DNA of 64,000 nt from Minisyncoccota bacterium. Lineage in GTDB: Bacteria; Patescibacteriota; Minisyncoccia; Phycocordibacterales; DATDWN01. The stretch spans positions 2,369-66,368 of the forward strand of contig JBAZZC010000006.1 in the NCBI GenBank assembly GCA_041658985.1. Reading direction: 5' to 3'. This document shows positions 1-64,000 of the stretch, piece by piece. Position numbers and translations under genes: made by a program. Under the pieces are notes generated by a model that saw nothing but the letters and a program-made list of their open reading frames with translations, ran no database searches and had not been told where the DNA came from. How positions within the stretch are numbered: position 1 is the first letter of the stretch; each line of letters starts with the position of its first letter.

Positions 1-108
1 TGCGACGAACCAATCGGACTCAAAAGGCTCGAGGCTCTACCTGAAGCAAGTCGCTGTGTGACCTGCGAAGAGAAATTCGAGGAAGACAAACAACAGCACT
101 AGCCTGCC
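1..108 (+). CDS. 3' end of a DksA/TraR-family C4 zinc-finger protein (partial at window edge, GC-rich)
   Basis: Frame 3 reads ...CVTCEEKFEEDKQQH*. The CxxC spacing matches a TraR/DksA C-terminus. GC-rich, unlike the surrounding genome. A hairpin plus T-run terminator follows at ~150-215. Confidence 0.35.
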
Positions 109-224
109 CAAGTACACTTGGGGGTGTTCCGGACCGGATCCCAGCCCGGCTCCGGAGCACTCCACCCCGCACACGCCTCGTCGGCTAACCAAAATCGGCC
201 GATGAGGTTTTTGTTATTTATCCG

Positions 225-253
225 CAGGCTAACTAGTGATATAATAATCTAAG
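225..253 (+). repeat. Solo arm of the TTATCCGCACAC-type inverted-repeat family (copy F), carrying an extended -10 TGATATAAT
   Basis: TTTATCCGCAGGCTAACTAGTGATATAAT resembles the arms of copies A-E and the sequence at 29311-29339. No partner arm is visible in the window. Confidence 0.4.
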
Positions 254-273
254 TTATAAATTAAATTAACTTT

Positions 274-2043
274 ATGTATAAAAAATTAATTTTTCTTGTC
301 CTTTTTGCTTTTTTGTCTGCCTACGCAGGCGGACCGTTATCTCTTTTTGCCGCTTCGGCTTCTATTGATTATTTCTATACCAGTACAACCGTCCCCGTCG
401 GCACTCAAATTTTCTTTAGAGTCAACCCCTTAGGCTTTCCTGGTTCTATTGTGTATTCAGTCACTGATTCCCTTTCCGGGTCCAGCGTCTCCAATTCACG
501 TATAGATAGCTATGGGTCATTTGTTTGGACACCAACCTTACAGGACGTCGGCACTCACAATATTATTATCAACTTGTCAGATTCATCCGGAAATACTGCC
601 TCTGTTACTCAACAAATAACAGTGCCTTTTGTACCCACTGTTGTAATCCAAAACCTTTTTCCCAGCACCTCGGTTAACGCCAAACAAACCGTTTTCTTTA
701 ACGCTTTTGCAACAGGATTTACAAACCCAACCTATTATGCCAGTGACTCTGTTTATAATTCAAGCATGACCGCAACAAACATGAACGCTTCTGGTGGTTT
801 CAGTTGGACACCCAGAGAATTTGATGCGGGAAGTCATGTTATTACCGTACTAGTAACAGACAGCGCCGGACACAGAGCCACTGCCACACAAACTATTACT
901 GTCGGAGTAGCCACTACGACCATAACGTTACTTTCTCCAGGAAATACAGTCGCCTCCAAACAAAATGTTACTTTTAAAGTTACCCCCACAGGTTTTACAA
1001 ACCCCACCCATGCAGTATCTGATTCTGTTTCGGGAAGTAGTATTGGTAATGGAAACATAAACGGTCTTGGGATTTTTAGTTGGACCCCCACTATAAATGA
1101 TTTAGGTACCCATCTAATTACAATAAAAACAAGTGATACCTCTGGAAATACCTCAACTATTTCACAACAAATAACCGTGACCAGTCCAAAAATAGAAATT
1201 TTATCTGTAAACCCTGGCACAGCCGTTAATGTTGGAACTATCCTATCTTTCATTGCGACTTCAACTGGATTAACAAACCCAAATTACACAATTACTGATT
1301 CATTGAGTGGAACAAGTGTCTCTAAGAGCAGTAGAGCCACAACTGGTGGCTTCTCTTGGACTCCAAAAGGTAACGACTTGGGGTCGCACACCATAAGAAT
1401 ATTGGCCATGGATAATTATGGTAGTAGTGCAAATGGAGAGGTGTTAGTAACAGTCAAACCGCAAACAAATGCAGTAATTTCTTATCCTGCAGGTAGCGGA
1501 ATTGTAACCCCCCCAACAAATACTAAGACCACAGTCACAAATTATACCTTTAAAAAATATCTTTCTCTTGGGTCATCCGGTGCTGATGTTTCTGCACTAC
1601 AGACCATTCTAAAACAAAAAGGATTTTTGTCTGGAGATATTACTGGATATTATGGAAATCTAACGACAAAAGCTGTTAGAGATTTTCAGTTGTCAAAAGG
1701 TCTAGAACAAGCTGGAGTTATAGGCCCAAGAACAAGAGTGGCGTTAAATAGCTTGAGTAATACTACAACTACTTCAACTCCCCCAACCACATCAGCGACC
1801 CCAGGAGCAGGAACAAACACTGCAAAATACACATTTACTAAACCATTAACGATAGGTTCGGCCGGCACCGAAGTGTTTGAGTTACAAAAAAAATTAACCA
1901 GTCTAGGTCTATATTCTGGGCCAATTACTGGAACATATAACTCATTAACCTGGGAGGCAGTTAAAAAATTCCAATCTCAACATAACCTAGAACAAGTTGG
2001 GAGTATTGGGCCGGGCACAAGAAACGCCCTAAATAATAACTAA
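274..2043 (+). CDS. Secreted cell-surface protein with a signal peptide, four tandem ~110-aa Ig-like repeats and two C-terminal peptidoglycan-binding (PG_binding_1-like) domains
   Basis: 589-aa ORF with a hydrophobic N-terminus. The repeat motif GFTNPTY...SDS.SGSS...GGFSWTP..DLG.H.I occurs four times. The C-terminus has two copies of L.LGS.G..V..LQ..L...G.....ITG.Y...T..AV..FQ... Confidence 0.7.
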   Translation: MYKKLIFLVLFAFLSAYAGGPLSLFAASASIDYFYTSTTVPVGTQIFFRVNPLGFPGSIVYSVTDSLSGSSVSNSRIDSYGSFVWTPTLQDVGTHNIIINLSDSSGNTASVTQQITVPFVPTVVIQNLFPSTSVNAKQTVFFNAFATGFTNPTYYASDSVYNSSMTATNMNASGGFSWTPREFDAGSHVITVLVTDSAGHRATATQTITVGVATTTITLLSPGNTVASKQNVTFKVTPTGFTNPTHAVSDSVSGSSIGNGNINGLGIFSWTPTINDLGTHLITIKTSDTSGNTSTISQQITVTSPKIEILSVNPGTAVNVGTILSFIATSTGLTNPNYTITDSLSGTSVSKSSRATTGGFSWTPKGNDLGSHTIRILAMDNYGSSANGEVLVTVKPQTNAVISYPAGSGIVTPPTNTKTTVTNYTFKKYLSLGSSGADVSALQTILKQKGFLSGDITGYYGNLTTKAVRDFQLSKGLEQAGVIGPRTRVALNSLSNTTTTSTPPTTSATPGAGTNTAKYTFTKPLTIGSAGTEVFELQKKLTSLGLYSGPITGTYNSLTWEAVKKFQSQHNLEQVGSIGPGTRNALNNN

Positions 2044-2607
2044 TTATACTAATTTTTGTTCAGTGTGACTATGTATATCTCCAACTTTATTTTGGTGACT
2101 AAATATTATTCTACGAACTTCTTCTGGATGCCTAACGGTTGTCATATTAAATTCCTGACTATTTTCACTGGCAGTTTGAACTCTAATGTTTCCGAACTTT
2201 AAAAAAGTTGGGATAAAACCCTGAACATCTAATGTAACATCCTGTATTCTATCAAAACGCAGATTTGAAACCTCTCTATGAAAAATGTTTTTTTGGTCAA
2301 TTATAATAATACGTTTTTCCGTTACATACCAAACATCTAAATAGTATTTTGTCCATTCAACAAAAAAGGAAATCCACAGAAAAAGTAACCACAGTGTATA
2401 AAAAAATAAAAAAAGAGCATATTTATTTCCATAAAAATTTATATTAAAAAATTCAGGAATAAATATTTCAACTATCTTAAATAAGATAATCGGCAAAAGA
2501 GCAGCAAATAGCAAAACTGTGGCATAACCCACAAAAACGATCCAGTGTTTACGAACTTCAAAGACAACATGCTCGTCCGACTCTAGATGTAGTGCTTTGT
2601 ATAACAT
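2044..2607 (-). CDS. Membrane protein with a bPH_2/YdbT-like (membrane-flanked PH) domain
   Basis: 187-aa ORF with two TM helices followed by a soluble domain. It abuts the upstream stop with no gap. Confidence 0.5.
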   Translation of the reverse strand: MLYKALHLESDEHVVFEVRKHWIVFVGYATVLLFAALLPIILFKIVEIFIPEFFNINFYGNKYALFLFFYTLWLLFLWISFFVEWTKYYLDVWYVTEKRIIIIDQKNIFHREVSNLRFDRIQDVTLDVQGFIPTFLKFGNIRVQTASENSQEFNMTTVRHPEEVRRIIFSHQNKVGDIHSHTEQKLV

Positions 2608-2609
2608 GA

Positions 2610-2858
2610 TTAGTAATAATTTAAAGCTATAGTGGAAATCACAAACAAAGTTACCGATACTATTACAAATGTAGTCTCAGCAAGAATAACCTTAGCACTA
2701 TACATTCCATATTCAGACCAGTGATAGATAAGAGCCGCAGAGACAATCACATATAAAACAAAAAAGAGTCCTAAAACAATAGGAAGAATTGGTGTGGTAC
2801 TAAAAAAGGATGACATAAAATTTGGAAGTGCTGGAATTATGAATGGTGGTGGTTCCAT
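2610..2858 (-). CDS. Small integral membrane protein (start trimmed to MEPPPF)
   Basis: ORF 2610-2909. The extension beyond Met18 runs into repeat arm G, so the start is trimmed. Three predicted TM segments. Confidence 0.4.
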   Translation of the reverse strand: MEPPPFIIPALPNFMSSFFSTTPILPIVLGLFFVLYVIVSAALIYHWSEYGMYSAKVILAETTFVIVSVTLFVISTIALNYY

Positions 2859-2864
2859 ATAAAT

Positions 2865-3005
2865 ATTTATCCGCACACTAATTTTGCCATTGTTTTCAAT
2901 ATTCTGCAACAGAACCCTGTATAAATTCGACTTGAACTGTTTGCGTCAAAAAAATAGAAAGCCATGTTGAAAACCAGAATGATGGCAAATTTAGTGTTCG
3001 GATAT
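2865..3005. repeat. Paired-arm inverted-repeat element, family 1 copy G
   Basis: Left arm TTTATCCGCACACTAATTTTGCCATTGTTTT pairs with right arm AATGATGGCAAATTTAGTGTTCGGATA across a ~75-nt AT-rich spacer. It lies between the DedA stop and the small membrane ORF start, 7 nt from the ATG. Confidence 0.6.
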
Positions 3006-3021
3006 ACCAAATAAAGAAAAA

Positions 3022-3618
3022 CTATTCACTTTTGATAAGATACTTTTTAGCAAGCTTGCTAGATATTATAAACGAAAGAACAACAATAATAATACTTATT
3101 ACAATAAACCCAATAATATTTAGATACCCGTCTATTTTTATATATGAACTACCAATATAATACCCCAAAAACAACAAAGCAGAAGTTTTTAGAATAGTCA
3201 TTATTAAATTAATCCAAAGATATTGAAGGAAATTAACTTTAGCAATTCCCGCTGTTATCTGTATTACCGTACCCGTACCATGAAAAAATTTTGCCGCAAG
3301 GAGTGTCTTGATTTTGTGCTTTCTAAAGTGATTCTCCAAAAACTCCTCACTATTTTCATCATAGCCAAACCAGGACCCGTGTTTTTTTATCCAGACAGAC
3401 TTTTGCCAATATCTACCAACAACATAATGTAATACATCTCCCGTTAAATCACCCACAGCCAACAAAATATAAACTATATAAATATTCAACAAACCCAAAT
3501 AAATAAAAAAGCCAGAAATAACCGTGACGATTGGGCCTTCAAACACTGCGATTGGAAAAATCAGTAAGTATTTATATTGTTCTAAAAAAAACGAAATATC
3601 CGATGAGGATAAAAACAT
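3022..3618 (-). CDS. DedA/SNARE-associated family membrane protein
   Basis: 198 aa, multi-TM, with the DedA-like motif VTVISGFFIYLG...GDLTGDVLHY. Confidence 0.7.
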   Translation of the reverse strand: MFLSSSDISFFLEQYKYLLIFPIAVFEGPIVTVISGFFIYLGLLNIYIVYILLAVGDLTGDVLHYVVGRYWQKSVWIKKHGSWFGYDENSEEFLENHFRKHKIKTLLAAKFFHGTGTVIQITAGIAKVNFLQYLWINLIMTILKTSALLFLGYYIGSSYIKIDGYLNIIGFIVISIIIVVLSFIISSKLAKKYLIKSE

Positions 3619-3788
3619 ACTAAAATAATGACAATTATATAGATAAAAAGCAAGTAGAAAAATTAAATTGACTTATGGAAAAAAATTTGCTTTAATTGGC
3701 CTATCAACTGGCTCTGGGGCCTTTTTTAAATTGAACTGTATCTTTTGATTTGAAGATTTGGATGCAGTTCGCGAAAGACGAAAAAAAT

Positions 3789-3830
3789 ATGACGAGCTTT
3801 ACTCGTCGTAAAGTGAGGAATGTTTTTTGA
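3789..3830 (+). promoter_or_regulatory. 13-codon upstream ORF (MTSFTRRKVRNVF) overlapping a perfect hairpin in the typA leader
   Basis: ATG at 3789 and TGA at 3828. Codons 2-7 form the hairpin GACGAGCTTTACTCGTC. A TTGACT -35-like motif sits ~100 nt upstream. Confidence 0.25.
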
Positions 3831-3870
3831 AGTCCGACAAAGAAATGCGCCAAATATACAAATCAAACAT

Positions 3871-5673
3871 ATGGAAATTAGAAACATAGCTATCATAGCC
3901 CACGTAGATCACGGCAAGACCACACTGACTGATGCTCTTATGCGTCAAACAGGAATGGTCACAGAAGAAAACGTGACAATGGATTCAAATGCACTTGAAC
4001 TAGAACGAGGTATTACTATTTATGCAAAAAACACATCCATTTATTATCCGTCCCAAAACTCCGGTAGAGAAGTAACAAAAATAAACATTGTAGATACTCC
4101 AGGGCACTCTGATTTTGGTTCAGAGGTGGAGCGAGTGCTTCGTTCTATTGATACAGTTTTACTTTTAGTTGATGCTCAGGAAGGACCAATGCCTCAAACA
4201 AGATTTGTTTTAAAAAAATCTCTAGAACTAGGATTAAAACCAATTGTTATAATAAACAAAATTGATAAGCCCGCATCCAGACCAGAAGAAGTCCACGAAC
4301 TTGTTCTTGAACTTTTTATGGAGCTCGGAGCAAATGATGAACAGCTAAACTTCACAACTGTCTACGCAATAGGGCGAGATGGAATAGCTAAGATGAAGTT
4401 AGAAGATGAGAGTAAAGATTTGACTCCCCTACTAGAGACAATTCTAGGGGAAGTTCCACCTGCCTCTGGTGACAAAAATCTTCCAGCCAGACTTCAGTCT
4501 TTCAATTTATCATATGACAACTTTCTCGGACGACTTGCTGTTTGTCGAGTATACGAAGGCACAATAAAAAACGGCGATGCTGTTTTTGTTAAACAACATG
4601 AGGGAGGAAAAATTATTCCAGGAAAATTGACAAAGCTTTTTAGTTTTGAGGGAATAAAAAGAAAAGAAATAGAAGAAGCTGTGGCTGGAGATATTGTTAT
4701 GATAGCCGGATTGCCTTCGGTCTATATTGGAGACACAATTTGTAAAGATGAAAACGCAGAGATGCTTCCCTCTATTAACATAGACGAACCAACAATCTCT
4801 CTCAATTTTTTGGTTAATGACTCCCCCTTTGCCGGAAGAGAAGGAAAATATGTGACAGGAAGACAAATCCGAGAAAGACTAGAAAAAGAACTAGAAATAA
4901 ATGTTGGTCTGAAAATTGACTGGAATGATAATTCTCCGTCAATTGGTTATACAGTTTACGGCCGTGGCGAATTACATATTGCCATCCTTCTTGAAAACAT
5001 GCGCCGAGAAGGTTATGAACTTCAAGTGTCACAACCAAAAGTTATCATAAAAGAAAAGGATGGAGTACAACTTGAACCATTTGAGGAAGTAACCATAGAT
5101 GTTCCCGAGGAATTGGCTAGTTCTGTTATATCAAAACTGACCGAAAGAAGAGGAATTCTCATGAATGTAAAGAAAACCCACGGGCACCAGAGAGTAATTT
5201 TTGAAATCCCAACCAGAGGACTTTTGGGTTATAGAGGACAATTTATTGTAGATACAAAGGGTCTGGGAATATTAGCCTCTAGGTTTGTAGAATTTCGTCC
5301 ATATGTCGGTGAGATAAAACGCACAAGTTATGGCTCTATGGTTTCAATGGAAAGTGGTAAGGTTTTGGCTTTTGCACTAGATAATCTCCAACAAAGAGGC
5401 ACTCTTTACGTTGAGCCTGGGGTTGAGGTCTATATTGGAATGGTGATAGGAAATGTTTCCAAGGGTGATGACTTGTCAGTCAACCCAACAAAAGGCAAAC
5501 AACTATCAAACATGCGGGCTTCCGGTTCAGATGATAAAGTCTATCTTGCCGCAACATATAAATTAGATATTGAAAAAGCTATGGAGACAATGAATGCCGA
5601 TGAGTTTATAGAAATTACTCCAAAATCAGTGCGTCTCAGAAAAAAAATAGTAAAGAAACCACTACCTAAGTAG
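3871..5673 (+). CDS. typA: GTP-binding translational GTPase TypA/BipA (start moved to MEIRNIAIIAHVDHGKTT)
   Basis: G1-G4 GTPase motifs (AHVDHGKTTL, DTPGH, NKID), EF-G-like domains and a BipA-type C-terminus. The ORF upstream of Met18 is read-through. Confidence 0.9.
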   Translation: MEIRNIAIIAHVDHGKTTLTDALMRQTGMVTEENVTMDSNALELERGITIYAKNTSIYYPSQNSGREVTKINIVDTPGHSDFGSEVERVLRSIDTVLLLVDAQEGPMPQTRFVLKKSLELGLKPIVIINKIDKPASRPEEVHELVLELFMELGANDEQLNFTTVYAIGRDGIAKMKLEDESKDLTPLLETILGEVPPASGDKNLPARLQSFNLSYDNFLGRLAVCRVYEGTIKNGDAVFVKQHEGGKIIPGKLTKLFSFEGIKRKEIEEAVAGDIVMIAGLPSVYIGDTICKDENAEMLPSINIDEPTISLNFLVNDSPFAGREGKYVTGRQIRERLEKELEINVGLKIDWNDNSPSIGYTVYGRGELHIAILLENMRREGYELQVSQPKVIIKEKDGVQLEPFEEVTIDVPEELASSVISKLTERRGILMNVKKTHGHQRVIFEIPTRGLLGYRGQFIVDTKGLGILASRFVEFRPYVGEIKRTSYGSMVSMESGKVLAFALDNLQQRGTLYVEPGVEVYIGMVIGNVSKGDDLSVNPTKGKQLSNMRASGSDDKVYLAATYKLDIEKAMETMNADEFIEITPKSVRLRKKIVKKPLPK

Positions 5674-5778
5674 TAAAATCTAGAATTTCTATTGATTTTT
5701 ATTAAGAAGATGACCTCACCACACGCCGGAGTGTTGTAGTGCGTGCGATGAGGCCATTTTCTCTACAAGAACTGGGGG

Positions 5779-6102
5779 CTAGTGCTGACGGACGGCATAT
5801 CGCCACCGGTGGTTTAATCTCACGGGTGCTTGCCGTGGCCGAGTAAAGACCAAAAGAAACTGCTCGGCCCGCCTTTTCTCATCTTTTTCCAGTCGTTCCA
5901 CAGCGAAAAGCACGGCGACAATCCTGCCAAGTGGCTCCTGAGGAAACTTGTACGCCTCCCCATGCTCCACATCGCGCACGACTTCTCTTTCCACGTGCGC
6001 AAGCTCGGCGAGTTCAACCCGACTGATTGAGGGATACCTCTCTCTCCCACACCGAACAATATGACCAAACGCCCTCACGACCCGAACCATCGCCTTTGAC
6101 AT
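5779..6102 (-). CDS. GC-rich cassette gene: Xre-family helix-turn-helix regulator
   Basis: SISRVELAELAHVEREVVRDVEHGEAYKFPQEPLGRIVAVL matches the Xre HTH signature. RBS GGGGG lies before the ATG at 6102. A TTGCAA/TGATAAT promoter-like pair lies upstream and a hairpin downstream. ~60% GC. Confidence 0.5.
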   Translation of the reverse strand: MSKAMVRVVRAFGHIVRCGRERYPSISRVELAELAHVEREVVRDVEHGEAYKFPQEPLGRIVAVLFAVERLEKDEKRRAEQFLLVFTRPRQAPVRLNHRWRYAVRQH

Positions 6103-6173
6103 GCGACCCCCACGATTAGATGCCACACTCCACTTACAATCAAATCATTATCACAAAAACTTTGCAAACACAT

Positions 6174-6938
6174 TTATAAACAGTCATTTATATCAAACTC
6201 TCCAATACGTGTTCTTTTTATGTGAAAAGTTGTGGCAATAGCATCAAAAACCCCAGCAAAATCGGAGACAAGTTGTCTAACATAAAAACCACTTGATGCA
6301 GACATTGAGATTTGATCTATAACAAAATCTTTTTCCAAATTATTTACCAAAATTTCTACCCATTTGTTTAAAATTTCTTTCTGTCTGAAATCCCCAATAA
6401 CCAATTTAATTTTTGCTTTAACATCATTTAATAAATCACTACCCTTGATTGTCCTCCTAGAGATATGACCGGCTTCAAATATCTCAACCTCGTGTTTTGG
6501 TATCTCTATTTCATGAAGTTTTCCGCTTCTGGCCCAAGTTAAAAGAGGTACTCCGTTTACTGGTTTGGATGAATAGGCCGGATATTTTTGTTCAAATTTA
6601 CCAACTAGCTCTTCAACGGCTTTCTTGACCTCCACCGTTGTGGGTATACTTAATTCTTTTGTAGAAACAAGACCAAGCAAATCCAAGGTGTCGGTCGAAA
6701 ATCCCCAAAGTATTTCAAAAACATATGTTTTTTTTAAATCCAAATATTTTTCTTTTTCAAGAATTTCGACACCAGACAAGACCAAAAGAAGCCCCTCGGC
6801 AATTGGGTCAAGACGACCAGCATAGGTCATGGGAACATCAAAATATGCCTTATTTTCCATCTTAAATCTCATGACGGCCTGATTCGGTGTCTCCCCCAGT
6901 TTCTTGTATAATAAATGTTGACCACTATTTTTTTCCAT
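6174..6938 (-). CDS. truB: tRNA pseudouridine(55) synthase TruB (start trimmed to MEKNSG)
   Basis: Catalytic motif AGRLDPIAEGLL, TruB N-terminal domain and a PUA-like C-terminus. The ORF extension reads into repeat arm A. Confidence 0.8.
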   Translation of the reverse strand: MEKNSGQHLLYKKLGETPNQAVMRFKMENKAYFDVPMTYAGRLDPIAEGLLLVLSGVEILEKEKYLDLKKTYVFEILWGFSTDTLDLLGLVSTKELSIPTTVEVKKAVEELVGKFEQKYPAYSSKPVNGVPLLTWARSGKLHEIEIPKHEVEIFEAGHISRRTIKGSDLLNDVKAKIKLVIGDFRQKEILNKWVEILVNNLEKDFVIDQISMSASSGFYVRQLVSDFAGVFDAIATTFHIKRTRIGEFDINDCL

Positions 6939-6951
6939 ATACTCTGATACA

Positions 6952-7099
6952 ATTAATCCGAACACTAACTTTAGCATCGTTGCCTAGTGTTTTCGTATAT
7001 TATTACCCAATTTGATATTTACTATAGAATAATACATAGTTAATACTAAATAACAAGCAACAGTAAAAACACAATGCTAAAGTTAGTGTGCGGATAAAT
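6952..7099. repeat. Paired-arm inverted-repeat element, family 1 copy A (between divergent truB and hisS)
   Basis: Arms TTAATCCGAACACTAACTTTAGCATCGTTG and CAATGCTAAAGTTAGTGTGCGGATAAAT. The right arm ends 1 nt before the hisS ATG. The spacer is AT-rich with outward promoter-like hexamers. Confidence 0.65.
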
Positions 7100-8386
7100 A
7101 TGAGCAATAAATCAAAATTAAGCACAGAGAGTTATAAGGGGGTTAGGGATTTTTATCCTGAGGATTTATTTATTCAAAATTATATTTTTAACACCTGGCG
7201 GAGGGTTGTGGAAAGTTTTGGCTACACAGAATACAGTGCTTCAGTACTGGAACCAGCTGAACTTTACAAAGCTAAAACTGGAGAAGAAATCGTTAACGAA
7301 CAAACTTACACCTTTACTGACCGTGGAAAACGAGAGGTAACTTTGCGTCCCGAAATGACTCCAACTGTTGCCCGAATGGTTGCCCAAAAACAACATGATT
7401 TGGTTTTTCCTCTGCGTTGGTATTCAATACCAAATCTTTTCCGATATGAGAAACCACAAAAGGGGCGCCTGCGAGAACACTGGCAATTAAATGTGGATAT
7501 TTTTGGAGTTGATTCTAATTATGCTGATATTGAAATAATCACTATCGCCCACCGAATAATGAAAGGCTTTGGAGCAAAGGATGATGACTTCGTAATAAAA
7601 ATCAATAATAGAAAAATAATAAATGCTTTGTATAAAAAATTTGATTTAGATGAAGAAAAATCCCACAAAGTCTCAAAAATTATAGACAAAAAAAATAAGA
7701 TTTCTGTTGCCGGCTTTGAAGAAGCCCTGACAGAAATTATGGGTGAAAGAGCCTTAGAGTTTATTACATCCATGGAATCAAACGAAAAACTAATTGAGGC
7801 CCTAGGAAGTAATAACAAATATACAAATGAACTGGCTTCCCTCATTGAACAACTTCAGGACTCTGGAGTAACAAACATTACTTTTGACCCAACACTTATG
7901 CGTGGCTTTGATTATTATACAGATATGGTTTTTGAGGTTTTTGATTTACACCCAGATAACAACAGGTCGGTTTTTGGGGGTGGCAGATACAATGACCTTT
8001 TGGACATCTTTGGGGCACCAAAAGTACCCGCAGTCGGATTTGGAGCTGGAGACGTAACGATAAGAGACTTTATGGAAACACACGGCCTAACACCCAAGTA
8101 TAAAAAAACTATTGACCTTTATATTTGCACTACCGAAACTAAATATGTAAAAGAGGCAAATAAACTGGCCAATAATTTACGACAAAACGGTTTGAATGTA
8201 GCTGTAGATTTTAGTGACAAAAAACTCGGTGACCAGGTCAAGACAGCCCACAAACAAAATATTCCTTATGTTATTTGTGTTGGTGAAGATGAGGTAAAAT
8301 CTGGTCTGTATAAAGTAAAAAATATGGATACTGGTGAGGAAGTAAAGGCAAGGATAGATGAGATAGTGAATGCTATTAAAAAATAG
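7100..8386 (+). CDS. hisS: Histidyl-tRNA synthetase
   Basis: Class II motifs (RPEMTPTVAR, FRYEKPQKGR, GGGRYD) and a C-terminal anticodon-binding domain. Confidence 0.9.
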   Translation: MSNKSKLSTESYKGVRDFYPEDLFIQNYIFNTWRRVVESFGYTEYSASVLEPAELYKAKTGEEIVNEQTYTFTDRGKREVTLRPEMTPTVARMVAQKQHDLVFPLRWYSIPNLFRYEKPQKGRLREHWQLNVDIFGVDSNYADIEIITIAHRIMKGFGAKDDDFVIKINNRKIINALYKKFDLDEEKSHKVSKIIDKKNKISVAGFEEALTEIMGERALEFITSMESNEKLIEALGSNNKYTNELASLIEQLQDSGVTNITFDPTLMRGFDYYTDMVFEVFDLHPDNNRSVFGGGRYNDLLDIFGAPKVPAVGFGAGDVTIRDFMETHGLTPKYKKTIDLYICTTETKYVKEANKLANNLRQNGLNVAVDFSDKKLGDQVKTAHKQNIPYVICVGEDEVKSGLYKVKNMDTGEEVKARIDEIVNAIKK

Positions 8387-8409
8387 TCTCAAATTTTAAA
8401 TAATATTTT

Positions 8410-8576
8410 AGACACGTATAAATCACTGGTGTGATTTTACTATGCTCGTCAATCAAGAAAACAATCTTCCTCAGTACTGGCCCTCTCGCAAACTCCTCGT
8501 TGAGTACAACTTCGTCAAACAGTGCTTCGGGCTGGCGTACTTCGTCGTTGTTTTCTAATTGACTGTGCAATGTCTA
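8410..8576 (-). repeat. Copy 1 of a duplicated ~160-nt GC-moderate structured element (candidate ncRNA or MITE)
   Basis: ~90% identical to 47493-47646 on the opposite strand, with one 19-vs-10-nt indel. Terminal complementarity GTCAATTAGAAAACAA / TTGTTTTCTTGATTGAC. Confidence 0.5.
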
Positions 8577-8628
8577 AAATATCACTTAAAATTTTGCGAA
8601 CGGTTAGGTTCACTGTTATACTGACAAT

Positions 8629-9210
8629 ATGAAAAAAATTGTTTTTGATATTGAAACAAAAAATATATTTCAGGATGTCGGGTCAAGTGACCCAGTTGAT
8701 TTAGATATCTCCCTAGTCGGAGTTTATGATTATGAAACAAATAAGTACGACAGTTTCCTGCAAGAGGATTTTGATAAGCTGTGGGACCTAATAAAAAAGA
8801 CAGATATGTTTATAACCTTCAACGGTGACCATTTTGATATTCCCCTGCTCAATAAATACTATAAAAAAGCCGGTCACGGAGACCTCTCAAAAATTCGTTC
8901 GCTGGATTTGCTTAAAGAAATCAGAAACTGCTACGGTCGGAGAATGAAACTAGACCAAATAGCCCAAGGCACTTTCGGAGCTGGAAAAAGCGGAGATGGA
9001 CTAGAGGCGGTAGCCTGGTGGCGAAACGGAGAAATAGAGAAAATAAGAAAATATTGTCTGGACGACGTCCGTCTGACCAAAGATGTCTACGAGTATGCCC
9101 TAAAAAATAAGAAACTAATCTTCAAAGAAGGGCCTTTTACAAAAGAAATCAAATTGGATACCAAACATTGGGAGCCAGTATCAGAAGTTAAAACGCAGAG
9201 TTTGTTTTAG
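8629..9210 (+). CDS. Stand-alone DnaQ/PolB-exonuclease-like 3'-5' exonuclease (RNase H fold)
   Basis: Exo I motif FDIET and Exo II-like motif ITFNGDHFDIP. TTGCGA-17-TATACT promoter upstream. Confidence 0.5.
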   Translation: MKKIVFDIETKNIFQDVGSSDPVDLDISLVGVYDYETNKYDSFLQEDFDKLWDLIKKTDMFITFNGDHFDIPLLNKYYKKAGHGDLSKIRSLDLLKEIRNCYGRRMKLDQIAQGTFGAGKSGDGLEAVAWWRNGEIEKIRKYCLDDVRLTKDVYEYALKNKKLIFKEGPFTKEIKLDTKHWEPVSEVKTQSLF

Positions 9211-9235
9211 GTAAAAATCTTTTTTTCATCACAAT

Positions 9236-9370
9236 CTTTTCAGAGCAACCCTAAGAAATTCCAGCGAATTTCTTAAGGCCAGTCCTCACCCTCTATCTGT
9301 CAAGAGCCCTCGCTTTGCTCGGGTCTATGACAGAACCATGCTAGAGGGTTGCGGGGTCTCTGAAAAAATT
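9236..9370 (+). ncRNA. Candidate structured RNA element (multi-stem, strand uncertain)
   Basis: Closing helix CAGAGCAACCCT...AGGGTTGC(GGGGT)CTCTG. Internal perfect hairpin AAGAAATTC-CAGC-GAATTTCTT and nested stem CTGTCA...TGACAG. No family recognised. Confidence 0.25.
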
Positions 9371-9776
9371 ATGATTCAACAAGATTTTAATTTTTATTTA
9401 TCCCTAAGGTTGTGCCTTTAAAATTATTGTTTTTATAAACGAAAAAGAGGCGGCGGGGACTCTGCTGGCAGTCCCCACCCCTCTCGTGTTCCTTGGCCAG
9501 AGTGCCTCGCTCCCTCGAGAGCTACTGGCCGTCAATCCACACATCTGACCGTGTCGTGTCGCTACTGGCCAGTCGAGGTCGCCGTCGGCGCCATCTTGGT
9601 GGTTGTCGCCGCCGCCGTCGTCCTGGTCTTCGCCGTGCGTCGCTTCGTCGCCGTGGTCATTTCCTGCACCTCCTGTGTCCCGGAAAGAGTTGACGTGGAT
9701 GACGCGACTCCGCGATGCCATCCTCTATTAGCATAACAAAACAGTATTTACTGTGTCAATAGTTATCCACAGCACC

Positions 9777-10592
9777 CTAAAACACTAGAAATAGAATTAT
9801 TGCCAAGACTACCCTATACCAAATAAAGAGATTAAGGTTGTGAGTTTTAAGATAATTAATTAAAAAATTTATGGCAAATAGACCAGTAATAAAAGCCGTG
9901 ATACATCCAAGTAAAAGTGGTAAACCAAAATCCATAGAAAGTAACCCATGGCGAACTTCAAAAAGTTTTTTCAGTCCAGCCCCTAATAAAACCGGAATGG
10001 AAAGCAGGAAACTAAATCTCACAGCTTCATCTTTACTAAGACCTGCGATTAATCCACCAGAAATAGTTGAGCCAGAACGAGACATGCCTGGAACCAAAGC
10101 CAAACACTGAAACAGACCAATTATTATTCCCCTGACCCATGAGAGTGATTTGTTTTGTTTGGCTGTTTTTTCCGCATACCAAAAAAGAATACTCCCGAGA
10201 ATTAAAGTCAGGGCCACCAGCTCCACATTACGAAAAATTGTCTCCATCCAGTTTTCAAATATAAGACCAAAAAAAACGGCTGGAATTGTACCAAGCAAAA
10301 TCGCATAAATTAATGTTTTATTTGCTTGTAATTCCATGTTTTTCCGCCTAATGGTTCGCCAAACATCCTTAATTAATGGCCAAATATCTCCCCAAAAATA
10401 GATAATAAGTGCTAAGGTAGCCGATAACTGCAAAATAGCATCAAAAGCCAGACCACTTAAATCATTTGTATCAAAAAGCCTCCTGAATATGATAAGGTGG
10501 CCGGAGGACGAAACAGGAATAAATTCTGTTGCTCCTTCTATAAAACCAAGTATTATTGCTACAACGTACGTCATATAGTACAATGTTAGCAC
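9777..10592 (-). CDS. uppP: Undecaprenyl-diphosphatase (UppP/BacA)
   Basis: 271-aa polytopic membrane protein with BacA motifs (SRSGSTI, PGMSRSG-like). Confidence 0.85.
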   Translation of the reverse strand: MLTLYYMTYVVAIILGFIEGATEFIPVSSSGHLIIFRRLFDTNDLSGLAFDAILQLSATLALIIYFWGDIWPLIKDVWRTIRRKNMELQANKTLIYAILLGTIPAVFFGLIFENWMETIFRNVELVALTLILGSILFWYAEKTAKQNKSLSWVRGIIIGLFQCLALVPGMSRSGSTISGGLIAGLSKDEAVRFSFLLSIPVLLGAGLKKLFEVRHGLLSMDFGLPLLLGCITAFITGLFAINFLINYLKTHNLNLFIWYRVVLAIILFLVF

Positions 10593-10616
10593 AAAATTAA
10601 AATTAACTTAAAAAAT

Positions 10617-11309
10617 ATGAGTGTAGAAAAATTGTCTGTACCAATAGCCATCGTAATTGCCGGAGGTCTAATAGCTGGGGCTTTATATTATTCAAACACA
10701 AAGGCTCCAAGCCAAGTAGTAAACAACAATGTACCACCAACAAACAATAATCTTGAGATGAAACCTGTTTCGTCCGATGACCACATCTTAGGAAACCCAA
10801 ATGCAGATATAATAATAGTGGAATATTCAGACCCCGAATGTCCATTTTGTAAAACATTTCATACTACATTACAAAGAGTCATGACTGAATATGGCAAGGA
10901 CGGTAAGGTCGCTTGGGTTTACAGACATTTTCCTATAGACCAATTACATTCAAAAGCACGAAAAGAAGCAGAGGCAACAGAATGTGCTAATGAACTTGGT
11001 GGTGACGGAAAATTTTGGGAATATATTAACCTCTTATATCAGACAACAAATTCAAATAACTCTTTAGACCCAGCAGAGTTACCTAAAATAGCAAAAACAG
11101 TAGGACTTAATGTTGATGCGTTTAATACCTGCTTATCAAGTGGAAAATATGCTGAAAAAGTGGAAGCTAATTATCAAGATGCAGTAAAAGCCGGTGGACG
11201 AGGTACTCCGAACTCAATAATTCTTTCAAAAGATGGCACAAAAACACCCATTGAAGGAGCCATGCCTTATGAGTCTCTCAAGGGTATCATAGACGCCTTA
11301 CTGAAGTAG
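10617..11309 (+). CDS. Membrane-anchored DsbA-family thiol:disulfide oxidoreductase (CPFC active site)
   Basis: N-terminal TM segment, thioredoxin fold with YSDPECPFC, and a DsbA-like helical insertion. Confidence 0.7.
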   Translation: MSVEKLSVPIAIVIAGGLIAGALYYSNTKAPSQVVNNNVPPTNNNLEMKPVSSDDHILGNPNADIIIVEYSDPECPFCKTFHTTLQRVMTEYGKDGKVAWVYRHFPIDQLHSKARKEAEATECANELGGDGKFWEYINLLYQTTNSNNSLDPAELPKIAKTVGLNVDAFNTCLSSGKYAEKVEANYQDAVKAGGRGTPNSIILSKDGTKTPIEGAMPYESLKGIIDALLK

Positions 11310-14270
11310 TTTGCGATAACCGCAATATTTACATTCCCTATCTGAACAATATTCAGTGGTGATTTTACCACTCCAGACACTTTCTATAACAGATTGAATT
11401 TCTTGTTTCACTCGTTTTACATCATCTTCTTCTACTGGAAGTGTTATCGTTGGACACCTGCCTTTGTCATCTGGAGATACAAAAACCAGTGACGTAGAAA
11501 TCTTTTTTGTTCGCCACTCACGGTTGTTTTGCAAAAGCAATTTGTAAAAAATAAGTTGTCTAAAATAATTACCGTCATCATTTTTTGTCTCTCCTTTAAT
11601 AGCTTCAACGGACATTTTTTGCCGAGTCTTATAGTCAAAAACAGCAGTCTCATCCCCCGTATCAATAATAACATCAAGTTTGCCGTGAACAGGAATGGTT
11701 ACTTTCTCTTTTTTATATACTCCATCAAATGGAAACTTTATCCATCTTTCTGTTGACACAATTCCTTTAGTATTAAAGTGTTCAGTTAAAGCAACAGCTA
11801 CTGCAGGAGTATTTTCAATTAATTCTTTTTTTAGGGCTTCTTTGTCGCCGGGAGAAAGCAGAGATTTATCAATATATTCCGTAATTCTGGTCGCAATAAT
11901 TTTTTCTATTTTTTTAGGAGAATGTTCTTGCTCTCTCCACACTTCCGATAAGGCATCGTGCATGCTACTTCCCTTCTCGGCTGAAACTGACGGAGCCTGT
12001 GGTAATTTTAAAATACTCTCATACATAAACTTGCTTGGACATTCTAAAAAGTGATTTAAGGCCGTGACAGACAAACCATTCTCCAACAGAACTCTCTTTG
12101 CTTCACTTATCATTAAATCATTGTACTCACTATTTATAGTTTTGCCTTTTGCGTTCTCTAGGGAGATATCACTTCTAGGCAAAGAAACTGTGACAACATT
12201 GTCTTTGTGCAGTTCATCCACAAATCGAAGGGGGGTTAAGGTTTTCCCGTCTGACTCTTCTAAAGAAGACAAAATAACTGCGTGCTTGCGAGCGCGGGTT
12301 ATGGCCACATAAAACAATCGCCTAATATCTCGAACGTCGTGGTCCCTTAAATTTTTCTCTGGAAGAATAAAAGAGGAGCCGTGAGACCTCCCCACCCAAG
12401 TCTCCTCGCTGGTGTATGGCATAAAGATATAATCAAATTCTAATCCCTTTGACCCGTGAGCAGTCATGGCTTTGATTGGAAAATCTGGTGCACCGACAGA
12501 AACCTTAACGGTCTTTGATTCAGCTGACTGTCTATGAGCCAACATTATTTTCATTAACTCTGTCGGATTATCTATGTCTCCATCACGAGCCAGTGACTCT
12601 GCTAGAGTAATAATAGCTCGCCAGACATGAACAAATGATGGGTCTCTGGAGACCAGAGCGGTAAACCCAGATTCTTCTCCACAATGGATAATTCCTCCTA
12701 CCGCCCCACTATCTAACATTCTTTTTTTAATATTTAAAATAGCCGGTATCTGTTTGTCTAATTCAGAAACCTGGCCGGACCTCAGTAAACGAATAATCTC
12801 TACCGCCTTACCAAAATTCAGACCCCACATACCAATAGCTAAAGTTTTACTGAGGGCATCAATTTTTGATGGGTCTACAACATATTCAATTAAATCAAAG
12901 AAGGCCATGCCAATAGGGTGATGAAAAATATCTAAACTTCTTTCCGAAGAAACAGAAATACCATGTGATTCAAGGACCCTTAAAACCCTTTCTAATTCAC
13001 GATTCCTTCTTGTAATAACCGCCACTGTCGCCTTGGGTTCATCTTTGGAAATTTTTCTAAGCTCATCTACCAAATATTTTTCGGTGGCAGAAGTGTTTTC
13101 TCCGATGACTATATCAAGAGGCCTCTTTTTTAAATCACTCCCAGGTTTTAACTGTACTCTGAGGTCTACATACTGCCCCTCATCATAATTATTTTCAATC
13201 ATAGCAAAACTGGCGTCCAATATTCCTTGATGTGACCGATAATTAGTGTTAAGAGCAATGACTTCCATGGATGGCCATCTTTTTTGCAGAGATAAAAAGT
13301 TGTCCACCGAGGCCCCTTGAAAACGATATATAGCCTGCTTTTCATCACCAACTATAAAAATATTTGGGGTCTCAAAAAATTCGGCAATTAAACTAATAAT
13401 ATAATTCTGGGCATCATTTGTGTCCTGATGTTCATCAACTAGTATGTAAAGAAATCTTTCTTGGACCAACCTCAACAACAGCTGGTCGGTACGCAAAGCC
13501 ACAAGAAATTCTATTATTAAATCATCATAGTCACGTAACTTTGCAGAATTTTTTTCTTCTTCGTATTTTTCGTATAAGTCAGCAAATAAAAAAGTCTTGT
13601 CTAATTTTTCTAATTTTTCTAGTGCCTCTGCTTTTAATTTGCCTTTGGTGATTCCTCTGGTAGATATATTTGACTCGTCATTTTTTGTTTTTTTTGTTTC
13701 TGCTTTGACATATTCCCGTACCATACTAGGAGTTAGGGCTTCTTTTTTTGAATCAGATATGGCTTTGATTATGGAAGATATGTAGGCGTCTGGCCGACTA
13801 AGCGGTCTAAGGGAAGTAAATCTTTGGTCTGTGAGAATGGAGCGGACGATCGATTCCTGTTCAACATCCGTCATTTGTTTAAAATCTCCTATCCTAATAA
13901 AGTGGTCAGGATATTCAGCCATCATAGCAGAAGCAAATCCATGAAAGGTGTGAATGTAAACATCGTGAGCCTCACTACCAATTACTTCCCGAAGTTTTTC
14001 TCGCATGGCTTTTACTCCAGCATCAGTATAGGTAATGGCTAAAATGCCGTGTGCTGGTGTGTCTGTTTTTCGTAAAATTTGAGCGATTCGTAGAGTCAAA
14101 ATTGTGGTTTTCCCGGTACCTGGACCAGCCACTACCAAAACCGGACCATCAATAGTATCAACCGCTTTTTTTTGTTCTGCGTTTAGTTTTTTATATTTTT
14201 CCTCAAATTCTTTACTAGAGATCATATGTATAGGATAACACGAAAATAGTTCCGTGTTGATTGGGGACAT
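11298..14270 (-). CDS. UvrD/PcrA-family SF1 helicase fused to a C-terminal Cas4/RecB-type PD-(D/E)xK nuclease with a 4-Cys cluster (AddA/AdnB-like)
   Basis: Walker A GPGTGKT, SF1 motifs and a DEHQD box. The C-terminus has ...CPSKF... plus VIIDTGDETAVFDYKT plus C-SDRE-C-KY-C. Confidence 0.85.
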   Translation of the reverse strand: MSPINTELFSCYPIHMISSKEFEEKYKKLNAEQKKAVDTIDGPVLVVAGPGTGKTTILTLRIAQILRKTDTPAHGILAITYTDAGVKAMREKLREVIGSEAHDVYIHTFHGFASAMMAEYPDHFIRIGDFKQMTDVEQESIVRSILTDQRFTSLRPLSRPDAYISSIIKAISDSKKEALTPSMVREYVKAETKKTKNDESNISTRGITKGKLKAEALEKLEKLDKTFLFADLYEKYEEEKNSAKLRDYDDLIIEFLVALRTDQLLLRLVQERFLYILVDEHQDTNDAQNYIISLIAEFFETPNIFIVGDEKQAIYRFQGASVDNFLSLQKRWPSMEVIALNTNYRSHQGILDASFAMIENNYDEGQYVDLRVQLKPGSDLKKRPLDIVIGENTSATEKYLVDELRKISKDEPKATVAVITRRNRELERVLRVLESHGISVSSERSLDIFHHPIGMAFFDLIEYVVDPSKIDALSKTLAIGMWGLNFGKAVEIIRLLRSGQVSELDKQIPAILNIKKRMLDSGAVGGIIHCGEESGFTALVSRDPSFVHVWRAIITLAESLARDGDIDNPTELMKIMLAHRQSAESKTVKVSVGAPDFPIKAMTAHGSKGLEFDYIFMPYTSEETWVGRSHGSSFILPEKNLRDHDVRDIRRLFYVAITRARKHAVILSSLEESDGKTLTPLRFVDELHKDNVVTVSLPRSDISLENAKGKTINSEYNDLMISEAKRVLLENGLSVTALNHFLECPSKFMYESILKLPQAPSVSAEKGSSMHDALSEVWREQEHSPKKIEKIIATRITEYIDKSLLSPGDKEALKKELIENTPAVAVALTEHFNTKGIVSTERWIKFPFDGVYKKEKVTIPVHGKLDVIIDTGDETAVFDYKTRQKMSVEAIKGETKNDDGNYFRQLIFYKLLLQNNREWRTKKISTSLVFVSPDDKGRCPTITLPVEEDDVKRVKQEIQSVIESVWSGKITTEYCSDRECKYCGYRKLLQ

Positions 14271-14288
14271 GGTGACCTCAACACGGAA

Positions 14289-14486
14289 CTATTCAGCGAC
14301 ACAAACTGGAACTGGAGGTAAGACAACCGCCTTCCAGACCCCTTCTTGGTGATTGAACTCCATATCCTCAAGAAGTTTCCAGCACTCATCACAGTAGCGA
14401 TACCCCTGAAAAATGACACGAACTTTCTTTCCGTGGCAGAATGGGCAACGCCTCTCGCCATCCTTGATATACGAAGCTTCAATCAT
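14289..14486 (-). CDS. Small C4 zinc-ribbon protein co-transcribed upstream of the helicase-nuclease
   Basis: CPFCHG...YCDEC. RBS GGAGGT lies 4 nt before the ATG at 14486. Palindrome ATGACCATGGGGTCAT sits just upstream. 18 nt separate it from the helicase start. Confidence 0.5.
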   Translation of the reverse strand: MIEASYIKDGERRCPFCHGKKVRVIFQGYRYCDECWKLLEDMEFNHQEGVWKAVVLPPVPVCVAE

Positions 14487-14562
14487 GTGACCTCCAAAAA
14501 ACAAATATGACCCCATGGTCATTTCGCATTTATAGTAACATTTTATATTTTTTTACACAAAC

Positions 14563-14620
14563 AAAAAAGCCTCGTGCCGGTGGGGATGCCCACATTGGGC
14601 ACCCCACCTACACGAGACCG
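14563..14620 (-). terminator. Rho-independent terminator of GC-island gene 1
   Basis: GGTGGGGATGCCCA-CAT-TGGGCACCCCACC stem followed by a U-run on the minus strand. Confidence 0.6.
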
Positions 14621-14622
14621 CG

Positions 14623-15240
14623 TCAGAAGTTCAGCCTTAGACCGGCCGAACCCCCAACTTTCTTCCCTTCCTTGACCGGCGCGACCCAGAGGTCGAACGG
14701 ACCGAACGACCTCTCAATGTACGGCCCGGTTCCGACGAACCGAGTGGAATTGGCCCCGAGCTTCCAGGAGCCGAGACGGACGGTGCCGGTGTACCGATAC
14801 CAGTATCCGCTCCCGCCGTTCTCATGTGAACTCTCAAGAGTCACTCGACCCTTGCTAATCCACAAGTTGCCTGCGAAGCGAAGTGGCTTCCTGTTGGTCT
14901 CCGCACCAACCAAGAAAGCCACCTGGATGGAGTCAACGGGGGCAAACGTCAGACCGACGAGCCCTTCGGCCCATTTCTCGGTTGACCACTGTCCCCCATC
15001 CTCTGTCCACTGGTTCGTGCCCCACCCCCACACGGCCCACCCGAACTTGCCCTTGATGGGGCCTTCCAGATAGACCGTAACCGAGGGGCTCGTATGCCCC
15101 CCAACGTACTCGTTGTACGATTCGACGAATCGAGTTGGCTCCTGCGCCGACGCCGGCACAAGTGAGGCCACCATCATGACGAGCAAGATGATGACCGTGA
15201 CACCGAAAGTCCGCGGACGAGTATCCAGTGTGATGTCCAT
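14623..15240 (-). CDS. GC-rich secreted protein, possibly an outer-membrane beta-barrel (signal peptide, C-terminal ...LRLNF)
   Basis: 205 aa with an SP ending ASAQ. It has alternating hydrophobic beta-strand-like segments and a C-terminal Phe. ~62% GC with its own promoter and terminator. Confidence 0.5.
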   Translation of the reverse strand: MDITLDTRPRTFGVTVIILLVMMVASLVPASAQEPTRFVESYNEYVGGHTSPSVTVYLEGPIKGKFGWAVWGWGTNQWTEDGGQWSTEKWAEGLVGLTFAPVDSIQVAFLVGAETNRKPLRFAGNLWISKGRVTLESSHENGGSGYWYRYTGTVRLGSWKLGANSTRFVGTGPYIERSFGPFDLWVAPVKEGKKVGGSAGLRLNF

Positions 15241-15254
15241 TGAAACCTCTTTGG

Positions 15255-15330
15255 AATCGGCTGGGGCGACATGCCCCTCTGCTCACAACAATAGCACCAA
15301 AATATTAAATTGTCAATATAAAATTTTGAT
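15255..15330 (-). promoter_or_regulatory. Promoter/5'UTR module of island gene 1 (TTGACA-17-TATTGT, then a GGGGC..GCCCC hairpin)
   Basis: 40 nt are nearly identical to 16085-16125 upstream of the paralogue. Confidence 0.5.
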
Positions 15331-15333
15331 ACG

Positions 15334-15384
15334 AAAAAAGCCCCGTGCCTGCGGAACCCGAGATGGGTTCCGCCGCACGAGACC
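15334..15384 (-). terminator. Rho-independent terminator of GC-island gene 2
   Basis: GCGGAACCC-GAGAT-GGGTTCCGC followed by a U-run. The outer flanks are shared with the terminator at 14563-14620. Confidence 0.6.
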
Positions 15385-15389
15385 GCGCA

Positions 15390-16064
15390 CTACTTGGTCG
15401 ACGCCCAGTGGACACCGACGTAGTACATGTACTGCTTCGCGTTCCCGTTCCGAGAGACGCTCCCGGTAACCGAGAAGTTGTTGTTGACCCTCTGGGTGTA
15501 CGACACCCCAGGGATCCGGTTCAGCGGGTCGTCGAGGAAGTTGAGAAGCGTGTAAGTCAAGCCGACAGGCCCGATATTGGCGTTGAAGCTCGCCAAGTAC
15601 CCAATCCACAGCTTCTCGGGGTTAACCCCGGAGCGCCAGTTCCTCGGCTCGACGCCGATGAACAGACACGGCCACTGAAAAGTCCCTACCGAGACCTCCT
15701 GCCCGGCAATCTTGCCGACCGGCAGACTCATATTCAGGTAGGGACCGACCCACGGAGAGCCCTGGAAGTGCCCAGCCGAACCGGCGACGGTTCCTGTGAG
15801 CTTTCCGAGCTTGAACTCGGGCCCCCAGACAACCCACGCCTGCTCCTGCTGAAATGCCACCTCGAGAAGATGGCCCCGGCCGTTCTTGAAGTCGACGATC
15901 CCGGTTATGCCAGAGCTGATCGGATCCTCACCGGCGGACACCGTGGCACCGGACAGCTTGTAGCCGCCGGGGTCCGCAGGCGGAGTCGCCGTCTGTGCCT
16001 GCGCCGCGAACGGCGTGAGACAGAGGACAAACAGGATGGATGCGACGAGTGTCTGTCTCTTCAC
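15390..16064 (-). CDS. Paralogous GC-rich secreted protein (GTG start, signal peptide ...AAQAQ)
   Basis: Start moved to the GTG at 16064, behind the duplicated promoter module. N-terminal signal peptide; overall similar architecture to 14623-15240. Confidence 0.45.
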   Translation of the reverse strand: MKRQTLVASILFVLCLTPFAAQAQTATPPADPGGYKLSGATVSAGEDPISSGITGIVDFKNGRGHLLEVAFQQEQAWVVWGPEFKLGKLTGTVAGSAGHFQGSPWVGPYLNMSLPVGKIAGQEVSVGTFQWPCLFIGVEPRNWRSGVNPEKLWIGYLASFNANIGPVGLTYTLLNFLDDPLNRIPGVSYTQRVNNNFSVTGSVSRNGNAKQYMYYVGVHWASTK

Positions 16065-16084
16065 GTTGGTCCTTTCGGTATCTT

Positions 16085-16140
16085 GGAGGCGACATGCCCC
16101 TCTGCTCACAACAATAGCACCAAACATCCATTTTGTCAAT
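16085..16140 (-). promoter_or_regulatory. Duplicated promoter/5'UTR module of island gene 2
   Basis: TTGACA...TATTGT plus the same GC hairpin as upstream of gene 1. Confidence 0.45.
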
Positions 16141-16202
16141 ATATCTCCTCCCCCCACCTTCACACAATAAAACCTTTAATCTCGTTGAACTAAAATCTTT
16201 TT

Positions 16203-16310
16203 GGAACATCCGCAGGCTTCCAGCATAGTTCTGTCAAGGCATCCCTTCTTGACAGATGGAAGCCGAGGACATGAACAAACCCAAGCGCTGGCTTGGGTTT
16301 GTGTTTTCAA
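16203..16310 (+). ncRNA. Candidate small RNA: nested 5' hairpin plus an intrinsic terminator, with no upstream plus-strand gene
   Basis: GCTTCCA..CTGTCAAG..CTTGACAG..TGGAAGC followed by CAAACCCAAGC-GCTG-GCTTGGGTTTG and TGTTTT. Confidence 0.2.
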
Positions 16311-16339
16311 AAAGGTTTTGGTGAAAAAGAGATTAAAAA

Positions 16340-17659
16340 TTAATAATAACTTCTCAGTCGATTTATCTTCTCATGCTGTCTTATCTTCTCATGTGCCTTG
16401 GCTTCAATCTGTCTGATACGCTCACGAGTAACCCCAAACTCCTTCCCCACTTCTTCTAGGGTATGCGTCACACCATCAACTAACCCGTGTCGAAGCTCTA
16501 AAATCTTTCTCTCTTTCTCTGGTAAGTCATTTAGAATTTCCTTGACTTGGTCAGAAATAATTCGTCTAGCCGACTCCTGCTCTGGAGACAATATTTTTTC
16601 ATCAGCCAAAAAGTCACCGAGTTTGCTTTTACTATCATCTTCATTTTCTCCTATCGGAGCTTCAAGCGAAAGAGTGCTTTGGTCAATTTTTTCAATAGTA
16701 TAAATTTTATCAACAGGAAGATTCATTTCAATAGCAATCTCTTCTGGTAGTGGGTCACGCCCCAAGTCCTGACTAAGACGCCTGACTACCTGTTTATACT
16801 TGGCAATGGTTTCCACCATGTGCACTGGAACACGAATGGTTCGTGACTGGTCCGCTAAAGCCCGAGTGATGGCCTGACGAATCCACCAGGTAGCATAGGT
16901 AGAAAACTTGTAACCCTTAGTCCAATCAAACTTACTAACGGCCTTAAAAAGGCCCAGGTTTCCCTCTTGTATGAGGTCAAGAAGCGTAAGGTCAGGACTT
17001 CGGTTAGCATATTTCTTGGCAATGGAAACCACCAAGCGTAAGTTAGCACGTGCTAAAAGATTTATAGCCTCAATATCTCCTTTTTCTATACGTTTTGCCA
17101 GTTCCTTTTCTTGACCACCGGAGATAAGTTGATATTGGCCAATTTCTTTAAGATACATCTGGATTGAATCGTAGGAAGATTCCCCACCACGACCATATGA
17201 ATATTTTTTGTTTAAGAGGTCATCACTTAAAGGCGACTCCAATAGTCCGCCCCCCTCCAAAATATCAATACCACTTACTGATAATTTTTCATAGAGTTCA
17301 TCGAGAAAAATAATATCATCTTCAATTGTTGGAAATTCTTTCAGAATCTCATCATAAGTTACATAACCTCTTTCTTTACCTTTGGCTAAAAGCCTAATTA
17401 ACCCCTCGCTTTGTTTATCAGCTTTTTTCATCACCACCTCTTTTTTCTTGGGGAGTGTCTTTGAAGCTCTCATAGCTAAAGAAGTTCTGCTCTTTTTCTT
17501 TTTGCGAATTTTTGGTACAACAAATTTTTTAGATTTTTGTAACTTACGTTTTATGTGTTTTTTGGATGCCTTTACCTTAGCTTTTACCAATTTTTTAGTA
17601 TGCTGTCGTGGTTTATGCCCAGTCTCTTTCTTGTTTTTTGTTTTTTTCTTTTTTTTCAT
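16340..17659 (-). CDS. rpoD: RNA polymerase sigma-70 (RpoD) with an ~80-aa Lys-rich N-terminal tail
   Basis: Regions 1.2, 2 ([12 protein letters not shown]), 3 and 4 ([20 protein letters not shown]). The N-terminus is a [11 protein letters not shown]... low-complexity tail. Confidence 0.9.
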
Positions 17660-17660
17660 T

Positions 17661-19397
17661 TTATATTATTTTGCTTTTAATTAAATTGATTTGTTGTGAC
17701 AAAACCTGACACTCTTCTAAATATTTTGATATTTCCTTTTCGTTTTTTGATTGTTCAGCTTTTTGAAGATTTATCATGGCTATAGCAAACTCTTGTTTCA
17801 AATATTCTTCCTCCAATCCTAAAAGCAAATAATCAATATCCTTTTTTAAATTATTTTTGCCACCATAGTAACTTTCTATTTCAAACAAAAGTAGGTCCCT
17901 TTCTTTCTCGTGTTGACTTACAAGTTGTTCCATTCTGTCTCCAAAAATTTCTTTGGCTTTTTTTTCTATTTCTTCAATATCAATATTATTTTCTGTCGTA
18001 GCTTGCGCCTTATATGTTAAAGGGTTCAATCCTTTTTGCCATATAATAATACCCAAGATTCTTCTTTCCATAGCTTCTATACGTTTTCTTGGTATAGAAA
18101 CCTGCCCCTCATCTTTTAAAATATTTACGGAATCCGTTCCGACCAATTTCAAATCATCCCACAGAGCCTCCTCTTTTATAAAGGTTTTTTGGGCAATGCT
18201 TTTTATAAAGTGAGCTTTTTCTATGGTACTAGTTAGTAAAGCAATATAAGGTAAGACATTTTTTCTTATCTCTTGGCCAAGTTTGCGGGGTTCTAGATTA
18301 CGAGAAAGCAAATTATCTGTGTAAAAATCGATTATGTGTTTAGAATTTTTTAAACACTCTCTCAGTTTTGTTGGGTCATCCTTAGCTAAATCAGCTGGGT
18401 CAAACCCTTCTGGTATGGTAGCCAACTTTAATTCCATACCCATAGAAAGTGCTAAACGACTACTTCTATCCGAAGCAGAGAAACCAGCACTGTCGCCATC
18501 ATATGACATAATAATTCTGTTTGAAAGTCGACGAAGTTTAATGAGATGATTTTCGGTCAGAGCTGTACCAGACGAAGCAACTGTATTTGTAATACCAACC
18601 TGATGGAGCATTATTAAGTCCATTTGCCCTTCTACCAAAATTGAATAATCTTTTAGTCGGATGTCTTTTTTGGCTTTATCCAACCCGAACAAAATTTCTG
18701 ATTTATTAAATAGAGCCGTTTCTGGACTATTGAGATATTTTGGCGATTTGTCATCAGAAATCAGAATCCTTCCCGAAAAACCAACCACTCTTCCTGATGA
18801 GTCATTAATTGGAAACATAATTCTCCCACGAAAAGTGTCGTAGTGGGAATCTTCTGTACCCTCTTTTCTTTTTATTAAACCAACAGAAAGCATGTCTTTC
18901 GGAGTTACATCTCTATCTAAAAGATATTCGTATAAATCTCGCCACTCTACAGAACTTAAACCCAGACGAAAATCTTTTATTGTTTTATCTGTTATCCCCC
19001 TATTATAGAGATAATCCAGGGCTTGTTTGTCTTCTGATAACCTTTTCTCATAAAAGAAAACGGCTTGTTCTAAAATTGAGTGTAGCTTTTGTTTTTCTGT
19101 TTTTTCCCCGGCATTATATTGTTCCAATTCTACTCCCGCTTTTTCAGCTAGAACTTTCAAACTACCAATAAAATCCAGCCCTTCAAACTCCTGAACAAAG
19201 GTAAATATATCCCCCTTGGCCTGACATCCAAAACAATAATAACTTCCCCTATCTGGAGAAACAAAAAAGGATGGTGTCTTTTCATTATGAAATGGACACT
19301 TACCTTTAAAATTACTTCCCGCTTTCTCTAACTTCATATAACTAGAGATAAGTGAGACAATATCTATTTTTGATTTGATTTGGTCTACAGAGGACAT
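17661..19397 (-). CDS. dnaG: DNA primase DnaG
   Basis: Zinc-binding domain [11 protein letters not shown]...CFGC, TOPRIM domain (EGQMD) and a C-terminal helical domain. Its stop lies 2 nt from the rpoD start. Confidence 0.9.
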
Positions 19398-19505
19398 GGA
19401 TTTAAAATGAGTCTACAAAGTCCTTAAAGTCAAAAGTCTTTAAAGTAGATACCCCCATCCTGGATTAGCTTTATGGACTTTATAGACTTTATGAACTTTT
19501 GACTG

Positions 19506-22500
19506 TTATTGATAACGGTTTCGTTCGTCAATGATTTCTGGTCTAGCGGCTCTCATTTCAGCAATCATGTCGTACTTTTTACTACCCTTAAACCCTGTTC
19601 CAGCTGGAATAAGCCGTCCAAGAATAACATTCTCCATAAGTCCGGCTAGTTTATCGGCTGTGCCTTTAATGGCACTTGATATAAGCATTCGTGTTGTATG
19701 CTGAAAGGCTGCTGCTGCCAAGAAACTCTTTCGCGACAAAGATACATCTGTGATACCCATAACCACACCCTCGGCTTTTGCTTCTTCTAATCCAAGTTCT
19801 TTCAATCTTGCATTTTCTTCAGCAAGAAAAGCTAGTTCAACTAAATCCCCCTCCAAAAAGATACTGTCCCCAGGATTTTTTACTCTCTTTCTCGAGAACA
19901 TTTGTCGCACGATGGTTTCAATGTGTTTTCTGGAAACATTTTCACCCTGAAGTTCATAAGGTTTGTTAATTTCGTGAATAATATAATCAATCGTCTTGTC
20001 CTTACCTGCATATCTGAAAAGCTCATCTATATCAGCCGAACCATCTGTAATCATCTCTCCTTTTTTTACCTCATCACCAATCTTGACTAAAATTGTTCGA
20101 CTAAGAGAAATTGAATACTCAATCTTATCTTTACTCTTTGTTCTATCTTCTAAAATTGGGGTAATAACAATTACCTTTTCTTTGTCGGTCACCCTTATAT
20201 CAGAAATTGTACCAGACACTGAACAAACAACTGCTGGATTTTTTGGTTTTCTTTTTTCAAACAATTCCTCTACTCTAGGAAGACCAGAAACGATATCTCC
20301 AGCAACTGATGCTGTACCTCCTGCGTGGAAAGTTCTCATTGTCAGCTGTGTTCCTGGCTCTCCAATCGCTTGTCCAGCCACTGTACCAACAGCCTCACCA
20401 AGTTCAACCACCTTATTTTTACCAAGATCAGCTCCATAACATTTCACACAAATACCATTTAGGGTTTTACATGAAAGTGGAGACCTTACGTTAACAGAAG
20501 TAACACCCACCATCTCTATTTCCTGAGCTTCTTTTTTGTTAATCAATTGGTCTTTTTTAAACATGACTTTTCCATTCTTATCTACAACATCAGCAGCCAA
20601 AAATCTCCCTTTTATGTGTTTTGCAATAGGAATTTCTATTCCTGATATGGCAAATTTATCTATAACCACACCCTCCTTTGTTCCACAATCCTCTTCTGTG
20701 ATAATTGTATCTTGAGCTACGACGAACATTTTCCTAGTTAGATATCCAGATTTAGCCGTGTTAAGAGCAGTATCGGTTAGACCTTTTCTAGCTCCGTGGG
20801 TGGTAATAAAATATTCAAGTGGAGTAAGACCCTCCTTTGAACAAGAAATTATCGGGAAATCAATAGTCTCCCCCGCTGTGTTTGTAATAAGTCCCTTCAT
20901 ACCAGCCATTTGGGTAATATTTCCCATCGTACCTCGAGCACCCGACGACACCATGTCTATAACCGAACCGTTTTTTGGAAGAGTTGCGGGCATAAGCTTT
21001 TCTACTTCAGCTTTTGCGGCATGCCAGATTTCTATAGTTTGTCTTAAGCGTTCTTCTTTAGAAATAAGTCCTGTATTAAAGTGTTCCATTATGGCATCGG
21101 CTTTCTTTCTAGATTTATCAATAATATCCTTTTTGCCTTCCGGAATTAAAATATCATCTATTCCCCAAGTTGTACCAGAATGGGTAGCATATTTGAATCC
21201 GAAATTTTTAATTTTGTCTATAATAACCGCCACATTTTCAATGCCATATTTTTCTATCAGGTCGTCAACCAAAAAAGTTGTCTTCTTTTTATTTATTTCT
21301 CCATTTATGAAAGGATAATCCTTTGGAAGAACCGAATTAAACAGCAAACGCCCCACAGTTGTCTCAAATAACTTCCCGTTAAATTGTCTGTATCTCTCTG
21401 ATTCAGAAGGCAAGACTTTTATTTTTGCTCTAAACGATACAGCCTCAAGGTCATAGGCGGTAATAGCTGTGTTTGGAGATGAGAAAAATTTTCCTTCTCC
21501 CTTTTCACCATCAATTTCTTTTGTCATCCAATAACAACCCAAAACGATATCAAGCATTTTAGCAGACACGGTTGGGTCTCCTGAACCAGGTTTTAAGATG
21601 TTTTTATCTGACGCCATTATTTCTCTAGCTTCTAATTGAGCTTCGTCGGATAACGGCACATGAACAGCCATTTGGTCACCGTCGAAATCGGCATTAAATG
21701 CTGAACAAACCAAAGGATGAAGTTGAATGGCATTTCCTTCTATCAGAACTGGTTTAAAGGCTTGAATACCGAGACGATGTAAAGTTGGCGCACGGTTTAG
21801 AAGAACATATTTACCAGAGATAACTTCCTCAAGAATAGCCCAAACTTCTGGAATACCATCTTCTATAAGCTTACTAGCTCCTCTTATATTGTATGCAAGT
21901 TCTTTTTGTATAATTTGTGAAATAATAAAAGGTTTAAAAAGCTCTAAGGCCATGTGTTTTGGTAGACCACATTGATTTAGGTGTAAATCTGGACCAACGA
22001 CAATCACAGACCTTCCAGAATAATCTACTCTTTTACCCAAAAGATTTTGTCGAAACAAACCTCTTTTTCCCTTAAGATTGTCGGCGATGGATTTTAATGG
22101 TCGTCTCTGTGACTGGTTTATGGCACCAGATGCCGAACCATGTCTTATGGTGTTATCTATAAGAGCATCAACTGCTTCTTGAAGAATTCTTTTTTCGTTT
22201 CGCAAGATAACATCTGGAGCATGGATTTCCTTTAGCTTTTTTAATCGATTGTTTCTATTTATAACTCGTCTATATAGGTCATTAACATCCGACGTAGCAT
22301 ATCTACCACCATCAAGTGGAACCATTGGTCGAAGAGCAGGTGGCATAACAGGAATGTTTATCAAGAACATCCATTCAGGTCTTATGTTGGAGTTAATCAT
22401 TGCCCCAATGACATTGATTCTTTTGTTTATCTTTGCAACATCCAAACTATTGGCTTTTTCCAATTCTTTTTTAAGTTGAGATAAGAGTTTATGTAGGTCA

Positions 22501-23183
22501 ATTTTTTTGAAGATATTATAAATTGCCTCAGCTCCTATACCAGCCTCAAAAAGGGTTCCGTATTTCATCCCAAAATTATAATATTCTATCTCGTCTAGCA
22601 CTCTACCCTCTTGGATAGATTCTATTTCTCGTTTTGCATTAAGAAGCATTTCTTTAACTACTTCTTTTGTTTTTTCATCCTGGAGAGATTTGATTTTCGC
22701 TTTGTATTCTGAATCAAGGTCCTTTAATGTCCGAGTCCTGTCTTCTTCTGAAACTTTCGTGATAATATATCCGGCAAAATAAATCACTTTTTCTATATCT
22801 GCTGTAGGAATACCCAAAACCAAACTAATGCGACTTGGCATTGATTTCAAAAACCAGATGTGTGAGACAACTGTCGCAAGCTCTATATGTCCCATTCTCT
22901 CCCTACGAACAATAGACCTGGTTATTTCCACCCCACATTTTTCACAAACAATTCCCTTGTAACGAATACCACGATATTTTCCACAATAACATTCGTAGTC
23001 CTTATCTGGACCAAAGATTTTCTCATCAAAAAGACCATTTTTTTCACTACGCTGTGTCCTATAATTTATTGTTTCCGGTTTAGTTACTTCGCCAAAAGAC
23101 CATTCCTTTATTCTTTCAGGAGAAGCTACTTTCAAAGCTATTGTTTCAAAATTATTTGGGTCTGTTGTTGTTCTTGTTTTCAT
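19506..23183 (-). CDS. rpoC: RNA polymerase beta' subunit
   Basis: Zn finger CYCGKYRG...CEKCGVE, catalytic NADFDGDQM and trigger loop. 1225 aa. Confidence 0.95.
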
Positions 23184-23230
23184 CTTTTTTGTTTAGAAAT
23201 TAGAAATTAAAAATTAGAAATTTATTTATC

Positions 23231-26200
23231 TTAACTTTCTAATCTTTCCCCATTTATATCTTTCGACCCTTTTTTAATCTGAACATCTAAAGCAAGCCCT
23301 CGTAAATTATTTAGAAGAACATTGAAAGATGCTGGCGTGTTGAGCTGAGTAATCGGCAGACCCTTAACAATGGCATCAAAAGCCGCTGACCTACCAATAA
23401 TGTCATCTGATTTGATAGTTAGAATTTCTTGTAGTGTATGTGCTGCCCCGTGACCCAAAAGTGCCCAGACTTCCATTTCTCCAAATCTCTGTCCTCCATT
23501 CTGAGCTTTTCCACCAAGAGGTTGCTGTGTAATAAGAGAGTATGGACCAATAGAACGCATGTGAATCTTGTCTTCCACCATGTGATGCAGTTTAAGAATA
23601 TACATGTAACCAACAGCAACATCTTGCTCAAAAGCTTCACCAGTTCGGCCGTCAAAAAGTTTCATTTTTCCAGTTTCACTGAATCCTGCTTTTTTTAATT
23701 CGTCCTTGATTTCCTCACCAGTTGCTCCAGCAAACGGAGGAACAATTGCTTGGTAACCCAAGGTATGCGCTGCTAATCCTAAGTGAAGCTCTAGGATTTG
23801 TCCCAAGTTCATACGAGACGGCACACCAAGCGGAGTCAAAATAACATCAATAGGTGTACCATCCACCATATATGGCATATCTTCCTCTGGAAGGATTCTT
23901 GAAATAACACCTTTGTTTCCGTGTCGTCCAGCAAGTTTGTCTCCTACTGAGACATTTCGAAGTTGAGCCACCTCAATATGAATTCTTTTTATAATACCAG
24001 AATCTAATTTATCACCATTTTCTCTTGAAAAAATTTGGACCTTTATGATTCGCCCTTTTTTACCACCCTCCATTCTTTTTGATGTATCTTTTACATCATG
24101 AGCCTTCTCCCCAAAGAGTGAGCGCAACAATCTTTCTTCTGGAGTAAGTTGGGTTTCTCCTTTTGGAGTAATTTTACCAACGAGAATATCTCCCGGTCTA
24201 ACTTCTGCTCCGACTTGGACAATACCATCCTCTGCAAGGTTTTTTAATTTTGCCTCACCTACATTAGGAATATCACAAGTAGTAACTTCTGGACCCAATT
24301 TTGTATCCCGAACATTAACCACAAATTCTTCTATGTGAATAGATGTGAATTTACTGTCTTTTACCACCCTTTCAGAGAGAATAATAGCGTCTTCATAGTT
24401 TGAGCCACTCCAAGACATAAAGGCAACTAACATGTTCTGTCCGATTGCTGATTGTCCATCCTTGCTTGCTGATGTGTCTGCAATTATTTCTCCTTTTTTT
24501 ATCTTGTCACCAACATTAACCCTTGGTCTCTGATGGAAAGCTGTAAAGTTATTTGTTCGAGAAAATCTTATAAGTTCGTACTCTTTATATTTGTCCTGAT
24601 TGTTTTTCGTAATGATTTTTATGCCGTCAGAATGAGTAACAACCCCATCTTCAGTTGCTATAACTAGTCTGCCGGTATCTCGTAAGGCATCCGCTTCTAT
24701 ACCTGTAGCAACAAGAGGTACCTCTGAAATAACACAAGGTGTAGCTTGTCTCTGCATATTAGAAGCCATAAGGGCTCGGTTTGCTTCATCATGGTTTAGA
24801 AATGGAATCATTGATGTAGAAATAGAGAAAGCTTGGTTGGTTGAAACATCAATAAAATCGACTTTATCTCTTGAAATAATACCGGGGTTCCCTTCTGTAC
24901 GAATCTCAACATCATCCACTAAAATTTTTCCATTTTCATCTACCGGGGTCGCCGCATGAGCAATGGCATAGCTTTCCTCTTCAGAAGCATTTAGAAATAC
25001 AATTTCATCAGTTACTACTCCCTTTTTAACTTTTGCATATGGGGTCTCTATCATTCCAAAACTATTAATTCTGGCGTAGATGGCCAAACGTAAAACCAGA
25101 CCAATGTTTGGACCCTCTGGCGTATTAATCGGACAAAGTCGTCCATAGTGAGAATGATGCACGTCACGAACCTCATATCCTGCTCTTGTACGATTAAGAC
25201 CTCCGGGACCAAGTGCAGACAACGTTCGCAAATATTCTATTTCAGAAAGAGGATTTGTCTGGTCCATAAAGTGAGAAAGTTGGTTCGTGGTGAAAAATTC
25301 TTTAATACGTGCCTGAAGTGGCTTTGGAGATATAAATTGAACAGGTAAGGTAACGTCGGTATCAATAGTAGACATTCTGTTTTGAATGTTTCTTTTGATT
25401 TGAGCCATGCCTGTACGGATTTTCTGTTGAAAAAGCTCCCCAACAAATCTCACTCTGCGACTACCAAGATGGTCAATGTCGTCTTCCATAGCATCCGGAG
25501 TGTTGTTTAGAAAAGCCACATGAGAAATTATAGTAACTAGATCATCAAGGGAGATGGTCTTTTTCTTGAGTTCCTTGTCGTCCATTTTTTTATTGAATCG
25601 CTTATTAAATCGATATCTTCCGACAGGAGAGAGGTCGTATCTTTCCTCTTCAAAAATTGAGTTAACAAACTCACGAGCATTTTCGGCTGTGGCCAAATCA
25701 CCATCACGTAATCTTTTGTGTATTTCAATGAAAGCATCATCTACACTCTTGTCTCTGTCTTTCAGTAAGGTTTTTTCTATGGTTTGAGTTGCAAACTTGT
25801 CATCAGCAAAAAGCTTTTTAATCCCCGCATCATCTTTGGCCCCTAAAACCCTAAGAAGGGTTGTACAGACAAATTTTCTTTTGCGGTCAATACGCACATA
25901 AACCACCCCATCTAGGTCAGATTCAATTTCTACCCAAGCCCCACGAGAAGGTATAATCTTGGCCCCAAAAAGTTTGCGCCCTTTTATTTCAGAAGCAGTA
26001 AAAAACACTCCATATGAGCGTGCTAACTGAGGAACAATAACTCGTTCAATTCCAGAAATAATAAAGGTACCGTGGGAAGTCATCAAAGGAAAATCAGCCA
26101 TAAAAATCTCCTGCTCCTTTTCTGTGCCAAGAACATGATTCTTTAATTTTACCTTAACCTTGAGGGGTGCTTCGTAGGAAAGTTTGTTATCTTTTGCAAA

Positions 26201-26428
26201 ATACTCATCATGTTTAGCCTGGGCCAATTCAAAACCAGTAAAATCTAGAGTAAACTTCTTTTCCGAAAAATCTTTTATAGAAGAAAATTCTTCAAAGACT
26301 TCTTTTAGTCCCTTTTCTACAAGCCATTTAAAAGAGTCCAGTTGTGGTTCAACAAAGTTCGGCGTCGAAACAAGTGGCTTTTTAAAGCGACTGAAAAACT
26401 TCTGTGGACGAGCAGTTGTTGTATTCAT
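23231..26428 (-). CDS. rpoB: RNA polymerase beta subunit
   Basis: 1065 aa with the conserved rif region, GEMEVWAL and the C-terminal clamp. Confidence 0.95.
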   Translation of the reverse strand: MNTTTARPQKFFSRFKKPLVSTPNFVEPQLDSFKWLVEKGLKEVFEEFSSIKDFSEKKFTLDFTGFELAQAKHDEYFAKDNKLSYEAPLKVKVKLKNHVLGTEKEQEIFMADFPLMTSHGTFIISGIERVIVPQLARSYGVFFTASEIKGRKLFGAKIIPSRGAWVEIESDLDGVVYVRIDRKRKFVCTTLLRVLGAKDDAGIKKLFADDKFATQTIEKTLLKDRDKSVDDAFIEIHKRLRDGDLATAENAREFVNSIFEEERYDLSPVGRYRFNKRFNKKMDDKELKKKTISLDDLVTIISHVAFLNNTPDAMEDDIDHLGSRRVRFVGELFQQKIRTGMAQIKRNIQNRMSTIDTDVTLPVQFISPKPLQARIKEFFTTNQLSHFMDQTNPLSEIEYLRTLSALGPGGLNRTRAGYEVRDVHHSHYGRLCPINTPEGPNIGLVLRLAIYARINSFGMIETPYAKVKKGVVTDEIVFLNASEEESYAIAHAATPVDENGKILVDDVEIRTEGNPGIISRDKVDFIDVSTNQAFSISTSMIPFLNHDEANRALMASNMQRQATPCVISEVPLVATGIEADALRDTGRLVIATEDGVVTHSDGIKIITKNNQDKYKEYELIRFSRTNNFTAFHQRPRVNVGDKIKKGEIIADTSASKDGQSAIGQNMLVAFMSWSGSNYEDAIILSERVVKDSKFTSIHIEEFVVNVRDTKLGPEVTTCDIPNVGEAKLKNLAEDGIVQVGAEVRPGDILVGKITPKGETQLTPEERLLRSLFGEKAHDVKDTSKRMEGGKKGRIIKVQIFSRENGDKLDSGIIKRIHIEVAQLRNVSVGDKLAGRHGNKGVISRILPEEDMPYMVDGTPIDVILTPLGVPSRMNLGQILELHLGLAAHTLGYQAIVPPFAGATGEEIKDELKKAGFSETGKMKLFDGRTGEAFEQDVAVGYMYILKLHHMVEDKIHMRSIGPYSLITQQPLGGKAQNGGQRFGEMEVWALLGHGAAHTLQEILTIKSDDIIGRSAAFDAIVKGLPITQLNTPASFNVLLNNLRGLALDVQIKKGSKDINGERLES

Positions 26429-26461
26429 ATAAAATATGTTTGTAAAAATCTTGCCTTATTA

Positions 26462-26604
26462 ATAAATCCGAACACCAACTTTGACATCGTTACTTCTGTC
26501 CCAAGTTTTGCTAACCAGACTTATCTATGTGTCCATCAATACTTAATGGGTCATATCATTAAAGTAACAATGGGACAATGTCAAAGTTGGTGTGCGGATA
26601 AAAA
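26462..26604. repeat. Paired-arm inverted-repeat element, family 1 copy B (rpoB upstream/leader region)
   Basis: Arms AATCCGAACACCAACTTTGACATCGTTACTTCTGTCCCA and TGGGACAATGTCAAAGTTGGTGTGCGGATAAAA. The arm-specific variants CCAACTTTGAC co-vary in both arms. Confidence 0.65.
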
Positions 26605-26615
26605 CGAACACAAAC

Positions 26616-26648
26616 ACAAAGAGACCCTTTCCCCAAAGGGCTCTGTTT
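26616..26648 (-). terminator. Intrinsic terminator closing the lexA-DUF167 operon ahead of rpoB (hairpin is near-symmetric)
   Basis: AGAGACCCTTT-CCCC-AAAGGGCTCT with T-runs on both sides. Confidence 0.55.
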
Positions 26649-26811
26649 CTGTTATTAATTTTTTAGCGATTTTGTCGCAAAATAGTGTAAGCGGACCAAT
26701 TAACCTTGTAATCCCTTCACTTTCCACCAAGACTCAATCGTATGAAGTTAAAACTGAGTATACGTCAAGAGCATATTATCTGTCAAGTAAAGTCAACAGA
26801 GTTATCCACAG

Positions 26812-26922
26812 TTTATCCAGGCACCAAGTAGACAAGAAAAACACACCCTTACTAGCCACTTCTGTACATCGATGAACACAGATTAATTAATACTAATGAG
26901 TTATACTTGTCTACTTGGTGCC
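26812..26922. repeat. Family-2 inverted-repeat element, module 1 (arms TTTATCCAGGCACCAAGTAGACAAG)
   Basis: 25-bp perfect inverted arms across a ~60-nt spacer that contains ACTAGCCACTTCTGTACATCGATGAACA. Confidence 0.6.
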
Positions 26923-26949
26923 TGGATGAATTCACAGTGGGTTTGACAC

Positions 26950-27070
26950 CTACATCCAGGCACTAATTGAATGAGTGTAATTCCTTGATATTAATCTATT
27001 TATGTTCATCGATGTACAGAAGTGGCTAGTAGAGATATTTTCTTCTCATTCAATTAGTGCCTGGATAAAT
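26950..27070. repeat. Family-2 inverted-repeat element, module 2 (arms ATCCAGGCACTAATTGAATGAG), an inverted and diverged copy of module 1
   Basis: Its spacer carries the reverse complement of the same 30-nt core. The arms are perfect within this copy but differ from module 1 after ATCCAGGCAC. Confidence 0.6.
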
Positions 27071-27327
27071 TAGTCTGGAATTTCAAAAATCTTCCTCTTG
27101 GACGTTGCCCCAGAAACCAACCTTACAAGAGATGGAGCAATATCAAAATATTTTGCCAATACTTTAATAATGGCTTCGTTGGCTTTTCCTCCTACAGGCA
27201 CCTCTTTTACTGAAACTTTGTATTCTACCATCCCCTGTCCACCTTTATCAAAATCAAGTGTTGGCTGTCCGACACGTTCCACCACTTCAATCTTTGCTTT
27301 TGGTTTAGCTATAACTACAATCCTCAT
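27070..27327 (-). CDS. DUF167/YggU-family small protein
   Basis: 85 aa with a YggU-like fold signature (...EGKANEAIIKVLAKYF...). Overlaps the lexA stop. Confidence 0.55.
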   Translation of the reverse strand: MRIVVIAKPKAKIEVVERVGQPTLDFDKGGQGMVEYKVSVKEVPVGGKANEAIIKVLAKYFDIAPSLVRLVSGATSKRKIFEIPD

Positions 27328-27328
27328 T

Positions 27329-27907
27329 TTAATATTTTCGGATTACTCCGCGTACTATCGCTGCTACCTTCAGGTCATACTGTGGATAAATTGGTGAATA
27401 GTTTTTATTGGCCGGTTTTAGATAAACTAATCCCCCCTTCTTTTTAAAATACTTCATAGTCCAACCCCCGTCAACTTCTGCAATAACAATATCTCCATCC
27501 TTTGGGTCTCCCTTTCTTTCCACCAGAACCAAGTCACCCTCTTTTATACCCTCATCTATCATTGAGTCACCTTTTACTTCTAATAAATAAGTTCCCTCTT
27601 TATTACCCACAAGATATTCATCTAAGCTCAAAGAATCAAATATGTTGGCATCAACAGAGGTTGGAATACCCGCCTCAACCAAACCAAGAAGTGGAATCTC
27701 TCCAAAAATTTTCATGGGGGTCAGTCTCCCGCTTGAGTCCTTATCAACCACCTCATCCTCAACCAACTTATTGATTAATTTGTAAACAGCATTTTTTGAC
27801 CTGAATCCAACAAGAGACATTATTTCCTTGTACCCAGGCATTCTCCGATTTTTTTGATAGAAAGAGATAATTTTATTTTTTTGTGAGATGTATTTTTCTT
27901 CAGACAT
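27329..27907 (-). CDS. lexA: LexA repressor (S24 peptidase)
   Basis: N-terminal wHTH, cleavage site near AG, and the catalytic Ser and Lys in GDSM...KGDPKDGDIVIAEVDGGWTMKYFKK. Confidence 0.85.
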   Translation of the reverse strand: MSEEKYISQKNKIISFYQKNRRMPGYKEIMSLVGFRSKNAVYKLINKLVEDEVVDKDSSGRLTPMKIFGEIPLLGLVEAGIPTSVDANIFDSLSLDEYLVGNKEGTYLLEVKGDSMIDEGIKEGDLVLVERKGDPKDGDIVIAEVDGGWTMKYFKKKGGLVYLKPANKNYSPIYPQYDLKVAAIVRGVIRKY

Positions 27908-27912
27908 ACTAG

Positions 27913-28055
27913 TTTATCCGCACACTAACTCTGGTATCGTTGCCTCGTCTCCAGATTTAGTTGTGGTTATTTTTATTTGCGTTTATAAAAGTAATAAATT
28001 TAATATTAATTATGGCAACACTGGAGACAATACCAGAGTTAGTGTTCGGATTAAT
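27913..28055. repeat. Paired-arm inverted-repeat element, family 1 copy C (between the small ORF and lexA)
   Basis: Arms TTTATCCGCACACTAACTCTGGTATCGTTGCCTCGTCTCCAG and CTGGAGACAATACCAGAGTTAGTGTTCGGATTAAT (~40 bp). The left arm ends 5 nt before the lexA ATG. Confidence 0.65.
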
Positions 28056-28255
28056 TAAACTGTACTAAATGCTCTCCCAAACCAATTATTAGCAGACCTA
28101 TTTTCTTTCTTAACTTCTGCCAATCTGGATAAAATAAATCTATGCCTTTTTGCTTCCCTTGCATACGATAAACCTTTTATGATTTTGTGGTCAATAACAT
28201 CATTTAAAACTTCCAATTCACTTCTCAATATTTTTTCTAAATTTTGTTTACTCAT
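28055..28255 (-). CDS. Hypothetical 66-aa basic protein, first gene of the lexA operon (likely SOS-controlled)
   Basis: The ORF lies 36 nt downstream of the LexA box and co-directional with lexA. No family recognised. Confidence 0.4.
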   Translation of the reverse strand: MSKQNLEKILRSELEVLNDVIDHKIIKGLSYAREAKRHRFILSRLAEVKKENRSANNWFGRAFSTV

Positions 28256-28290
28256 GATGTTTGTTATTAAAATTTATATATAGATAGTAT

Positions 28291-28306
28291 AGTGAACTAC
28301 GGTTCA
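28291..28306. promoter_or_regulatory. LexA (SOS) box, Cheo-type GTGAAC-N4-GTTCAC
   Basis: Perfect 6+4+6 dyad GTGAACTACGGTTCAC matching the Gram-positive-type GAAC-N4-GTTC consensus. It sits between the divergent lexA operon and the IS transposase. Confidence 0.6.
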
Positions 28307-28339
28307 CCCGTCAAGTAGGTAGATGTGGATAACTCCACG

Positions 28340-29340
28340 CATATCCCTTGACAACATAATTACAGGGTATATACTTAGGGTATGAAAACAAACAAATACA
28401 CAATACAAGACTTAAAAAACCAGTTCCCCACAGACGAGGTTTGTGCGGAATACATCTTTGACTCCCTACATAGCCGTAAATGCTCATGTGGTGGCGAATA
28501 CAAGCAATTAAAGGGTCGTAGACAGTTTCAATGCTCTAAATGTAGGTATCAGGTAGCCCCGACTGTTAACACCATATTTCACAAATCACCCACCCCACTA
28601 ACTCTCTGGTTTCATGCTTTGTTTGTTTTCTCTACTTCAAAGTCTGGTCTTTCTGCAAAGAACCTAGAAAGCCAAATTGGTGTAACCTATAAATGTGCTT
28701 GGAGGATGTTAAACCAGATTAAGAAGGCACTAAAACAAAGTGGCGATAAATTAAAAGGTGTTGTAGAAACTGACGCTGGATATTTTGGTGGTGTAAAAAA
28801 CGCAGGTAGAAACAATGAGAACTTAAGTGAATCTATGAGAGCTAAAGCTGTTGTTTTAATAGCAGTAGAAAGAAATGGAAACATTAAAGCTAAAATAAGC
28901 GAAAACGCCACAGCAGACAGCCTTGAAAAGTTTGTGAGAGATAGTGTAGAAGAAAAGGCAATATTACTATCTGATAACGCAAGGGGTTTTAACAGATTAA
29001 ACAAAAACTATAGGCATTTCTCAGTCAATCACAGTAAAGGCGAATATGTGAGATACAAAACTCATGTAAACACAGTAGAGACATTCATTTCTCACCTAAA
29101 ACGAAGTATCGGGGGGACATTTAAGAGCGTTTCAAAGAAACACCTGCAGTCTTACCTAGACGCTTTTGTCTTTCATTATAACAATCGGCACAACGACAGA
29201 GAGAGGTTTTCTTCTTTGCTCGGTGCTGTATTACAGTCTTAAGGGTAAATAGGAAACTTGACTTTTTCATATAAATAGTATAAACATTATAACTTATACA
29301 CAGGTATTTTGCATCCGTAGGTAATAGTGATATAATTACA
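28340..29340 (+). mobile_element. Approximate extent of the IS1595-family insertion (ends not resolved)
   Basis: A ~20-nt imperfect direct repeat, AGTAGGTAGATGTGGATAA and CGTAGGTAATAGTGATATAA, flanks the transposase. The right flank resembles a family-1 arm. No clean terminal inverted repeat or target-site duplication was found. Confidence 0.3.
28382..29242 (+). CDS. IS1595-family (ISXO2-like) transposase
   Basis: N-terminal zinc ribbon (CSCGG...CSKCRY) plus a DDE domain. TTGACA-16-TATACT promoter ends 6 nt before the ATG, suggesting a leaderless mRNA. Confidence 0.8.
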   Translation: MKTNKYTIQDLKNQFPTDEVCAEYIFDSLHSRKCSCGGEYKQLKGRRQFQCSKCRYQVAPTVNTIFHKSPTPLTLWFHALFVFSTSKSGLSAKNLESQIGVTYKCAWRMLNQIKKALKQSGDKLKGVVETDAGYFGGVKNAGRNNENLSESMRAKAVVLIAVERNGNIKAKISENATADSLEKFVRDSVEEKAILLSDNARGFNRLNKNYRHFSVNHSKGEYVRYKTHVNTVETFISHLKRSIGGTFKSVSKKHLQSYLDAFVFHYNNRHNDRERFSSLLGAVLQS

Positions 29341-29394
29341 AAAGTTCGCAAATTAATGCTTTTTGTCAAGGCAAGATGAGATGAGGGGAATATT

Positions 29395-29484
29395 TGCGGA
29401 GGATACAGGGATTGAACCTGTGTAACGGTATTAAGCGTGTTGTCGGTGTCGTAGACCGATGCATTACCACTCTGCCAATCCTCC
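29395..29484 (-). tRNA. tRNA gene: anticodon loop CUACGAC gives ACG (Arg) tentatively, with an atypically long ~21-nt variable region
   Basis: Reverse complement has GGAGGAT acceptor stem, AGTGGTAA D-loop, TCGGT/ACCGA anticodon stem, ACAGG-TTCAATC-CCTGT T-arm and ATCCTCC 3' acceptor. No encoded CCA. Confidence 0.5.
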
Positions 29485-29754
29485 TTTTATCTTGTCTTGA
29501 TAAAGAACATTAGTTTTAACAATTACCGCTTAGGCGGTTTTTGTTTTGTATAAAAAACACTCCCGTCAACAGCCAATAATGGTTAGATTATTAGCTAATG
29601 ACTGGAGTCTTTAATAAAAACCACACTTTTAACTGATAATGTAACTAAGCTGTTGAACTTCCGAACAGAAAACTTGAAGTTACCCCTAATTATATCAGTT
29701 TTACTAGACACGCACAAGGGATTTTGGTCAATTTTACTATTGACATCAACTATT

Positions 29755-29931
29755 TTCTGTATTTGAAAGTTTTTCTTTCTTAATAGACTTTCTCTTCTCT
29801 CTCCAAAGTATAAACCATACTACACCAATAATAACTAGAAGAAATACCCCTTTAGTTTCTAAAGTGATTTCCCAGAAGACTTTTATTAAATCTATTACTA
29901 ATCTAGATACTGAACCCATATTTTTATATTA
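29755..29931 (-). CDS. 58-aa single-TM membrane peptide
   Basis: MGSVSRLVIDLIKVFWEITLETKGVFLLVIIGVVWFILWREKRK... Absent from the ORF track, which omits ORFs under 60 aa. Confidence 0.3.
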
Positions 29932-30000
29932 TATAGAGGTGTTTGAACTATTTAATTTATTTTTTCGGTGTCTCTTTGCCAATGTAAAAGTTTAGTTAAG

Positions 30001-30147
30001 GAGCATAAATCTCATCGGGAACACATCCATCTGAAGGACTCCCCTGAGAAGGTTCTGAAGGAGAAATTACAGCTTGTACTATGAACCACAATACGAGCAC
30101 TATAACTAAAACAAATATCCAGTCAGATAGATTTTTCATATATTTTA
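30001..30147 (-). CDS. 48-aa secreted/membrane peptide
   Basis: MKNLSDWIFVLVIVLVLWFIVQAVISPSEPSQGSPSDGCVPDEIYAP. Overlaps the start of the upstream gene by 3 nt. Confidence 0.3.
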
Positions 30148-30660
30148 TTTATTTTTTGGTTTGTCTAAATCTTCAGGAGTAAAGCCATTTTCAGATAGTA
30201 GTATATCTCTAAAATAAATACCCCCAATCCTTCTTACAGTTTCAAGGCTCATCCCATATTTATAGGAAGTCTCTTTTAGTTTAGATTCAAAATCTCCAAA
30301 ATCTAGTTTATCAAAACAATCAAAGGCATTCTCTTGAATATCATATTGATTTGTTAAATCTTTTTTAAATCCACACCTAGAAATAAGCATGTTTTTGTTT
30401 TTATTAATATATTCTTTTAGTCCACTATTTTCTAATATCTCAACTCCCCTAGGAAGTAGTTTTATTGGTGAAGCTGAACCAAAAGCGTTATCCATCCTAC
30501 CCTCAAGTTTAGTGATACTTTCTTTAATCCACGTTATTGAGGTTTCAATACCTGTAAAACGTCCTCCAGATTTCCATGCAATAATAATAAGAGAACCTGA
30601 GATAGTTACGATTACTCCAATAAATTGAGGCCATCCAATTTGTATAACAAGATTTTCCAT
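30145..30660 (-). CDS. Membrane-anchored hypothetical protein (N-terminal TM plus 140-aa soluble domain)
   Basis: 171-aa ORF with no recognisable family. Part of a four-gene small-protein operon next to the tRNA and IS. Confidence 0.45.
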   Translation of the reverse strand: MENLVIQIGWPQFIGVIVTISGSLIIIAWKSGGRFTGIETSITWIKESITKLEGRMDNAFGSASPIKLLPRGVEILENSGLKEYINKNKNMLISRCGFKKDLTNQYDIQENAFDCFDKLDFGDFESKLKETSYKYGMSLETVRRIGGIYFRDILLSENGFTPEDLDKPKNK

Positions 30661-30743
30661 TTGATTTAATTATATCATTTTTAACAATAAAGGAATAACG
30701 AGACACATTACTCCTAATGGGGAGGAGTGCGGGTATATGACTT

Positions 30744-30971
30744 TTATTCCTTTATTTCAACGTGTTTCCACCACCCTATAAAGATACTAAGCATAACAGC
30801 CGAAAAAACAAACAATGCCCACCATTTTGAGGAAAAAGGTTCAAATTGTAAACCCCTGATAAATAAATCCAAAATGTTAGTAATAAAAAATGTACCTATA
30901 AGAAATCCCACCATCCTTACAATTTTATTCATAACATCATTATAGACTAGTTTATTTATATTTGAAAACAT
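30744..30971 (-). CDS. 75-aa two-TM membrane protein
   Basis: Hydrophobic ORF heading the operon. Confidence 0.35.
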   Translation of the reverse strand: MFSNINKLVYNDVMNKIVRMVGFLIGTFFITNILDLFIRGLQFEPFSSKWWALFVFSAVMLSIFIGWWKHVEIKE

Positions 30972-31095
30972 GAGTTATGTCGCTATGGGATATGCATGGA
31001 TAACTCAAAAGAAAAACTGACTGTTTAATTTATTTCAAGATTGTGATAGATTTACGGTAGACACGGGCCAAGAGGCCCAAACAAGGAGCTAGACA

Positions 31096-31317
31096 ATGCG
31101 ACTGCGAGTACAACTACCAGCTCTTGAGATCCAACCCCCGAACTTCGACGATTTTTCTTCTGGGAGAACTATCCCAGAGACTGTTCCGAAGAGATGGCGA
31201 CTGCGAGAAGGCGATATCATTCCGTGGAAGTTCAAGATGTTCAACGGAACCGCCATCGTGGTCTCGGCGACAACTATTTCTGGAGAGTGTGTCGCTACTC
31301 TCAAGAACGGGCTCTAG
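31096..31317 (+). CDS. GC-rich cassette gene: 73-aa hypothetical protein
   Basis: RBS CAAGGAG 8 nt before the ATG. Followed by the terminator CCGCCTACACAACCCGTTGTGTGAGGCGG plus TTTGTGTTT at 31337-31375. Confidence 0.45.
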   Translation: MRLRVQLPALEIQPPNFDDFSSGRTIPETVPKRWRLREGDIIPWKFKMFNGTAIVVSATTISGECVATLKNGL

Positions 31318-31336
31318 TTCGTCGCCCGATAACCCC

Positions 31337-31375
31337 CCGCCTACACAACCCGTTGTGTGAGGCGGGTTTGTGTTT
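31337..31375 (+). terminator. Intrinsic terminator of the 31096 cassette
   Basis: 13-bp stem with a 3-nt loop, followed by a T-run. Confidence 0.6.
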
Positions 31376-31862
31376 ACACAATGTCACCTATTATTGGATT
31401 AACCAAGTCAGCATAGTCAGTTGATTTCATTCCGATAGAAAAACTTTTGTCTCCTGCATTAAAAATAATTTTTTCTTGCTGTAACAATCCCCTATCAACA
31501 TAAATAGATAGGTTAAACAAGTTCCCAAAGGGCGGAACTCCCCCAAGCAGTACCCCATTTGTGATTTTCAAAACCTCTTCTTCTGTGGCAAATCTGATAT
31601 CAGACAGACCAAACTGTTCTTTTATTTTTGCTGTATCAAATTTTTTACTGCCTTGTACAACAAACATTACAAAAAGTTTGCCAACGCCAGGCTTTTTTAC
31701 CCGAGTAATAAGAGCTTTTGCTCCCTGGTCTATTGTGTAGCCAGTACGAACCCTTGAGGCTTCCTCACTTGTCCTCACCGGCTCGTGTTCAAAGGTCTCA
31801 AACCAATAACCACTGTTTGTTAAAATTCTCTTTATTATCTCCGTTAGCTGGTGGTAAATCAC
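31374..31862 (-). CDS. YbaK/ProX-type aminoacyl-tRNA deacylase
   Basis: 162 aa with the YbaK fold motif (...GGVPPFGN...). Confidence 0.65.
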   Translation of the reverse strand: MIYHQLTEIIKRILTNSGYWFETFEHEPVRTSEEASRVRTGYTIDQGAKALITRVKKPGVGKLFVMFVVQGSKKFDTAKIKEQFGLSDIRFATEEEVLKITNGVLLGGVPPFGNLFNLSIYVDRGLLQQEKIIFNAGDKSFSIGMKSTDYADLVNPIIGDIV

Positions 31863-31946
31863 GAGTAATAAACTATAAGATTTATAAAATTGAAAGCGAT
31901 TCCTTTCACAAGGAGACTTCTTGAAGAATTAATGAGAAAATCCTCT

Positions 31947-32789
31947 TTAATCATTAATAAAAGCCCCGTACATAGTAGATAAACCATTACTGAAATAAAT
32001 ACTTCTTATCGCCTTCTTTTTCGGGTTATCATTTATGATTTCATTTTTTAAATAATGTTCACCAAGTTTTCCTTCTGTTCTTACTTCTTCAATTCCACAC
32101 AAAGGCCTCAATTGTTCTTCAAAATATAAAAAGAGTCTTTTTGGAGCGTTTATATCACTACCCTCTAGAGAAGATGTTGATGTAATACCATTTTTTTTAA
32201 GAAGTTCGTAGGCTTTAGTTCTTACTTCTGCTACCATATCATACACCATATCTCGGACCCCAGAATTTACTGGATTTCCACTATCATTAAATGATTCATC
32301 AATTTTTGAAATTATTTTATCAACTTCTTTTTCTAATACTTTAATTTCTGCTTTTATTCCCTCATCTCTTATTTCTATTCCACGATCTATTACAGCTTCC
32401 CCTTGAATTTCTTCAAAAACAGCAGGCTGGGAAGCTAATAAAGCAAGTCTCTCTTTTTCGGCGTCAAATTGATTCTTGCGTATCCTTATCAATCCTTCAA
32501 CTTTTTTTAATTCGGCCTCATCAGATCTGGTAAATTCGCCAGTTTCTCTCATACTAACAAACATAGTTCGTAATGTCTCGGCTTCCTGTAATAACTCAAA
32601 TAACCCTGGAAGGTTACTGGCCAATTCCCTATGTAACTTAACTTTTTCCTCTAGATAAGATTGTTGTCTTTTTTTTAATCTGACTATTGTTTCTCTTAAT
32701 AGTCTTGTTTGCTCCACAATTCCATCTTCAGTCAAATCAGCATCTTCATTTTTTTCCACTTCTTCTGTTTTAGATCCTTCTTCGCTCAT
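31947..32789 (-). CDS. Coiled-coil hypothetical protein (start trimmed to MSEEGSK)
   Basis: ~280 aa, Glu/Lys-rich and heptad-like. No family recognised. Confidence 0.4.
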   Translation of the reverse strand: MSEEGSKTEEVEKNEDADLTEDGIVEQTRLLRETIVRLKKRQQSYLEEKVKLHRELASNLPGLFELLQEAETLRTMFVSMRETGEFTRSDEAELKKVEGLIRIRKNQFDAEKERLALLASQPAVFEEIQGEAVIDRGIEIRDEGIKAEIKVLEKEVDKIISKIDESFNDSGNPVNSGVRDMVYDMVAEVRTKAYELLKKNGITSTSSLEGSDINAPKRLFLYFEEQLRPLCGIEEVRTEGKLGEHYLKNEIINDNPKKKAIRSIYFSNGLSTMYGAFIND

Positions 32790-33029
32790 GTTTTTATAAG
32801 CTAATTCTAATAACATTATTCTACTCCCCCTAAAAAAGATTACAAGGCCCAAATCCCTAAGGAGTCTCCTTGGGGAATGGTCATCGTTCTAGTAGACAGC
32901 AAAATTTTACAATAAAACCCCGCCGTAGAAAATCTACGCGGGGTCCAGAAACACGGGAGGGCTAAGGTCAAAGGGTCCAAGAAGGACACAGTGACCTTAG
33001 CCCTAAGTGCTAACTTGCCTGCCCCGTAG

Positions 33030-33389
33030 TCAGCTTTGCTGTACTACTGGGGCGAGAACGGCAGACATGTTGATGACGTTGAAGTCGCCACCCAGCCAGC
33101 GCACGTCCCAACGCCATTTGCCGTCGAGGTTGCCCCAGTAGAGGTACAGGACGCAACGAAGACCACCTGGGTTCCGAAGAACCGTGCCATCAAAGGTGAT
33201 GAACTGGATGTTCCCGTTCACCCGTTCCTTCCATGTCTCGGGAATGAGGTGCTGATTGCACCAGAAGAACAGAAACACGACCGCGTCGAGGCGGATGTGC
33301 CTCAAGGCCACCAGTCGTTTCAGCCTCTTTTCGCCTTTAACCGACAACTCGCCAGTCTTGAGCGTCGACACCAGGCGAACTTGGTCCAT
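33030..33389 (-). CDS. GC-rich cassette gene B (119 aa, hypothetical)
   Basis: ~58% GC and co-directional with 33477-33719. Confidence 0.35.
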   Translation of the reverse strand: MDQVRLVSTLKTGELSVKGEKRLKRLVALRHIRLDAVVFLFFWCNQHLIPETWKERVNGNIQFITFDGTVLRNPGGLRCVLYLYWGNLDGKWRWDVRWLGGDFNVINMSAVLAPVVQQS

Positions 33390-33476
33390 ATTGATCTCGG
33401 TCAGCCCGAGTGAGCGAACGTCCTGTTCCTCACTGCCCGTGAGACCGTTGCCATTGGCTGGACCTTTCCAGATCGT

Positions 33477-33719
33477 CTAGCCCGTGCCGATGAAGGCGGA
33501 GTCGAACGATTTGGGTCGGTCGATAATGACCCTGAACGCACTGACGATAAGGCGAGCACCGTTCTTGAGGAAGGCGGTGAATCTCTTACCGAATTCCTCG
33601 GGTGTGAGTTCGATCACTTCATTCTGAAGTGACCCTCCGTCGAGTTCATCCCAGTTGACCTGGGTTCCAACCCGAGCAGAGATTTGCAGAGCTTGACCGC
33701 GTGATACGGCTTGACTCAT
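33477..33719 (-). CDS. GC-rich cassette gene A (80 aa, hypothetical)
   Basis: ATG at 33719. A 16-bp perfect inverted repeat lies just upstream. Confidence 0.35.
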   Translation of the reverse strand: MSQAVSRGQALQISARVGTQVNWDELDGGSLQNEVIELTPEEFGKRFTAFLKNGARLIVSAFRVIIDRPKSFDSAFIGTG

Positions 33720-33756
33720 GACATCTCTCCCTTTCTTGCTAGAGGACTCCCGATGT

Positions 33757-33809
33757 GGTAGTCATAGCCAAAAAATCTCATATCTATAAGACCTTTTGGC
33801 TATGACTAC
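33757..33809. promoter_or_regulatory. 16-bp perfect inverted repeat GTAGTCATAGCCAAAA-N21-TTTTGGCTATGACTAC (operator-like)
   Basis: Lies between the capA-like gene's 3' end and the start of the GC cassette at 33477-33719. Confidence 0.4.
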
Positions 33810-33870
33810 TCGCAAGTTAGTGTGTTAAAGAACTTGATCTACTACATTAGACACCTTTTAGGTAACCACG

Positions 33871-34917
33871 TCAAGATATCGGGGTAATTTCAAAACTACA
33901 TCCAGCCGGATTTAGACTTTTTAAATACTTCTCACAAAAAACAGTTCTTTCATCACCCACCATAAATTCTGGAGCAAATACTTTTATATTAAATGGAAAC
34001 AAAGTATAAACACTTTTTGAGTCCTGAAATTCAACTCCCACCCCAAGCCCCACAGTTGTATCTCCAAAATTTTGGTCGAAAACAAAATTACCAAGAGAAT
34101 AGAAAACCATTTTACCTTTATATATTTCCATCGGCTCTACCACATGTGGATGGTGACCAAATATAACGTCAGCCCCGTTGTCTATAAGCTTATGAGCTAT
34201 ATCAATTTGTGTACTATTGGCTTCTAGTTTGTATTCTTCTCCCCAATGAATATTAACTACGATATAATCATTTTCTGAATCTAGTTTCTTTATTAAAGCA
34301 TAAGCCTTGTCGGTAAGAGCTGGCGAAATCGTCTGGTCTATTCCTACAAAAGCCATCCTTTTATCATTAACCATAACCAACCTATAACTTTCTTCTAGTT
34401 CTTGATCTCCAATATAACTGATCCCAAATTGCTTTAGATACTGTTTGGTGCTTTCATACCCGACAGAAAAACAGTCACGGCTATGGTTGTTGGCAATATT
34501 GACCATATTTATACCAATGGTTTTTAATAATTCGGGAGTAGTAGAAGCAAATTGAAAGTTATAAGCCTTTTGCTGACACTCGTTTCTATCCATTTCCACA
34601 ATAGGACCTTCTAGGTTTGCAATAATAATGTCAAATTTATCTATAAAATCAAAATCTCTCTTGATGTATTCAAATGGGTCACGCCCTCGGTTTTCTATTA
34701 TATTTCTCACCCCTCTGTCAAACATGACATCACCAAAATTTAAAACGGACGGATAGTTCTTTTGGACAACATCTTGTTTTGTCATATCAACGATACTAGC
34801 CTTCATCTTATCCTTCGACATATCAAAAGAGTAATTATAAATATAATAGTTTGTGCCAAAAAAGAGGGTGAGTAGTATACCTAATAATAAACATTGCAAA
34901 CTATTCATGTTTTGCAT
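33871..34917 (-). CDS. CapA/PgsA-family metallophosphatase (poly-gamma-glutamate/capsule synthesis-like)
   Basis: N-terminal TM segment, DRG...GNHE-like metallophosphoesterase motifs (ANNHSRD, GHHPHV). Confidence 0.65.
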   Translation of the reverse strand: MQNMNSLQCLLLGILLTLFFGTNYYIYNYSFDMSKDKMKASIVDMTKQDVVQKNYPSVLNFGDVMFDRGVRNIIENRGRDPFEYIKRDFDFIDKFDIIIANLEGPIVEMDRNECQQKAYNFQFASTTPELLKTIGINMVNIANNHSRDCFSVGYESTKQYLKQFGISYIGDQELEESYRLVMVNDKRMAFVGIDQTISPALTDKAYALIKKLDSENDYIVVNIHWGEEYKLEANSTQIDIAHKLIDNGADVIFGHHPHVVEPMEIYKGKMVFYSLGNFVFDQNFGDTTVGLGVGVEFQDSKSVYTLFPFNIKVFAPEFMVGDERTVFCEKYLKSLNPAGCSFEITPIS

Positions 34918-34973
34918 TTTAACACAAAATCAGAAATCCAATTTACTACGATATATCGTAGTAAATTGAAATT

Positions 34974-36647
34974 TTATAAAAACAGCCTAGCCAGACGCAA
35001 TTTAAGATAACTTGTCTTCTTTTTTTGTTTTGCCATTAAATTATACACCGGAGAAAGGGTTGTGGTTTTGGTCTTTTTGAAAGCCAACAAAATATCATCC
35101 AACTCACTCCGCTTCAGTTCCCTTTTTAAATATGTCACATCTGGACATTTTTTCGCTATTATCAAGTCTTCAATATGGGAGACAATGGTTTCTTGTTTTA
35201 CTCCCCTGGCCTCGGCAATATCTTTTAATGGAACTTCTTGTTCTAAAAATCCAGCTGTTATTTCCTGTGAAGATTTCTTGACCTCCTTATTCTGCTCTTT
35301 TTCTTTTCGTCGAATTTTTACTTTTTCTTCCGGCTCAATCTTTTTCATCCATTCTTTTTGTTTCTCCAAAATTTCTTCTCGCGACATACTGTCAAGTCGC
35401 GTTCTTGACACCTCAGAATCCTTCTGAAATTTTTGGTCCATCTCTAATACTTCTAAATCCACCTCCAAAGACATGTCGTTAAAACCCAAGAGTTTCATCC
35501 CATCTAAAGATCTAACTCTTGAGAGAGCCACATAACCCATTCCTCTTACAAACGACTTGGACAAATCCACTTCCATAGCATCCAGAGACATTCCTTGACT
35601 TTTGTGTACCGTTATGGCCCAAGCGAGACGAAGAGGACGCTGTGAAATTTCGGCCTTGACTTTTCCTTCTTCCTCAATTTTCCACGATTGAGGCGTAACA
35701 GAAAACTTCATACCATTATTTGTTTCCACAATTGGGTCGCCAAAAGAATTAAAATCTACCACTACTCCCAATGTACCATTTACATACCCACCTTCAGCGT
35801 GGTTTTTAGTAAACATAACTCTTGCTCCCTTTTTTAATTCAAGCACTTCTGGTGAAAGACAGTTTTTCTTCAGGGTCTCTGCTAGATTCCGTGCGCCTTT
35901 TGATGTCATGTGATAATCTTTTTTTGGAGTACTCAAAAGGTCAAGGTATTTTTTGTTAACCACATCCACATCTATATTGTGAGTGTATAGTCTAGTAGAT
36001 TCCTTGCCTGACTGCGGGTCCTTATCTAGACGAGATTTTAGAAGTTCAAGTGTCTCAACATCAACTTTATTTTTTCTAATTTTGTTTAATATAGAAAGAT
36101 AGACATTGTCTTTTTGGCGATGTTGCTCGGATATGTAACAAACTGTTAGTTTCGCATCTTTCCAACAATCAGCTTTGTAAGCAAACTCGGACTCCACAAC
36201 ATTTCCACGAGTAACAGGAGGGAGTTGAAAAAAATCTCCAGACAAAATAACTTGCATTCCGCCAAACGGCCTTTCGTTATGTTTCATTTGCCTGCAAATC
36301 CACTCAATGAGGTCTAGTCTAAAATGATGAAGCATGGAAACTTCATCTATTATCAAAACCCTTGTTCTCTCAAATCTTTTATAGAGATAGGCTCTCTGCA
36401 TCATTTCATCTATATCTCTGTCAGTTAAAACATCTCGCACACCAATTCCCGACCAAGAATGTATAGTCATACCACCAAGATGGGTAGCGGCGATACCAGT
36501 AGAGGCGGTTACCGCAACATCCACAGCATGTGATTTTAAATATTGAATGTAAGAATTAAGCACGTGAGTTTTACCGCTCCCCGCAGGACCGGTCAGAAAG
36601 ACATTTTTACCCATTTTTAATATATCCAGAGCTTCTTGTTGAGTCAC
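34974..36647 (-). CDS. Pif1/RecD-family SF1B helicase with a C-terminal HTH-like tail
   Basis: Walker A GPAGSGKT and Pif1 motifs (DEVSM, VTVHKSQG). 557 aa. Confidence 0.8.
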   Translation of the reverse strand: MTQQEALDILKMGKNVFLTGPAGSGKTHVLNSYIQYLKSHAVDVAVTASTGIAATHLGGMTIHSWSGIGVRDVLTDRDIDEMMQRAYLYKRFERTRVLIIDEVSMLHHFRLDLIEWICRQMKHNERPFGGMQVILSGDFFQLPPVTRGNVVESEFAYKADCWKDAKLTVCYISEQHRQKDNVYLSILNKIRKNKVDVETLELLKSRLDKDPQSGKESTRLYTHNIDVDVVNKKYLDLLSTPKKDYHMTSKGARNLAETLKKNCLSPEVLELKKGARVMFTKNHAEGGYVNGTLGVVVDFNSFGDPIVETNNGMKFSVTPQSWKIEEEGKVKAEISQRPLRLAWAITVHKSQGMSLDAMEVDLSKSFVRGMGYVALSRVRSLDGMKLLGFNDMSLEVDLEVLEMDQKFQKDSEVSRTRLDSMSREEILEKQKEWMKKIEPEEKVKIRRKEKEQNKEVKKSSQEITAGFLEQEVPLKDIAEARGVKQETIVSHIEDLIIAKKCPDVTYLKRELKRSELDDILLAFKKTKTTTLSPVYNLMAKQKKKTSYLKLRLARLFL

Positions 36648-36733
36648 TGTGTTATTGTATCAGTTTGAAAGTTCTTTATAACACTTGACAAATACTAATA
36701 ATGGTTTAATATCTCTTTTGGAAGGAGCCCAAT

Positions 36734-36946
36734 ATGACTGAGTACAGGACAGTAGCTGGCCCGACTATTTCAACAATACAGATAGGGGGGGTCAGCAACG
36801 CGACAGTGACAGACATGGAGAATCCGTGTCTCAACAAAATGGTCAAAGAAGGGTGGGAGATTCACGCCGTCATCACCCATCACTCCATCAACCCCGACTG
36901 CACCGCAATCGCATTCATTATGGAGAGAAAGGTGGAGGAGGAATAA
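36734..36946 (+). CDS. GC-rich cassette gene: DUF4177-like 70-aa protein
   Basis: RBS GGAAGGAG. MTEYRTV...LNKMVKEGWEIHAVI resembles DUF4177. Terminator CCGCCGAGAAACCGCCAAACGGTCTCCGGCGG plus TTTTCT at 36950-36990. Confidence 0.45.
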   Translation: MTEYRTVAGPTISTIQIGGVSNATVTDMENPCLNKMVKEGWEIHAVITHHSINPDCTAIAFIMERKVEEE

Positions 36947-37171
36947 CACCGCCGAGAAACCGCCAAACGGTCTCCGGCGGTTTTCTCAATTAAAAATCTC
37001 GTTGAGTCATGTCTTGAGAAAGGCCTTTCGCAGGAGTTTAGAAAATAAAGGAAGTATTCTGACTATTATTTTCTTGAACGACGAGAAGTTCGCTAGCTCA
37101 CCAGAGCTAGATAGATTGCCTTTCGAGAGATATGACGAGAAAGAGATTTTGAAAGTATTTATAGTGAAAAA

Positions 37172-37831
37172 TTATTTGCTCTCTTTTTTCCATTTTTCAA
37201 TTTCCGTATGATTTCCTGAAAGTAGAACTTTTGGCACTTTATATTTTTTTCCTTTATATTCAAAAATTTCGGGGCGAGTATAAACATCATGACTTGAAAT
37301 ACGAGATTCTTCTAGAGAATCAAAATTGCCGAGTACACCCTTCACCTGCCTTGCTACACAATCTAGAACAACCATAGCTGGTAGTTCCCCACCAGTTAAT
37401 ACGAAAGGTCCGACAGAGACTTCTTCCATTTTAAATATTTTTTTTACCCGTGCATCTATGCCCTCATATCTACCACAAACAAAAATGATATCTGTGTATT
37501 TTTTTGCTGTTTTTTTTGCATAGTCAGTTGTAAATTGTTTTCCACCAGGTGAGAAAAATACAATCTTTATTTTTGATTTTGTACTCAACTTGGACATCCG
37601 ATGTCCAAGTGCTTTTTGAATGGCTTTTATTACTGGAAGCGCTTGCAGTACCATCCCCGGGCCACCACTATATGGTTTCTGGTCTATATGTCTCCATTTA
37701 TTATCAGAAAAATCCCGAGGATTATAGAAACTAACTTTTATTTTTTTATCTTTTATGGCCCGCGCAATAATAGACTCGTTTAGATACGAGCTGAAACTGT
37801 TAGGAAATAGTGTAATAATGTGAAATCGCAT
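37172..37831 (-). CDS. trmD: tRNA (guanine37-N1)-methyltransferase TrmD
   Basis: SPOUT knot motifs (CGRYEGIDAR, PFVLTGGE). TTCAAA...TATAAAT ends 5 nt before the ATG, suggesting a leaderless mRNA. Confidence 0.9.
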   Translation of the reverse strand: MRFHIITLFPNSFSSYLNESIIARAIKDKKIKVSFYNPRDFSDNKWRHIDQKPYSGGPGMVLQALPVIKAIQKALGHRMSKLSTKSKIKIVFFSPGGKQFTTDYAKKTAKKYTDIIFVCGRYEGIDARVKKIFKMEEVSVGPFVLTGGELPAMVVLDCVARQVKGVLGNFDSLEESRISSHDVYTRPEIFEYKGKKYKVPKVLLSGNHTEIEKWKKESK

Positions 37832-37927
37832 TTAATATTTATAACACAAATTCTATGTTTTGAACAGACACGAAAAAGGAGGGGTGGCATCCCCCTCCTC
37901 TAGCCACACGACACCAGACCCAGATGT

Positions 37928-38233
37928 CTAGCCGACGACCTTACGAAATAGCCTCGCAAATTCGGCTGGTCCGTACACATCCACCTTGTGACCAGGGAAT
38001 ATCACGACCTTATCCCCGGAATTAACAAAGTTTCTGGTGCCGTCAACCACGAAATCGTACCGTGGAAAATTCTTGTGTTGGTTGCAGGTGTATGAATCCG
38101 TGGCGTCACAGGAGCACCGAACGAGTTTGACCACGAAGATGTTGCTGTTCGGGCCTGACGGAGCGAAAGTCTGTACTTTCACCCGCACAGGAATGGTCTC
38201 GTACGCTTCTGGCTCGACAGATCTGTTACTCAT
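37928..38233 (-). CDS. GC-rich cassette gene (101 aa) inserted between the KH gene and trmD
   Basis: Own promoter TTGACT-17-TACTAT, RBS GGGGGT, and terminator AGGAGGGG-GATGCCA-CCCCTCCT plus U-run at 37880-37915. Confidence 0.45.
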   Translation of the reverse strand: MSNRSVEPEAYETIPVRVKVQTFAPSGPNSNIFVVKLVRCSCDATDSYTCNQHKNFPRYDFVVDGTRNFVNSGDKVVIFPGHKVDVYGPAEFARLFRKVVG

Positions 38234-38317
38234 AATACCCCCAAAAAACTGGTTGTCATTGATGTTCCAATCTGATAGTAGAATGTGCCAAATTAACAAA
38301 TTAGTCAATATAAACAA

Positions 38318-38345
38318 AAAACACCCGGCAGGTGTTTTTTGTTTA
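38318..38345. terminator. Bidirectional intrinsic terminator (AAAAAACACC-CGGCA-GGTGTTTTTT)
   Basis: Closes the rpsP-KH transcript before the GC cassette. The stem is flanked by A-runs and T-runs on both strands. Confidence 0.55.
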
Positions 38346-38489
38346 AAATTTAATTTAAATTTATATCTTTAAGGTCCTAAAGGATAATTTTGAGTGAAGT
38401 TCAAGGCGCGAAGTTTTGTTTGTGACCAAGCTGTATAGAAATACTGCGCGTGGAACAAACAAAACAAGCAACGCAGAAATTCGCCAAAA

Positions 38490-38804
38490 TTAGATCTTTA
38501 GGTCGGCCATTGCGTCGTCAAGGGATTTCGTCGCTCCAGCCTTTACCTCTGGCATGCTTCCTGCCGGCTCATTGATTTTTAAATTTACTCTTGAGTTGTT
38601 TTTCATTCCAACTACACGAAGTAGTGTTCTGATAGCCTTTGCTGTATTTCCCTCACGACCAATTATTTTACCCATATCGTCCTTGTGAACGTCTAGGTTC
38701 ATAAGCACTCCCATTTCATCTACTGTCCTCACGATTTTTACATCTTCTGGGTGTTCAACTAATGCCTTAACCACGAAATCTAAAAATTTTACGTCGTTTT
38801 CCAT
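38490..38804 (-). CDS. KH-domain RNA-binding protein (YlqC-like)
   Basis: GKIIGREGNTAKAIRTLL KH motif. Downstream of rpsP as in rpsP-ylqC operons. Confidence 0.8.
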   Translation of the reverse strand: MENDVKFLDFVVKALVEHPEDVKIVRTVDEMGVLMNLDVHKDDMGKIIGREGNTAKAIRTLLRVVGMKNNSRVNLKINEPAGSMPEVKAGATKSLDDAMADLKI

Positions 38805-38964
38805 AATGAATTCTATCGATTAATTGTAAAAGAATACAGAAATATTATATCAACAAAAATTGACTTTCGTCAAACCCGGTAGTGAATTTTGGCATAGGCG
38901 CAGCCATGCTCTGAAAGAGCAATGCCAAAATCTACTACCAGGTCAAACTATCTATTTTAGATGC

Positions 38965-39393
38965 TTATTCTGTTGCTTTCTCTTCAGTCGGAGTGACTGT
39001 TTCTACTGGAGCCTCTACAACAACCTCTGCCTCGGCTGGAGTTTCAACAACTTCTTCTTTGGTCTCTTCTACTGACTCTGTCTTTACTGCCGCCTCTTCT
39101 TTTGCTTCCTTAACGATTGGTTTTTTCAAAGGTAACACATTGATTTTCTTACCATCAATGATTTTTTTCGTCACAAGCATATTATGAACGGTGTGAGAGG
39201 TTTGAGCTCCTTTTGACATCCAATAGGTAACTCTGTCCGCTTTAAAAGTCGAGTCCTCTCCGTGTCTAGAATCAAAATTGCCTAGATTTTCTAAATATTT
39301 ACCACTCTTTGTTGAGTTCTTTGAGTCAGTCAAAACCAACCGAAATGTCGGTTCGTGTTTTCTTCCCACTCTTTGTAATCTAATTTTTAGCAT
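38965..39393 (-). CDS. rpsP: Ribosomal protein S16 with a ~60-aa acidic Glu/Val/Thr-rich C-terminal extension
   Basis: MLKIRLQRVGRKHEPTFRLV... followed by a KEAKEEAAVKTESVEETKEEVV... tail. Confidence 0.85.
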   Translation of the reverse strand: MLKIRLQRVGRKHEPTFRLVLTDSKNSTKSGKYLENLGNFDSRHGEDSTFKADRVTYWMSKGAQTSHTVHNMLVTKKIIDGKKINVLPLKKPIVKEAKEEAAVKTESVEETKEEVVETPAEAEVVVEAPVETVTPTEEKATE

Positions 39394-39712
39394 TATAGAA
39401 CCTAATTCAAAAATAATTGTTAATAAAATAATAAATACTTGATTGTCTAAACACCATAATTTTGGCAAAAAATAGAGTTTCGTCAGTCGCTCGTACAGTT
39501 GTACGCCTCCCTCCTCATCTTCTATTTTTTTCTCAAAATTCTGCTGTTTATACTAATCATTATTTTCTGAATTAGGTTCTGATATACTAACAGAATAAAT
39601 CAAAACGGTCAATTTTAACCAAAAAACGAAAAGGTGCTCGCGACTTGTATCCAACGATCGGACAGCACGAACACCTTTTCCCGACATCAAACTGGTTGTC
39701 ATGAAGCGCCCC

Positions 39713-39979
39713 CTACTCCTTTTGACCACCCGCCTTTACTTTATTGAGAGCCATTTCTTTCTCAAGGGAGAAAAACTCGGCTCTTTTAATCCTCTGGGAG
39801 AGAGCATAAATCCAGCTTACATTGCAGGGGTCGTGGGCTTTTACCCACTCAAGGTAAGCTTTCCCTTCCGTGATGAGTTGGTACATCCACTCAAGAGGAT
39901 CTTCCGGGTGAAGCTTTCTAAGGGCTTCAGCGCAGTCGACAAGTTCTTGTTCCACTTGAACCTTGTTTTGTTTTCCCAT
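39713..39979 (-). CDS. Moderately GC-rich 88-aa hypothetical protein with its own RBS and terminator
   Basis: RBS GGAGGTG and a terminator hairpin plus T6 at ~39610-39665. Confidence 0.4.
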   Translation of the reverse strand: MGKQNKVQVEQELVDCAEALRKLHPEDPLEWMYQLITEGKAYLEWVKAHDPCNVSWIYALSQRIKRAEFFSLEKEMALNKVKAGGQKE

Positions 39980-40082
39980 TTTTTCACCTCCTTCGTGGGA
40001 AAATGGATTGGGTTGTCGGGTTACAAATCTAACAAGAATATATCATTTTTTGTTAATTGAGTAAATATGCTATAATGCTGGC

Positions 40083-42050
40083 GTGAAGATAGATTTAAAA
40101 AAGAAGGTTTTAGTGGGACCCATAAGCATCAACACAAAAGGTGTTGGTTTTTTTGACATAATTGATAAGGACAGCATAGAAATCCAGCCACAATACGTTA
40201 ATAGGGCCTTCCATGGAGATACAGTAGAGATTTCCCTGACTGGAAAAAGGATAAAAGGAAGAGAGCAGGGCAAGGTCAACAAAATAATTCAAAGGATAAA
40301 AACAGAATTTGTCGGAGTTGTAGATAAACATGATGGAAGTATTTTTATTATTCCAGACGATAAAAGATTGTATGTGGACATATTTTTACCAGAAGAAACA
40401 AAAGTCACTGCCGGAGATAAGGTTTTAGTAAAAATCGTTGATTGGGAAGCAAAAAATCTCCAGGGCAACCTCTTAAAAGTCATTGGTAAGAAAGGTGAAA
40501 ACAACACAGAAATGGAATCTATCGTCCTGGAGAAAGGTTTTAGAATTGAATTCCCTGTGGAAGTGCAGAGAGAGGCAGAAAAGATAAAAAATGAATATAA
40601 AAACCATTTCGAAGCCGAGGCAAAAAACAGAAAAGACATGAGAAGTATAACAACCATGACCATAGACCCGGCAGATGCCAAAGACTTTGACGATGCTATC
40701 TCCTTTCAGGATTTAGGAAATAATCAATACGAAATTGGTGTTCATATTGCCGATGTCTCGTATTTTGTAACCCCAAACACAAAACTTGATAAAGAATCAG
40801 AAAAAAGAGGACTGTCTGTCTACCTTGTTGACCGAACAATTCCAATGCTCCCAGAAATTCTTTCTAACGACTTGTGTTCCCTGAACCCAAATGAAGACAA
40901 GTTTACTTTTTCTGCCGTATTTACCTTAAATAGCAATGGTGATGTAGAAAAGGAATGGTTTGGTCGCACAGTAATACATAGTGACAAAAGATTTTCATAT
41001 GAGGAAGCGCAGGATGTTATAGACGGCCTGCCTGCCATGCCTGCGCATGCAGGGCAGGCAGGGAAAAAGCAAGGGTCCCACCAAAAAGAGCTTCGTAAAC
41101 TAAAAGAAATCGCTCAAAAACTGGAGAAGAAAAAATATCATGGCGGAGCAATAAACTTTGAAACAGAAGAAGTAAAATTTGAGTTAGACAAAGCCGGTAA
41201 GCCGATTCGTGTTTATAAAAAAAGTCGCCTAGAAACACACAAACTGGTAGAAGAGTTCATGCTTTTAGCCAATCGAGCGGTAGCAAAATTTGTTTTCATG
41301 TCACAAAATAAAGACATCCGTAAAAAAGGCGCCCAGAGTGTCTACAGAATTCACGCCAACCCAGACCCAGAAAGAATACAAAACTTGGCTATATTTTTAA
41401 AAGCCCTTGGTTTTGAATTGAAAAATAAAGATGGACACGTAACTTCAAAAGATATAAATAAACTTTTGGAGGAAGTTGAGGGTACACCAAACGAGGAACT
41501 GATAAAAACAGCCACTATCCGTAGTATGGCCAAAGCGGTTTATTCCACAAAAAATATCGGGCACTTTGGTCTGGCTTTCACATATTACACACACTTCACT
41601 TCACCCATCCGCCGGTATCCAGACCTTCTTGTTCATAGATTTCTTGAAAGAGAATTAAAGGGAGGAAAAATAGAACAAAACGAGTATCAAAAATTTGAAC
41701 AAATCTGTTTGGAATCCAGCGAGCTTGAAAAGAAAGCCTCTGATGCAGAAAGAGCAAGTATAAAATACAAACAAGTAGAATACATGACAGAACATGTCGG
41801 ACAGGATTATGATGGAACAATAACTGGTGTGACGGAGTGGGGTATCTACATAGAAGAAAAAGAAACAAAGTGTGAGGGTATGGTAAAACTTCGTGATTTA
41901 GATGATGACTACTACTCACTTGATGAAAAAAATTACACCCTGAAAGGAGAAAAAACTGGACGAAAATTTACTTTGGGTGATTCTGTGAGATTTCGGGTTG
42001 TGTCAGCCGATATGGAAAAAAGGGTCTTAGATTATAAACTGTTGGACTAA
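40083..42050 (+). CDS. rnr: Ribonuclease R (RNB family 3'-5' exoribonuclease)
   Basis: Cold-shock-like N-terminus, RNB catalytic domain (DPADAKDFDDAIS) and a C-terminal S1 domain. Confidence 0.85.
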   Translation: MKIDLKKKVLVGPISINTKGVGFFDIIDKDSIEIQPQYVNRAFHGDTVEISLTGKRIKGREQGKVNKIIQRIKTEFVGVVDKHDGSIFIIPDDKRLYVDIFLPEETKVTAGDKVLVKIVDWEAKNLQGNLLKVIGKKGENNTEMESIVLEKGFRIEFPVEVQREAEKIKNEYKNHFEAEAKNRKDMRSITTMTIDPADAKDFDDAISFQDLGNNQYEIGVHIADVSYFVTPNTKLDKESEKRGLSVYLVDRTIPMLPEILSNDLCSLNPNEDKFTFSAVFTLNSNGDVEKEWFGRTVIHSDKRFSYEEAQDVIDGLPAMPAHAGQAGKKQGSHQKELRKLKEIAQKLEKKKYHGGAINFETEEVKFELDKAGKPIRVYKKSRLETHKLVEEFMLLANRAVAKFVFMSQNKDIRKKGAQSVYRIHANPDPERIQNLAIFLKALGFELKNKDGHVTSKDINKLLEEVEGTPNEELIKTATIRSMAKAVYSTKNIGHFGLAFTYYTHFTSPIRRYPDLLVHRFLERELKGGKIEQNEYQKFEQICLESSELEKKASDAERASIKYKQVEYMTEHVGQDYDGTITGVTEWGIYIEEKETKCEGMVKLRDLDDDYYSLDEKNYTLKGEKTGRKFTLGDSVRFRVVSADMEKRVLDYKLLD

Positions 42051-42091
42051 AACCTAATAATGTTGTATAATGCCAGAGGAGGTGTCACGCC

Positions 42092-42520
42092 ATGGTAGCA
42101 AGAGTGTTGCAATGGCTTCAAGTGATGCCATTGAAAAAGAAGCGAGAGAAAAAACTCCGCGGAGTCGCCCTTGCAGTAAAGATCGCGGGTGACATCGCAG
42201 AAGCTGGACTGCTTAGGGTGGTGGAGAGAGATGACAATCCACCTGGAGAGGTCTGCGCCAAAATCAGAGTCTACACCAGACTGAGGGTAACTACCAAGAT
42301 AGAGGGTACGGAACCACCAGTCTACTACTCCGAATGGAAAGAGTTCAGGTGGTGGGTCAATCTTCGCCCAAAACACTTTCCAGCAAGTGTGGAAAACCCA
42401 GGTCCCCTGATTCCAGAAGCACACCAGATTCACTCTATTGAATTCTGGTTCGCAAAGAAAAGAAGCTGTCGGCATCTCGCCGACCCCAGTACACATCTCA
42501 CGATCAAATCGTGGGAATGA
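42092..42520 (+). CDS. GC-rich cassette gene (142 aa, hypothetical)
   Basis: TTGGAC-17-TATAAT promoter overlapping the rnr stop, RBS AGAGGAGG, and a downstream CCCCC...GGGGG hairpin. Confidence 0.4.
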   Translation: MVARVLQWLQVMPLKKKREKKLRGVALAVKIAGDIAEAGLLRVVERDDNPPGEVCAKIRVYTRLRVTTKIEGTEPPVYYSEWKEFRWWVNLRPKHFPASVENPGPLIPEAHQIHSIEFWFAKKRSCRHLADPSTHLTIKSWE

Positions 42521-42579
42521 TAACCCCCAAGTGAATCGTTTTCGTGACGGTGAACAAGGGGGTTTCGCGTTTTAAAAAA

Positions 42580-44613
42580 TTATAATCTTTCAAGTATCTT
42601 TACTACTCCTTTATTTGCATCAACCTCTACAATGTCTCCATCTTTCAGTATTTGAGTTGCAATCCTTGTTCCAATAATACATGGTTTTTTGAGTTCCCTA
42701 GCAGTAATAGCTGCATGAGAAGTGATTCCTCCCTCATCAGTTATAATTGCACCAGCTTTTAATACAGCAGGTAAAAAGTCAGTTGTGGTCATAGGAGAAA
42801 CAATAACATCTCCTTCCATCACCTCCCCCACCTGTTCTCTTCGTCTTAAGATTTTTACTTTACCAGTCACCCTCCCCTTTTGAGCGATTTCGCCTCTTAT
42901 CTCATTAGACCCCTCCCCACTTACAACATCTTTTTTAAAAATAAAGTTTGGATGTAATTTATTAAATTCATCTAGGGTTATCATTAATCTTTCTGCCCCT
43001 TGAACCGCAAGAAAATGCTCCCTTCGTTTTTTTAATATATCAATATCTGGAATTGAATCTAGCTCGTCAAAGAAAATTGTTGTCTCTAAACCTTTTAATT
43101 CTGGATACAAACTAATAAGACTGTTACGAATAACTATGTCGTTTTTTGCAAAGAAGTCGTCTTCGTTTCGCATTTCAATAGCCTTATCCATCACATTTTT
43201 TGGTGTCCTATCATCTAAAGTAGAGTAATAGTACGGAATATAATAAGCCATGGTCTCTTTTGATATTTCAATCAATTTCTTTATCTTTTCAATAGAGAGC
43301 ATCTTTTCTTCCCACAATTTATGGATTGCTGACAATTTTTCTTTGTATTTTTTCAGAACTTCATCCATAAATTCCGAAGTTTCAGAGTTTTTCTTTAAAA
43401 TAGTACTTGATAACCACCTAGTAGCCCTTACATTTTCCCAAACTTCAATACTTCCTTGACTCATATAGTTAATAATGATTGGAGTATATGGATTTTTCCA
43501 ACCATATTCTTTTTCAACTGCTTCAGAACAGCCATAAGGCCACATTTCCTGCATTATGTACGTTGTGTCACGAGTTATTTTTTCAAAAATTATTTTTCTT
43601 GGTCCAAATATTGTGGTTAATGTTTTTTTCCAAAAACCATTTTGACTCTTTTGATTTGGTTTTTCTTTTAATAAGGTTGTGATTGGACGGCTTTGTAAAA
43701 TATAAAAATTTCCACCCTCAAGTGCCCACTCAATGTCACAAGGAAAATCGTAGTGATTCTCAATTTTTATTATTAAGTCAGCCAACTCAAGAATTTGTGC
43801 TTCTGTAAGAACTTGAGATGAGGCTTTGGGTTCTGAAATATCTAGCCATTCATTACCACCAGTCTCTGCACGATAAAGCCCCCTCGTTTGAGTGGAGATA
43901 TTCGTATCAATAATTTCTCTTGGTTCTTTTTCAACGACATAAGAATTTGGGGTAATCTGTCCTGATACAATTGCTTCGCCCAAGCCAAACCCGGCTTCTA
44001 TTACTATTTGATTTTTGTCTTCTGTAACAGGATGAACAGAAAAGGCAACGCCTGATATTTCGGAATCAACCATTTTTTGAACAACAACTGCTACTGATAT
44101 TTTAGTTGTGTGCAAGCCCTTTTCAAACCTGTAAAATATAGCTCTCGGGGTAAAGAGAGAGGCCCAACATTTTTGAATATTTTCAAGTAAATTTTCTTCT
44201 TTTGTATTTAAAAATGAATCAAGTTGTCCCGCCCAAGCGTTTTCTGTTCCATCTTCGGCCGTAGCAGAAGAGCGAACGGCAACAAATTTAGCATCTAATT
44301 CTTTAAACTGTTTTTTTATTTCATCTACAATATTCTCTGGTATTGTTACATTCTTAATTAGACCTTGTATTTTTTCTGAAACATTTTCTACTGTGTGTAT
44401 TTCTCTGTGGTCAACCCCATAAAGAGCACTATCAATTTCTTGAATCAAATCCGACTCTTTTATAAACTGGTCAAAAGCTGTGGACAAGATAATAAATCCA
44501 GAAGGTATCGGCATCCCCGCCTGTGCCATTTCACCAAGGGAGGCACCCTTACCTCCAGCCAAAGTAACATCTTTTTTATTTATCTCTGTAAATTTTTTAG
44601 TAAAATTCCACAT
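42580..44613 (-). CDS. PEP-utilising enzyme family protein with an N-terminal PpsA-like ATP-grasp and a C-terminal phosphohistidine swivel domain; no obvious PEP/pyruvate TIM barrel
   Basis: N-terminal KGASLGEM...GFIILSTAFDQF and C-terminal GGITSHAAITARELKKPCIIG. 677 aa. Confidence 0.65.
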   Translation of the reverse strand: MWNFTKKFTEINKKDVTLAGGKGASLGEMAQAGMPIPSGFIILSTAFDQFIKESDLIQEIDSALYGVDHREIHTVENVSEKIQGLIKNVTIPENIVDEIKKQFKELDAKFVAVRSSATAEDGTENAWAGQLDSFLNTKEENLLENIQKCWASLFTPRAIFYRFEKGLHTTKISVAVVVQKMVDSEISGVAFSVHPVTEDKNQIVIEAGFGLGEAIVSGQITPNSYVVEKEPREIIDTNISTQTRGLYRAETGGNEWLDISEPKASSQVLTEAQILELADLIIKIENHYDFPCDIEWALEGGNFYILQSRPITTLLKEKPNQKSQNGFWKKTLTTIFGPRKIIFEKITRDTTYIMQEMWPYGCSEAVEKEYGWKNPYTPIIINYMSQGSIEVWENVRATRWLSSTILKKNSETSEFMDEVLKKYKEKLSAIHKLWEEKMLSIEKIKKLIEISKETMAYYIPYYYSTLDDRTPKNVMDKAIEMRNEDDFFAKNDIVIRNSLISLYPELKGLETTIFFDELDSIPDIDILKKRREHFLAVQGAERLMITLDEFNKLHPNFIFKKDVVSGEGSNEIRGEIAQKGRVTGKVKILRRREQVGEVMEGDVIVSPMTTTDFLPAVLKAGAIITDEGGITSHAAITARELKKPCIIGTRIATQILKDGDIVEVDANKGVVKILERL

Positions 44614-44615
44614 AT

Positions 44616-46868
44616 TTATTTGGCTATTGTCACTGCTTGGTCAAAAGCCACAGACAAAAGCTTAGACCCGCCACCCATACCCATAGTTACACCATATAGA
44701 ACTCCGGCGCGAGACATTGTTTCGCGGTTGTGGGTAATTAAAATTAGTTGAGAATATTTTGAAAGATTTTCTATCATATCTCCGTATTTTTTTGAATTTG
44801 CTTCATCCAGCGCTGCGTCTGTTTCATCTAGAATAATAAACGGTGGTGGATTAACTTGAGAAACAGCAAAAAGTAAGGCGATGGAGGTCAGGGCCCTTTC
44901 GCCACCAGAGAGCATCATAAGTCCTTTTATTTTTTTCTTTGGAAGATTCACCTCTATATCTATTCCTTCCTCTACTTCCTCTGGAACTGTATCCTCCAGA
45001 GTTGGGTCTTCCTCGAGAAGCAAATCATCTACTTCTTTCTTTTTGTGCTTCGGCGGTGCCACGACGGAAAGCCTTGCTTCTCCCCCCCCAAACATAACAG
45101 CAAAATATTCTTTAAACTGAATGTTTATTTTATCAACTCCATTTTTAAACTCTGTTGAAAGTCGCACATCTAAATCAGCAATTAGTTCTGTCAGAGACTG
45201 TGCTGATTTTTCCAAATCAGTTAATTCTTTTTCCAAAAAGGCATCCCTTTCACTCACTTCCGTATATTCCTTTAAAACGTCAGTACCTTCTGTCCCTCCA
45301 GCGTCCTCAAGACGGATTTTTGTTTTCTCTATTTTGCGACGACGTTCTTCCTGTGCACTTCTTGGTTCGTCAAAATCAAATAAAAGAGACTGAAACTGTA
45401 AGACGTGAGTGCCAAGCATCATACCAAGTTCCGTCAGTTCTCTTTTGAAATCCTCACGAACCAGACGAAGTGTCTCTTCCTCTGCTTTTAAACTGTGTAG
45501 TTTGGAGCGAACTTCTTGCGATTCGGACATAATTCGAAAAACCGCTTTCTCAGCATCACGATTTGAATCTTTTTCTTTCTCTATTTTATTTTGCAGGGCT
45601 GTATATTGGTTAGTTAATCCATTTTCTTTATTCTTTATCTCTTCCAGAGACTCTTCAATTTGCCTCTTTGAGTTTTTAAGATTTTCAATATCTTTGGTGG
45701 CCTCAGAAAGAAGTGAGCTGTCAACCTTTTCCTTGTTTTTGTCCACAAATCTCGAGAGCAATTCCCCAACCTCGTCCAGTGCCGTCAGTAACTTCTCCAA
45801 ACTGCCATCTCTTTTTGCCTCTTTTATTTTTTCTTCAATTTGAGAAGATAGTGTTTCCACAGAAACTAAAGTTACGGTCTTGTGCTCTAAGGAATGTGCT
45901 ATTTCCTCCTGTTTTTTGACCATCCTGACAAGTGAAGAAATCTCGCCATCAAGTTTGCCGGCCTCACGAAACAAACCATCTTTTTCTTCACGAATTTTTT
46001 GTAATTCTCTCTCCAGTGTAATAAGTTCTTCCGATGTGGCATCTTTATGTTTACTACTATCTAAAATATGTTTAGCCTCTTCTAGTTCTGTATTGAGCTC
46101 TTTTTCTTTTTCTAGCAATGGCAACTTTTGACTTTCGACTTTTGACTTTTGACTACTAATATATTCTTCTTCTCGTCTGCAATATTCAAGAGCATCTTTT
46201 TGTAATTCATCGCGAAGCTCAATTGATTTTTGAACTTTTTCAACTTGTTTTTTCAGGAAGCGAATGTGTGGCATTATTTCTCGACGAAGTGATTGGGTTT
46301 GAGTAATGTTTTCTCTTGTCTTTTCCAACTTTCTTTCACTTTCTTGTTTTTTATATTGATACATCTTGAGACCCAAGGCGTCCTCTATCATTGATTTTCT
46401 TTCTTTTATATTTGCATTGAGAATTCTGTCCGCTTCACCTTGGGAAATAATATGATGCCCCGATGAGCCAATATGGGCAGAAGCCAAAAGTTCCACCACA
46501 TCACGAAGGCGCACCTGTGAGCCATTTATTATGTACTCATTTACCGAATCACGATGAACTACTCGTTCAATGGTGACTGTTTCATAATCAATCGGGAGAA
46601 ATTTACTACTATTATCAAAGATGATTTTTACACTAGCTCTGTTTGCCCTCGGTGTATCATTTGAGCCATTCCAGATTAAATCTTCACCCTTTTTTCCACG
46701 AAGAGACTTAATGGATTGTTCACCCAAAACGAAACTAAAGGCTTCAGCCACATTTGACTTACCAGAACCATTTGGCCCAACAATAGCCGAAATTTTAGAC
46801 GTGAACTGAAGCTCGCTCTTTTTAGCAAAGGATTTAAACCCGTTTAGTTCAATACTTTTTAAATACAT
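44616..46868 (-). CDS. smc: Short SMC-like chromosome-segregation ATPase (750 aa, coiled coil, no recognisable hinge)
   Basis: Walker A GPNGSGKSN and C-terminal signature LSGGERALTSIALLFA with Walker B ILDETDAALD. Confidence 0.75.
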   Translation of the reverse strand: MYLKSIELNGFKSFAKKSELQFTSKISAIVGPNGSGKSNVAEAFSFVLGEQSIKSLRGKKGEDLIWNGSNDTPRANRASVKIIFDNSSKFLPIDYETVTIERVVHRDSVNEYIINGSQVRLRDVVELLASAHIGSSGHHIISQGEADRILNANIKERKSMIEDALGLKMYQYKKQESERKLEKTRENITQTQSLRREIMPHIRFLKKQVEKVQKSIELRDELQKDALEYCRREEEYISSQKSKVESQKLPLLEKEKELNTELEEAKHILDSSKHKDATSEELITLERELQKIREEKDGLFREAGKLDGEISSLVRMVKKQEEIAHSLEHKTVTLVSVETLSSQIEEKIKEAKRDGSLEKLLTALDEVGELLSRFVDKNKEKVDSSLLSEATKDIENLKNSKRQIEESLEEIKNKENGLTNQYTALQNKIEKEKDSNRDAEKAVFRIMSESQEVRSKLHSLKAEEETLRLVREDFKRELTELGMMLGTHVLQFQSLLFDFDEPRSAQEERRRKIEKTKIRLEDAGGTEGTDVLKEYTEVSERDAFLEKELTDLEKSAQSLTELIADLDVRLSTEFKNGVDKINIQFKEYFAVMFGGGEARLSVVAPPKHKKKEVDDLLLEEDPTLEDTVPEEVEEGIDIEVNLPKKKIKGLMMLSGGERALTSIALLFAVSQVNPPPFIILDETDAALDEANSKKYGDMIENLSKYSQLILITHNRETMSRAGVLYGVTMGMGGGSKLLSVAFDQAVTIAK

Positions 46869-47005
46869 TTCGTCTTCTAGTATATCAAATTTTTTTCATA
46901 ACAGAAAAAACAATAACAAAGGAAAAAAGTAATCTACTAAAATAATTTGACAAAACCGTCCTTTAATAGGATCATATTGGCTGGACCCTTTCAAGGAGGC
47001 CCGTT

Positions 47006-47326
47006 TTGAAAGCTAGAGGCTTCAACCTTTTCGCACTCGGCGCTCTGTTCGGAGTTCTCCTAACGGCAGGTGTTGGCCGATACAAGGCCAACGACCAGCC
47101 GACGGAGGTCGTCACGAACCACGACTGGACGTGGGTCAAGGTGGAAAACCTCGTGGGCGTACCCACGAAGGGACACGACTACAGTTTCGGTGACATGTGT
47201 AGCATCATGCCTGGCGGGGTACTGGAGGTCCAAAGAAAGGTGGACCCCTGGGTAGTGCTGGAGTACACAAGTCCCCGAGAACCAACCGAGCCCGAGTGTG
47301 GGAGAGCGGGACCATTTTCAGCATGA
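47006..47326 (+). CDS. GC-rich cassette gene: small secreted protein (TTG start, signal peptide)
   Basis: RBS AGGAGG 7 nt before the TTG. TTGACA promoter upstream. Two hairpins follow, the second with T6, at 47372-47460. Confidence 0.45.
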   Translation: MKARGFNLFALGALFGVLLTAGVGRYKANDQPTEVVTNHDWTWVKVENLVGVPTKGHDYSFGDMCSIMPGGVLEVQRKVDPWVVLEYTSPREPTEPECGRAGPFSA

Positions 47327-47492
47327 AGCTGGCTGAGTTCGACAGACGATGGCCTGCGACACGATAAGTACCTCATGGGATCCTGTAGACTGACAATGCG
47401 TCACTCTACAGGATCCCAGCCCCCGAATTGGAAAACTCCGTTCGGTGGGTTTTTTCGTTTAAAAATCACAATATTGAGTTATAACTTTTTCA

Positions 47493-47646
47493 AGACATTG
47501 CACAGTCAATTAGAAAACAACGACGAAGTACGCCAGCCCGAAGCACTGTTTGAGCGTAGCGAGTTTGCGAAAGGGCCAGTACTGAGGAAGATTGTTTTCT
47601 TGATTGACGAGCATAGTAAAATCGCACCAGCGATTTATACGTGTCT
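47493..47646 (+). repeat. Copy 2 of the duplicated ~160-nt structured element
   Basis: See 8410-8576. Immediately precedes the rnc stop. Confidence 0.5.
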
Positions 47647-47671
47647 TGAAAAAGTTAGTAACGAAATAATT

Positions 47672-48367
47672 TTATTGCCAACCACGAGTTACCAGAGCTG
47701 AGCGGGCTGCAGCCTGTTCCGCCTCCTGTTTGGAAACACCATCACCTGTGGCTACTAAATCTTTGCCAACATATACACCAACCGTGAATCTTTTTTCGTG
47801 GTCAGGTCCGGCTTCTTTTATTGTTTTATATGCAGGAGTAATACCATCAAACTCCTGAGCTTTTTCTTGAAACAAGCTTTTAGCGTCAACGTGACTCCCT
47901 GTTGAAATTATATTTTCTATCTTTGGTGTAAAATTTTTCTCAATGAAGTCTTTTGCGGAATCATATCCTTGGTCAATGTAAATCGCACCAATAAGAGCTT
48001 CTAAAGCATTGGCTAGAATATATTGTCTGGCGCGCCCAACATCTTTGCTCTCACCTTTTGAGAGCAGTAAGTAATCACCCATTCCAAGAACCGTAGCAAT
48101 CTGGGAACAAGTATCTGCATTTACTAAGGCCGACCTGTAAGCGGTTAGTTCCCCCTCGGCCCTGTCTTCATATTTTTTAAATAAATAGTCGGTGATAACC
48201 AATTCCAAAACAGCATCGCCAAGAAATTCCAATCTTTCATTGTGTGCCAGACCAGATTGTTTGTTTTCATTTATATATGAACGATGAACAAAAGCCTGCG
48301 TCAAAAGAGCCTCATCTTTAAATGACAGCCCCGCCTCTTTTTGAAATTTTGCAAAATCTGTTGTCAT
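47672..48367 (-). CDS. rnc: Ribonuclease III
   Basis: Signature ERLEFLGDAVLELVITDYLF and a C-terminal dsRBD. Confidence 0.9.
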   Translation of the reverse strand: MTTDFAKFQKEAGLSFKDEALLTQAFVHRSYINENKQSGLAHNERLEFLGDAVLELVITDYLFKKYEDRAEGELTAYRSALVNADTCSQIATVLGMGDYLLLSKGESKDVGRARQYILANALEALIGAIYIDQGYDSAKDFIEKNFTPKIENIISTGSHVDAKSLFQEKAQEFDGITPAYKTIKEAGPDHEKRFTVGVYVGKDLVATGDGVSKQEAEQAAARSALVTRGWQ

Positions 48368-48374
48368 GGTATTT

Positions 48375-48480
48375 ATACGAATATGCGAACAATGCGAATC
48401 TACGAATGGCTACGAATTAAATGCTGGTTTGATTGTGTTATTCGTTGACATTCGCATCATTCGTTACATTTGTATATTCG
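48375..48480. repeat. Converging arrays of hexamer ACGAAT (x5) and its complement ATTCGT/ATTCGC (x4) in the nusB-rnc intergenic region
   Basis: TATACGAATATGCGAACAATGCGAATCTACGAATGGCTACGAAT ... ATTCGTTGACATTCGCATCATTCGTTACATTTGTATATTCGTATC. Confidence 0.5.
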
Positions 48481-48483
48481 TAT

Positions 48484-49392
48484 CTACTTCTTCAGTAGTA
48501 TATTTATCGCCTTGGTAATTAGTGGCAATATATCATTATAGAAGTTTAAGTCAATTATGTCGGCTAGCTTAAACCATTTAGCATCATCAAGCCCACCCTT
48601 GGCTTCTGGATGTAAATCTTGGTATTTTGCCTCAGCTAAAAAATACGTAACGTGTTTTCTTATCTTGCCTTTTTCTGGATGATAGGTTGGGTATTCATTT
48701 TCACCAAGTTTTTCTTTTATTTTTATATCAAGCCCCAACTCCTCTTTTATTTCTCGAATAGTTCCGTTCTCAACACTTTCATTTTTTGTCTCTTCCGAAT
48801 CACCAATTTTCCCTTTTGATAAAGTCCAGTGACCAAAGACATCGTGAACTAAAGCAAGATAAATATCTTCTCCATCCTTGGCATAAACAACCGCACCACC
48901 CAAATGTTGCATGGGAATATTTGTCGGCATATGCACTTTCCTTTTGTCTTTTGATGTTTCTTCTTTACCGGGCTCTCCCAGTTCTTTGTAAACCGCACCC
49001 AAAACTCCATTAACAAATTTACTTGAGGTCTCTCCACCAAAGGCTTTAGACAGTTCAATGGCCTCGTTTATAGCAACCTTTGGAGGAACTTCCCCTCTAT
49101 CAGAGAACAACAGTTCGTATAACCCAATACGAAGAATATTTCTGTCTATAATACTTATTTTATCTATTGGCCAGTCAGGAGCTGCCTTTTCTATAATCAA
49201 ATCTATATCTTTTTGTTTTTCCAAAACACCGTCTAGTAAATTCTCCATAAATGAAAAATCTCCGTGACCCGGAGCAAATTCCTGTACATTGCGCTTAAAA
49301 ATAGTAGGTATTTCTTTTTTATCTTTTGAGGCAAAGTCCCACTCAAAGAGTGTTTGTAATACTATACTTCTGGAAAGGTGCCTGTTTGCCAT
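48484..49392 (-). CDS. NusB antitermination factor fused to a C-terminal NUDIX hydrolase
   Basis: NusB fold at residues 1-135. The Nudix box GKIGDSEETKNESVENGTIREIKEELGL lies in the C-terminal half. Single uninterrupted 302-aa ORF. Confidence 0.7.
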   Translation of the reverse strand: MANRHLSRSIVLQTLFEWDFASKDKKEIPTIFKRNVQEFAPGHGDFSFMENLLDGVLEKQKDIDLIIEKAAPDWPIDKISIIDRNILRIGLYELLFSDRGEVPPKVAINEAIELSKAFGGETSSKFVNGVLGAVYKELGEPGKEETSKDKRKVHMPTNIPMQHLGGAVVYAKDGEDIYLALVHDVFGHWTLSKGKIGDSEETKNESVENGTIREIKEELGLDIKIKEKLGENEYPTYHPEKGKIRKHVTYFLAEAKYQDLHPEAKGGLDDAKWFKLADIIDLNFYNDILPLITKAINILLKK

Positions 49393-49486
49393 TAAACTAG
49401 TGATTAGGTTCTAGTAACTAGGTTTTAGTATATCAAGAAACATATTCCCTGCCTAGACACTAGAACCTATAACCTTAAACCTAATC

Positions 49487-49702
49487 TTATCTGTCCTCTT
49501 TCTTTGAAAGCTTTTCTCTCTTTGTTCTCTTAGCAATCTTCGCCTGCATATCAATAACTACTCTACCCTTATACTGGCCAGTAACAATAGATGCTCTGTG
49601 ACGTAAGTGCGGAACATTTGTGTTTTTGTCCAAAGTTACAGCAGGAGAAGACAATCGGTGATGAGACCGAGTTCTGTTTCGCTGACTCTTTGTATGACGC
49701 AT
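49487..49702 (-). CDS. rpmF: Probable ribosomal protein L32 (bL32), Cys-less (zinc-free) variant
   Basis: MRHTKSQRNRTRSHHRLSSPAVT...YKGRVV matches the L32 pattern K.R.RR..H.L..P with the Cys positions replaced. Confidence 0.5.
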   Translation of the reverse strand: MRHTKSQRNRTRSHHRLSSPAVTLDKNTNVPHLRHRASIVTGQYKGRVVIDMQAKIAKRTKREKLSKKEDR

Positions 49703-49850
49703 TCTTACAACCATAATTAAAAATCATAACATATCTGTTTTAAAAAAACAACTTTACATACATAAAATAAATCCCAACTTACTTACTACCTCATTATTAT
49801 AAATTAGACAAAAATGTGCGACCGCATTATTTTGTCTAATTTATGACTTA

Positions 49851-50456
49851 CTATCCTTTAGTATAATTTGACACAAACCGACAAAAACTCTTTCGGTGAA
49901 TGTCGGATAGACCAACTTTTTTTAAAACTCCTCGGTGTCTCAAAGTTCCATACCCTTTATGAATTTCAAGCCCATATTTTGGATATTTTTTTGCTAGTCG
50001 ACACATCAAGGTATCGCGAGACACTTTTGCTAATATTGAGGCCCAAGCTATTATTTTTTCCTTTTCATCACCCCTTATGATTGTCCTTTGATTAATAAAT
50101 TTTTTTGGCGCCTTAAGACCACCATCTAATAAAATTTTTAATTCACAATTTTTAATTTTTAATTTTTCAAAACCTTTTTCAATCGCAAATCTAATGGCAA
50201 ACGAAATTCCTTTCTTATCAATAATTCTATTTGAAACATTTACCACCACATAGGAAATTTCTGTGTGTTTTAAATATTTTGCATATTTTTGACGAAGTTC
50301 TGGAGAGAGTTTTTTGCTATCTTTTCCAAGTGGTGGTAGACTTTTGTTTCTCTTTAATTTTTTATACAAATTTTCTTCACAAACAACCACACAAACTGTA
50401 ACTGGTCCTGCCAAAGGCCCCCTTCCTACTTCATCAATTCCTACTATATATTTCAT
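49851..50456 (-). CDS. rnhB: Ribonuclease HII
   Basis: GIDEVGRGPLAGPV catalytic motif. 201 aa. Confidence 0.85.
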   Translation of the reverse strand: MKYIVGIDEVGRGPLAGPVTVCVVVCEENLYKKLKRNKSLPPLGKDSKKLSPELRQKYAKYLKHTEISYVVVNVSNRIIDKKGISFAIRFAIEKGFEKLKIKNCELKILLDGGLKAPKKFINQRTIIRGDEKEKIIAWASILAKVSRDTLMCRLAKKYPKYGLEIHKGYGTLRHRGVLKKVGLSDIHRKSFCRFVSNYTKG

Positions 50457-50631
50457 TTCGTTATTTTAACATACCCTATGTTTACCTAAATAATTTTTTA
50501 TGATATTTCAATTTGGTACAATATATTGTATCAAATTGAAATATTGGAGAGATTGTTTTTTTATAAAAACAAAAAGAGCCGTCGGCGCACGAAACGCAAA
50601 CGGACTCTTTGGAAAAAACGTACTGACACAC

Positions 50632-50898
50632 TTACTTGCGCTTGGCAAGTCGTTGAAGCGCATTATCCGCTTCACGGACTTGCGTCGTCAGGCGAAATAC
50701 CTCAAGACGCAAATCCTCACACTCACGAACCAGACGAACAGCGTTTGCCAAAAGGCTAATCTTGGCGTTGGCATCTGGGTCTGGATTGCCAGAATCAACA
50801 CCATCCTTGAGAAACCTGATTTGGACAAGCATCAGGGCTTTGAAAGCATCAAGGGGAATCTCGAGCTTCCTTCCTGTTACCAACTCTTGCGTACTCAT
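50632..50898 (-). CDS. GC-rich cassette gene b (89 aa), N-terminal paralogue of 50910-51248
   Basis: RBS GGAGGA. Terminator AAGAGCCGT...ACGGACTCTT plus U-run at 50565-50625. Confidence 0.4.
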   Translation of the reverse strand: MSTQELVTGRKLEIPLDAFKALMLVQIRFLKDGVDSGNPDPDANAKISLLANAVRLVRECEDLRLEVFRLTTQVREADNALQRLAKRK

Positions 50899-50909
50899 AC
50901 TTCCTCCAA

Positions 50910-51248
50910 TCAAGAACCTGTTGTTGTCTTGGCCTGCAGTTCAACGAGGCCACAGGTGCATGGCTTGGCCTCGTGAACAACGACACCACCATGACCGATG
51001 ACGGCCGGAACCATGGTGCACCCGTCTGTGTGCTGGATGTACGGCTTCAGCGCCTCGACCTTCGCACGAAGGTCAGCGAGTTCGCGAACCGCAAGGACAG
51101 CAGGCTCGAGGACTTCTTCCTGCTCTCTGGTGTAACCATCACCACCCCCGGTCCTGAGGTAATGAATTTTGATCAGGATTTTCTGCAACACCCGATCAAG
51201 AGAGTCGACGAGCTTTCTTCCTTTGACCAAATCACTCAGGTCGTCCAT
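50910..51248 (-). CDS. GC-rich cassette gene a (113 aa) with a CxC motif near the C-terminus
   Basis: RBS GGGAGG. N-terminus ...LVKGRKLVDSLD... parallels ...LVTGRKLEIPLD... of gene b. Its stop lies 12 nt upstream of gene b's start codon. Confidence 0.4.
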   Translation of the reverse strand: MDDLSDLVKGRKLVDSLDRVLQKILIKIHYLRTGGGDGYTREQEEVLEPAVLAVRELADLRAKVEALKPYIQHTDGCTMVPAVIGHGGVVVHEAKPCTCGLVELQAKTTTGS

Positions 51249-51389
51249 TGACTTTGCCTCCCACCACAAAATACCACTACTTTTCCCAAATATCAAGCCC
51301 CTCTCCACCATAATGATGACATGCTATAATGTGAATCGAGCCTGTATTCACTTTATAACTTTCTACTTTATAACTTTATAACTCCTCAC

Positions 51390-54300
51390 ATGTCATCGAA
51401 ATTTATTCATCTACACACCCACTCCCACTATTCTCTTCTTAACGCCTTACCAAAAATTGAGGCCCTTATTTCTGAAGCTAAAAAATATGATATGCCAGCA
51501 TTAGCTCTAACCGACAACTGCAACTTATATGGAGCTATTGAATTTTATAAAGCCTGTAAGAAAAAGGAGGTGAAACCAATAATCGGCATTGATGCCTATG
51601 TTGCTTATCGCTCAAGACACGACAAACAAACTGGAGTTGATAAGGAGCGCTATCGACTAGTTCTTCTTGCAGAAAATGAGGTGGGTTATAAAAATTTAAT
51701 TAAACTGGTTACATATGCTCACCTAGAGGGTTTTTACTACAAACCCAGAGTTGACCGTGAGCTTTTAGAAAAATATCACGAAGGACTTATTGCTATCGCC
51801 CCATCTTTTTCTAGTGACATCTTGAAATCACTTCAGCTGGCTAACGACGAGCAAGCAATGGAAAGATTGACTTGGTACAAACAAGTCTTTGATGGTACAA
51901 GTCAAAATCCAAACTTTTTTCTTGAGGTAACCCATCACCCAGAAATGAAAGGTCACGACAAAGATATGGAAAGAATTGTGGAATTTGCCACACGCACAAA
52001 TACACCTTTAGTTGCCGCACATGATGTTTACTATATAAACAAAGAAGACCGTGTGGCTCGAGATACTTTACTTGCGGTTCAATCTCAGAATGATGAAAAA
52101 ATAGAAGAAGGAGATGATGATTTTTCTTTCATAAGTCCAGAACAAGCAGAAAAATATTTTAAAGATTTACCAGATGCACTTGAAAATAACGCAAAAATTG
52201 TTGATAGATGTAATTTAGAAATTTCAATCGGCAAATGGTTTCTACCAAATTATGTTGTGGAAAGTGGTCTATCATATGACGACGAACTTCGTCGAATTAC
52301 AGAAGAAGGTATAAAAAAACGAGGGCTAAAGAAAACCCCAGAAATTGAGGAAAGAATGGAATATGAATTAAAAATAATAAAAGATAAGGGATATGCATCA
52401 TATTTTTTGGTTGTATCTGACCTCCTACGTTTTGCCCATGAAAATGGCATCTTAACTACAATTAGAGGCTCTGTCGCTGGTTCTCTGGTTACCTATCTTG
52501 CTGGTATTACAAACGTAGACCCGATTCTTTACATGCTTCCTTTTGAAAGATTTTTAAACCCAGAAAGACCATCAGCACCAGATATTGATATGGATTTTGC
52601 CGATACTAAACGAGATGAAGTGATAGATTATGCAAGACAAAAATACGGCGTTGATAAAGTAGCCCAAATAGGAACCTTTGGAACAATGGCTGCTCGCGGA
52701 GCAGTGCGAGATGTTACTCGTGCTCTCGGATTTCCATATGGAACCGGTGATGCAATTGCAAAACTTATTCCAATGGGAGCCCAAGGTTTTCCAATGACAC
52801 TTGATAGAGCCATAAAGGAAACTCCGGAACTCAAACAAATGTACGAAACGGATGTAGATGTAAAAAAAATAATCGACATGGCAAAAAAGATAGAGGGGTG
52901 TGCAAGACACATTTCTGTTCACGCTGCTGGTGTTGTTATTTCTCCGACACCACTCACTGACTATGTACCACTTCAATACGATACTAAGGGTGACAACAAG
53001 ATTATAACTCAATATGACATGAATGATGTTGGTGAAGACGGTGTTGGTCTTCTAAAGTTTGATTTTCTTGGAATAAGAAACCTTTCTATCTTAGCTGATG
53101 CGGTAAAACTAACTGAAAAATTGGAGGGTGTAAAAGTAGACATTGAAAATGTTCCAATAGATGATAAAAAAACTTTTGAGATGCTGGCCAAGGGAGAAAC
53201 CGTCGGGCTCTTTCAACTTAATGGTGATGGAATGACACACGCTCTTATGGAACTTGTACCGACGGCTATATACGACATTAATCTCATGGTTGCTCTTTAT
53301 CGTCCTGGACCAATGGATAACATTTATGAATACATAGCCAGAAAACATGGCAAGAAGCCAGTAACATATTTACACCCAAAAATGAAGGGTTTTTTGGAAA
53401 GAACTTATGGAGTACTGGTTTATCAGGACGACTTGCTTTACACCGCTATTGAAGTTGCAGGATACACTTGGGGTGAAGCAGATAAATTTCGAAAAGCCGT
53501 TGGAAAGAAAATCCGTGAAGAAATGGCTAAACAGCACGTTAAATTCGTAGAAGGCTGTCAGAAACACGGAGGGATGTCAGAAAAAAAGGCGGAAGAACTT
53601 TGGAACCTATTTGAACCATTCCAGGGTTACGGTTTCAACAAAGCCCATGCCGCAAGTTATGGAAAAGTTGCTTACCAGACAGCCTATATGAAAGCCAACT
53701 TTCCTGCTGTCTACATGTCTGCTGTTCTAACAGCCGAATCTGGTGATGTAGAAAAAATCGCAGAAATAATCAGCGAATGTAAAAGAATGGGTATCCCTGT
53801 TTTACCTCCAGACGTCAATGAATCTTTTGAAGGCTTCACGGTCATTAAGAAAAGTGGTGAAAACGAAAAGGACGCTATTCGATTCGGACTAACAACAATT
53901 AAAAACTTTGGGGAAGGAATCGCCTCATCAATTATTGCCGAGAGAAAAGCCGGTGGAAAATTTACTTCTCTTTCAGATTTTCTTCGTCGCATAAAAGATA
54001 AAAATTTGAATAAAAAATCTCTTGAATCACTTATAAAAACCGGTGCCATGGATTTATTTGGAGACAGAGCAGAAATGTTACACAATTTGGATAGAATACT
54101 TGCATTCAGTAAAGAAGAAAGAGGTAAGGGTGATGCCCAGGATTCGCTTTTCGTCGGAATCGCCGAGGTCATATCTGCTGGTGATATCATTCTTGAACCA
54201 ACACCAAAAACAAACCCGACAGATAAATTAATGTGGGAAAAAGAACTTCTTGGGCTTTATATTTCTGGACACCCCCTGGAAAGCTTCAAACACAAATTAG

Positions 54301-54596
54301 AAAACAAAGAAACAAACATTAAAAAAATAAAAGATAAGGCCAAAGAAAGAGAAGCTGTGGTCGTAGGCGGAATTATTGAGGAGATTAGAAGCGTTACAAC
54401 AAAAAATGGTGAAAAAATGGTTTTCCTTAAACTGGCCGACTTAACAGATTCAATTGAAGCGGTAGCTTTTCCAAAAGTCTTTGAAGAATTTCAAGATATT
54501 TTGATTCCAGAAAGTTGTGTGGTTATAAAGGGCACATTTTCCACCAGAAACGCCGGAAAAAGTATTTTGATTGATAAGGTGAAATTGATGGAGTAA
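51390..54596 (+). CDS. dnaE: DNA polymerase III alpha subunit
   Basis: PHP domain HLHTHSHYSLL, Pol IIIalpha catalytic core (GLLKFDFLGIRNLS) and an OB fold. 1068 aa. Confidence 0.95.
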   Translation: MSSKFIHLHTHSHYSLLNALPKIEALISEAKKYDMPALALTDNCNLYGAIEFYKACKKKEVKPIIGIDAYVAYRSRHDKQTGVDKERYRLVLLAENEVGYKNLIKLVTYAHLEGFYYKPRVDRELLEKYHEGLIAIAPSFSSDILKSLQLANDEQAMERLTWYKQVFDGTSQNPNFFLEVTHHPEMKGHDKDMERIVEFATRTNTPLVAAHDVYYINKEDRVARDTLLAVQSQNDEKIEEGDDDFSFISPEQAEKYFKDLPDALENNAKIVDRCNLEISIGKWFLPNYVVESGLSYDDELRRITEEGIKKRGLKKTPEIEERMEYELKIIKDKGYASYFLVVSDLLRFAHENGILTTIRGSVAGSLVTYLAGITNVDPILYMLPFERFLNPERPSAPDIDMDFADTKRDEVIDYARQKYGVDKVAQIGTFGTMAARGAVRDVTRALGFPYGTGDAIAKLIPMGAQGFPMTLDRAIKETPELKQMYETDVDVKKIIDMAKKIEGCARHISVHAAGVVISPTPLTDYVPLQYDTKGDNKIITQYDMNDVGEDGVGLLKFDFLGIRNLSILADAVKLTEKLEGVKVDIENVPIDDKKTFEMLAKGETVGLFQLNGDGMTHALMELVPTAIYDINLMVALYRPGPMDNIYEYIARKHGKKPVTYLHPKMKGFLERTYGVLVYQDDLLYTAIEVAGYTWGEADKFRKAVGKKIREEMAKQHVKFVEGCQKHGGMSEKKAEELWNLFEPFQGYGFNKAHAASYGKVAYQTAYMKANFPAVYMSAVLTAESGDVEKIAEIISECKRMGIPVLPPDVNESFEGFTVIKKSGENEKDAIRFGLTTIKNFGEGIASSIIAERKAGGKFTSLSDFLRRIKDKNLNKKSLESLIKTGAMDLFGDRAEMLHNLDRILAFSKEERGKGDAQDSLFVGIAEVISAGDIILEPTPKTNPTDKLMWEKELLGLYISGHPLESFKHKLENKETNIKKIKDKAKEREAVVVGGIIEEIRSVTTKNGEKMVFLKLADLTDSIEAVAFPKVFEEFQDILIPESCVVIKGTFSTRNAGKSILIDKVKLME

Positions 54597-54641
54597 TCAT
54601 AATTTATCATTACTCAACTTAAAAATTATTTAATATCTCAT

Positions 54642-55028
54642 TTACGCCATGGCTGAAATGGAAGAGTTGTATGGTTGTGCTAATTTAAATGTTTTGAATT
54701 TATTCCTTATTTTTATCTCCTCAAGGTAGCTTAGAAATTGTTTTGGCAGTGGTGACGGCCCGACCCAAATACTCTTTTGTATCATGACATATCCAAATTT
54801 AATTAAATGTCGCCTAAACCAATCTCTTTCTTTTTTTAGCTCGTGTGGAATATCATACATGACGATAAGATTTTTTGGTAAACTTTTATTGAAAGGAGAC
54901 TGGAAAGAAATATGATATGGGTTTCTTTTTTTTATTACTGATTTGTTGTTTTGTTTTTTAGTAGATACTGGTAAACCAAACATATTTACTTTCACACCTT
55001 TATAATTAAAAATTTTTTGCTTACCCAT
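54642..55028 (-). CDS. Solo Cas2/VapD-superfamily protein with a ~45-aa Lys-rich N-terminal extension
   Basis: LIVMYDIPHELKKERDWFRRHLIKFGYVMIQKSIWVG parallels the Cas2 pattern (ILMFDMP..ERK.YRKFRKFL..GF.M.Q.SVY). No cas1 or CRISPR array nearby. Confidence 0.45.
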   Translation of the reverse strand: MGKQKIFNYKGVKVNMFGLPVSTKKQNNKSVIKKRNPYHISFQSPFNKSLPKNLIVMYDIPHELKKERDWFRRHLIKFGYVMIQKSIWVGPSPLPKQFLSYLEEIKIRNKFKTFKLAQPYNSSISAMA

Positions 55029-55050
55029 ATATTCTATTATACACTACTAT

Positions 55051-55078
55051 CCCCATATACGCCATGGCGTATATGGGG
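55051..55078. promoter_or_regulatory. 28-bp perfect palindrome CCCCATATACGCCATGGCGTATATGGGG overlapping the -35 region of the Cas2-like gene
   Basis: It lies directly upstream of TGTATAAT (extended -10), which ends 8 nt before the ATG of 54642-55028, suggesting a leaderless mRNA. Confidence 0.5.
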
Positions 55079-55159
55079 ATATACAGTATTGTTAGTGTTT
55101 TTATATAGTTGTTTGTATAACAAAGGGCTGGTCGAGTTGACCAGCCCCAAGAACACACA

Positions 55160-55714
55160 TCAGTCTCTGTCGGCCCTGTGCCGATCTGATTCGGTACGCT
55201 TCACAGCATGTGTGGCACGTTCTGCTCGCACCTGCGCCACAATCTTGCGTTTCCGCTCGAGGAGATCGGTCGGGGAGCCAGGATCACCACACAGTTGTTG
55301 TAGATAGAATTCGCTCAGGCGCCGAGCACCTGCCAGACTGGCTTTGTCACGAGCAGGCTCAGAGTGAAGCCGGATGAGGTGGAAAGCCTCGTTCTGATCC
55401 ACTCGAGCAATATGCTCAATGACGGCCACCCAAACAGCTGACAGAAGAGAATTTCTGTAGATCTCCTTGAAAATCTCCAGGTCCCCGATCTGTTGGAGTT
55501 GACGCAGAGCATCGTAGGCTGCATCCTGGTCTACTCCAATTGCAATCTCGTACAGCCGGCGCCCCAACCGGAATGCATCCGCTACACTCCTTGCAAAAAC
55601 CTTGCGATACTTACGAAAGAACTCTGTGTCTTTCGTAGTCACTTCATGTTCTGAGAGAATCTGAAGTGTTGAGTTGATCTCCGTTCCCGTCATGGACGAA
55701 AGTAAGCTGGCCAT
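55160..55714 (-). CDS. GC-rich cassette gene (184 aa, hypothetical)
   Basis: TTGACA-16-TATAAAT promoter and RBS GGAG. Terminator GGGCTGGTC-AACTC-GACCAGCCC plus U-run at 55110-55145. Confidence 0.45.
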   Translation of the reverse strand: MASLLSSMTGTEINSTLQILSEHEVTTKDTEFFRKYRKVFARSVADAFRLGRRLYEIAIGVDQDAAYDALRQLQQIGDLEIFKEIYRNSLLSAVWVAVIEHIARVDQNEAFHLIRLHSEPARDKASLAGARRLSEFYLQQLCGDPGSPTDLLERKRKIVAQVRAERATHAVKRTESDRHRADRD

Positions 55715-55881
55715 ATGGCTGGCTCCTTCTAATAAGGTAACTGCTGGCTCGGGATGAGCTGGCTCAAAGTTACCCTTTCCGTGTTTATTTATACTCTAAA
55801 AGCTACGTCTGTCAACAGAATGAGGAGAGTTCTTCTACATTTGACATTGACACAAGATTTAAGATTTTGTAGGATAAAAAG

Positions 55882-55944
55882 GTGAAATCAGCATTAAGAA
55901 CTACAACAACCACAACAACAACTATTCTGCCCTCCTCGAGGTAG
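55882..55944 (+). CDS. thrS leader peptide, 20 codons with eight consecutive Thr codons (MKSALRTTTTTTTTILPSSR)
   Basis: GTG start with AGGA 6 nt upstream. The codons are ACT ACA ACA ACC ACA ACA ACA ACT. A terminator hairpin follows 29 nt after the stop, and thrS starts at 56044. Confidence 0.4.
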   Translation: MKSALRTTTTTTTTILPSSR

Positions 55945-55972
55945 TGGTTTTGTTAAAATCAAACTTTAACTG

Positions 55973-56004
55973 AACGGGCCTCGAAAGAGGGCCGTTTCGT
56001 TTTT
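55973..56004 (+). terminator. Attenuator terminator between the Thr leader peptide and thrS
   Basis: AACGGGCCTC-GAAA-GAGGGCCGTT plus TCGTTTTT. The leader 3' segment GCCCTCCTCGAGG can pair alternatively with CCTCGA / GAGGGC. Confidence 0.5.
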
Positions 56005-56043
56005 ATTAGATTATTTAATACAAATAGGATAATATATAAACAT

Positions 56044-57801
56044 ATGGAAAAGGAAAAATTAGAGAAAATAAGACATTCACTCTCACACCTCATGAGTATG
56101 GCAGTCCAAGAACTGTATCCACAAGTTGGCCTGGGAGTTGGACCAGCCATTGATAATGGTTTTTATCAAGACTACGACTTACCAGAAGCAATTACCCCAG
56201 AAATTCTACCGAAACTAGAGAAACGAATCAGAGAAATGATAAAAGAAAATATTGAGTTCAAACAACACAATATGGATTTTGACAAAGCTTACAAATTATA
56301 CGTTCACGACCCTTATAAAACTTGGTTTATTGATGATTTGAAAGCACGAGGAGAAAAATATGTTAGCTTTTATAAATCTGATTGGTTCGACAACCTCTGT
56401 GCCGGTCCACACGTTAATTCAACCAAGGAAATTGACCCTGAAACCTTTCGGTTAGACAGAATTGCTGGAGCGTATTGGCGAGGAGATGAAAAAAATAAAA
56501 TGCTTACTCGTATTTATGGACTAGCTTTTGAATCAAAAGAGGTTCTGGATGCATATATCCTCCAACAAGAAGAAGCTAAGAAAAGAGACCACAGAAAGCT
56601 TGGTGTAGAGCTTGACCTTTTTCACTTTTCAGACACCGTTGGTAAGGGTCTTCCCCTCTTTACTCCAAAAGGAGCAACTATCAGGCGCGAACTGGAAAGA
56701 TTTATTATTGATGAAGAAATAAAACGTGGATATTTACACGTTAAGACACCAGACCTTGCTAGGTTGGACCTGTTCAAAAAATCTGGTCATTATCCTCATT
56801 ACAAAGATTCAATGTATGCCCCAATAAAGATTGATGATGAAGAATTTATGCTAAGACCCATGACCTGTCCTCATCACTTTGAACTTTACCTGAGACAACC
56901 ACACAGTTATCGTGAGTTACCAATGAGAATTGCCGAACTTGCCCAACTCTATCGCTACGAACAATCTGGTGAATTGTCGGGGCTTCTTCGAGTGAGAACA
57001 TTTTGCTTGGCCGATGCTCATATAATTTGTGCGTCACCCGAACAAGCTGTTTCTGAAATTGGTAAAGCCTTGGACCTCATAGAATATGTTTCTGGGGTTT
57101 TTGGACTCAAGCATGGAGAAAATTTCTGGTATAGATTATCTTTGGGCGACAGAAATAACACCGAAAAATATTTTAAAAATGACTCCGCCTGGGACATGGG
57201 TGAGGACCTTCTAAGAAAACACCTACAATCTCGCGGTTCTTATTTTGTTGAGGCGCCGGGAGAGGCTGCATTTTACGGACCAAAGGTTGATATCCAAATG
57301 AAAAATATTAACGGAAAAGAGGACACTGCTTTCACTGTGCAGTATGATTTTTGTATGCCGGAGAGATTTGACCTGACTTACACAGCAGAAGACGGTTCCA
57401 AAAAACAGGCTGTGGTAGTTCATCGGTCATCTATTGGTGCGATTGAACGCATAATGGCCTTTCTCATTGAACACTATGCTGGAAACTTCCCTCTTTGGCT
57501 TTCTCCGGTGCAAATCAAAGTAATTCCAGTCAGGACAAACCATAATGAGTATGCAAAAAAAGTTTTTGATTTGTTAAAAGAAAGTGGAATTCGTGCAGAG
57601 ATTGATGTTGAGGATTCAAATCTTGGAGGAAAAGTTCGAGAGACCAAAAATCAAAGAATTCCATATTGGATTGTTGTTGGAGACAAAGAAGTAGAAGCAG
57701 ATAAAGTTAATCTAGAATCTCGTGACGCAGGTCAGCTTGGACAAATGACAGCCAAAGAGTTGGTTTCAAAACTCTTAGAAGAAATCAAACACAAAAAATA
57801 A
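56044..57801 (+). CDS. thrS: Threonyl-tRNA synthetase (short form lacking the N-terminal TGS domain)
   Basis: Editing-domain HxxxH (HSLSHLM), class II core and C-terminal anticodon-binding domain. 585 aa. Confidence 0.95.
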   Translation: MEKEKLEKIRHSLSHLMSMAVQELYPQVGLGVGPAIDNGFYQDYDLPEAITPEILPKLEKRIREMIKENIEFKQHNMDFDKAYKLYVHDPYKTWFIDDLKARGEKYVSFYKSDWFDNLCAGPHVNSTKEIDPETFRLDRIAGAYWRGDEKNKMLTRIYGLAFESKEVLDAYILQQEEAKKRDHRKLGVELDLFHFSDTVGKGLPLFTPKGATIRRELERFIIDEEIKRGYLHVKTPDLARLDLFKKSGHYPHYKDSMYAPIKIDDEEFMLRPMTCPHHFELYLRQPHSYRELPMRIAELAQLYRYEQSGELSGLLRVRTFCLADAHIICASPEQAVSEIGKALDLIEYVSGVFGLKHGENFWYRLSLGDRNNTEKYFKNDSAWDMGEDLLRKHLQSRGSYFVEAPGEAAFYGPKVDIQMKNINGKEDTAFTVQYDFCMPERFDLTYTAEDGSKKQAVVVHRSSIGAIERIMAFLIEHYAGNFPLWLSPVQIKVIPVRTNHNEYAKKVFDLLKESGIRAEIDVEDSNLGGKVRETKNQRIPYWIVVGDKEVEADKVNLESRDAGQLGQMTAKELVSKLLEEIKHKK

Positions 57802-57823
57802 TTATTAGCCTAATTATACTTCG

Positions 57824-58057
57824 ATGAAAAAAAGATTATATAAGAGTGAGGAAGATAAAGTATTCGCTGGAGTAATTGGAGGTATTGCGGAATATTTTGA
57901 TATGGACCCAACAATTCTCCGACTTCTTTATATTCTAATAGCTGTCCTAACGGGGTTGGTTCCGGCTATTATTGGCTACATCATCGCAGCCCTCATTGTC
58001 CCCCACAAACCAAGAGTTTACCACGTGGAACACACCGAACCAGAAAAAACCGCTTAA
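57824..58057 (+). CDS. PspC-domain membrane protein
   Basis: VFAGVIGGIAEYFDMDPTILRLLYIL motif plus a TM segment. Confidence 0.6.
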   Translation: MKKRLYKSEEDKVFAGVIGGIAEYFDMDPTILRLLYILIAVLTGLVPAIIGYIIAALIVPHKPRVYHVEHTEPEKTA

Positions 58058-58077
58058 CAAAGCGATCTTTTGGCTTA

Positions 58078-60180
58078 TTAGATATCAATATTGGCGCGAG
58101 TGGCATTAGACTGGATAAATGACTTCCTGGCTGGAACGTCAGTTCCCATGAGGACATCAAAAACCTTGTCTGCAGAAACAGTATCGTCAACTACAACTTG
58201 TTTTAGGATTCTTCTTGCTGGGTCCATTGTTGTCTCCCACAATTCTTCCGAGTTCATTTCTCCAAGACCTTTGTAACGCTGAATATTTATTCGTCCCGAT
58301 GCCGATGTTGCTTTCTTTGATTGCTTTCCCTCTTTTTCCGATTCATCCTCCTCTAGTTCACTTTCAACCTCGGCACTGGTATTGTTTTCAATCTCGTCAA
58401 TTTCGGCAATAGGACGACCAACAATTTTTGCTTTTTCTTCATCAGAATATGCGTAAAACACTTCCTTACCTTTTTTTATTTTATAAAGTGGCGGTTGTGC
58501 AATATAAACAAACCCACCATCAATAAGCGGTCTGAAATATCTGTAAAGCAAAGTCAAAATAAGTGTGCGAATATGCGCACCATCAACATCAGCATCCGTT
58601 GCTATGATTATTTTGTGATAGCGAAGTTTAGAAACATCAAATGTGTCGCCTATTGCCGTCCCCAAAGCAATAACTAAATTCCTGATTTGCTCTGATTCAA
58701 GAAGTCTATCCAGTCTTGCTCTCTCAATATTTAAAATTTTTCCTCGGAGTGGAAGTATGGCCTGTGTTCGTCTGTCTCGCCCAGTCTTTGCCGTACCACC
58801 AGCAGAATCTCCTTCCACAATAAACAATTCTGAATCTTCTGCGCTTTTACTTTGACAATCCGCAAGTTTTCCTGGAAGGGTCATGCCTTCCAAAGCGCCC
58901 TTTCGTAAAACAGAATCTTTGGCTGCCTTTGCGGCTTTTCTGGCCTTCAGGGCAATAACTACCTTATTGATTATAGCCTTAGCATCATCGGGATTTTCTT
59001 CTAGAAAATAGGTAAAGGCTTCGGAAAAAACTGTATTAACAGAACTTTGTGCCTCCACAGAGCCTAATTTTGCCTTTGTTTGACCCTCAAATTGAACTTC
59101 ACGAAGCATAACTGAAATAACTGCAGTCAAGCCTTCCAGCACGTCTTCCCCTGTAAAATTATCCTCCGAATCTTTAATTAAATTATTTTTTCTACCATAT
59201 GTATTTAATGTTCTAGTCAGTGCTGTTTTAAAACCAGTAACATGTGTTCCGCCTTCGGAGTTATAAATATTATTCGCAAAAGGTAAAAGCCTACAAGAAA
59301 TATCATCTACATATTGAAGAGATATTTCCACTGATTCATATTCGTTGGTTTTCTTTTCTATGTAAAAAACATTTTTATGAATCGGTTTTTGGTCACTGTT
59401 GTAAAATTTTACAAGAGACAGAAGACCCCCCTCAAAATAAAACGTCATTGAAGGAATCTCTAGTCCCAGTTCAGTTATATTAAAAACTTCATCTTCTTTT
59501 ATTTTTCCCGTAAAGCCTCTGGCATCATTTACTACAATTCTCAAACCCTTAACAAGATATGCCTGTTGACGAAGATGTTCTACGATATTATTAAAATCAA
59601 ACTCAACAATTGGAAAAATTGATTTATCTGGCTCAAATATAACAATCGTTCCGTTTTGCTTAGTCGTTCCGATTTTTTTTACAGCCGCTTTCTTTTTTCC
59701 CTGAGAATATTCTTGCATGTAAATTCCTCCATCTTTATATACTGTAACTTTACAATAAATAGAAAGTGCATTTACAACAGAAGCTCCCACACCGTGAAGA
59801 CCTCCAGAGACCTTATAGCCACCATCCTCACCCCCAAACTTACCTCCGGCGTGAAGTGTGGTCATAATTGTCTCAAGTGCAGAAACTTTCGTCTGTTTAT
59901 GAATGTCCACCGGAATACCACGACCGTTGTCTGTAACACGCACACGATTTCCGGGTAAAAGAGTAACTTCAATGTGGTTGGCAAAACCTCCCATCGCCTC
60001 GTCGCGAGAGTTGTCAAATATCTCCGTTATAAGGTGATGAAGTCCATCGGGCCCTGTTGTACCTATGTACATACCTGGGCGCTTCCTGACGGGCTCTAGG
60101 CCCTCTAAAATGGTGATTGCATCTGCCCCGTAAGAGTCTGTCGTAGCTTTCGCCTTATATGTCTTTGGGTTCTTGGCCAT
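58078..60180 (-). CDS. gyrB: DNA gyrase subunit B
   Basis: GHKL ATPase (HAGGKFGG), TOPRIM (EGDSAGG) and a GyrB C-terminal tail. 700 aa. Confidence 0.95.
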   Translation of the reverse strand: MAKNPKTYKAKATTDSYGADAITILEGLEPVRKRPGMYIGTTGPDGLHHLITEIFDNSRDEAMGGFANHIEVTLLPGNRVRVTDNGRGIPVDIHKQTKVSALETIMTTLHAGGKFGGEDGGYKVSGGLHGVGASVVNALSIYCKVTVYKDGGIYMQEYSQGKKKAAVKKIGTTKQNGTIVIFEPDKSIFPIVEFDFNNIVEHLRQQAYLVKGLRIVVNDARGFTGKIKEDEVFNITELGLEIPSMTFYFEGGLLSLVKFYNSDQKPIHKNVFYIEKKTNEYESVEISLQYVDDISCRLLPFANNIYNSEGGTHVTGFKTALTRTLNTYGRKNNLIKDSEDNFTGEDVLEGLTAVISVMLREVQFEGQTKAKLGSVEAQSSVNTVFSEAFTYFLEENPDDAKAIINKVVIALKARKAAKAAKDSVLRKGALEGMTLPGKLADCQSKSAEDSELFIVEGDSAGGTAKTGRDRRTQAILPLRGKILNIERARLDRLLESEQIRNLVIALGTAIGDTFDVSKLRYHKIIIATDADVDGAHIRTLILTLLYRYFRPLIDGGFVYIAQPPLYKIKKGKEVFYAYSDEEKAKIVGRPIAEIDEIENNTSAEVESELEEDESEKEGKQSKKATSASGRINIQRYKGLGEMNSEELWETTMDPARRILKQVVVDDTVSADKVFDVLMGTDVPARKSFIQSNATRANIDI

Positions 60181-60424
60181 GATTTTCTGGTATTTTTCTT
60201 TAATTATATAGTATGTATTATAGCAAAAAGTGGAGTCAGAAGCTAGTCTTTTTTGGTATTATTTTGCGTCTTTGTGTGGATATGTTAGACTTATTTTATG
60301 AGCAAAAATCTACAGCAAAACACAGTTGGATTTTTCTTCTTTAGCACTCAATCCCGAGAGCCGATGTTTGTGCTGTAGAAACCCCAAAAACTTACAACCT
60401 AAACACCAGCTCTCGAGGCTGGTG

Positions 60425-60570
60425 TTTACCCGCTACACTAACTTTACCATTGTTTTTGTATTCTAATTCAAAATGTTGTTGAATAGTGTTTTTTTCATGA
60501 GACTACTGAAAATAATAGTAGTATTCTGTTAGAAAAACAGAATGATGGTAAAGTTAGTGTGCGGGTTTAC
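60425..60570. repeat. Paired-arm inverted-repeat element, family 1 copy D (between divergent gyrB and pheS)
   Basis: Arms TTTACCCGCTACACTAACTTTACCATTG and AATGATGGTAAAGTTAGTGTGCGGGTTTAC. The arm-specific variants CCCGC and TTTACCAT co-vary. Confidence 0.6.
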
Positions 60571-60602
60571 TTTTTAATAATTTTTAACTAAACTATAAAA
60601 AC

Positions 60603-61418
60603 ATGAAAAAAACCATCTATAAAGTGCCAACAGACGAACAAGATAAGCTCTTAAAAGAGTTGGAAGGCAGGAGTGATACAGAGGCAGTACGAATAAAACA
60701 CTACTTAGCCATGGAGGACTTGTCTCGAACAAAAGGCAACCCTTTATGTGAAATTGTAGAAAAAGTAACAAATTTACCGAATTTGAAGGATTTTGACCAC
60801 ATTAATATCCCAGAAGTTATACCAACAAGTATAATCTTTGATTTGTTCGGTTTTTCGGCTGATCATCCAGCTCGAAGTAAATCTGACACATATTATGTAG
60901 ACGAGAAAAATGTTTTGCGTACGCACGATACGGTTATGTGGTATTACTATTTCAACTTACCAGAAGTAAAAGAAAAAATAGCAAGGGGTGAGGATTTGGG
61001 AGTCTTCTGTTATGGTAAAGTCTACCGTAAGGATGAGATAGACCGAAAACACATGAATATTTTCCACCAAATGGGCGCTCTTTATCTTGTGCCAGACAGT
61101 AAAAGAACGGTACCGTTTGATGAATTAAAAAAGGTGTTGGCAGATATTGTAGAAACAGTTTTCGGAAAAGAGATAAAATATCGTTTCTCTCCTGAGACAT
61201 TCCCCTACACAGACCCATCGACTGAAGTCGAAGTTGAAATAAATAACGAATGGTTTGAGATACTAGGTAGTGGTATGCCAAAAAAGGAGGTTTTGAAAAA
61301 TTTTGGTATTGAAGGTTATAACGGTTGGGCTTTTGGATTTGGTCTGGAAAGACTAGCTATAATTGACATGGAATTACCTGATATTCGCCGCTTTGGTCAA
61401 AAGACCCAAGGGTTATAA
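60603..61418 (+). CDS. pheS: Phenylalanyl-tRNA synthetase catalytic core of mitochondrial/monomeric type (no N-terminal coiled coil), truncated by a frameshift
   Basis: HPARSKSDTYYV, LRTH, GKVYRKDEIDRKHMNIFHQ, motif 2 YRFSPETFPYTDPSTEVEVEI and motif 3 AFGFGLERLAII. Ends ...DIRRFGQKTQGL*. Confidence 0.8.
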   Translation: MKKTIYKVPTDEQDKLLKELEGRSDTEAVRIKHYLAMEDLSRTKGNPLCEIVEKVTNLPNLKDFDHINIPEVIPTSIIFDLFGFSADHPARSKSDTYYVDEKNVLRTHDTVMWYYYFNLPEVKEKIARGEDLGVFCYGKVYRKDEIDRKHMNIFHQMGALYLVPDSKRTVPFDELKKVLADIVETVFGKEIKYRFSPETFPYTDPSTEVEVEINNEWFEILGSGMPKKEVLKNFGIEGYNGWAFGFGLERLAIIDMELPDIRRFGQKTQGL

Positions 61419-61741
61419 AGCAATTAAAGCTTGGCCAAAAATTCGTAGAGGTCAGTAAATATCCACCTATCGTCCGTGATATTTCATTTGTTGTCAAAAA
61501 TGATTTCATACCAAATGATTATTTTGACCTGGTTAGAGAAACAGCCCCCAATCTTGTTGAAGAAGTTCATCTGTTGGACAAATATGAAAATGAAGAAAAA
61601 TTCGGAAAAGAGATGGTAAGTTATGCTTTTAGAATTACCTACCGCTCCACAGAAAGAACTCTTGCTTCCGAGGAAATAGATGTGATTCACAAAAAACTTG
61701 AACAGGAAACTACAAGAATATTCAACGCAAAGGTTCGTTAA
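61403..61741 (+). pseudogene. Frame-shifted continuation encoding an FDX-ACB (ferredoxin-fold anticodon-binding) domain. Together with 60603-61418 it would form a ~379-aa monomeric PheRS.
   Basis: The -1 frame reads DPRVIKQLKLGQKFVEVSKYPPIVRDISFVVKNDF...RITYRSTERTLASEEID, which is typical of FDX-ACB. The junction is at the A-run CAAAAGACCC near 61398-61404. One extra A would restore DIRRFGQKDPRVIKQL, matching the PheS C-terminal consensus. Confidence 0.55.
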
Positions 61742-61753
61742 ACAACATTAAAA

Positions 61754-63001
61754 ATGCCTGATATTTCAAATATAATTACATATATATTTTTATTTATATC
61801 TCTTTACTTTGAGGTCTTTATCCTTATTACTTACTTTGAAAACCGTCTCGAAATAAAAAGTGAGGAAAATTTTATAACCCTCGGAGTAAAAAAATATCCA
61901 ACAGTTACAATAATAGTTCCGTGTTGGAATGAAGAATTTACTGTTTCAAAAACTATACATTCTTTGCTCTCTCTGGATTATCCAAAAAGTAAGCTGAAAA
62001 TAATGGTTATAGATGATGGCTCCACAGACAAAACTTGGGAGAAAATCCAAAAGTTCAAAAATAATTCGCAGGTTGAAATATACACCAAGACCAATGGGGG
62101 TAAATACACCGCATTAAACTTTGGAATCTCAAAAATGAGTAGTGATTTGGTGGGTTGTCTCGACGCGGATTCATATGTTCATAAAGATGCACTAAAAAAT
62201 ATTGTGGTTTATTTTCAAGACAAAGAAACAATGGCCGTTGCTCCATCGGTAAGGTTGTGGCAACCAAAAGGCCCTCTTCAACTTTTGCAAAAAGTAGACT
62301 ATGCTTTTGGAATATTTAACAGAAAGATGTTTCATTATTTGCAAGCTGTCTATATTACACCAGGACCGTTCTCCATATTCAGACTTGATGTCTTCAAAAA
62401 ACTCGGAGGGTACAGACACGCTCATAATACAGAAGATATAGAGATTGCCCTCAGAATGCAGAAGAACGGTTACAAAATTGTTCACGCTCATAATGCTATG
62501 GTTTATACAGTCGCTCCAAACAGTTTAAGAAAATTACTCAAACAAAGGACCCGATGGGTTTATGGTTTTATTAAAAACGCTGGTGATTACAGACAAATGT
62601 TTTTCAAAAGAAAATACGGAAATCTCGGAGTTTTTATTTTGCCTATGGCTGCGATTTCAATTATTTCTATCTTAAGTATTGCCAGTATCTCAATCATTAG
62701 TGTATTAAATCTTTTATCGAACAAGTACTTGGAAATACAAGCTGTGGGATTAAGTTTTCATTGGCCATTTAGCAGGTTTGAGTGGTTTTATGTAAACACA
62801 GAAATCATCTCAATTGTTGCAATAATAACCACTGTCGGAACAATAACAATGATAGTAATCTCAAAAAGAATGGCTGAAGGAAAATTCAATCTTGGAATGG
62901 ACTTGATATATTTTCTAACATTGTATATGTTTATAGCGCCCTTGTGGATTGGTAAAGCAGTCTACAATGTCATATTCAGCATTAAAGCCTCCTGGAGATA
63001 A
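61754..63001 (+). CDS. Family-2 glycosyltransferase (membrane-embedded, cellulose/chitin-synthase-like topology)
   Basis: GT-A motifs (DDGSTD, DAD, QRTRW-like QxxRW) with N-terminal and C-terminal TM segments. Confidence 0.75.
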   Translation: MPDISNIITYIFLFISLYFEVFILITYFENRLEIKSEENFITLGVKKYPTVTIIVPCWNEEFTVSKTIHSLLSLDYPKSKLKIMVIDDGSTDKTWEKIQKFKNNSQVEIYTKTNGGKYTALNFGISKMSSDLVGCLDADSYVHKDALKNIVVYFQDKETMAVAPSVRLWQPKGPLQLLQKVDYAFGIFNRKMFHYLQAVYITPGPFSIFRLDVFKKLGGYRHAHNTEDIEIALRMQKNGYKIVHAHNAMVYTVAPNSLRKLLKQRTRWVYGFIKNAGDYRQMFFKRKYGNLGVFILPMAAISIISILSIASISIISVLNLLSNKYLEIQAVGLSFHWPFSRFEWFYVNTEIISIVAIITTVGTITMIVISKRMAEGKFNLGMDLIYFLTLYMFIAPLWIGKAVYNVIFSIKASWR

Positions 63002-63142
63002 ATCCGCACACTAACTCTAGCATTGTCTTTTTTGTTGCAGGGGTTAGTATCAAAATAATAGATTTTATTAATATAATAGTAGATAGCATTACTAAGTTTG
63101 GAAAGACGATGCAACGATGCCAGAGTTAGTGTGCGGATAAAA
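63000..63142. repeat. Paired-arm inverted-repeat element, family 1 copy E (between the GT2 stop and the next gene's start)
   Basis: Arms AAATCCGCACACTAACTCTAGCATTGTC and GATGCCAGAGTTAGTGTGCGGATAAAAC. The left arm starts at the GT2 stop codon and the right arm ends 1 nt before the ATG at 63144. Confidence 0.65.
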
Positions 63143-63143
63143 C

Positions 63144-63848
63144 ATGGAACCAAAAAAAATAAGCTCAAAAAAATATCTGTTTTCTTTTATTATTACCGCA
63201 ATAATATTTGCGACTGCGATTTACCTTAGTAATTATTTTAGTCAGAAAAAACTAGATGAAATAAGAAACATCCAAGACAAAATATCTATTGACATCCTCT
63301 CCTCAGAAACTCAATTTTCCTTGCTCGAACAATCTCTTTGTAAAGATTTGGGTACAGGAACGTTGTCTTCTGAGCTCGGTGAGCTCGAAAACAAGCTAAC
63401 ATATACAGAAAACACCAGAGGGACAAATGACCCGGAAGTTTCAACCCTTAAAAGATATTATTCCCTTCTGGAAATCAAGGACTATCTGTTAATGAATAAG
63501 ATAAGTGAAAAATGCAAGAAAACACCACTCTCAATAATATATTTTTATTCAACAAATAATGACTGCCTGGACTGCGAAAAGGAGGGCTATGTATTAACCA
63601 AACTTAGAGAAACCTATCCAGAGCTACGAATATACTCTTTTGACTACAACCTAGACCTGTCAGCGGTTAAAACTCTCATATCTATAAATAAAATTAAAAA
63701 CGAACTCCCTGCTCTTATAATTAAAGAGAAAACTTATTATGGTTTTCAAAGTATAGAAGATTTGGAGAAAATTATACCAGAATTACAGACACTCAAAAAA
63801 GAAAAAGAGGCCACAAGCACAACGGCTACAACGACAAAGAGAGATTAG
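63144..63848 (+). CDS. Membrane-anchored hypothetical protein with a CxxC (CLDC) motif, possibly thioredoxin-like
   Basis: N-terminal TM segment, coiled region, ...NNDCLDCEKEG... and a Thr-rich C-terminal tail. Confidence 0.45.
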   Translation: MEPKKISSKKYLFSFIITAIIFATAIYLSNYFSQKKLDEIRNIQDKISIDILSSETQFSLLEQSLCKDLGTGTLSSELGELENKLTYTENTRGTNDPEVSTLKRYYSLLEIKDYLLMNKISEKCKKTPLSIIYFYSTNNDCLDCEKEGYVLTKLRETYPELRIYSFDYNLDLSAVKTLISINKIKNELPALIIKEKTYYGFQSIEDLEKIIPELQTLKKEKEATSTTATTTKRD

Positions 63849-64000
63849 GGGTTTTTAATATACTTATTCATCCTCCACTTTCTACCCTTTCCCTTGTTTA
63901 AATTTTTAAAATAAGGTGTTAGAGAATGACAATTTGGACACAGCAATCTCAAGTTTGCTTCTTTGTTGTTTTCTGAATTACCATCAATGTGATCTACCTC

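Follow-up and report, generated by a model that had tools for sequence, protein, structure and literature searches.

The described proteins closest in fold to those considered here are 12-stranded porins, KdgM of Dickeya (PDB 4fqe/4pr7) and NanC of E. coli (PDB 2wjq), in which ~200 residues after a signal peptide form twelve antiparallel strands connected by very short turns. Two neighboring genes of a CPR bacterium, which we call A and B, encode proteins predicted to share this layout, and KdgM and NanC are the closest fold to B. The similarity is one of fold only: identity in structural alignments is 8-15% without any sequence relationship, neither A nor B belongs to the KdgM/NanC family by its Pfam profile (KdgM), the motifs of A and B are specific to their own families, and their host, a CPR bacterium, is not known to have an outer membrane.

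Two further comparisons frame the analysis. Struyve, Moons and Tommassen reportedly described, in 1991, a C-terminal beta-signal with a terminal Phe in outer-membrane proteins that depend on BAM. A and B resemble such proteins in their predicted Sec signal peptides and in the alternating faces of their strands, and family A in addition ends in F as part of the motif G-x-R-F-N-F; they differ in that the last aromatic residue of family B is followed by a short polar tail, and in that the literature knows of no BamA/Omp85 in CPR bacteria. Phage morons, as Juhala et al. are said to have set out in 2000, are self-contained units of promoter, gene and terminator that deviate in base composition and are inserted between genes. 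The units of A and B are likewise monocistronic and deviant in GC, lie between unrelated conserved genes and vary in presence among relatives, but they reside in the chromosome core, have no phage relatives and appear to have kept their deviant GC through long vertical descent.

The literature describes CPR bacteria as monoderm and places them with the lineages that lost the outer membrane, so that no membrane or assembly machine is known for such barrels, and we found no report of such proteins in literature that combines CPR or Patescibacteria with beta-barrels or porins. Whether CPR bacteria have one membrane or two bears on models of outer-membrane loss in Terrabacteria and on the exchange of material between tiny symbionts and their hosts. 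A Terrabacteria precedent for an outer layer that is made mainly of beta-barrels, and is not a classical lipid outer membrane, is the 'toga' of Thermotogae, an outer sheath described in a preprint (bioRxiv 10.1101/2022.09.22.508938) as consisting largely of beta-barrel proteins. For A and B this is a pure analogy.

The explanation towards which we lean, with little better than even confidence, is that A and B are autonomous GC-rich barrel genes of cassette origin whose high GC is maintained and whose products would act as channels in the envelope of the CPR cell itself.

Two single-gene transcription units between rpoD and a helicase gene

The window, by which we mean the whole stretch of 64,000 nucleotides that was analyzed, is an AT-rich part of a chromosome of Candidatus Paceibacterota with a mean GC of 0.387, in agreement with the CPR-like host that an initial annotation, made from the letters of the DNA, had suspected. 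All features described here lie on the minus strand. Gene A (14623-15240, ATG start) encodes 205 aa ending in ...GLRLNF, and gene B (15390-16064, GTG start) encodes 224 aa; their GC is 0.60 and 0.62, and their GC3 is 0.73 and 0.81, respectively. The conserved upstream flank is rpoD, encoding sigma-70 (16340..17659; Pfam domains taken from the orthologue in the related locus L003), with an amino-acid identity of 88% between the window and L003 and of 98% between the window and a second relative, L004. Downstream, the conserved flank is a gene for a UvrD-like helicase with a PD-(D/E)XK nuclease domain (11298..14270; Pfam domains from the orthologue in L002/L003), which is 71% identical in amino acids between the window and L003. 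A third small cassette in the same hotspot encodes a 77-aa zinc-ribbon protein (14289..14522, CPFC...CDEC, GC 0.47); L002 and L004 each have a zinc-ribbon gene at the equivalent position, barely similar in sequence to the one in the window. The 5' boundary of the hotspot is formed by the rpoD terminator hairpin (16275..16302), an inverted repeat with a folding energy of -19.1 kcal/mol (z -4.1) that is kept in L004 with compensatory changes.

The arrangement of signals shows that A and B are two separate single-gene transcription units within this cassette hotspot, which extends from rpoD to the UvrD-like gene. Each consists of a near-consensus sigma-70 promoter, a ~40-nt leader with a small 5' stem-loop, a Shine-Dalgarno sequence, a GC-rich open reading frame and a hairpin terminator. 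The promoter and leader of A (15241..15320) contain a -35 element TTGACA at 15316-15311, a -10 element TATTGT at 15293-15288 and a 5'-proximal stem-loop at 15263-15277 followed by the Shine-Dalgarno sequence AAAGAGG; those of B (16065..16143) contain TTGACA at 16139-16134, TATTGT at 16116-16111 and a stem-loop at 16086-16100 followed by GAAAGGA. The near-identity of these two modules, to which the initial annotation had drawn attention, holds up: positions 15265-15301 and 16088-16124 match exactly over 37 nt (0/100 shuffles matched), and they lie within a longer repeat of 56 nt, 88% identical, with copies at 15265-15320 (A) and 16088-16143 (B). It contains TTGACA-17-TATTGT with an upstream TG, and both promoters score 10/12. 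Because the promoter, the start region and the first ~25 nt of the leader are identical, joint expression of A and B, at equal strength, is probable.

The flanks at the 3' ends are related too, as had also been proposed. The intrinsic terminator of A (14563..14622) is a compound hairpin at 14565-14616, conserved in its outer and variable in its inner stem, with a U-run after it, and that of B (15334..15387) is a hairpin at 15336-15381, again followed by a U-run. With stems of roughly 20 base pairs they fold at -43.5 kcal/mol (z -5.9) for A and -38.1 kcal/mol (z -7.0) for B, and they have in common the motif CTCGTG...GGCACG(A/G)GGCTTTT. Both can be aligned with other cassette terminators (five besides that of A), with compensatory pair changes present, and the alignment identifies the terminators of A, B and the other cassettes as a single hairpin family. 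Within the window, no copies of the promoter and terminator modules were found other than those at A and B.

In their strong promoter, 5' stem-loop and massive 3' hairpin, and in that they would specify a GC-rich mRNA in an AU-rich cell, the A and B units are similar to the genes of abundant envelope proteins such as ompA and S-layer genes. By this analogy, such an architecture suggests that the mRNAs of A and B may be stable and highly expressed.

Predicted export and barrel fold of A and B

At the start of both proteins a basic n-region is followed by a hydrophobic stretch, 10 residues long or longer, and by the pattern A-x-A-Q (ASAQ in A, AQAQ in B), and both are predicted to carry Sec signal peptides of the signal-peptidase-I type. 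These calls, made by rule-based feature checks, uphold the signal peptides assigned in the initial annotation, and the features recur across both families, with a hydrophobic signal region found in 43/47 members of family A and 59/61 members of family B.

AlphaFold2 modeled both proteins as 12 up-and-down strands, with a pLDDT of 89.7 for B; for A this fold was obtained at pLDDT 69 in one of five models, the others reaching 41-52. When the B model was compared with the PDB using Foldseek, the best match was KdgM (E 6e-5, target-normalized TM-score 0.69) followed by NanC, and 49 of the best 50 matches were transmembrane beta-barrels. Matches to A comprised designed transmembrane barrels, OmpG, KdgM (TM-score 0.64-0.65, among its best matches) and the intimin barrel, almost all of them outer-membrane barrels. 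A fold search of BFVD returned only generic phage-borne outer-membrane barrels. The models of both A and B are closed antiparallel barrels with an even number of strands, as in the outer-membrane class. We therefore predict that A and B are compact 12-stranded up-and-down barrels of outer-membrane type, with confidence for B and with moderate confidence for A, and the beta-barrel reading of the initial annotation is thus sustained for both proteins by the models and the fold matches.

The OMP-like C-terminus that had been noticed in A (...LRLNF) proves to be a trait of its family: F is the last residue in 42/47 members, within the C-terminal motif G-x-R-F-N-F. In family B the last strand reads W-M-F-Y-x-G-x-T-W and is followed by a tail of 2-5 residues, so that the OMP-type C-terminal beta-signal is present in family A and only loosely matched in family B, where W stands 2-5 residues from the end.

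The strands have two distinct faces. One is hydrophobic, with a Kyte-Doolittle mean of ~+1.15 and 5-7% charged residues, and the other is polar, with means of -0.45 (B) to -1.1 (A) and 16-23% charged residues. The hydrophobic face is clearly the more variable of the two in family A, and marginally so in family B (entropy 1.51 vs 1.43). These conservation patterns suggest that the hydrophobic face points outward, as in a transmembrane barrel.

Where the barrels may act

The initial annotation had remarked that an OMP-type barrel would be unexpected in a monoderm CPR host, and we agree, given that the literature counts CPR bacteria among those that lost the outer membrane. The Pfam annotations examined for the window and the relatives' loci, which are parts of genomes, include no BamA-type gene. 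In the explanation that we prefer, A and B would be exported by Sec and act as small channels in an outer layer of the cell's own envelope that contains lipid or is rich in protein, and the conserved C-terminal Phe motif of family A might serve barrel closure or assembly. The channel function in the cell's own envelope is the least certain part of this proposal. A bolder form of it, which we regard as unlikely, is that at least some CPR bacteria, namely Paceibacterota and their relatives, are not simply monoderm and possess an outer layer, containing lipid or resembling a toga, with lineage-specific A/B barrels that are assembled by an unrecognized machine or by self-insertion and may be relics of a diderm ancestor which outlasted the supposed outer-membrane loss, with GC3 being actively kept by selection on mRNA or by biased gene conversion. 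Two unannotated barrel families that seem restricted to CPR bacteria, one confidently predicted and the other bearing a Phe signal, would give the membrane question a concrete molecular handle.

Several properties of A and B could point away from the producing cell. CPR bacteria live as episymbionts or parasites and have a minimal metabolism, the proteins are predicted to be exported and porin-like, their producer has no known outer membrane, and their genes change more quickly than rpoD, as is usual for proteins of surfaces or interactions (between the window and L004, A is 74% and rpoD 98% identical). The barrels might then be released and integrate, at a contact site, into the membrane of a partner organism, forming a conduit for metabolites beyond the biosynthetic reach of the reduced CPR cell. 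We consider this rather improbable: the pore formers known to be secreted are monomers in soluble form that oligomerize, whereas a barrel whose 12 strands come from one chain, and whose outside is hydrophobic, would not stay soluble on the way; a conserved Phe motif at the C-terminus is a signature of barrels built in the envelope of their producer; and no linkage to a secretion or contact system was seen at any locus examined.

The two-faced strands bear on another possibility, namely that A and B are soluble or wall-associated barrels that bind hydrophobic ligands, such as scavenged lipids, in a greasy cavity, in the manner of an enlarged lipocalin or LolA. The alternation of hydrophobic and polar residues is compatible with either face being turned inward, and CPR bacteria, having no fatty-acid synthesis, depend on lipids from outside (the absence of the pathway is cited for a Parcubacterium). 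The face that is better conserved, however, is the polar one, clearly so in family A, which is not the pattern of a hydrophobic core; practically every top Foldseek match is a transmembrane barrel, the sole soluble-type match among the best 50 of B having a probability of 0.35; and the C-terminal motif is of OMP type. A soluble carrier is thus doubtful, and channels in the cell's own envelope are the reading that we retain.

Two apparently unrelated families and the origin of their GC

The initial annotation described A and B as a tandem pair of diverged paralogues. They are indeed adjacent genes for secreted proteins, but their coding sequences have no detectable similarity beyond the signal peptide: BLASTP detected no homology (E 0.6), cross-searches with the family HMMs gave no cross-match, and hhalign, run with 9 vs 27 and with 43 vs 62 sequences, produced an alignment confined to the signal peptide. 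We therefore rejected paralogy, and the dN/dS ratio between A and B is undefined since nothing outside the signal peptide can be compared. A and B appear to belong to two unrelated families, each seemingly restricted to CPR bacteria.

Neither protein matched a Pfam profile at E<=1, searches of NCBIfam, PADLOC and PHROGs gave no match, and profile searches of the PDB with both families were empty. Homology searches of two collections, one of 5.8 billion and one of 1.84 billion proteins, yielded small unannotated families only, an exhaustive HMMER search returning 137 matches among the 1.84 billion representatives; a scan of genomes for homologues was run with an 8-sequence alignment. Named members come from Paceibacterota, Saccharibacteria, Minisyncoccia, Liptonbacteria, Komeilibacteria and the 'Patescibacteria group', and the sole member with a non-CPR name is from an 'Acidobacteriaceae' MAG, published in a study that also yielded a Saccharibacteria MAG. 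Motifs specific to the families are QQEQAW, GHFQGxPWxGP and LNFLDDPxN in B and ExGGSGYWYR in A.

With a GC of 60-62% in a genome of 38.7% GC, and with an OMP-like fold, A and B might be taken for genes recently acquired from a high-GC diderm or actinobacterial donor, their GC being the signature of that donor. This is what the initial annotation had in mind when it looked to Proteobacteria and Actinobacteria, an expectation that found no support, as the only homologue outside CPR-labeled genomes in the two protein collections is the 'Acidobacteriaceae' sequence and no Pfam or NCBIfam family was matched. The comparison with L003 speaks against it as well. At fourfold sites, rpoD, dnaG, the UvrD-like gene and B are alike in being 36-39% identical between the window and L003, and the amino-acid identity of B is 68%, near the 71% of the UvrD-like gene; B, which is syntenic, has thus diverged like its neighbors and appears to be vertically inherited. 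Its GC3 is nevertheless 0.81 in the window and 0.73 in L003, against 0.24-0.34 in neighboring genes. Because B keeps its high GC3 although its synonymous sites are saturated, the contrast is one that has been maintained and is not the mark of a fresh import. The GC excess of A/B-type genes also recurs in most other loci, across CPR genomes with a background GC of 35% to 57%. Recent transfer is largely refuted by these data, and we consider it very unlikely.

High GC3 is shown by the L003 comparison to persist in B, and we infer that it is a maintained property of these genes. It may be caused by selection on the mRNA or by GC-biased gene conversion at a recombining locus. Genes that stay GC-rich for long in AT-rich genomes are a second, independent puzzle, this one for the evolution of codon usage, and they matter wherever, as is common, a deviant GC is read as evidence of recent transfer.

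A GC3 of 0.5-0.8, in genomes where GC3 is ~0.3, is shared by genes of the A and B type with further small orphan genes of the window.

Cassette turnover at the rpoD hotspot

Gene order at the hotspot differs among relatives. The window has rpoD-B-A-zinc ribbon-UvrD, L002 and L003 have rpoD-B-zinc ribbon-UvrD, and L004 has rpoD-A-zinc ribbon. The promoter site 5' of B in the window and that 5' of A in L004 are orthologous, so that the same intergenic region and promoter position carry different cargo. Cassette shuffling, as the initial annotation had suggested, is thus borne out by relatives that carry only B or only A at this locus. Elsewhere, B is a solitary gene at varied housekeeping sites in other CPR genomes, and in L001 and L018 A stands in tandem with a divergent paralogue of itself, upstream of mraZ; the promoter-gene-terminator layout is the same at every homologous locus examined. 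Synteny suggests a sequence of events in which the B-only state of L002 would be the arrangement that preceded the arrival of A, cassette A would have inserted downstream of B, bringing one copy of the promoter module with it, and recombination between the repeated modules could have led to the A-only state of L004.

A conserved outer and variable inner hairpin stem repeated at several cassettes might suggest attC-like recombination sites, and autonomous promoter-gene-terminator modules with deviant GC are reminiscent of morons, so that the units could be taken for integron cassettes or prophage morons. Integron cassettes are promoterless and associated with attC sites, IntI and attI, whereas A and B each have their own promoter, the U-run that follows each hairpin on the sense strand marks it as an intrinsic terminator, and no integrase was found among the immediate neighbors (rpoD, dnaG and the UvrD-like gene). 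Morons are located in phage or prophage genomes, whereas the flanks here are core housekeeping genes, and there was no PHROGs match, no tblastn match in 50,697 phage records and no relative in IMG/VR; a phage origin was rejected on the last two grounds. Both forms of this reading are highly improbable, and turnover of autonomous chromosomal cassettes is the account that we keep.

Coding capacity of the GC-rich stretch

Differences between the window and its relatives fall at codon positions 1/2/3 in the numbers 38/29/104 for A and its L004 orthologue, and 57/39/110 for B and its L002 orthologue. As they are concentrated at codon position 3, A and B are protein-coding in the proposed frames and are real genes. 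That the GC-rich stretch is instead a chimeric assembly or a non-coding RNA, with open reading frames arising by chance from high GC, has in its favor that overlapping frames, including long antisense ones, abound in all frames of the stretch, but it is already refuted, and can practically be discounted, given this codon-position pattern, the occurrence of A/B-type genes in CPR housekeeping contexts in >10 independent assemblies, the lack of conservation of the antisense frames among orthologues and a scan of the leaders and hairpins that returned no Rfam match at gathering score. Dual coding on the antisense strand was likewise rejected, as the long antisense frames differ among orthologues. 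The translation of gene B is identical to that of a database protein, P0010.

A pair of autonomous GC-rich cassettes

The largest GC-rich island in the window (14451-16250, maximum 65% GC against a mean of 38.7%) is filled by two minus-strand frames, gene A (14623-15240; 205 aa, ATG start, AAAGAGG upstream) and gene B (15390-16064; 224 aa, GTG start, GAAAGGA upstream), whose translations exactly match a 205-aa 'hypothetical protein [Candidatus Paceibacterota bacterium]' and a 224-aa database protein, respectively. The initial annotation had pointed to repeated regulatory modules around both genes, and these are clear-cut. Over 37 nt, 15265-15301 matches 16088-16124 without mismatch (0 of 100 shuffles matched), and identity is 88% when the repeat is extended to 56 nt. 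On the minus strand the repeat reads TTGACA, 17 nt, TATTGT, with a TG upstream, and the promoter is followed by a shared leader of ~25 nt that starts with a 5-bp stem-loop. A compound hairpin and then a U-run lie 3' of each gene, with fold energies of -43.5 (A; z-score -5.9) and -38.1 kcal/mol (B; z-score -7.0); between the two, the outer stems are kept (CTCGTG ... CACG(A/G)GGC) whereas the inner stems are wholly unlike yet pair perfectly. Window-wide, promoter and terminator modules are present at A and B only. The six terminators that the A, B and zinc-ribbon cassettes have in three genomes can be aligned as members of a single hairpin family, with compensatory changes in 7 of 17 consensus pairs. 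A and B would be co-expressed at a high level, to judge from the near-consensus promoter, the 5' stem-loop, the GC-rich message and a terminator hairpin of ~20 bp, an architecture that ompA and S-layer genes typically show.

A and B are thus autonomous units whose promoter and leader are identical, and comparison with other genomes shows the locus to be a hotspot of cassette turnover. The window's gene order is dnaG-rpoD-B-A-Zn-ribbon-UvrD-like; homologous loci L002 and L003 read rpoC-dnaG-rpoD-B-Zn-ribbon-UvrD-like (rpoD 88% identical to the window's), and L004, from a closer relative, reads rpoD-A-Zn-ribbon (285 of 292 RpoD residues identical). The intergenic region after rpoD can be aligned between the window, where it precedes B, and L004, where it precedes A, across the rpoD terminator and the promoter as far as TATTGTTGTGA, so that one promoter position drives different cargo in two genomes. 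A may have come in downstream of B, bringing a copy of the promoter module; B would later have been lost when these promoter copies recombined, giving the L004 state. The window's promoter copies are identical to each other whereas the orthologous L004 promoter has diverged, which points to recent duplication or gene conversion.

In other CPR (Patescibacteria) genomes B is a solitary promoter-gene-terminator unit between differing housekeeping genes: in one genome it is flanked by L31 and S2, and in a second it comes immediately after L25. On another Paceibacterota contig A and B are 4.4 kb apart. At loci L001 (331-5291) and L018 (4669-11264) A stands in tandem with a divergent A-paralogue just upstream of an mraZ-rsmH-ftsL-PBP cluster; at L001, where the flanks were read, each tandem gene has its own promoter and terminator. 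The L001 tandem comes after a Band_7 protein in a 5.5-kb segment that is GC-enriched throughout, and the L018 tandem directly follows an ABC importer in which the substrate-binding protein, of NMT1 type, carries a fused OmpA-like peptidoglycan-binding domain.

In each of the three related genomes (window 14289-14522, L002 6778-6975, L004 1923-2066) the barrel cassette is followed at the same place by a short GC-enriched gene for a zinc-ribbon protein (47-77 aa, CPxC...CxxC), yet the three proteins are barely alike (best pairwise E-value 6e-4 over 22 residues). Next to the window's zinc-ribbon gene, on its downstream side, a perfect 16-bp inverted repeat at 14245-14293, AATAGTTCCGTGTTGA / TCAACACGGAACTATT, takes in position 14270, where the gene for the 990-aa UvrD-like helicase-nuclease has its start codon; translation of that gene thus begins within a terminator-like hairpin, which could attenuate it.

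Predicted export and fold of the products

The initial annotation had treated A and B as diverged paralogues carrying signal peptides, beta-barrel-like, with an OMP-like C-terminus on A. The first of these proposals is not supported: BLASTP between them gives an E-value of 0.6, profile-profile comparison aligns the signal peptides and nothing else, even at 43 versus 62 sequences, and the HMMs of the two families do not cross-hit. A dN/dS ratio for the pair is not definable. The remaining proposals gain support across the families. Signal peptides of the signal-peptidase-I type, with ASAQ in A and AQAQ in B, recur family-wide. AlphaFold2 predicts twelve consecutive antiparallel strands with very short turns and one 18-residue loop for B (pLDDT 89.7, all five models 88-90), and twelve strands in the best model of A, at a moderate pLDDT of 69 (41-52 in the remaining four). 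Foldseek matches to both in the PDB are almost all transmembrane barrels, led for B by KdgM (E 6e-5, TM-score 0.69 normalised to the target) and NanC and including for A designed transmembrane barrels, OmpG, KdgM (0.64-0.65) and intimin/invasin barrels. Family A ends in G-x-R-F-N-F, the last residue being F in 42 of 47 members, and outer-membrane proteins classically carry a C-terminal signature of this kind. The last strand of family B reads W-M-F-Y-x-G-x-T-W and is followed by a polar tail of 2-5 residues.

The models thus portray exported proteins resembling 12-stranded porins of the KdgM/NanC type. Successive strand residues point to opposite faces, one hydrophobic (Kyte-Doolittle mean about +1.15, with 5-7% of residues charged) and the other polar (mean -0.45 in B and -1.1 in A, with 16-23% charged), and variability is greater on the hydrophobic face, clearly so in family A. 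A soluble lipid-carrier role is one alternative to a porin; the variability suggests, by inference, lipid-facing residues rather than a hydrophobic core. We suggest that A and B may form small channels in an outer layer of the envelope of the CPR cell itself, a function that rests on structure prediction. Such a location is hard to reconcile with the literature because CPR bacteria are treated as monoderm lineages that have lost the outer membrane, although the structure of their envelope is acknowledged to be unclear (PMC5220378). A competing possibility is that the barrels are delivered into the host's membrane. Family A shares its C-terminal signal with the OMP class, but the context that defines that class, an outer membrane with BamA, is not known for the CPR bacterium that carries these genes.

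Neither protein matches models in Pfam, NCBIfam, PADLOC or PHROGs, or PDB sequences; by sequence both lie outside every described family. In the literature searched, beta-barrel families resembling porins were not reported from CPR/Patescibacteria. If the models are correct, the novelty lies in finding OMP-like barrels in a lineage where they were not expected, and in an unusual base composition that has been maintained.

Distribution, descent and the GC contrast

A word-indexed search of 5.8 billion proteins returned 47 members of family A and 27 of family B. When the B profile was run exhaustively with HMMER against 1.84 billion representatives, it drew 137 hits, among them a distant tail of ~200-aa proteins whose homology to the core has an hhalign probability of 100%. 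The attached names (Paceibacterota, Saccharibacteria, Minisyncoccia, Liptonbacteria, Komeilibacteria, 'Patescibacteria group') are all CPR with one exception, an 'Acidobacteriaceae' MAG whose source study also yielded a Saccharibacteria MAG, and the families appear restricted to CPR bacteria. The exception is a B-family member (L008/L017) on the 52-kb contig JBLMZH010000016.1, labelled 'Acidobacteriaceae bacterium MAG208', whose GC content is 53% and which encodes cupredoxin and enzymes of purine synthesis; the gene also occurs in the Saccharibacteria MAG of that project, and the contig is either the only non-CPR carrier of B or a wrongly labelled bin.

Recent transfer from high-GC diderm bacteria, a form of the HGT interpretation raised in the initial annotation, is essentially excluded by this distribution together with the descent of B and the persistence of its composition. 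Between the window and L003, fourfold-degenerate sites are 36-39% identical in rpoD, dnaG, the UvrD-like gene and B alike, an equal saturation, and amino-acid identity is 68% for B and 71% for the UvrD-like gene; B is as diverged as its neighbours and was therefore most likely inherited vertically with them. Its GC3 is nevertheless 0.81 in the window and 0.73 in L003, against 0.24-0.34 in the neighbours, where an unconstrained import would long since have reached host composition. The excess is seen again in most other loci regardless of background GC. The contrast is maintained rather than imported, and something must hold it; candidates are selection on the mRNA, for resistance to AU-directed RNases or for translation kinetics, and gene conversion biased towards GC where the locus recombines.

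In architecture the A and B cassettes function as a phage moron does, but they are chromosomal and phage relatives were not found. Integron- or moron-type elements are also essentially excluded. So is an artefact: differences from orthologues on two related contigs pile up at codon positions 1/2/3 as 38/29/104 in A and 57/39/110 in B, which shows the frames to be real, whereas the long antisense frames of the ORF list show no conservation among orthologues and are therefore by-products of high GC content. GC3 is 0.73 in A, and 0.27-0.34 in genes neighbouring the pair.

At least seven more small GC-rich islands (50-61% GC) occur in the window, at 5701-6150, 9301-9850, 32851-33800, 37851-38250, 46951-47500, 50701-51300 and 55051-55650, each with one or two short orphan frames. 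These include minus-strand frames at 5779-6126, 33030-33389, 33477-33719, 50910-51311, 50632-50913 and 55160-55714 and a plus-strand frame at 47006-47326. The orphan frames have no match in Pfam, PADLOC or PHROGs; several have a promoter-like sequence upstream, a GC-rich hairpin downstream, or both. GC-rich units of this moron-like kind appear to be scattered through the genome amid AT-rich housekeeping genes.

The window's sole tRNA, tRNA-Arg(ACG) at 29396-29484, is 89 nt long, ~12 nt above a standard tRNA-Arg (Rfam places 88 nt on a 71-position tRNA model), and the extra length may be an insertion or intron. The 589-aa product of 274-2043 combines bacterial Ig-like domains with two PG_binding_1 domains; it is a wall-anchored surface protein such as one would expect of a cell with exposed peptidoglycan.

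Follow-up and report, generated by a model that had tools for sequence, protein, structure and literature searches.

Among bacterial MITEs, the Correia/NEMIS elements of Neisseria are an example close to the repeats described here. Like these repeats, bacterial MITEs and Correia elements measure ~100-150 bp, lack coding capacity and consist of terminal inverted repeats with a core; they form a long stem-loop when transcribed, lie between genes and are often co-transcribed with their neighbours, and they are present in some relatives and absent from others; their flanks have short duplications, of which the present repeats show a signal at superfamily level. The repeats described here differ from Correia in that their ends and core are unrelated in sequence, their target is TNNAT-like (2-5 bp) and not TA, their 12-bp subterminal stem varies between copies and is always compensated, and no parent insertion sequence is known for them.

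Two further systems are instructive. The bcr1 repeats of the Bacillus cereus group (PMC3184786, PMC6199540, PMC6542083) are likewise small, interspersed and mobile-like, at ~155 bp, and share with the present elements TTTAT at the flanks, compensatory pair changes and the lack of a known transposase; for Bacillus bcr repeats, a TTTAT duplication at insertion has been reported (PMC6199540). The comparison is one of behaviour only; bcr1 forms a two-stem cruciform-like RNA and is found in the B. cereus group alone, whereas the present elements, which belong to CPR bacteria, fold into a single long hairpin. REPINs (PMC3116915) resemble the present elements in their two conserved inverted ends, less conserved spacer, hairpin and common compensatory changes, as well as in their higher-order and clustered arrangements, and differ from them in that the arms here are not REP palindromes and the flanks carry a duplication signal. 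Compensatory changes are on record for both bcr1 and REPINs (PMC3184786, PMC3116915). Our literature search on MITEs in CPR bacteria or Parcubacteria returned nothing relevant.

The window, by which we mean the whole 64-kb (64,000-nt) stretch of DNA that was analysed, belongs to a member of Candidatus Zambryskibacteria (Paceibacterota), a CPR bacterium; the homologues of its LexA carry the names Candidatus Zambryskibacteria, Paceibacterota or Parcubacteria. It forms part of a metagenomic contig of 236 kb (ENA ERZ27249449, k141_991391). On its minus strand, a 66-aa ORF, a lexA-like gene, DUF167, a 641-nt spacer, rpoB and rpoC follow one another, and the DUF167-rpoB spacer holds three hairpin units, namely module 2 (27069-26951), module 1 (26930-26812) and a family-1 element (26602-26463). 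The genes were as the first-pass annotation had described them, all on the minus strand, although the lexA-DUF167 terminator that it had placed beside the block was not borne out, no intrinsic terminator being predicted 3' of DUF167. In the order in which the minus strand reads them, the features are:

27329-27907, minus strand: LexA-like S24 peptidase gene.
27070-27327, minus strand: DUF167 gene.
26951-27069, minus strand: module 2, a family-2 hairpin element of 119 nt, inverted relative to module 1; missing in relatives.
27045-27066: right arm of module 2, CTCATTCAATTAGTGCCTGGAT.
27003-27031, minus strand: conserved core inside module 2 (reverse complement: 26850-26878).
26954-26975: left arm of module 2, ATCCAGGCACTAATTGAATGAG, pairing perfectly over 22 bp with 27045-27066.
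26931-26950, minus strand: inter-module spacer, ancestral and not part of an element, reading GTGTCAAACCCACTGTGAAT and homologous to GTGTCAAAC..ACTGTGAAT in relatives.
26812-26930, plus strand: module 1, a family-2 hairpin element of 119 nt, absent at orthologous spacers; its core reads ACTAGCCAC..GATGAACA on the plus strand.
26906-26927: right arm of module 1, CTTGTCTACTTGGTGCCTGGAT.
26850-26878, plus strand: interior core of module 1, TACTAGCCACTTCTGTACATCGATGAACA, kept also in the copies L018 and L020.
26815-26836: left arm of module 1, ATCCAGGCACCAAGTAGACAAG, pairing perfectly with 26906-26927.
26802-26810, plus strand: DnaA-box-like motif TTATCCACA, which the gene strand reads as TGTGGATAAC; it lies outside the element, a few nt 5' of the rpoB promoter, and is invariant in 8 lineages.
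26757-26786, minus strand: rpoB promoter-like site TTGACA-18-TATACT, conserved and downstream of both modules.
26463-26602, minus strand: family-1 element, copy B, in the rpoB 5' leader; missing in relatives.
23231-26428, minus strand: rpoB.

The family-2 elements follow a single plan, in which conserved terminal inverted repeats, (TTT)ATCCAGGCAC...GTGCCTGGAT, are followed inward by a 12-bp subterminal stem that is copy-specific in sequence and always complementary, and then by a conserved interior core; the outer 10-13 nt are conserved across all family-2 copies. The 25-bp perfect arms originally claimed for module 1 were a slight overstatement, since the perfect pairing is 22 bp and reaches 25 bp (26812-26930) if one T.G pair is counted, and its right boundary had been drawn at 26922, 5-8 nt short of where the unit ends (26930). 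For module 2, which abuts the DUF167 stop codon (27070-27072), the claimed 22-bp arms were found as described (26954-26975 with 27045-27066). The core common to both modules is indeed inverted between them, at a length of 29 nt rather than the 30 given before (only 28 letters had been listed), and the inverted match is perfect (26850-26878 vs 27003-27031). Overall, module 1 agrees with the reverse complement of module 2 at 91/119 positions (76.5%). That arms are identical within a copy and different between copies had also been noted, and this is borne out by the 6/12 subterminal positions at which the two modules differ, all of them compensated within the module. The units (113-119 nt) offer only ORFs of 3-6 codons, none conserved across four copies.

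The block of paired-arm modules is real, because the folds of its units are far better than those of their shuffles. Folded as RNA, the units have energies of -40 to -54 kcal/mol and z-scores of -6.1 to -9.6; folded as DNA, the two modules have z-scores of -6.9 and -8.5; and 0/200 shuffles were as good as the real units. The hairpins of the modules come to -45 to -54 kcal/mol each, and the composite of both to -130 kcal/mol. Neither gathering nor permissive Rfam thresholds gave a family match for the modules, the permissive matches being to miRNA-precursor models that are meaningless here and reflect any long hairpin. Across the four full family-2 copies, 7/25 stem pairs have changed on both sides and 98% of the cells pair, a level of pairing reached by 0/500 shuffles. 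As the two modules are 24% different and yet the arms of each are flawless, the hairpin is being kept intact, whether because no other hairpins propagate or because the copies descend recently from masters that had diverged. No consensus structure was predicted for the interior of the elements. The notion of the variable stem as a guide complementary to the flanks was set aside when inspection by eye revealed no match.

How the modules came to be where they are was addressed through orthologous loci, in relatives with LexA proteins 91-94% identical and lexA genes 77-80% identical in DNA. In at least seven Zambryskibacteria/Paceibacterota lineages the gene order lexA-DUF167-rpoB and the rpoB promoter are kept without either module, and these lineages are also without the neighbouring family-1 copy; by locus, the modules are missing from L037-L040, L043, L048, L049 and L051. 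The DUF167-rpoB spacer measures 641 nt in the window; most relatives have one of 351-407 nt, and a single lineage, with a different hairpin in the spacer, has one of 505 nt. In the spacer alignment, module 1, module 2 and family-1 copy B are each absent from relatives as clean blocks, and the rpoB promoter and leader align throughout. The inter-module 20 nt stand in the ancestral orientation, as judged from a single assembly against the relatives. Since ancestral sequence lies between the modules and the orthologous loci are without both, the two are separate, independent insertions, and the same 20 nt argue against a local tandem inverted duplication, to which the first-pass annotation would have reduced the block had there been no additional copies and no orientation variants.

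One relative may preserve a trace of a similar arrangement. L055, which is without the GTGTCAAAC segment, has a degenerate 32-nt palindrome of element ends, TTTGTCTAGGCACCAATTGGTGCATGGATAAAC, between the DUF167 stop and TGTGGATAAC, and in the simplest reading this would be a composite palindrome like that of the window after collapse. The collapse is something we infer, the relatives being about equally distant from the window, and so are the timing of the insertions and the true orthology of the L055 relic, as the sampled relatives are only 77-80% identical in lexA DNA. Upstream of rpoB, L048 and L051 have another hairpin family, of which L049 has a collapsed relic. The lexA-DUF167 operon itself appears from these comparisons to be a hot spot for small insertions: between lexA and DUF167, L043 has an insertion with a 245-aa ORF and a gene for a DNA methylase (1213-3108), and other relatives have DUF1905 or DUF5680 genes there.

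It had been suggested that the genome be searched for other ATCCAGGCAC-ended elements, and such copies were found in other genomes at unrelated loci. The exact ends were scanned for in 185,579 species genomes and, separately, in metagenomes. The genome scan for paired ends gave 7 matches, one of them real (L003, in a Candidatus Doudnabacteria MAG); the other six, with no arm extension and in high-GC hosts, were due to chance. The metagenome scan gave 26 matches, six of which are genuine relatives, the remainder being chance matches or large palindromic contigs. The viral scans held no family-2 copies, and two single-end matches to family 1 in them were judged to be chance. The copies most like the modules, L018:1740-1853, which adjoins tsaE, and L020:2371-2485, which adjoins a DUF975 gene and NAD kinase, have the ATCCAGGCAC ends, are 114-115 nt long, and have compensated stems different from those of the modules, with which they have in common the core TAC[T/A]AG[C/T]CA...TGT[A/T]CATCG...AACA. 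A subfamily (L003, L010, L021 and L032) has shorter arms, 15-nt ends (ATCCAGGCACCTTCC) and unrelated interiors. Relative to neighbouring transcription, the orientation of the elements is mixed, sense and antisense.

The resemblance between the ends of families 1 and 2, also noted in the first reading of this DNA, was confirmed by the end architecture TTTATCC-NNN-CAC-YAA, which is common to both, and the two families belong to one superfamily of ATCC...GGAT-ended hairpins. Family 1 has six copies in the window, copy B and the following five:

2866-3006, plus strand: family-1 element.
6953-7098, minus strand: family-1 element between the divergent truB and hisS.
27913-28054, plus strand: family-1 element filling the gap from the stop of the 66-aa ORF to the lexA ATG.
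60429-60566: degenerate family-1 element with ACCCGC.. ends.
62999-63141, minus strand: family-1 element filling the gap between two plus-strand genes.

As in family 2, the elements are of a similar size class, intergenic, absent from relatives and compensated in their stems copy by copy: five different triplets occur, and every one has its counterpart on the opposite arm. They differ from family 2 in their ends (GCACAC vs AGGCAC), in unit length (134-140 nt vs 113 nt), in two conserved stem mismatches, and in interiors that are unrelated between copies, where family 2 has a conserved core. The gap filled by the element upstream of lexA (27913-28054) is filled in the same way in L043-L046, and there is no element in L037, L040, L047 or L048. 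Family-1 elements (27908-28054, 63002-63143, 7086-7102) were seen to fill intergenic gaps almost exactly, one of them spanning from the stop codon to 3-8 nt short of the next ATG, and the family-1 end GCGGATAAA puts a GGA 7-11 nt 5' of the starts of lexA, hisS and the ORF at 63144. The copy at L043:476-612 (also in L044-L046) is 93% identical to the window copy in its arms and 62% in its interior, and the further family-1 end in its loop (GTGTTCGGATAAAA) points to nesting or rearrangement.

The flanks of the superfamily have the form T-NN-[ATCC...GGAT]-NN-A(T), and the dinucleotides adjoining ATCC and GGAT are equal in 8/15 elements vs 1.3 expected (P = 1e-5). A clean pair of filled and empty sites was provided by a sister hairpin, ATCCCGTTAGAAGT...ACTTCTAACGGGAT, inserted in the rpoB start region of L040 (11282-11388) and lacking from L048 (1690-1715). 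TGAAT is duplicated around this element, the empty site TATATGAATATT having become TATATGAAT-CC...GGA-TGAATATT when filled, and L040 rpoB keeps its start codon because the terminal AT of the element and the duplicated target rebuild an in-frame ATG. A further hairpin family, with ACCA...TGGT ends and 137-143 nt in length, was seen between prfA and L31 on the same contig, ~4.5 kb beyond the window (L058:15360-15496), and in a relative between rpoC and dnaG (L040:18363-18505).

We consider it likely that the block represents two independent insertions, in opposite orientations and ~20 bp apart, of a ~115-nt non-autonomous MITE-like element between the DUF167 stop and the rpoB promoter. The features of the elements fit the published definition of bacterial MITEs (PMC3184786): they are small and have no transposase gene, their terminal inverted repeats (with 22-bp perfect arms) surround a core, their mobility is seen in dispersed copies and in absence from orthologous sites, and they form a long stable stem-loop. 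Family 2 is thus a new MITE-like family. An as yet unnamed transposase acting in trans would recognise the ~13-bp ends and duplicate a short TNNAT-type target, and the long hairpin would matter for propagation, as single-stranded DNA or as RNA, which would explain why the stems co-vary and stay perfect although the copies differ by 24%. Once in place, the modules would be carried along in the 3' UTR of the lexA-DUF167 mRNA as passengers, where their hairpins may block exonucleases or read-through, or may be substrates of RNase III, for which the window has a gene (47672-48367).

Several points count against the MITE reading. No cognate transposase with matching ends was found in the window and 8 kb more of the contig (72 kb) or in the fetched loci; there is no third family-2 copy in the 72 kb read of this genome; the modules' own flanks, TTTAT/TGAAT and TTTAT/TGTAG, hold no intact duplication, although the module 1 site is of a length that would fit a 5-bp duplication, now diverged; and co-varying subterminal stems are atypical of classical DDE-type MITEs. 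The sole transposase gene of the window, of the IS1595 family (ISXO2-like; 28382-29242), lies beside the lexA operon promoter and appears to be a lineage-specific insertion, as homology with relatives stops at ~28334; it was rejected as the parent element, there being no ATCC-type or matching inverted ends around it.

A second reading, which we hold to be unlikely, is that the units are REPIN-like doublets that move in single-stranded form, the enzyme being an HUH/Y1 (RAYT-type) transposase with a single gene copy elsewhere in the genome, and not a DDE transposase. The units are inverted doublet hairpins with compensatory changes, their conserved ends and variable compensated stems are exactly as described for REPINs (PMC3116915), their arms are perfect despite the 24% divergence between copies, and no cognate IS was found. 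Single arms, however, fold at 0 kcal/mol and so do not qualify as REP palindromes, a conserved GTAG/CGTC tag is missing, and the superfamily flanks show a target duplication, which Y1 transposition does not make. Neither a RAYT gene nor a Y1_Tnp domain was present in 72 kb of this genome, the latter having been looked for in the window ORFs and the called genes of L058.

In a more adventurous reading, which we regard as a long shot, the ATCC...GGAT hairpins would be a CPR-specific class of mobile DNA, spread via a folded single-strand intermediate by a kind of enzyme not yet linked to MITEs, with ends that mimic the TTATCCACA box to borrow a host factor (e.g., DnaA) for targeting or for the regulation of neighbouring genes. 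A folded single-strand intermediate would explain the co-varying, perfect stems.

Very stable folds and a co-varying stem might also be expected of a functional structured RNA kept for the benefit of the host, be it a cis-regulatory leader, a terminator-insulator for lexA-DUF167/rpoB or a small RNA gene, and module 2 does begin right after the DUF167 stop. G.U mismatches also outnumber A.C mismatches, 5 vs 1, when the copies are read in the sense that module 1 has on the plus strand, but these are too few to name a functional strand. This reading is nonetheless very unlikely: the modules are missing at every orthologous locus examined, the two copies are opposed and those elsewhere are sense or antisense to their neighbours, and there is neither a predicted consensus interior structure nor an Rfam match. 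The nested structured rpoB leader that had been proposed for the block fails in particular, because the conserved promoter of rpoB (26786-26757, minus strand) is downstream of the modules, which relatives lack. The rpoB 5' leader proper, of ~150 nt (26612-26757, minus strand), is conserved (ACGATTGAGTCTTG, TTTTGCGACAAAATCGCTAAAAAA), is common to eight lineages with weak covariation, and has at its end a terminator-like hairpin (26624-26641) and then a T-run; it may be an attenuator.

That a TTATCC-recognising protein such as DnaA has an array of binding sites in the block, with the element ends as extra boxes that titrate or recruit it, is very unlikely. The family-1 ends (TTATCCGCA) match the box at 8/9 positions and the family-2 ends (TTATCCAGG) at 7/9, box matches with at most one mismatch are enriched in the window (34 vs 19 expected), and the exact box is conserved beside two promoters. 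The family-2 ends nevertheless miss two consensus positions, the resemblance is confined to TTATCC, and a duplex binding site does not explain the stem covariation. The exact DnaA box that had been reported at the edge of module 1 exists (26802-26810), and its supposed link to the element does not, as the TTATCCACA box is conserved in all relatives without elements and is therefore a resident promoter-upstream sequence, independent of the modules. A replication origin was also rejected, the locus having no GC-skew switch and no origin feature.

DnaA-box-like 10-mer sites were seen in the window at 26802-26811, 28324-28333 and 9763-9771, a second box, GTTATCCACA, is conserved upstream of the promoter of the 66-aa-ORF/lexA operon, and the box is kept in every relative (L037:11176, L040:11034, L043:3409, L049:11639, L051:4833, L055:1902, L047:3408) although its surroundings diverge; it looks like a conserved regulator-binding site, possibly for DnaA. 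In the same operon, GAACTACGGTTC (28294-28305) has the form GAAC-N4-GTTC, resembles the Gram-positive LexA operator and sits between the -35 and -10 of the predicted promoter-like site (28314-28286, minus strand), which suggests LexA autoregulation.

An invertible DNA switch, also raised in the first-pass annotation, would have the DNA between the modules flipped by recombination of one module with the other. The 117-nt inverted copies (77% complementarity, with a 29-nt perfect inverted core) speak for it, yet it has next to no chance of being correct, as the window encodes no invertase, tyrosine recombinase or other recombinase domain, the intervening DNA is only 20 nt, in ancestral orientation in the single assembly and with no promoter-like site, and relatives lack the block altogether, one of them showing collapse and not inversion.

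Hairpin mini-transposons of at least two families make up ~1.7% of the 64-kb window, though CPR genomes are very small and tightly packed, and related lineages carry further hairpin families at the same hot spot upstream of rpoB. In core genes (lexA, rpoB) they insert beside, and even into, start and stop codons, so that the elements may affect expression, and they should also be useful as strain-level markers. For long palindromes in CPR genomes generally, orthologous loci are worth checking before a regulatory RNA, an origin or a switch is called, and the combination of co-varying stems and a missing transposase makes the movement of such elements in CPR bacteria a tractable question.

Several minor observations were made elsewhere in the window. 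A small Cas2-like/PaaX_M-domain protein is encoded at 54642-55028, and no CRISPR array or other cas genes were seen beside it in the window. About 2 kb at 14300-16300 has a G+C content of 46% vs ~38% elsewhere, ORFs that overlap on both strands, and no Pfam or Rfam match; it may be of foreign origin or encode a large RNA not yet described. The tRNA-Arg(ACG) gene at 29396-29484 is, at 89 nt, longer than standard, with the 71-position Rfam model spanning 88 nt, and may contain an insertion or intron. Three longer inverted-repeat pairs with unrelated ends (8391-8594, 39387-39590 and 47482-47657; arms of 16-27 nt, separated by 144-156 nt) are possible further hairpin repeats.

Follow-up and report, generated by a model that had tools for sequence, protein, structure and literature searches.

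What does a LexA-like box control when it lies between an operon containing lexA and a transposase gene that points the other way? We analyzed such a locus in a 64-kb stretch of DNA (the window, meaning the whole stretch) from a Zambryskibacteria/Paceibacteria genome. The first-pass annotation had placed a Cheo-type dyad between an operon made up of a small ORF, a hairpin repeat (element C), lexA, and a DUF167 gene on one side and an IS1595 transposase gene on the other. We find it highly likely that the region is an autoregulated lexA operon that codes for a small protein, Orf66, carries a helically phased motif in the upstream part of its promoter, and has received two recent mobile insertions. 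The features on which this reading is built are listed in Table 1.

Table 1. Positions in the window of the lexA operon, its promoter elements, and the neighboring insertions.
Feature	Position	Strand	Basis or remark
DUF167 (YggU-like) gene, last operon gene in this genome	27070..27327	-	PF02594, TIGR00251; 1 nt past lexA stop
lexA (192 aa), probable winged-helix N-terminal domain and S24 autoprotease	27329..27907	-	TIGR00498, PF00717
Hairpin repeat element, 147 nt, MITE-like	27908..28054	-	inverted arms 27910-27940 and 28027-28057
orf66 (66 aa), first cistron, conserved small helical-hairpin protein	28055..28255	-	homologues upstream of lexA (see text)
-10 hexamer TATACT, orf66-lexA operon promoter	28286..28291	-	consensus scan; abuts dyad
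LexA operator GTGAACTACGGTTCAC (predicted)	28292..28307	no strand	perfect 6+4+6 palindrome GTGAAC-TACG-GTTCAC, Cheo-type core GAAC-N4-GTTC
-35 hexamer TTGACG, orf66-lexA operon promoter	28309..28314	-	consensus scan
Upstream promoter motif TTATCCACA	28324..28332	-	exact match to DnaA-box consensus; IS inserted beside
IS1595-family insertion sequence, ~1.04 kb	28336..29375	+	left end CACGCATATCCCTTGACAACATAAT carries -35; right boundary approximate, degenerate
Transposase promoter, TTGACA and TATACT, 16-nt spacer	28348-28353 and 28370-28375	+	consensus scan; ATG 28382
Transposase gene, 286 aa	28382..29242	+	NF033547 180.5 bits (cut-off 75), PF12762 1.5e-32

The LexA protein and its predicted operator

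The lexA product matches the NCBIfam equivalog model TIGR00498 over residues 16-191 (120.3 bits, cut-off 110.95) and the Pfam domain PF00717 (1.9e-27), and its best solved relatives in the PDB are the LexA proteins of T. maritima and E. coli. Residues A79-G80, S115, and K152 align with A84-G85, S119, and K156 of E. coli LexA, and the stretch GFRSKNAV aligns with E. coli GFRSPNAA. The N-terminal domain falls below Pfam PF01726 (LexA_DNA_bind), and residues 14-70 are covered both by TIGR00498 and by the alignments to solved structures.

In Firmicutes and Actinobacteria, the established motif for LexA is GAAC-N4-GTTC. A dyad with this core is present as annotated, although one base away from the position first given to it (28291-28306). 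Its exact form, GTGAAC-N4-GTTCAC, is a single copy in the window, and none of 100 dinucleotide shuffles yields any. The looser GAAC-N4-GTTC pattern occurs three times in the window compared to 1.0 expected, and the other two copies are intragenic, at 49105 in a nusB-like ORF and at 58134 in gyrB. The overlap of the dyad with the operon promoter, also proposed in the earlier annotation, is borne out by the consensus scan of the minus strand, in which the dyad covers 16 bases of the 17-nt spacer that separates the two promoter hexamers.

We compared this layout among 80 species loci whose LexA proteins are 63-92% identical. The order of -35, GTGAAC-N4-GTTCAC, -10, an ORF of 62-82 aa, and lexA is kept in 78 of these 80 related species (Zambryskibacteria and other Paceibacteria), and the same operator architecture is found in a distant subfamily (loci L169-L173). 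Among 77 orthologous promoters scored, most have a TTGAC-type -35 at the equivalent position, and the -10 is TATAAT in 33 and TATACT in 32. The exact 16-mer was not found outside the lexA promoter in ~510 kb of related loci. Since the operator arms are invariant in the related loci and the 4-nt center is variable, the pattern is that of a protein-binding site and not of an RNA stem. We also considered the dyad as an RNA terminator, which was ruled out by the 6-bp stem, the lack of a T-run, and arms that are invariant instead of covarying. Because the promoter/operator layout recurs so widely, the sequence comparison strongly supports the dyad as a Cheo-type LexA operator and lexA autoregulation through it.

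It could instead be supposed that the dyad is the operator of another regulator, such as the orf66 product, which is basic and always encoded by the first gene behind the dyad, and that the likeness to a Cheo box is coincidental. We consider this extremely unlikely, given that the core is the established LexA motif, that the dyad is always accompanied by a bona fide lexA, and that UmuD-like, Y-family polymerase, and Cho-like genes are found in the operons that it precedes. In addition, fold searches with the predicted two-helix hairpin of Orf66 return generic coiled-coil hairpins only, and a two-helix hairpin is not known to serve as a sequence-specific DNA-binding fold.

With LexA as the regulator, the predicted switch would run as follows. 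A LexA dimer would bind the palindrome between -35 and -10, and since the palindrome fills the spacer, bound LexA would exclude RNA polymerase. Upon DNA damage, RecA-stimulated self-cleavage of LexA (at A79-G80, with S115/K152) would free the promoter, and transcription of orf66 and lexA, and in this genome DUF167, would then reset repression. The window also encodes a sigma-70 factor. A tblastn search gave no match for RecA or DnaA in any of the DNA analyzed, which likewise included no oriC sequence.

Systems in which LexA governs its own operon from a Cheo-type box are already known. The closest likeness is to B. subtilis lexA/dinR (CGAAC-N4-GTTCG), which shares the GAAC-N4-GTTC core and an operator overlapping the lexA promoter; the two repressors also have in common the S24 domain with its Ala-Gly cleavage site and Ser-Lys pair and, probably, a winged helix. 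Unlike in B. subtilis, the flanks here are fixed as GT/AC, which extends the site to 16 bp (GTGAAC...GTTCAC), the operator lies exactly within the -35/-10 spacer of nearly all species, and lexA is the second cistron, after a conserved small-protein gene. Patescibacteria reportedly have an SOS network with a Gram-positive-like LexA motif, and our locus resembles that network in belonging to the same superphylum and in being predicted to be under LexA control.

Extent of the operon and search for further operators

To define how far the predicted regulation reaches, we looked for further sites. The 64-kb window and a further ~16 kb of its contig (L085 and L087), ~80 kb in all, gave no second operator, and none lies upstream of dnaE, the UvrD/PD-(D/E)XK helicase-nuclease gene, gyrB, smc, or pif1. 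A matrix scan of the window returned one site only, the next best being at 46801 with two mismatches, inside smc. In relatives, the same operon runs on into Cho-like nuclease, UmuD-like, and Y-family polymerase genes, and in loci L169-L172 there are no secondary operators before the UmuD-like or Y-family polymerase genes. The gene that follows lexA varies, being DUF1905 or others in relatives, and direct adjacency of lexA and DUF167 is seen only here. The genes assigned earlier to the operon are confirmed, but its conserved part is the small ORF and lexA only.

The first gene of the operon

The earlier annotation had lexA autoregulated through an upstream leader ORF. An orf66 homologue lies directly upstream of lexA in 80/80 species loci, with its stop usually ~4 nt before the lexA ATG and in most species 0-10 nt away or overlapping. 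A Shine-Dalgarno sequence is absent from both genes. Since there is no Shine-Dalgarno sequence and the orf66 stop is adjacent, lexA translation plausibly relies on ribosomes arriving from orf66, and the two genes would be translationally coupled in most species. This spacing, and the missing Shine-Dalgarno sequences, would also suit a regulatory uORF or leader peptide whose translation controls lexA and whose product has no function of its own.

We regard a mere leader as very unlikely because the protein itself appears to be under constraint. Its amino acid conservation reaches down to 35% identity, with about six to seven invariant residues in all (N18, I21, D22, G28, Y31, and H38). Differences at the three codon positions are 0.40, 0.29, and 0.59, an excess at the third over the second. 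The AF2 model is a confident one with two helices (pLDDT 84.7). The family comprises 313 clusters among 1.84 billion representatives and part of it forms a longer subfamily in which a basic motif, KSPVRR, is conserved at the C terminus. Cluster members are all named 'hypothetical protein' and come from Parcubacteria or Nomurabacteria. Neither a Pfam nor an NCBIfam family matched Orf66, Pfam searches with 40 homologues were also without a match, and so was a PDB profile search; Foldseek against the PDB returned generic helical hairpins only, such as the arm of seryl-tRNA synthetase. There is no hydrophobic segment of transmembrane length, only a short hydrophobic C-terminus.

Judged by its conservation and its predicted structure, orf66 is a real conserved protein-coding gene and not a leader peptide. 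The earlier claim is strongly supported as to autoregulation, given the widely kept operator layout, and fails as to the leader ORF. The product most likely either acts as an SOS effector or modulates LexA or RecA.

Small genes for SOS-induced proteins are linked to lexA in other bacteria too: SulA is encoded in a lexA-sulA operon in Pseudomonas, and YneA, SosA, ChiZ, and DivS are encoded divergently from lexA in Firmicutes and Actinobacteria. As in these cases, orf66 is a small gene linked to lexA behind a predicted LexA operator. On the other hand, Orf66 has no sequence or fold relationship to these proteins or to SidA, which like SulA, YneA, and SosA is an SOS cell-division inhibitor, and it lacks both a transmembrane segment and a LysM domain. 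It also differs from these SOS proteins in being encoded upstream of lexA in the same operon, with apparent translational coupling.

A phased motif in the upstream part of the promoter

The motif TTATCCACA is exact in 55 of 78 orthologous lexA promoters and present with at most one mismatch in 77 of the 78. Its orientation is constant, and it lies at -16, -25, or -34 nt from the dyad in the orthologous promoters; elsewhere in the same loci it occurs at a rate of 0.057 per kb. In close relatives, homology starts at this motif. One other candidate explanation, that the motif is part of a conserved divergent gene, was rejected, as the upstream neighbor varies in identity and strand. By these alignments, TTATCCACA is a helically phased, fixed part of the lexA promoter.

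We propose that the motif is probably a second input to the promoter, from DnaA or another factor. The DnaA-box reading refers to identity with the consensus only, and since TTATCCACA also stands ahead of two other promoters, in the opposite orientation, a factor other than DnaA could bind it. In E. coli, the SOS genes uvrB, recN, and dinJ are under dual DnaA and LexA control (PMC6015884). The likeness to our locus is that a DnaA-box sequence and a LexA box stand in one promoter region. In contrast to E. coli, the promoter here is that of the lexA operon itself, and the box is upstream of the -35, phased, and not overlapping the LexA box, with DnaA as its putative ligand.

A hairpin element between orf66 and lexA

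Between orf66 and lexA lies the element C of the earlier annotation, which, it was suggested, could modulate lexA translation. As RNA, it would fold at -51.9 kcal/mol (z = -6.1), and a role evolved to control lexA translation or the stability of the mRNA would be in keeping with this very stable stem, with a 3' arm that ends 8 nt before the lexA ATG, and with a stem base that joins the orf66 stop and the lexA start. However, 73 of 79 orthologous operons lack the element and have ≤33 nt between orf66 and lexA, and it occurs at this place in this genome only. The window contains six related copies in all, which stand in unrelated contexts and have conserved ends of ~30 nt and variable centers. 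Other lineages carry unrelated hairpin insertions elsewhere in the same operon. The element has neither a T-run terminator nor a promoter-like site, and in Rfam only a tRNA was matched, with hairpins falling below threshold against miRNA models.

We therefore consider a regulatory role of this kind unlikely, and the proposed modulation of lexA translation is not upheld. By sequence comparison, the element is a recent repeat-element insertion, that is, mobile DNA and not a designed regulator.

The IS1595 insertion beside the promoter

The assignment of the divergent gene to an IS1595 transposase agrees with its family matches (Table 1). Elements of the IS1595 family (ISfinder; Siguier et al. 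2009, cited in PMC12561309) make 7-9-bp repeats (PMC12561309). The element resembles this family in the DDE domain and Cys-rich N-terminal region of its transposase and in its relatives, which are 0.97-1.03 kb long with inverted repeats of ~25 nt and 8-bp duplications. It differs from the family in the marked preference of its subgroup for TGTGGATAAC-like targets and in the decayed right end of the window copy. Here, only a remnant of the right inverted repeat of 9-11 nt is left (TTGTCAAGG, 29362-29372) and no target duplication was found, so this copy looks decayed or rearranged. The right ends of the closest IS subgroup do not align, which makes the right boundary approximate. No near-identical copy of the transposase was found elsewhere (best 63%), and the exact protein is known only from this context.

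The left end of the element is better kept. In relatives whose protein is 40-63% identical, the sequence beginning TATCCCTTGAC is kept at ~40 nt upstream of the ATG, and in transposase relatives the -10 ends 6-9 nt before the ATG. This conserved spacing is consistent with the earlier view that the ATG sits at the predicted transcription start, and the transposase is probably leaderless.

Relatives of the IS insert beside TGTGGATAAC-like sequences, such that the transposase gene points away from the motif. The motif was present within 30 nt outside the left end in 19 of 54 IS relatives compared to 0 of 141 control windows. Since the group prefers such targets and the motif is conserved in the lexA promoter, this preference accounts for an IS beside that promoter. 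The target preference of the subgroup may take the form TGTG|GATAACNN.

We then considered whether LexA bound to the dyad might act on the divergent transposase promoter as well and repress it, such that DNA damage would induce transposition. The two -35 hexamers stand back to back, only 33 bp apart, and RNA polymerase footprints would touch at about 28327-28334, so interference between the promoters may be possible. Against such coupling, a gap of 40 nt (~42 nt in the earlier annotation) separates the end of the operator from the transposase -35, and the operator center is ~82 nt upstream of the transposase ATG. The IS itself contains both promoter hexamers and the leaderless start, all of which are conserved in relatives that sit in unrelated contexts. 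Moreover, this IS is found at lexA in no other species locus, its location is explained by the target preference, and its right end is degenerate and without a target duplication. SOS-coupled transposition is thus highly improbable, and the suggested DNA-damage-coupled expression of the transposase, whose promoter is carried in the left end of the IS, is not supported. The transposase is an unrelated recent insertion next to the lexA operon.

Discussion

LexA autoregulation through GAAC-N4-GTTC is textbook knowledge, so the operator itself is no more than one further well-footprinted case, taken from an uncultivated Parcubacteria-type lineage. What would go beyond this, if confirmed, are the motif in the upstream part of the promoter, the gene behind the promoter, and the targeting of that motif by an IS group. 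We put forward, as a tentative and still rather doubtful model built on sequence, that the Paceibacteria lexA promoter may integrate DNA damage, through LexA, with replication-initiator status, through DnaA at the phased TTATCCACA. Its output would be an unrecognized LexA-coupled helical-hairpin protein that acts as an SOS effector or as a LexA/RecA modulator, for example as a division or replication brake in bacteria without SulA or YneA, and the IS1595 subgroup would home to DnaA boxes.

If confirmed, IS targeting of the same motif would explain juxtapositions of IS elements and promoters that might otherwise be over-read as regulation. A DnaA-box sequence phased in the lexA promoter would, if confirmed, suggest that the initiation of replication and the damage response communicate at the level of the master regulator itself. 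Finally, Orf66 belongs to an uncharacterized family whose genes accompany lexA in all of the species compared, which span much of the candidate phyla radiation, and if its predicted role is confirmed, Orf66 would be an obvious candidate to supply an SOS function otherwise missing from these tiny genomes.

The lexA promoter carries a conserved Cheo-type operator

The 192-aa protein encoded by lexA scored 120.3 bits against the NCBI LexA equivalog model (cut-off, 110.95) and aligned end to end with the LexA structures of T. maritima and E. coli, with A79-G80, S115, and K152 as counterparts of the E. coli LexA cleavage site and catalytic dyad. The Pfam LexA DNA-binding model gave no match; the N-terminal 70 residues align with LexA winged-helix domains. 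An identical LexA is annotated in 'Candidatus Paceibacterota'; the window genome is that of an uncultivated Paceibacteria, and the nearest species are Zambryskibacteria.

The first-pass annotation had placed a Cheo-type LexA box at the promoter of the lexA operon, and both the sequence and the promoter overlap held, while its coordinates were off: the dyad GTGAACTACGGTTCAC lies at 28292-28307, one base further right. On the minus strand, a promoter scan found a -35 TTGACG (28314-28309) and a -10 TATACT (28291-28286) with the dyad fitting exactly between them, and a sigma-70 of ordinary type is encoded within the window. Exact GTGAAC-N4-GTTCAC occurs once in the 64 kb and never in shuffles. Three copies of the 12-nt core GAAC-N4-GTTC were counted in the window versus one expected; the two outside the dyad are intragenic (in a nusB-like gene and gyrB). 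The window and a further 16 kb of its contig yielded no second operator in a search that included the regions upstream of dnaE, the UvrD/PD-(D/E)XK enzyme, smc, pif1, and gyrB.

We compared the lexA loci of 80 species genomes with LexA 63-92% identical. An exact GTGAAC-N4-GTTCAC lies upstream of lexA in 78 of the 80 loci; of the remaining two, one deviates at a single position and the other offers no upstream sequence. Spacing is fixed (TTGACn, 1-2 nt, dyad, 0-1 nt, then the -10, which is TATAAT in 33 loci and TATACT in 32). Since the 12 arm positions are invariant and the 4 central positions vary freely, the dyad bears the signature expected of a protein-binding site. No copy of the exact 16-mer was found outside lexA promoters in ~510 kb of orthologous loci. 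The same promoter arrangement recurs in a distant branch reached via the small protein (L169-L173), where the operon runs on into a Cho-like nuclease, a UmuD-like protein, and a Y-family polymerase; in another locus (L060), a Y-family polymerase begins 1 nt after lexA. With such genes behind it, the operator would govern recognized SOS functions in relatives. Together, the conserved operator layout at the lexA promoters of related species bears out the earlier proposal of autoregulation, and control of lexA through a Cheo-type operator, a known kind of system, is strongly supported at the sequence level. Earlier work on the Patescibacteria SOS network is cited in PMC8565304 (ref. 9).

Features of the lexA region and related elements in the window
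Feature	Position	Strand	Remarks
66-aa ORF	28255-28055	-	
Hairpin, 147 nt	28054-27908	-	
lexA	27907-27329	-	
DUF167 gene	27327-27070	-	
Inverted motif ahead of rpoB	26802-26810; promoter region 26757-26810	-	Exact match and promoter scan
Third exact motif copy TGTGGATAA, at 9763	9722-9771	-	3 nt before -35 TTGACA
Hairpin repeat, ~145 nt, six copies	2866-3006, 6953-7098, 26463-26602, 27913-28054, 60426-60567, 62999-63141		
tRNA-Arg(ACG), 88 nt	29397-29484	-	

A conserved small protein is encoded directly upstream of lexA

The gene 3' of lexA is inconstant among orthologous loci (DUF1905 in 13, many singletons), and DUF167 mostly lies farther downstream. A homologue of the 66-aa ORF, by comparison, is directly upstream of lexA in 80/80 species. 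It had been read as an upstream leader ORF; a leader peptide is argued against by this conservation, by the invariant residues (N18, I21, D22, G28, Y31, and H38, in the consensus MSKxxLEKxLRxELxxLNxxIDxKIIKGLSYxREARRHKFLL), and by coding-type pairwise differences of 0.40, 0.29, and 0.59 at codon positions 1, 2, and 3, so the ORF is a conserved protein gene. AlphaFold2 confidently predicts a two-helix hairpin (H3-27 and H32-60; pLDDT, 84.7). Searches of Pfam, NCBIfam, PDB sequences, and folds gave no informative match, and a profile search returned 313 clusters, all of small proteins, whose named members are hypothetical proteins from Parcubacteria. In a longer subfamily, a conserved basic tail (KSPVRRSLxRG) is followed by a short hydrophobic end.

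The median distance from the small-ORF stop to the lexA ATG is 4 nt, the two often overlap, and no Shine-Dalgarno sequence precedes either gene, which points to likely translational coupling between the two. By analogy with other small lexA-linked genes, we favor a role for the protein in the SOS response, as an effector or as a modulator of LexA or RecA. In the closest relatives (L003-L008), the C-terminal codons of the small ORF (..FSII stop, TTTTCTATAATATAA) form a TATAAT 8-10 nt before the lexA ATG, which might serve as an internal promoter giving a leaderless lexA mRNA or simply reflect AT-rich codons.

A DnaA-box-like motif accompanies the lexA promoter

The 9-mer TTATCCACA, which is the DnaA-box consensus, lies upstream of the lexA -35 in constant orientation, exact in 55 of 78 orthologous promoters and with at most one mismatch in 77. 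Its distance from the dyad is -16, -25, or -34 nt, in steps of about one helical turn. The neighbor upstream of lexA differs in identity and strand between loci and the homology of close relatives begins at the motif, so the motif is part of the lexA promoter. DnaA may bind it here; some E. coli SOS genes are co-repressed by DnaA and LexA (PMC6015884).

Elsewhere in the orthologous loci, exact copies number 29 (0.057 per kb). Of these, 23 are inverted and lie 3' of the lexA operon; in most cases a conserved series of TTGAC-type hexamers, closed by a TATACT -10, follows within a few bases. The window has this arrangement ahead of rpoB and shares with most of the 23 loci (e.g., L006, L007, and L010) the triple-TTGAC region TGTGGATAA-N5-TTGACT..TTGACA..CTTGACGTATACT. 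The motif may thus mark a small regulon including rpoBC and lexA. Behind the third exact copy lies a 105-aa ORF (9404-9721) with no Pfam family.

Target choice accounts for the insertion sequence beside lexA

The transposase gene is bona fide IS1595-family and single-copy here, with its closest relatives at most 63% identical. In relatives down to 40% identity, TATCCCTTGAC(AACATAAT) lies ~40 nt before the transposase ATG, and the -10 ends 6-9 nt before it, in agreement with the leaderless transposase described previously; the predicted promoter is within the IS left end, and the predicted leaderless mRNA characterizes the family. Relatives with two intact ends are 0.97-1.03 kb long, with inverted repeats of ~25 nt and 8-bp duplications (e.g., GATAACCA, GATAGGCG, and GAGAAGCG), which agrees with the 7-9 bp reported for the IS1016 group of the IS1595 family (PMC12561309).

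Just outside the left end, TGTGGATAAC-like DNA occurs in 19 of 54 non-redundant relatives versus 0 of 141 control windows, and in several relatives the duplication takes in part of the motif. This IS group therefore appears to choose such targets, its transposase gene oriented away from them. The window IS starts at ~28336, 3 nt past the lexA promoter motif, and its junction TGTGGATAACTCCACGCATATCCC agrees with that of a relative (L104) without a mismatch over 24 nt; its right end is degenerate, and no target duplication was found. On these comparisons, its position next to the lexA promoter is explained by target choice. Damage-coupled expression of the transposase had been suggested from the nearby operator. 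The operator, however, is separated from the IS by 28 nt and from the transposase start by ~82 nt, the promoter is in the left end, and this IS was found at lexA in none of the other species among the 80 loci; LexA control of transposition is thus unsupported, and SOS-coupled transposition is possible but unlikely.

A one-mismatch motif copy, TTATACACA, lies in 29294-29336(+), 5 nt before TTTGCA-17-TATAAT with an extended TG; this good promoter-like site is aimed at the antisense side of tRNA-Arg and could represent either a relic or a promoter that reads outward close to the right end of the IS. The tRNA has an ~18-nt insertion in its variable region, unusual for an Arg tRNA. It belongs to a ~2.7-kb segment (IS, tRNA, and four small ORFs) that separates the tRNA_edit gene from the lexA promoter and is missing there in close relatives. 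Left of the window on the same contig, a serine recombinase, an HTH_17 protein, and a D12-class DNA methyltransferase (L087, 15452-20564) suggest an integrated element ~5 kb past the window edge.

The intergenic hairpin is a MITE-like or REP-like repeat

The hairpin between the 66-aa ORF and lexA, a feature peculiar to this genome, folds at -51.9 kcal/mol (z = -6.1) and contains neither a terminator T-run nor a promoter-like site. It is one of six intergenic copies in the window of a MITE-like or REP-like element whose ends (~30 nt; TTTATCCGCACACTAAC...GTTAGTGTGCGGATAAA) are conserved and whose centers vary. The hairpin had been proposed to modulate lexA translation. It may have such an effect, but a conserved regulator is at odds with the ≤33 nt separating the two genes in 73 of 79 orthologous operons, and an evolved regulator of lexA is possible but unlikely. 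Unrelated insertions occur at the hairpin position or in the operon leader in five other lineages, and the lexA operon seems tolerant of, or attractive to, such insertions.

The leader insertions (L007, L018, L034, L042, and L048) span 159-175 nt and fold into long hairpins, all except that of L042 having a common core, AATCCTCACC...GGCTCGAAT; inserts between the small ORF and lexA (L034, L057, L062, L065, and L072) span 68-248 nt and fold more poorly. The ends of the hairpin repeat resemble TTATCCACA plus one extra base, and in L009 a related end adjoins the lexA promoter motif. A second, distinct long palindrome (26812-27069; 117-nt arms with 77% complementarity) immediately follows the DUF167 stop and is preceded by an exact TTATCCACA at 26802.

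Altogether, the conserved small protein at lexA, the DnaA-box-like element of the lexA promoter, and the target preference of the IS group are each worth follow-up.

Follow-up and report, generated by a model that had tools for sequence, protein, structure and literature searches.

A GC-rich single-gene cassette, probably an old resident of the khpA–trmD slot in Candidatus Zambryskibacteria

Results

Organization of the khpA–trmD locus

We analyzed a cassette gene and its surroundings in a 64-kb stretch of DNA (the window; overall GC ~38.7%), whose closest relatives are metagenome-assembled genomes labelled Candidatus Zambryskibacteria or Paceibacterota (Patescibacteria/CPR). On the minus strand, the gene for ribosomal protein S16 is followed by a KH-domain gene, the cassette gene and trmD. 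Searches with Pfam and NCBIfam models agree with the coordinates and order proposed in an initial interpretation made from the letters and open reading frames alone (the sequence-only reading). The features of the locus, in the direction of transcription, are the following:

38965–39393, minus strand: rpsP, ribosomal protein S16 with an acidic C-terminal extension (Pfam Ribosomal_S16, 1.8e-14; NCBIfam TIGR00002, 1.9e-22)
38844–38873, minus strand: promoter-like site upstream of khpA, TTGACG-18-TATAAT with TG before the −10 (consensus scan, 11 of 12 matches)
38490–38804, minus strand: khpA, a ylqC-type KH-domain gene (Pfam KH_KhpA-B, 1e-20)
38386–38489, minus strand: long hairpin element of 104 nt that abuts the khpA stop codon (−33.5 kcal/mol, z −5.2)
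38361–38377, minus strand: relic of the last part of khpA, stop codon included, that the hairpin element has displaced (alignable with khpA 3′ ends from L007 and L093)
38311–38345, no strand assigned: intrinsic terminator after khpA, composed of an A-tract, a 16-bp stem and a T-tract (−18.2 kcal/mol, z −5.8; consensus scan)
38303–38308, minus strand: −35-like box TTGACT of the cassette, 2–3 nt past the terminator T-tract (TTGAC(T/A/G) at the same position in 7 of 7 cassette loci)
38275–38285, minus strand: candidate −10 region of the cassette (CATTCT with a spacer of 17 nt, or TACTAT with one of 22 nt)
38238–38242, minus strand: Shine-Dalgarno-like GGGGG, 4 nt ahead of the cassette ATG (GGAGG, AGGAGG or GAGG in orthologs)
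37928–38233, minus strand: cassette gene, 101-aa product (family of ~10 proteins; dN/dS 0.23 against the L089 ortholog)
37873–37900, minus strand: the cassette's own intrinsic terminator, a GC-rich 10-bp stem followed by TTTTT (−18.7 kcal/mol; consensus scan)
37838–37846, minus strand: extended −10 box for trmD, TGtTATAAA, whose end lies 6 nt ahead of the ATG (start predicted to be leaderless)
37172–37831, minus strand: trmD, tRNA (m1G37) methyltransferase (NCBIfam NF000648, 1.6e-68, 230 bits at a cutoff of 220; Pfam tRNA_m1G_MT, 6.9e-38)

The flanking gene order (rpsP, khpA, trmD, pif1, rnr) is conserved across the lineage, and khpA is 95–98% identical in the closest relatives. The promoter-like site of khpA has a counterpart in the same place in L007, TTGACT-17-TATAAT. 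The long hairpin element at 38386–38489 has counterparts in the equivalent position of L082, L084 (two copies) and L087 and is missing in L091, L092, L007 and L093; it is not tied to the cassette.

None of 200 shuffled sequences folded as well as the khpA terminator at 38311–38345. The sequence-only reading had described a bidirectional terminator here; the hairpin itself holds up, while the second direction reflects only hairpin symmetry, with no plus-strand gene converging on it. The separate terminator that it had assigned to the cassette corresponds to the hairpin and T-run at 37873–37900, and an equivalent GC-rich hairpin lies 3′ of every cassette ortholog.

Promoter and transcription signals

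The cassette promoter had been read as TTGACT-17-TACTAT, which is a miscount: TTGACT (38308–38303) and TACTAT (38280–38275) are separated by 22 nt, and the hexamer found 17 nt from TTGACT is CATTCT, sharing 3 of 6 positions with TATAAT. The TTGACT/TACTAT site was not listed by a consensus promoter scan. In L087 and L092 the spacer to TACTAT/TATTAT has the canonical 16 nt, and TTGAC(T/A/G) is kept directly past the upstream terminator in all seven cassette loci. The cassette leader spans ~40 nt and includes a Shine-Dalgarno sequence.

Upstream of trmD, TATAAAT ends 5 nt ahead of the ATG, as had been noticed before, which places the hexamer TATAAA 6 nt ahead of it, with TG one base upstream of the hexamer and no Shine-Dalgarno sequence. 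A −10 hexamer at −12 to −7 would put +1 on the A of the trmD ATG. We scanned 90 trmD upstream sequences, some of them from duplicate assemblies of one locus, and found a −10-like hexamer that ends exactly 6 nt ahead of the start in 31, with or without cargo between khpA and trmD; the trmD-proximal box TTTGTG(T/G)TATAA(A/G) likewise occurs both with and without cargo. Within the window, rnr, pif1 and several further core genes share this geometry. When −10-like hexamers ahead of 42 core genes were tallied by distance, 6 nt was the mode (6 cases vs ~1 per other offset), and TGnTAnnnT boxes ending 6 nt ahead of the start codon form a peak among the core genes of the window.

That trmD is leaderless, and that this is an ancestral trait rather than a repair after insertion, is well supported as a prediction. 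Of the earlier notion of a re-promoted, leaderless trmD, the leaderless start survives as a prediction from the conserved extended −10 box at 6 nt; the re-promotion does not, as such promoters are frequent among the core genes of the genome and that of trmD predates the cargo.

The cassette gene and its protein family

The cassette ORF is GC-rich, as first described (0.513 vs 0.381 ± 0.019 in 19 large core genes of the window), and only 5.9% of 306-nt windows reach its GC content. Comparison with its 64%-identical ortholog from L089 gave a dN/dS of 0.23 at a dS of ~1; in more distant cassette pairs, dS is saturated. A dN/dS of 0.23 argues that the minus-strand frame is coding and under purifying selection, and that the overlapping plus-strand ORF (111 aa, 38037–38372) is spurious. 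On this substitution pattern, the 101-codon ORF is best taken as a real gene. Positive selection as the source of its fast divergence is unsupported at the whole-gene level, where dN/dS is 0.2–0.4.

The protein family is very small. While a word-indexed search of 5.8 billion protein clusters matched the cassette protein only to itself, phmmer, run exhaustively over 1.84 billion cluster representatives, recovered six small relatives (77–114 aa, 35–49% identity), together with matches to large proteins, most plausibly spurious ones that arise from repetitive sequence. A profile search added two further members, one of them 64% identical to the cassette protein, and the family now counts ~10 proteins. 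Among 15 billion proteins, no trustworthy family match lies away from the khpA–trmD site. A scan of JGI metagenome contigs and IMG/VR for the codon pattern of CxCDAMD...CxxH returned no family member, and 80 further metagenome khpA loci yielded no new one.

The family alignment contains 11 invariant columns, including C40, C42, D46, C50 and H53, which follow the pattern CxC-x3-5-D-x3-C-x2-H (in short, CxC..D..CxxH) and make up a probable zinc site. An AlphaFold2 model built from a 7-sequence alignment shows a small beta-barrel with a C-terminal helix (pLDDT 77), in which the Cys loop has low confidence. Since no signal peptide was seen by eye, the product is presumably cytoplasmic.

The cassette protein has no match in Pfam, NCBIfam or the defence families of PADLOC, and none of 7 family members matched Pfam even at E 10. 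Against the PDB, a fold search gave no significant match and a profile search returned only chance antibody matches. Nothing in Rfam covers the ORF, with sub-threshold noise on the terminator only. Fold matches in BFVD to small uncharacterised phage proteins had probabilities of 0.9–1.0 and TM scores of 0.5–0.64 but E-values of 0.01–0.3. Four of 7 family members had weak, sub-significant PHROG matches, to three families of unknown function, and tblastn of the family consensus against 50,697 phage records gave matches over the C-terminal third only, at E 0.2–0.6. Such matches hint that the family may have a phage connection. The product would most likely serve as an accessory, conflict-related or regulatory binding protein.

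Orthologs and empty sites in related genomes

The gene occupies the same khpA–trmD site in all seven distinct loci that have readable flanks, namely the window, L082, L084, L087, L089, L091 and L092, several of which were assembled independently more than once. All seven share one order: khpA, an A/T-flanked hairpin, TTGAC(T/A/G), a Shine-Dalgarno leader, the ORF, and a GC-rich hairpin with a T-run, downstream of which come a TGnTATAA box, 6 nt and the trmD start. The cassette gene is richer in GC than its flanks in each of the seven (0.45–0.59 vs 0.30–0.44). The sharing of site and non-native GC by all seven loci indicates an old, clade-restricted insertion. Relative to the window, the flanking proteins are 75–98% identical and the cassette protein 35–64%. 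Two diverged tandem cassette copies are present in L089 and an extra, unrelated Cys-rich mini-gene in L087; the copy in L092 is frameshifted and has the lowest GC.

At the empty sites of L007 and L093 (the latter from a metagenome), khpA and trmD are separated by a hairpin-only spacer of 61–67 nt (67 nt in L007), and in L002 the slot holds different ORFs in place of the cassette. In a neighbor-joining tree of khpA and TrmD, four carriers fall inside one clade of six, along with L007 and L002; the tree rests on ~320 residues, is not robust, and places only those family members that were long enough. GC3 of the cassette, measured in four orthologs, is 0.40–0.62 despite saturated synonymous sites, which simple vertical descent under the AT-biased mutation of the host does not predict.

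These comparisons alter the first picture of the locus. What had been called a clean insertion has orthologs of 35–64% identity at the same site in six other loci, and a recent arrival no longer fits. The portrayal of an autonomous, compositionally deviant unit that some close relatives lack is borne out by L007 and L093. The sequence-only reading had taken the same ORF at this site in relatives, with native composition, as grounds against an insertion; half of this is seen, for ORF and site are shared by relatives while the GC deviates there just as much.

State of the trmD operon

The canonical trmD operon reads rpsP-rimM-trmD-rplS in E. coli and rpsP-ylqC(khpA)-rimM-trmD-rplS in Bacillus. 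The window resembles it in having rpsP, the KH gene and trmD on one strand and in canonical order. It differs in lacking rimM and rplS, in having a promoter-like site per gene and a terminator after khpA, and in carrying a Pif1-type helicase gene 3′ of trmD; all of these differences are lineage-wide, and the helicase gene holds this position in the window and its closer relatives.

Neither rimM nor rplS was found in the 64-kb window, in accord with the sequence-only reading, although this search amounts to a weak negative. Both genes are also missing from the locus across ~170 related loci, with the one exception of an rplS 5 kb off in L078, which speaks against their removal by the cassette. 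Over 73 genome and 65 metagenome loci, rimM never lies between khpA and trmD and rplS never follows trmD, and RimM is not among the products of the 10 largest cargo ORFs from relatives.

In deeper relatives the khpA–trmD junction measures 5–35 nt, and it is tight (<35 nt) in 28 of 143 loci. Of the 115 relatives whose khpA–trmD gap is 35 nt or more, 88 have a hairpin and T-run just 3′ of khpA, among them the empty-site genomes L003, L005, L007, L009 and L093; the structure of these hairpins is kept across relatives while their stem sequences differ. The khpA terminator and the leaderless-type trmD promoter are both present at the empty sites of L003, L005 and L009, contrary to the idea of a cassette splitting a universal operon. 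Together with the promoter of khpA itself, this argues that the operon was split, and trmD leaderless by prediction, before any cargo arrived. The operon split, the disappearance of rimM and rplS and the leaderless trmD promoter would then all have causes other than the cassette. The promoter-like site of khpA, the terminator after it and the −10 box of trmD also speak, at the level of sequence, against joint transcription of these genes from a promoter ahead of rpsP.

The khpA–trmD slot as a landing site

More than 300 nt of cargo separate khpA from trmD in ~25 of 73 genome loci and ~20 of 65 metagenome loci (roughly 45 of 138). The ORFs in the slot are mostly unrelated to one another and to the cassette, and many resemble small membrane or secreted proteins; 8 of the 10 largest had no Pfam match. 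With about one third of relatives loaded, the slot appears to be a hot spot for accessory ORFs. Reduction of the operon to single-gene units would leave a slot between terminator and promoter where added DNA does no transcriptional harm.

GC-rich mini-genes across the window

The window contains at least 10 further GC-rich islands. A Pfam scan of ten island ORFs matched none. Nearly all island ORFs have a GGAGG-type Shine-Dalgarno sequence and a strong GC-rich terminator, and several have an upstream TTGACA-type box; a Shine-Dalgarno sequence is almost never found ahead of core genes in the window. The same split between GC-rich genes led by a Shine-Dalgarno sequence and core genes free of one is seen in L082, L084 and L087.

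Some island ORFs have homologs. Two neighboring islands follow the pattern of the cassette: an 88-aa ORF in the rnr–rpsP gap has orthologs of 40–45% identity at the same place in L007 and L084, and for ORF 42092–42520 an ortholog of 71% identity occupies the corresponding position in L002. The sole detected homolog of ORF 33030–33389 sits in a different slot, in L012. As a separate observation, high GC3 is kept in island units although their synonymous sites are saturated, and a GC-rich donor pool was not found.

A tentative interpretation, which we consider possible though less than even in likelihood, is that the Zambryskibacteria chromosome has two tiers. An AT-rich core lacking Shine-Dalgarno sequences, often transcribed without leaders from TGnTAnnnT boxes, would be interspersed with GC-rich ORFan mini-genes in terminator-to-promoter slots. 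Each mini-gene might come with a promoter-like box, a strong GGAGG leader and a strong GC-rich terminator. Such genes may evolve fast, keep their GC bias for long and now and then appear in other genomes at another slot. In the literature on leaderless genes in CPR and on Zambryskibacteria, we found no description of the pattern reported here.

Discussion

Proposed history of the cassette

We consider the best explanation, at a probability of about 70%, to be an old, clade-restricted, autonomous single-gene unit that was acquired once, in a slot that was already insulated. The lineage would first have lost rimM and rplS, and its operon would have broken up into genes with promoters of their own. 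Between the native khpA terminator and the native leaderless-type trmD promoter, the insulated slot could then have taken up cargo while leaving its neighbors undisturbed. The cassette would have entered a single time, in the ancestor of a small clade, and would since have been inherited vertically, under purifying selection and with fast divergence; a duplication in one genome, a deletion in one sub-lineage (L007, L093) and a replacement in another (L002) may have come later. One acquisition, vertical descent, one deletion and one replacement form the simplest history for the distribution within the clade, from which we infer a single acquisition.

The cassette GC of 0.51 against 0.38 in core genes, the terminator that the unit brings along and the lack of a cassette in the close relatives L007 and L093 could instead point to a recent foreign insertion that split an intact operon, displaced rimM and rplS and forced a new promoter on trmD. 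This scenario is improbable and largely refuted: six other loci carry orthologs of 35–64% identity with saturated dS at this very site, rimM and rplS are missing lineage-wide, the khpA terminator and trmD promoter exist at empty sites, and khpA has a promoter of its own. Recurrent cassette exchange, in which the hot-spot slot is repeatedly loaded from a GC-rich mobile pool (phage or plasmid) in the manner of morons or PeSLs, strikes us as unlikely. It would account for GC3 staying high though dS is saturated, for a cassette protein at 35–64% identity between flanks at 75–98%, for the unrelated cargo in the slot of about one third of relatives, for the island ORF (33030–33389) whose only detected homolog is in a different slot in L012, and for the weak likeness to phage proteins. 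Yet no member was found off the khpA–trmD site, either among 15 billion proteins or in the motif scan of IMG/VR and JGI data; the non-coding parts of the unit (promoter, leader and terminator) are homologous from one genome to the next; the family members that can be placed belong to one clade; and no recombination repeat common to the cassette and other islands was found.

Two further accounts would have no insertion or no gene at all. RimM is a beta-barrel protein normally encoded between the KH gene and trmD, and the cassette, which is under purifying selection and has a small beta-barrel as its predicted fold, sits where rimM does in other bacteria; it might hence be an ancestral native gene, such as a reduced RimM stand-in, that was never inserted and was lost in most lineages. 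But the gene is confined to one small clade, with junctions of 5–35 nt in deeper relatives; RimM is not among the PDB fold matches, nor does it appear in the Pfam and NCBIfam results; and the promoter-like box, Shine-Dalgarno sequence, terminator and deviant GC of the unit are unlike those of core genes. We regard this origin as very improbable, and we rejected the idea of a RimM substitute for want of any RimM-like sequence or fold match and in view of the clade-restricted distribution. Finally, the overlap with a 111-aa plus-strand ORF at 38037–38372, and the poverty in stop codons of GC-rich DNA in an AT-rich genome, would suit a GC-rich non-coding element or structured RNA with chance ORFs on both strands. 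The substitution pattern refutes this account, which is scarcely credible given a dN/dS of 0.23 and Cys, His and Asp columns kept across 35–64% identity; the start codon and Shine-Dalgarno sequence are conserved as well, and Rfam has no match over the ORF.

Significance

The finding as first described is weaker than it looked, with an operon already dismantled in the lineage and a cassette that would be an old resident. Taken alone, the cassette is of an ordinary kind, an accessory gene islet specific to its lineage that codes for a new ORFan family. Two aspects give it wider value: the cassette family would be a new and very rare family of small proteins with a probable zinc site, and the insulated slot, a terminator followed by a leaderless promoter, offers a documented example of a place where accessory genes have landed repeatedly in reduced CPR genomes.

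What merits further study is the genome-wide contrast between core genes and mini-genes. If the two-tier interpretation is true, a cellular chromosome would harbor a moron-like cassette system whose GC is kept up by some unexplained force. If general, the split between core and ORFan genes would bear on translation initiation and gene gain in Patescibacteria, and would aid gene callers, which perform poorly on such genomes.

Comparison with known systems

Integron cassettes share with the units described here a small size, a mostly single-ORF content of unknown function and the habit of piling up at one site, as illustrated by the tandem pair in L089. They are normally promoterless, whereas the units here have their own promoter-like box and a plain terminator hairpin. 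Inspection by eye and a terminator scan revealed plain hairpins only, with no attC-like site or integrase at the locus.

Small phage proteins of the PGDYG type are likewise beta-barrels of ~80–110 aa, the cassette family has a PGDW/PGD motif before its last strands, and the weak fold matches include a BFVD entry with the name 'PGDYG protein' (TM 0.53–0.64, E 0.15). The cassette family differs in that 7 members match no Pfam model at E-values up to 10 and in the CxC..D..CxxH insert that defines it.

The cassette also recalls the promoter- and stem-loop-bracketed ORFans of hyperplastic regions in T4-type phages, where PeSL (promoter-early stem-loop) cassettes have been described (PMC2839356; Arbiol et al. 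2010). PeSLs are repeated sequences that recombine with each other (PMC2839356). No repeat common to the cassette unit and the other islands was found, nor any flanking repeats able to mediate shuffling between the unit and the rest of the window.

The closest parallel that we draw is to the phage moron (e.g., HK97 gene 15), an extra gene with its own promoter, its own terminator and deviant GC, located between genes that are adjacent in relatives (PMC3594210; Cumby, Davidson and Maxwell 2012). The cassette likewise comprises a single ORF between neighbors that are adjacent in relatives, with its own terminator and deviant GC. As for the promoter, the TTGAC box is present in 7 of 7 loci, at a spacer of 22 nt to TACTAT in the window and of 16 nt in L087 and L092. 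Unlike a moron, the cassette lies in a bacterial chromosome between housekeeping genes rather than in a phage or prophage, with no phage genes near it; it is GC-richer than its surroundings and apparently vertical within its clade. Not being in a phage is the one defining point on which it falls outside the morons, and by analogy the unit is one that resembles them, a moron-like gene resident in a cellular genome.

GC-rich islands and their ORFs

At least ten further GC-rich islands lie in the window (45–60% GC vs. 38.7% GC for the window), and nearly all of their ORFs carry a GGAGG-type Shine-Dalgarno sequence together with a strong terminator hairpin rich in GC. This architecture is that of the khpA-trmD cassette, the GC-rich 101-codon gene with the CxC..D..CxxH motif. 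A Pfam search with ten ORFs drawn from the islands returned no matches.

GC-rich islands in the window
5676-6173
9380-9796
14233-16500
32820-33817
36707-37046
39603-40013
42044-42575
46934-47482
50545-51290
55075-55831

The island at 14233-16500 spans 2.3 kb at 54–64% GC and holds two ORFs for which a Pfam scan gave no match; a hairpin of about -35 kcal/mol lies after each. Elsewhere, a GC-rich ORF between trmD and pif1, on the opposite strand, has its own TTGACA box, Shine-Dalgarno sequence and terminator, and a sub-threshold match to DUF4177 (E 4e-4, 21 bits, cutoff 25).

14623-15240 (-), island ORF, signal-peptide-like N-terminus
15390-16163 (-), island ORF, signal-peptide-like N-terminus
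36734-36946 (+), GC-rich ORF, 70 aa

The sole detected homolog of the GC-rich ORFan at 33030-33389 is found in another genome (L012, 2378-2710, 37% identity over 113 aa), where it occupies a different intergenic slot, the rnr-rpsP gap. Judged by this difference in slot, some cassettes seem to change location.

Relatives also carry the khpA-trmD cassette. The CxC..CxxH gene is present in L089 as two diverged tandem copies (67-423 and 566-877, 30% identity) and in L092 as a frameshifted copy of lower GC (207-440, 0.45). In L087, an extra Cys-rich mini-gene of 72 aa, unrelated to the cassette gene, lies between the cassette and trmD (8417-8635) and has its own terminator.

Core-gene starts and tRNA

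Shine-Dalgarno sequences are all but missing from the core genes of the window, and at many of these genes a TGnTAnnnT box ends exactly 6 nt upstream of the start codon. Given this box position and the near-absence of Shine-Dalgarno sequences, leaderless transcription seems to be the usual mode in this genome and in its relatives.

Examples of core-gene starts
40083, rnr
36647, pif1
8629
28382
49851->50456
37831, trmD

The sole tRNA within the 64 kb is a tRNA-Arg(ACG) at 29396-29484, which at 89 nt is unusually long for that isoacceptor; the Rfam tRNA model (71 positions) covers 88 nt of it.

Intergenic hairpins and palindromic repeats

Directly 3′ of the khpA stop codon is a 104-nt hairpin element (38386-38489, -33.5 kcal/mol, z -5.2), followed at 38361-38377 by a relic in which the final ~17 nt of khpA, stop codon included, are repeated in degenerate form. 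The element recurs in three related loci (L082, L084 and L087), and L084 has two in tandem with a relic after each. The arrangement looks as if the hairpin element had inserted at the end of khpA, supplying or duplicating the 3′ end of the gene. Two nearby hairpins have the same AUUUUGG...CCAAAAU ends as this element.

38880-38945, between rpsP and khpA, -22.9 kcal/mol
39455-39545, upstream of rpsP, -22.1 kcal/mol

The window also contains a family of intergenic palindromic repeats of ~140 nt, with arms ATCCGCACACTAACT...AGTTAGTGTGCGGAT.

Palindromic repeat copies
2868-3004
6952-7099
26466-26599
27910-28057
60435-60560
63002-63138

These repeats look like MITE or REPIN-type elements.
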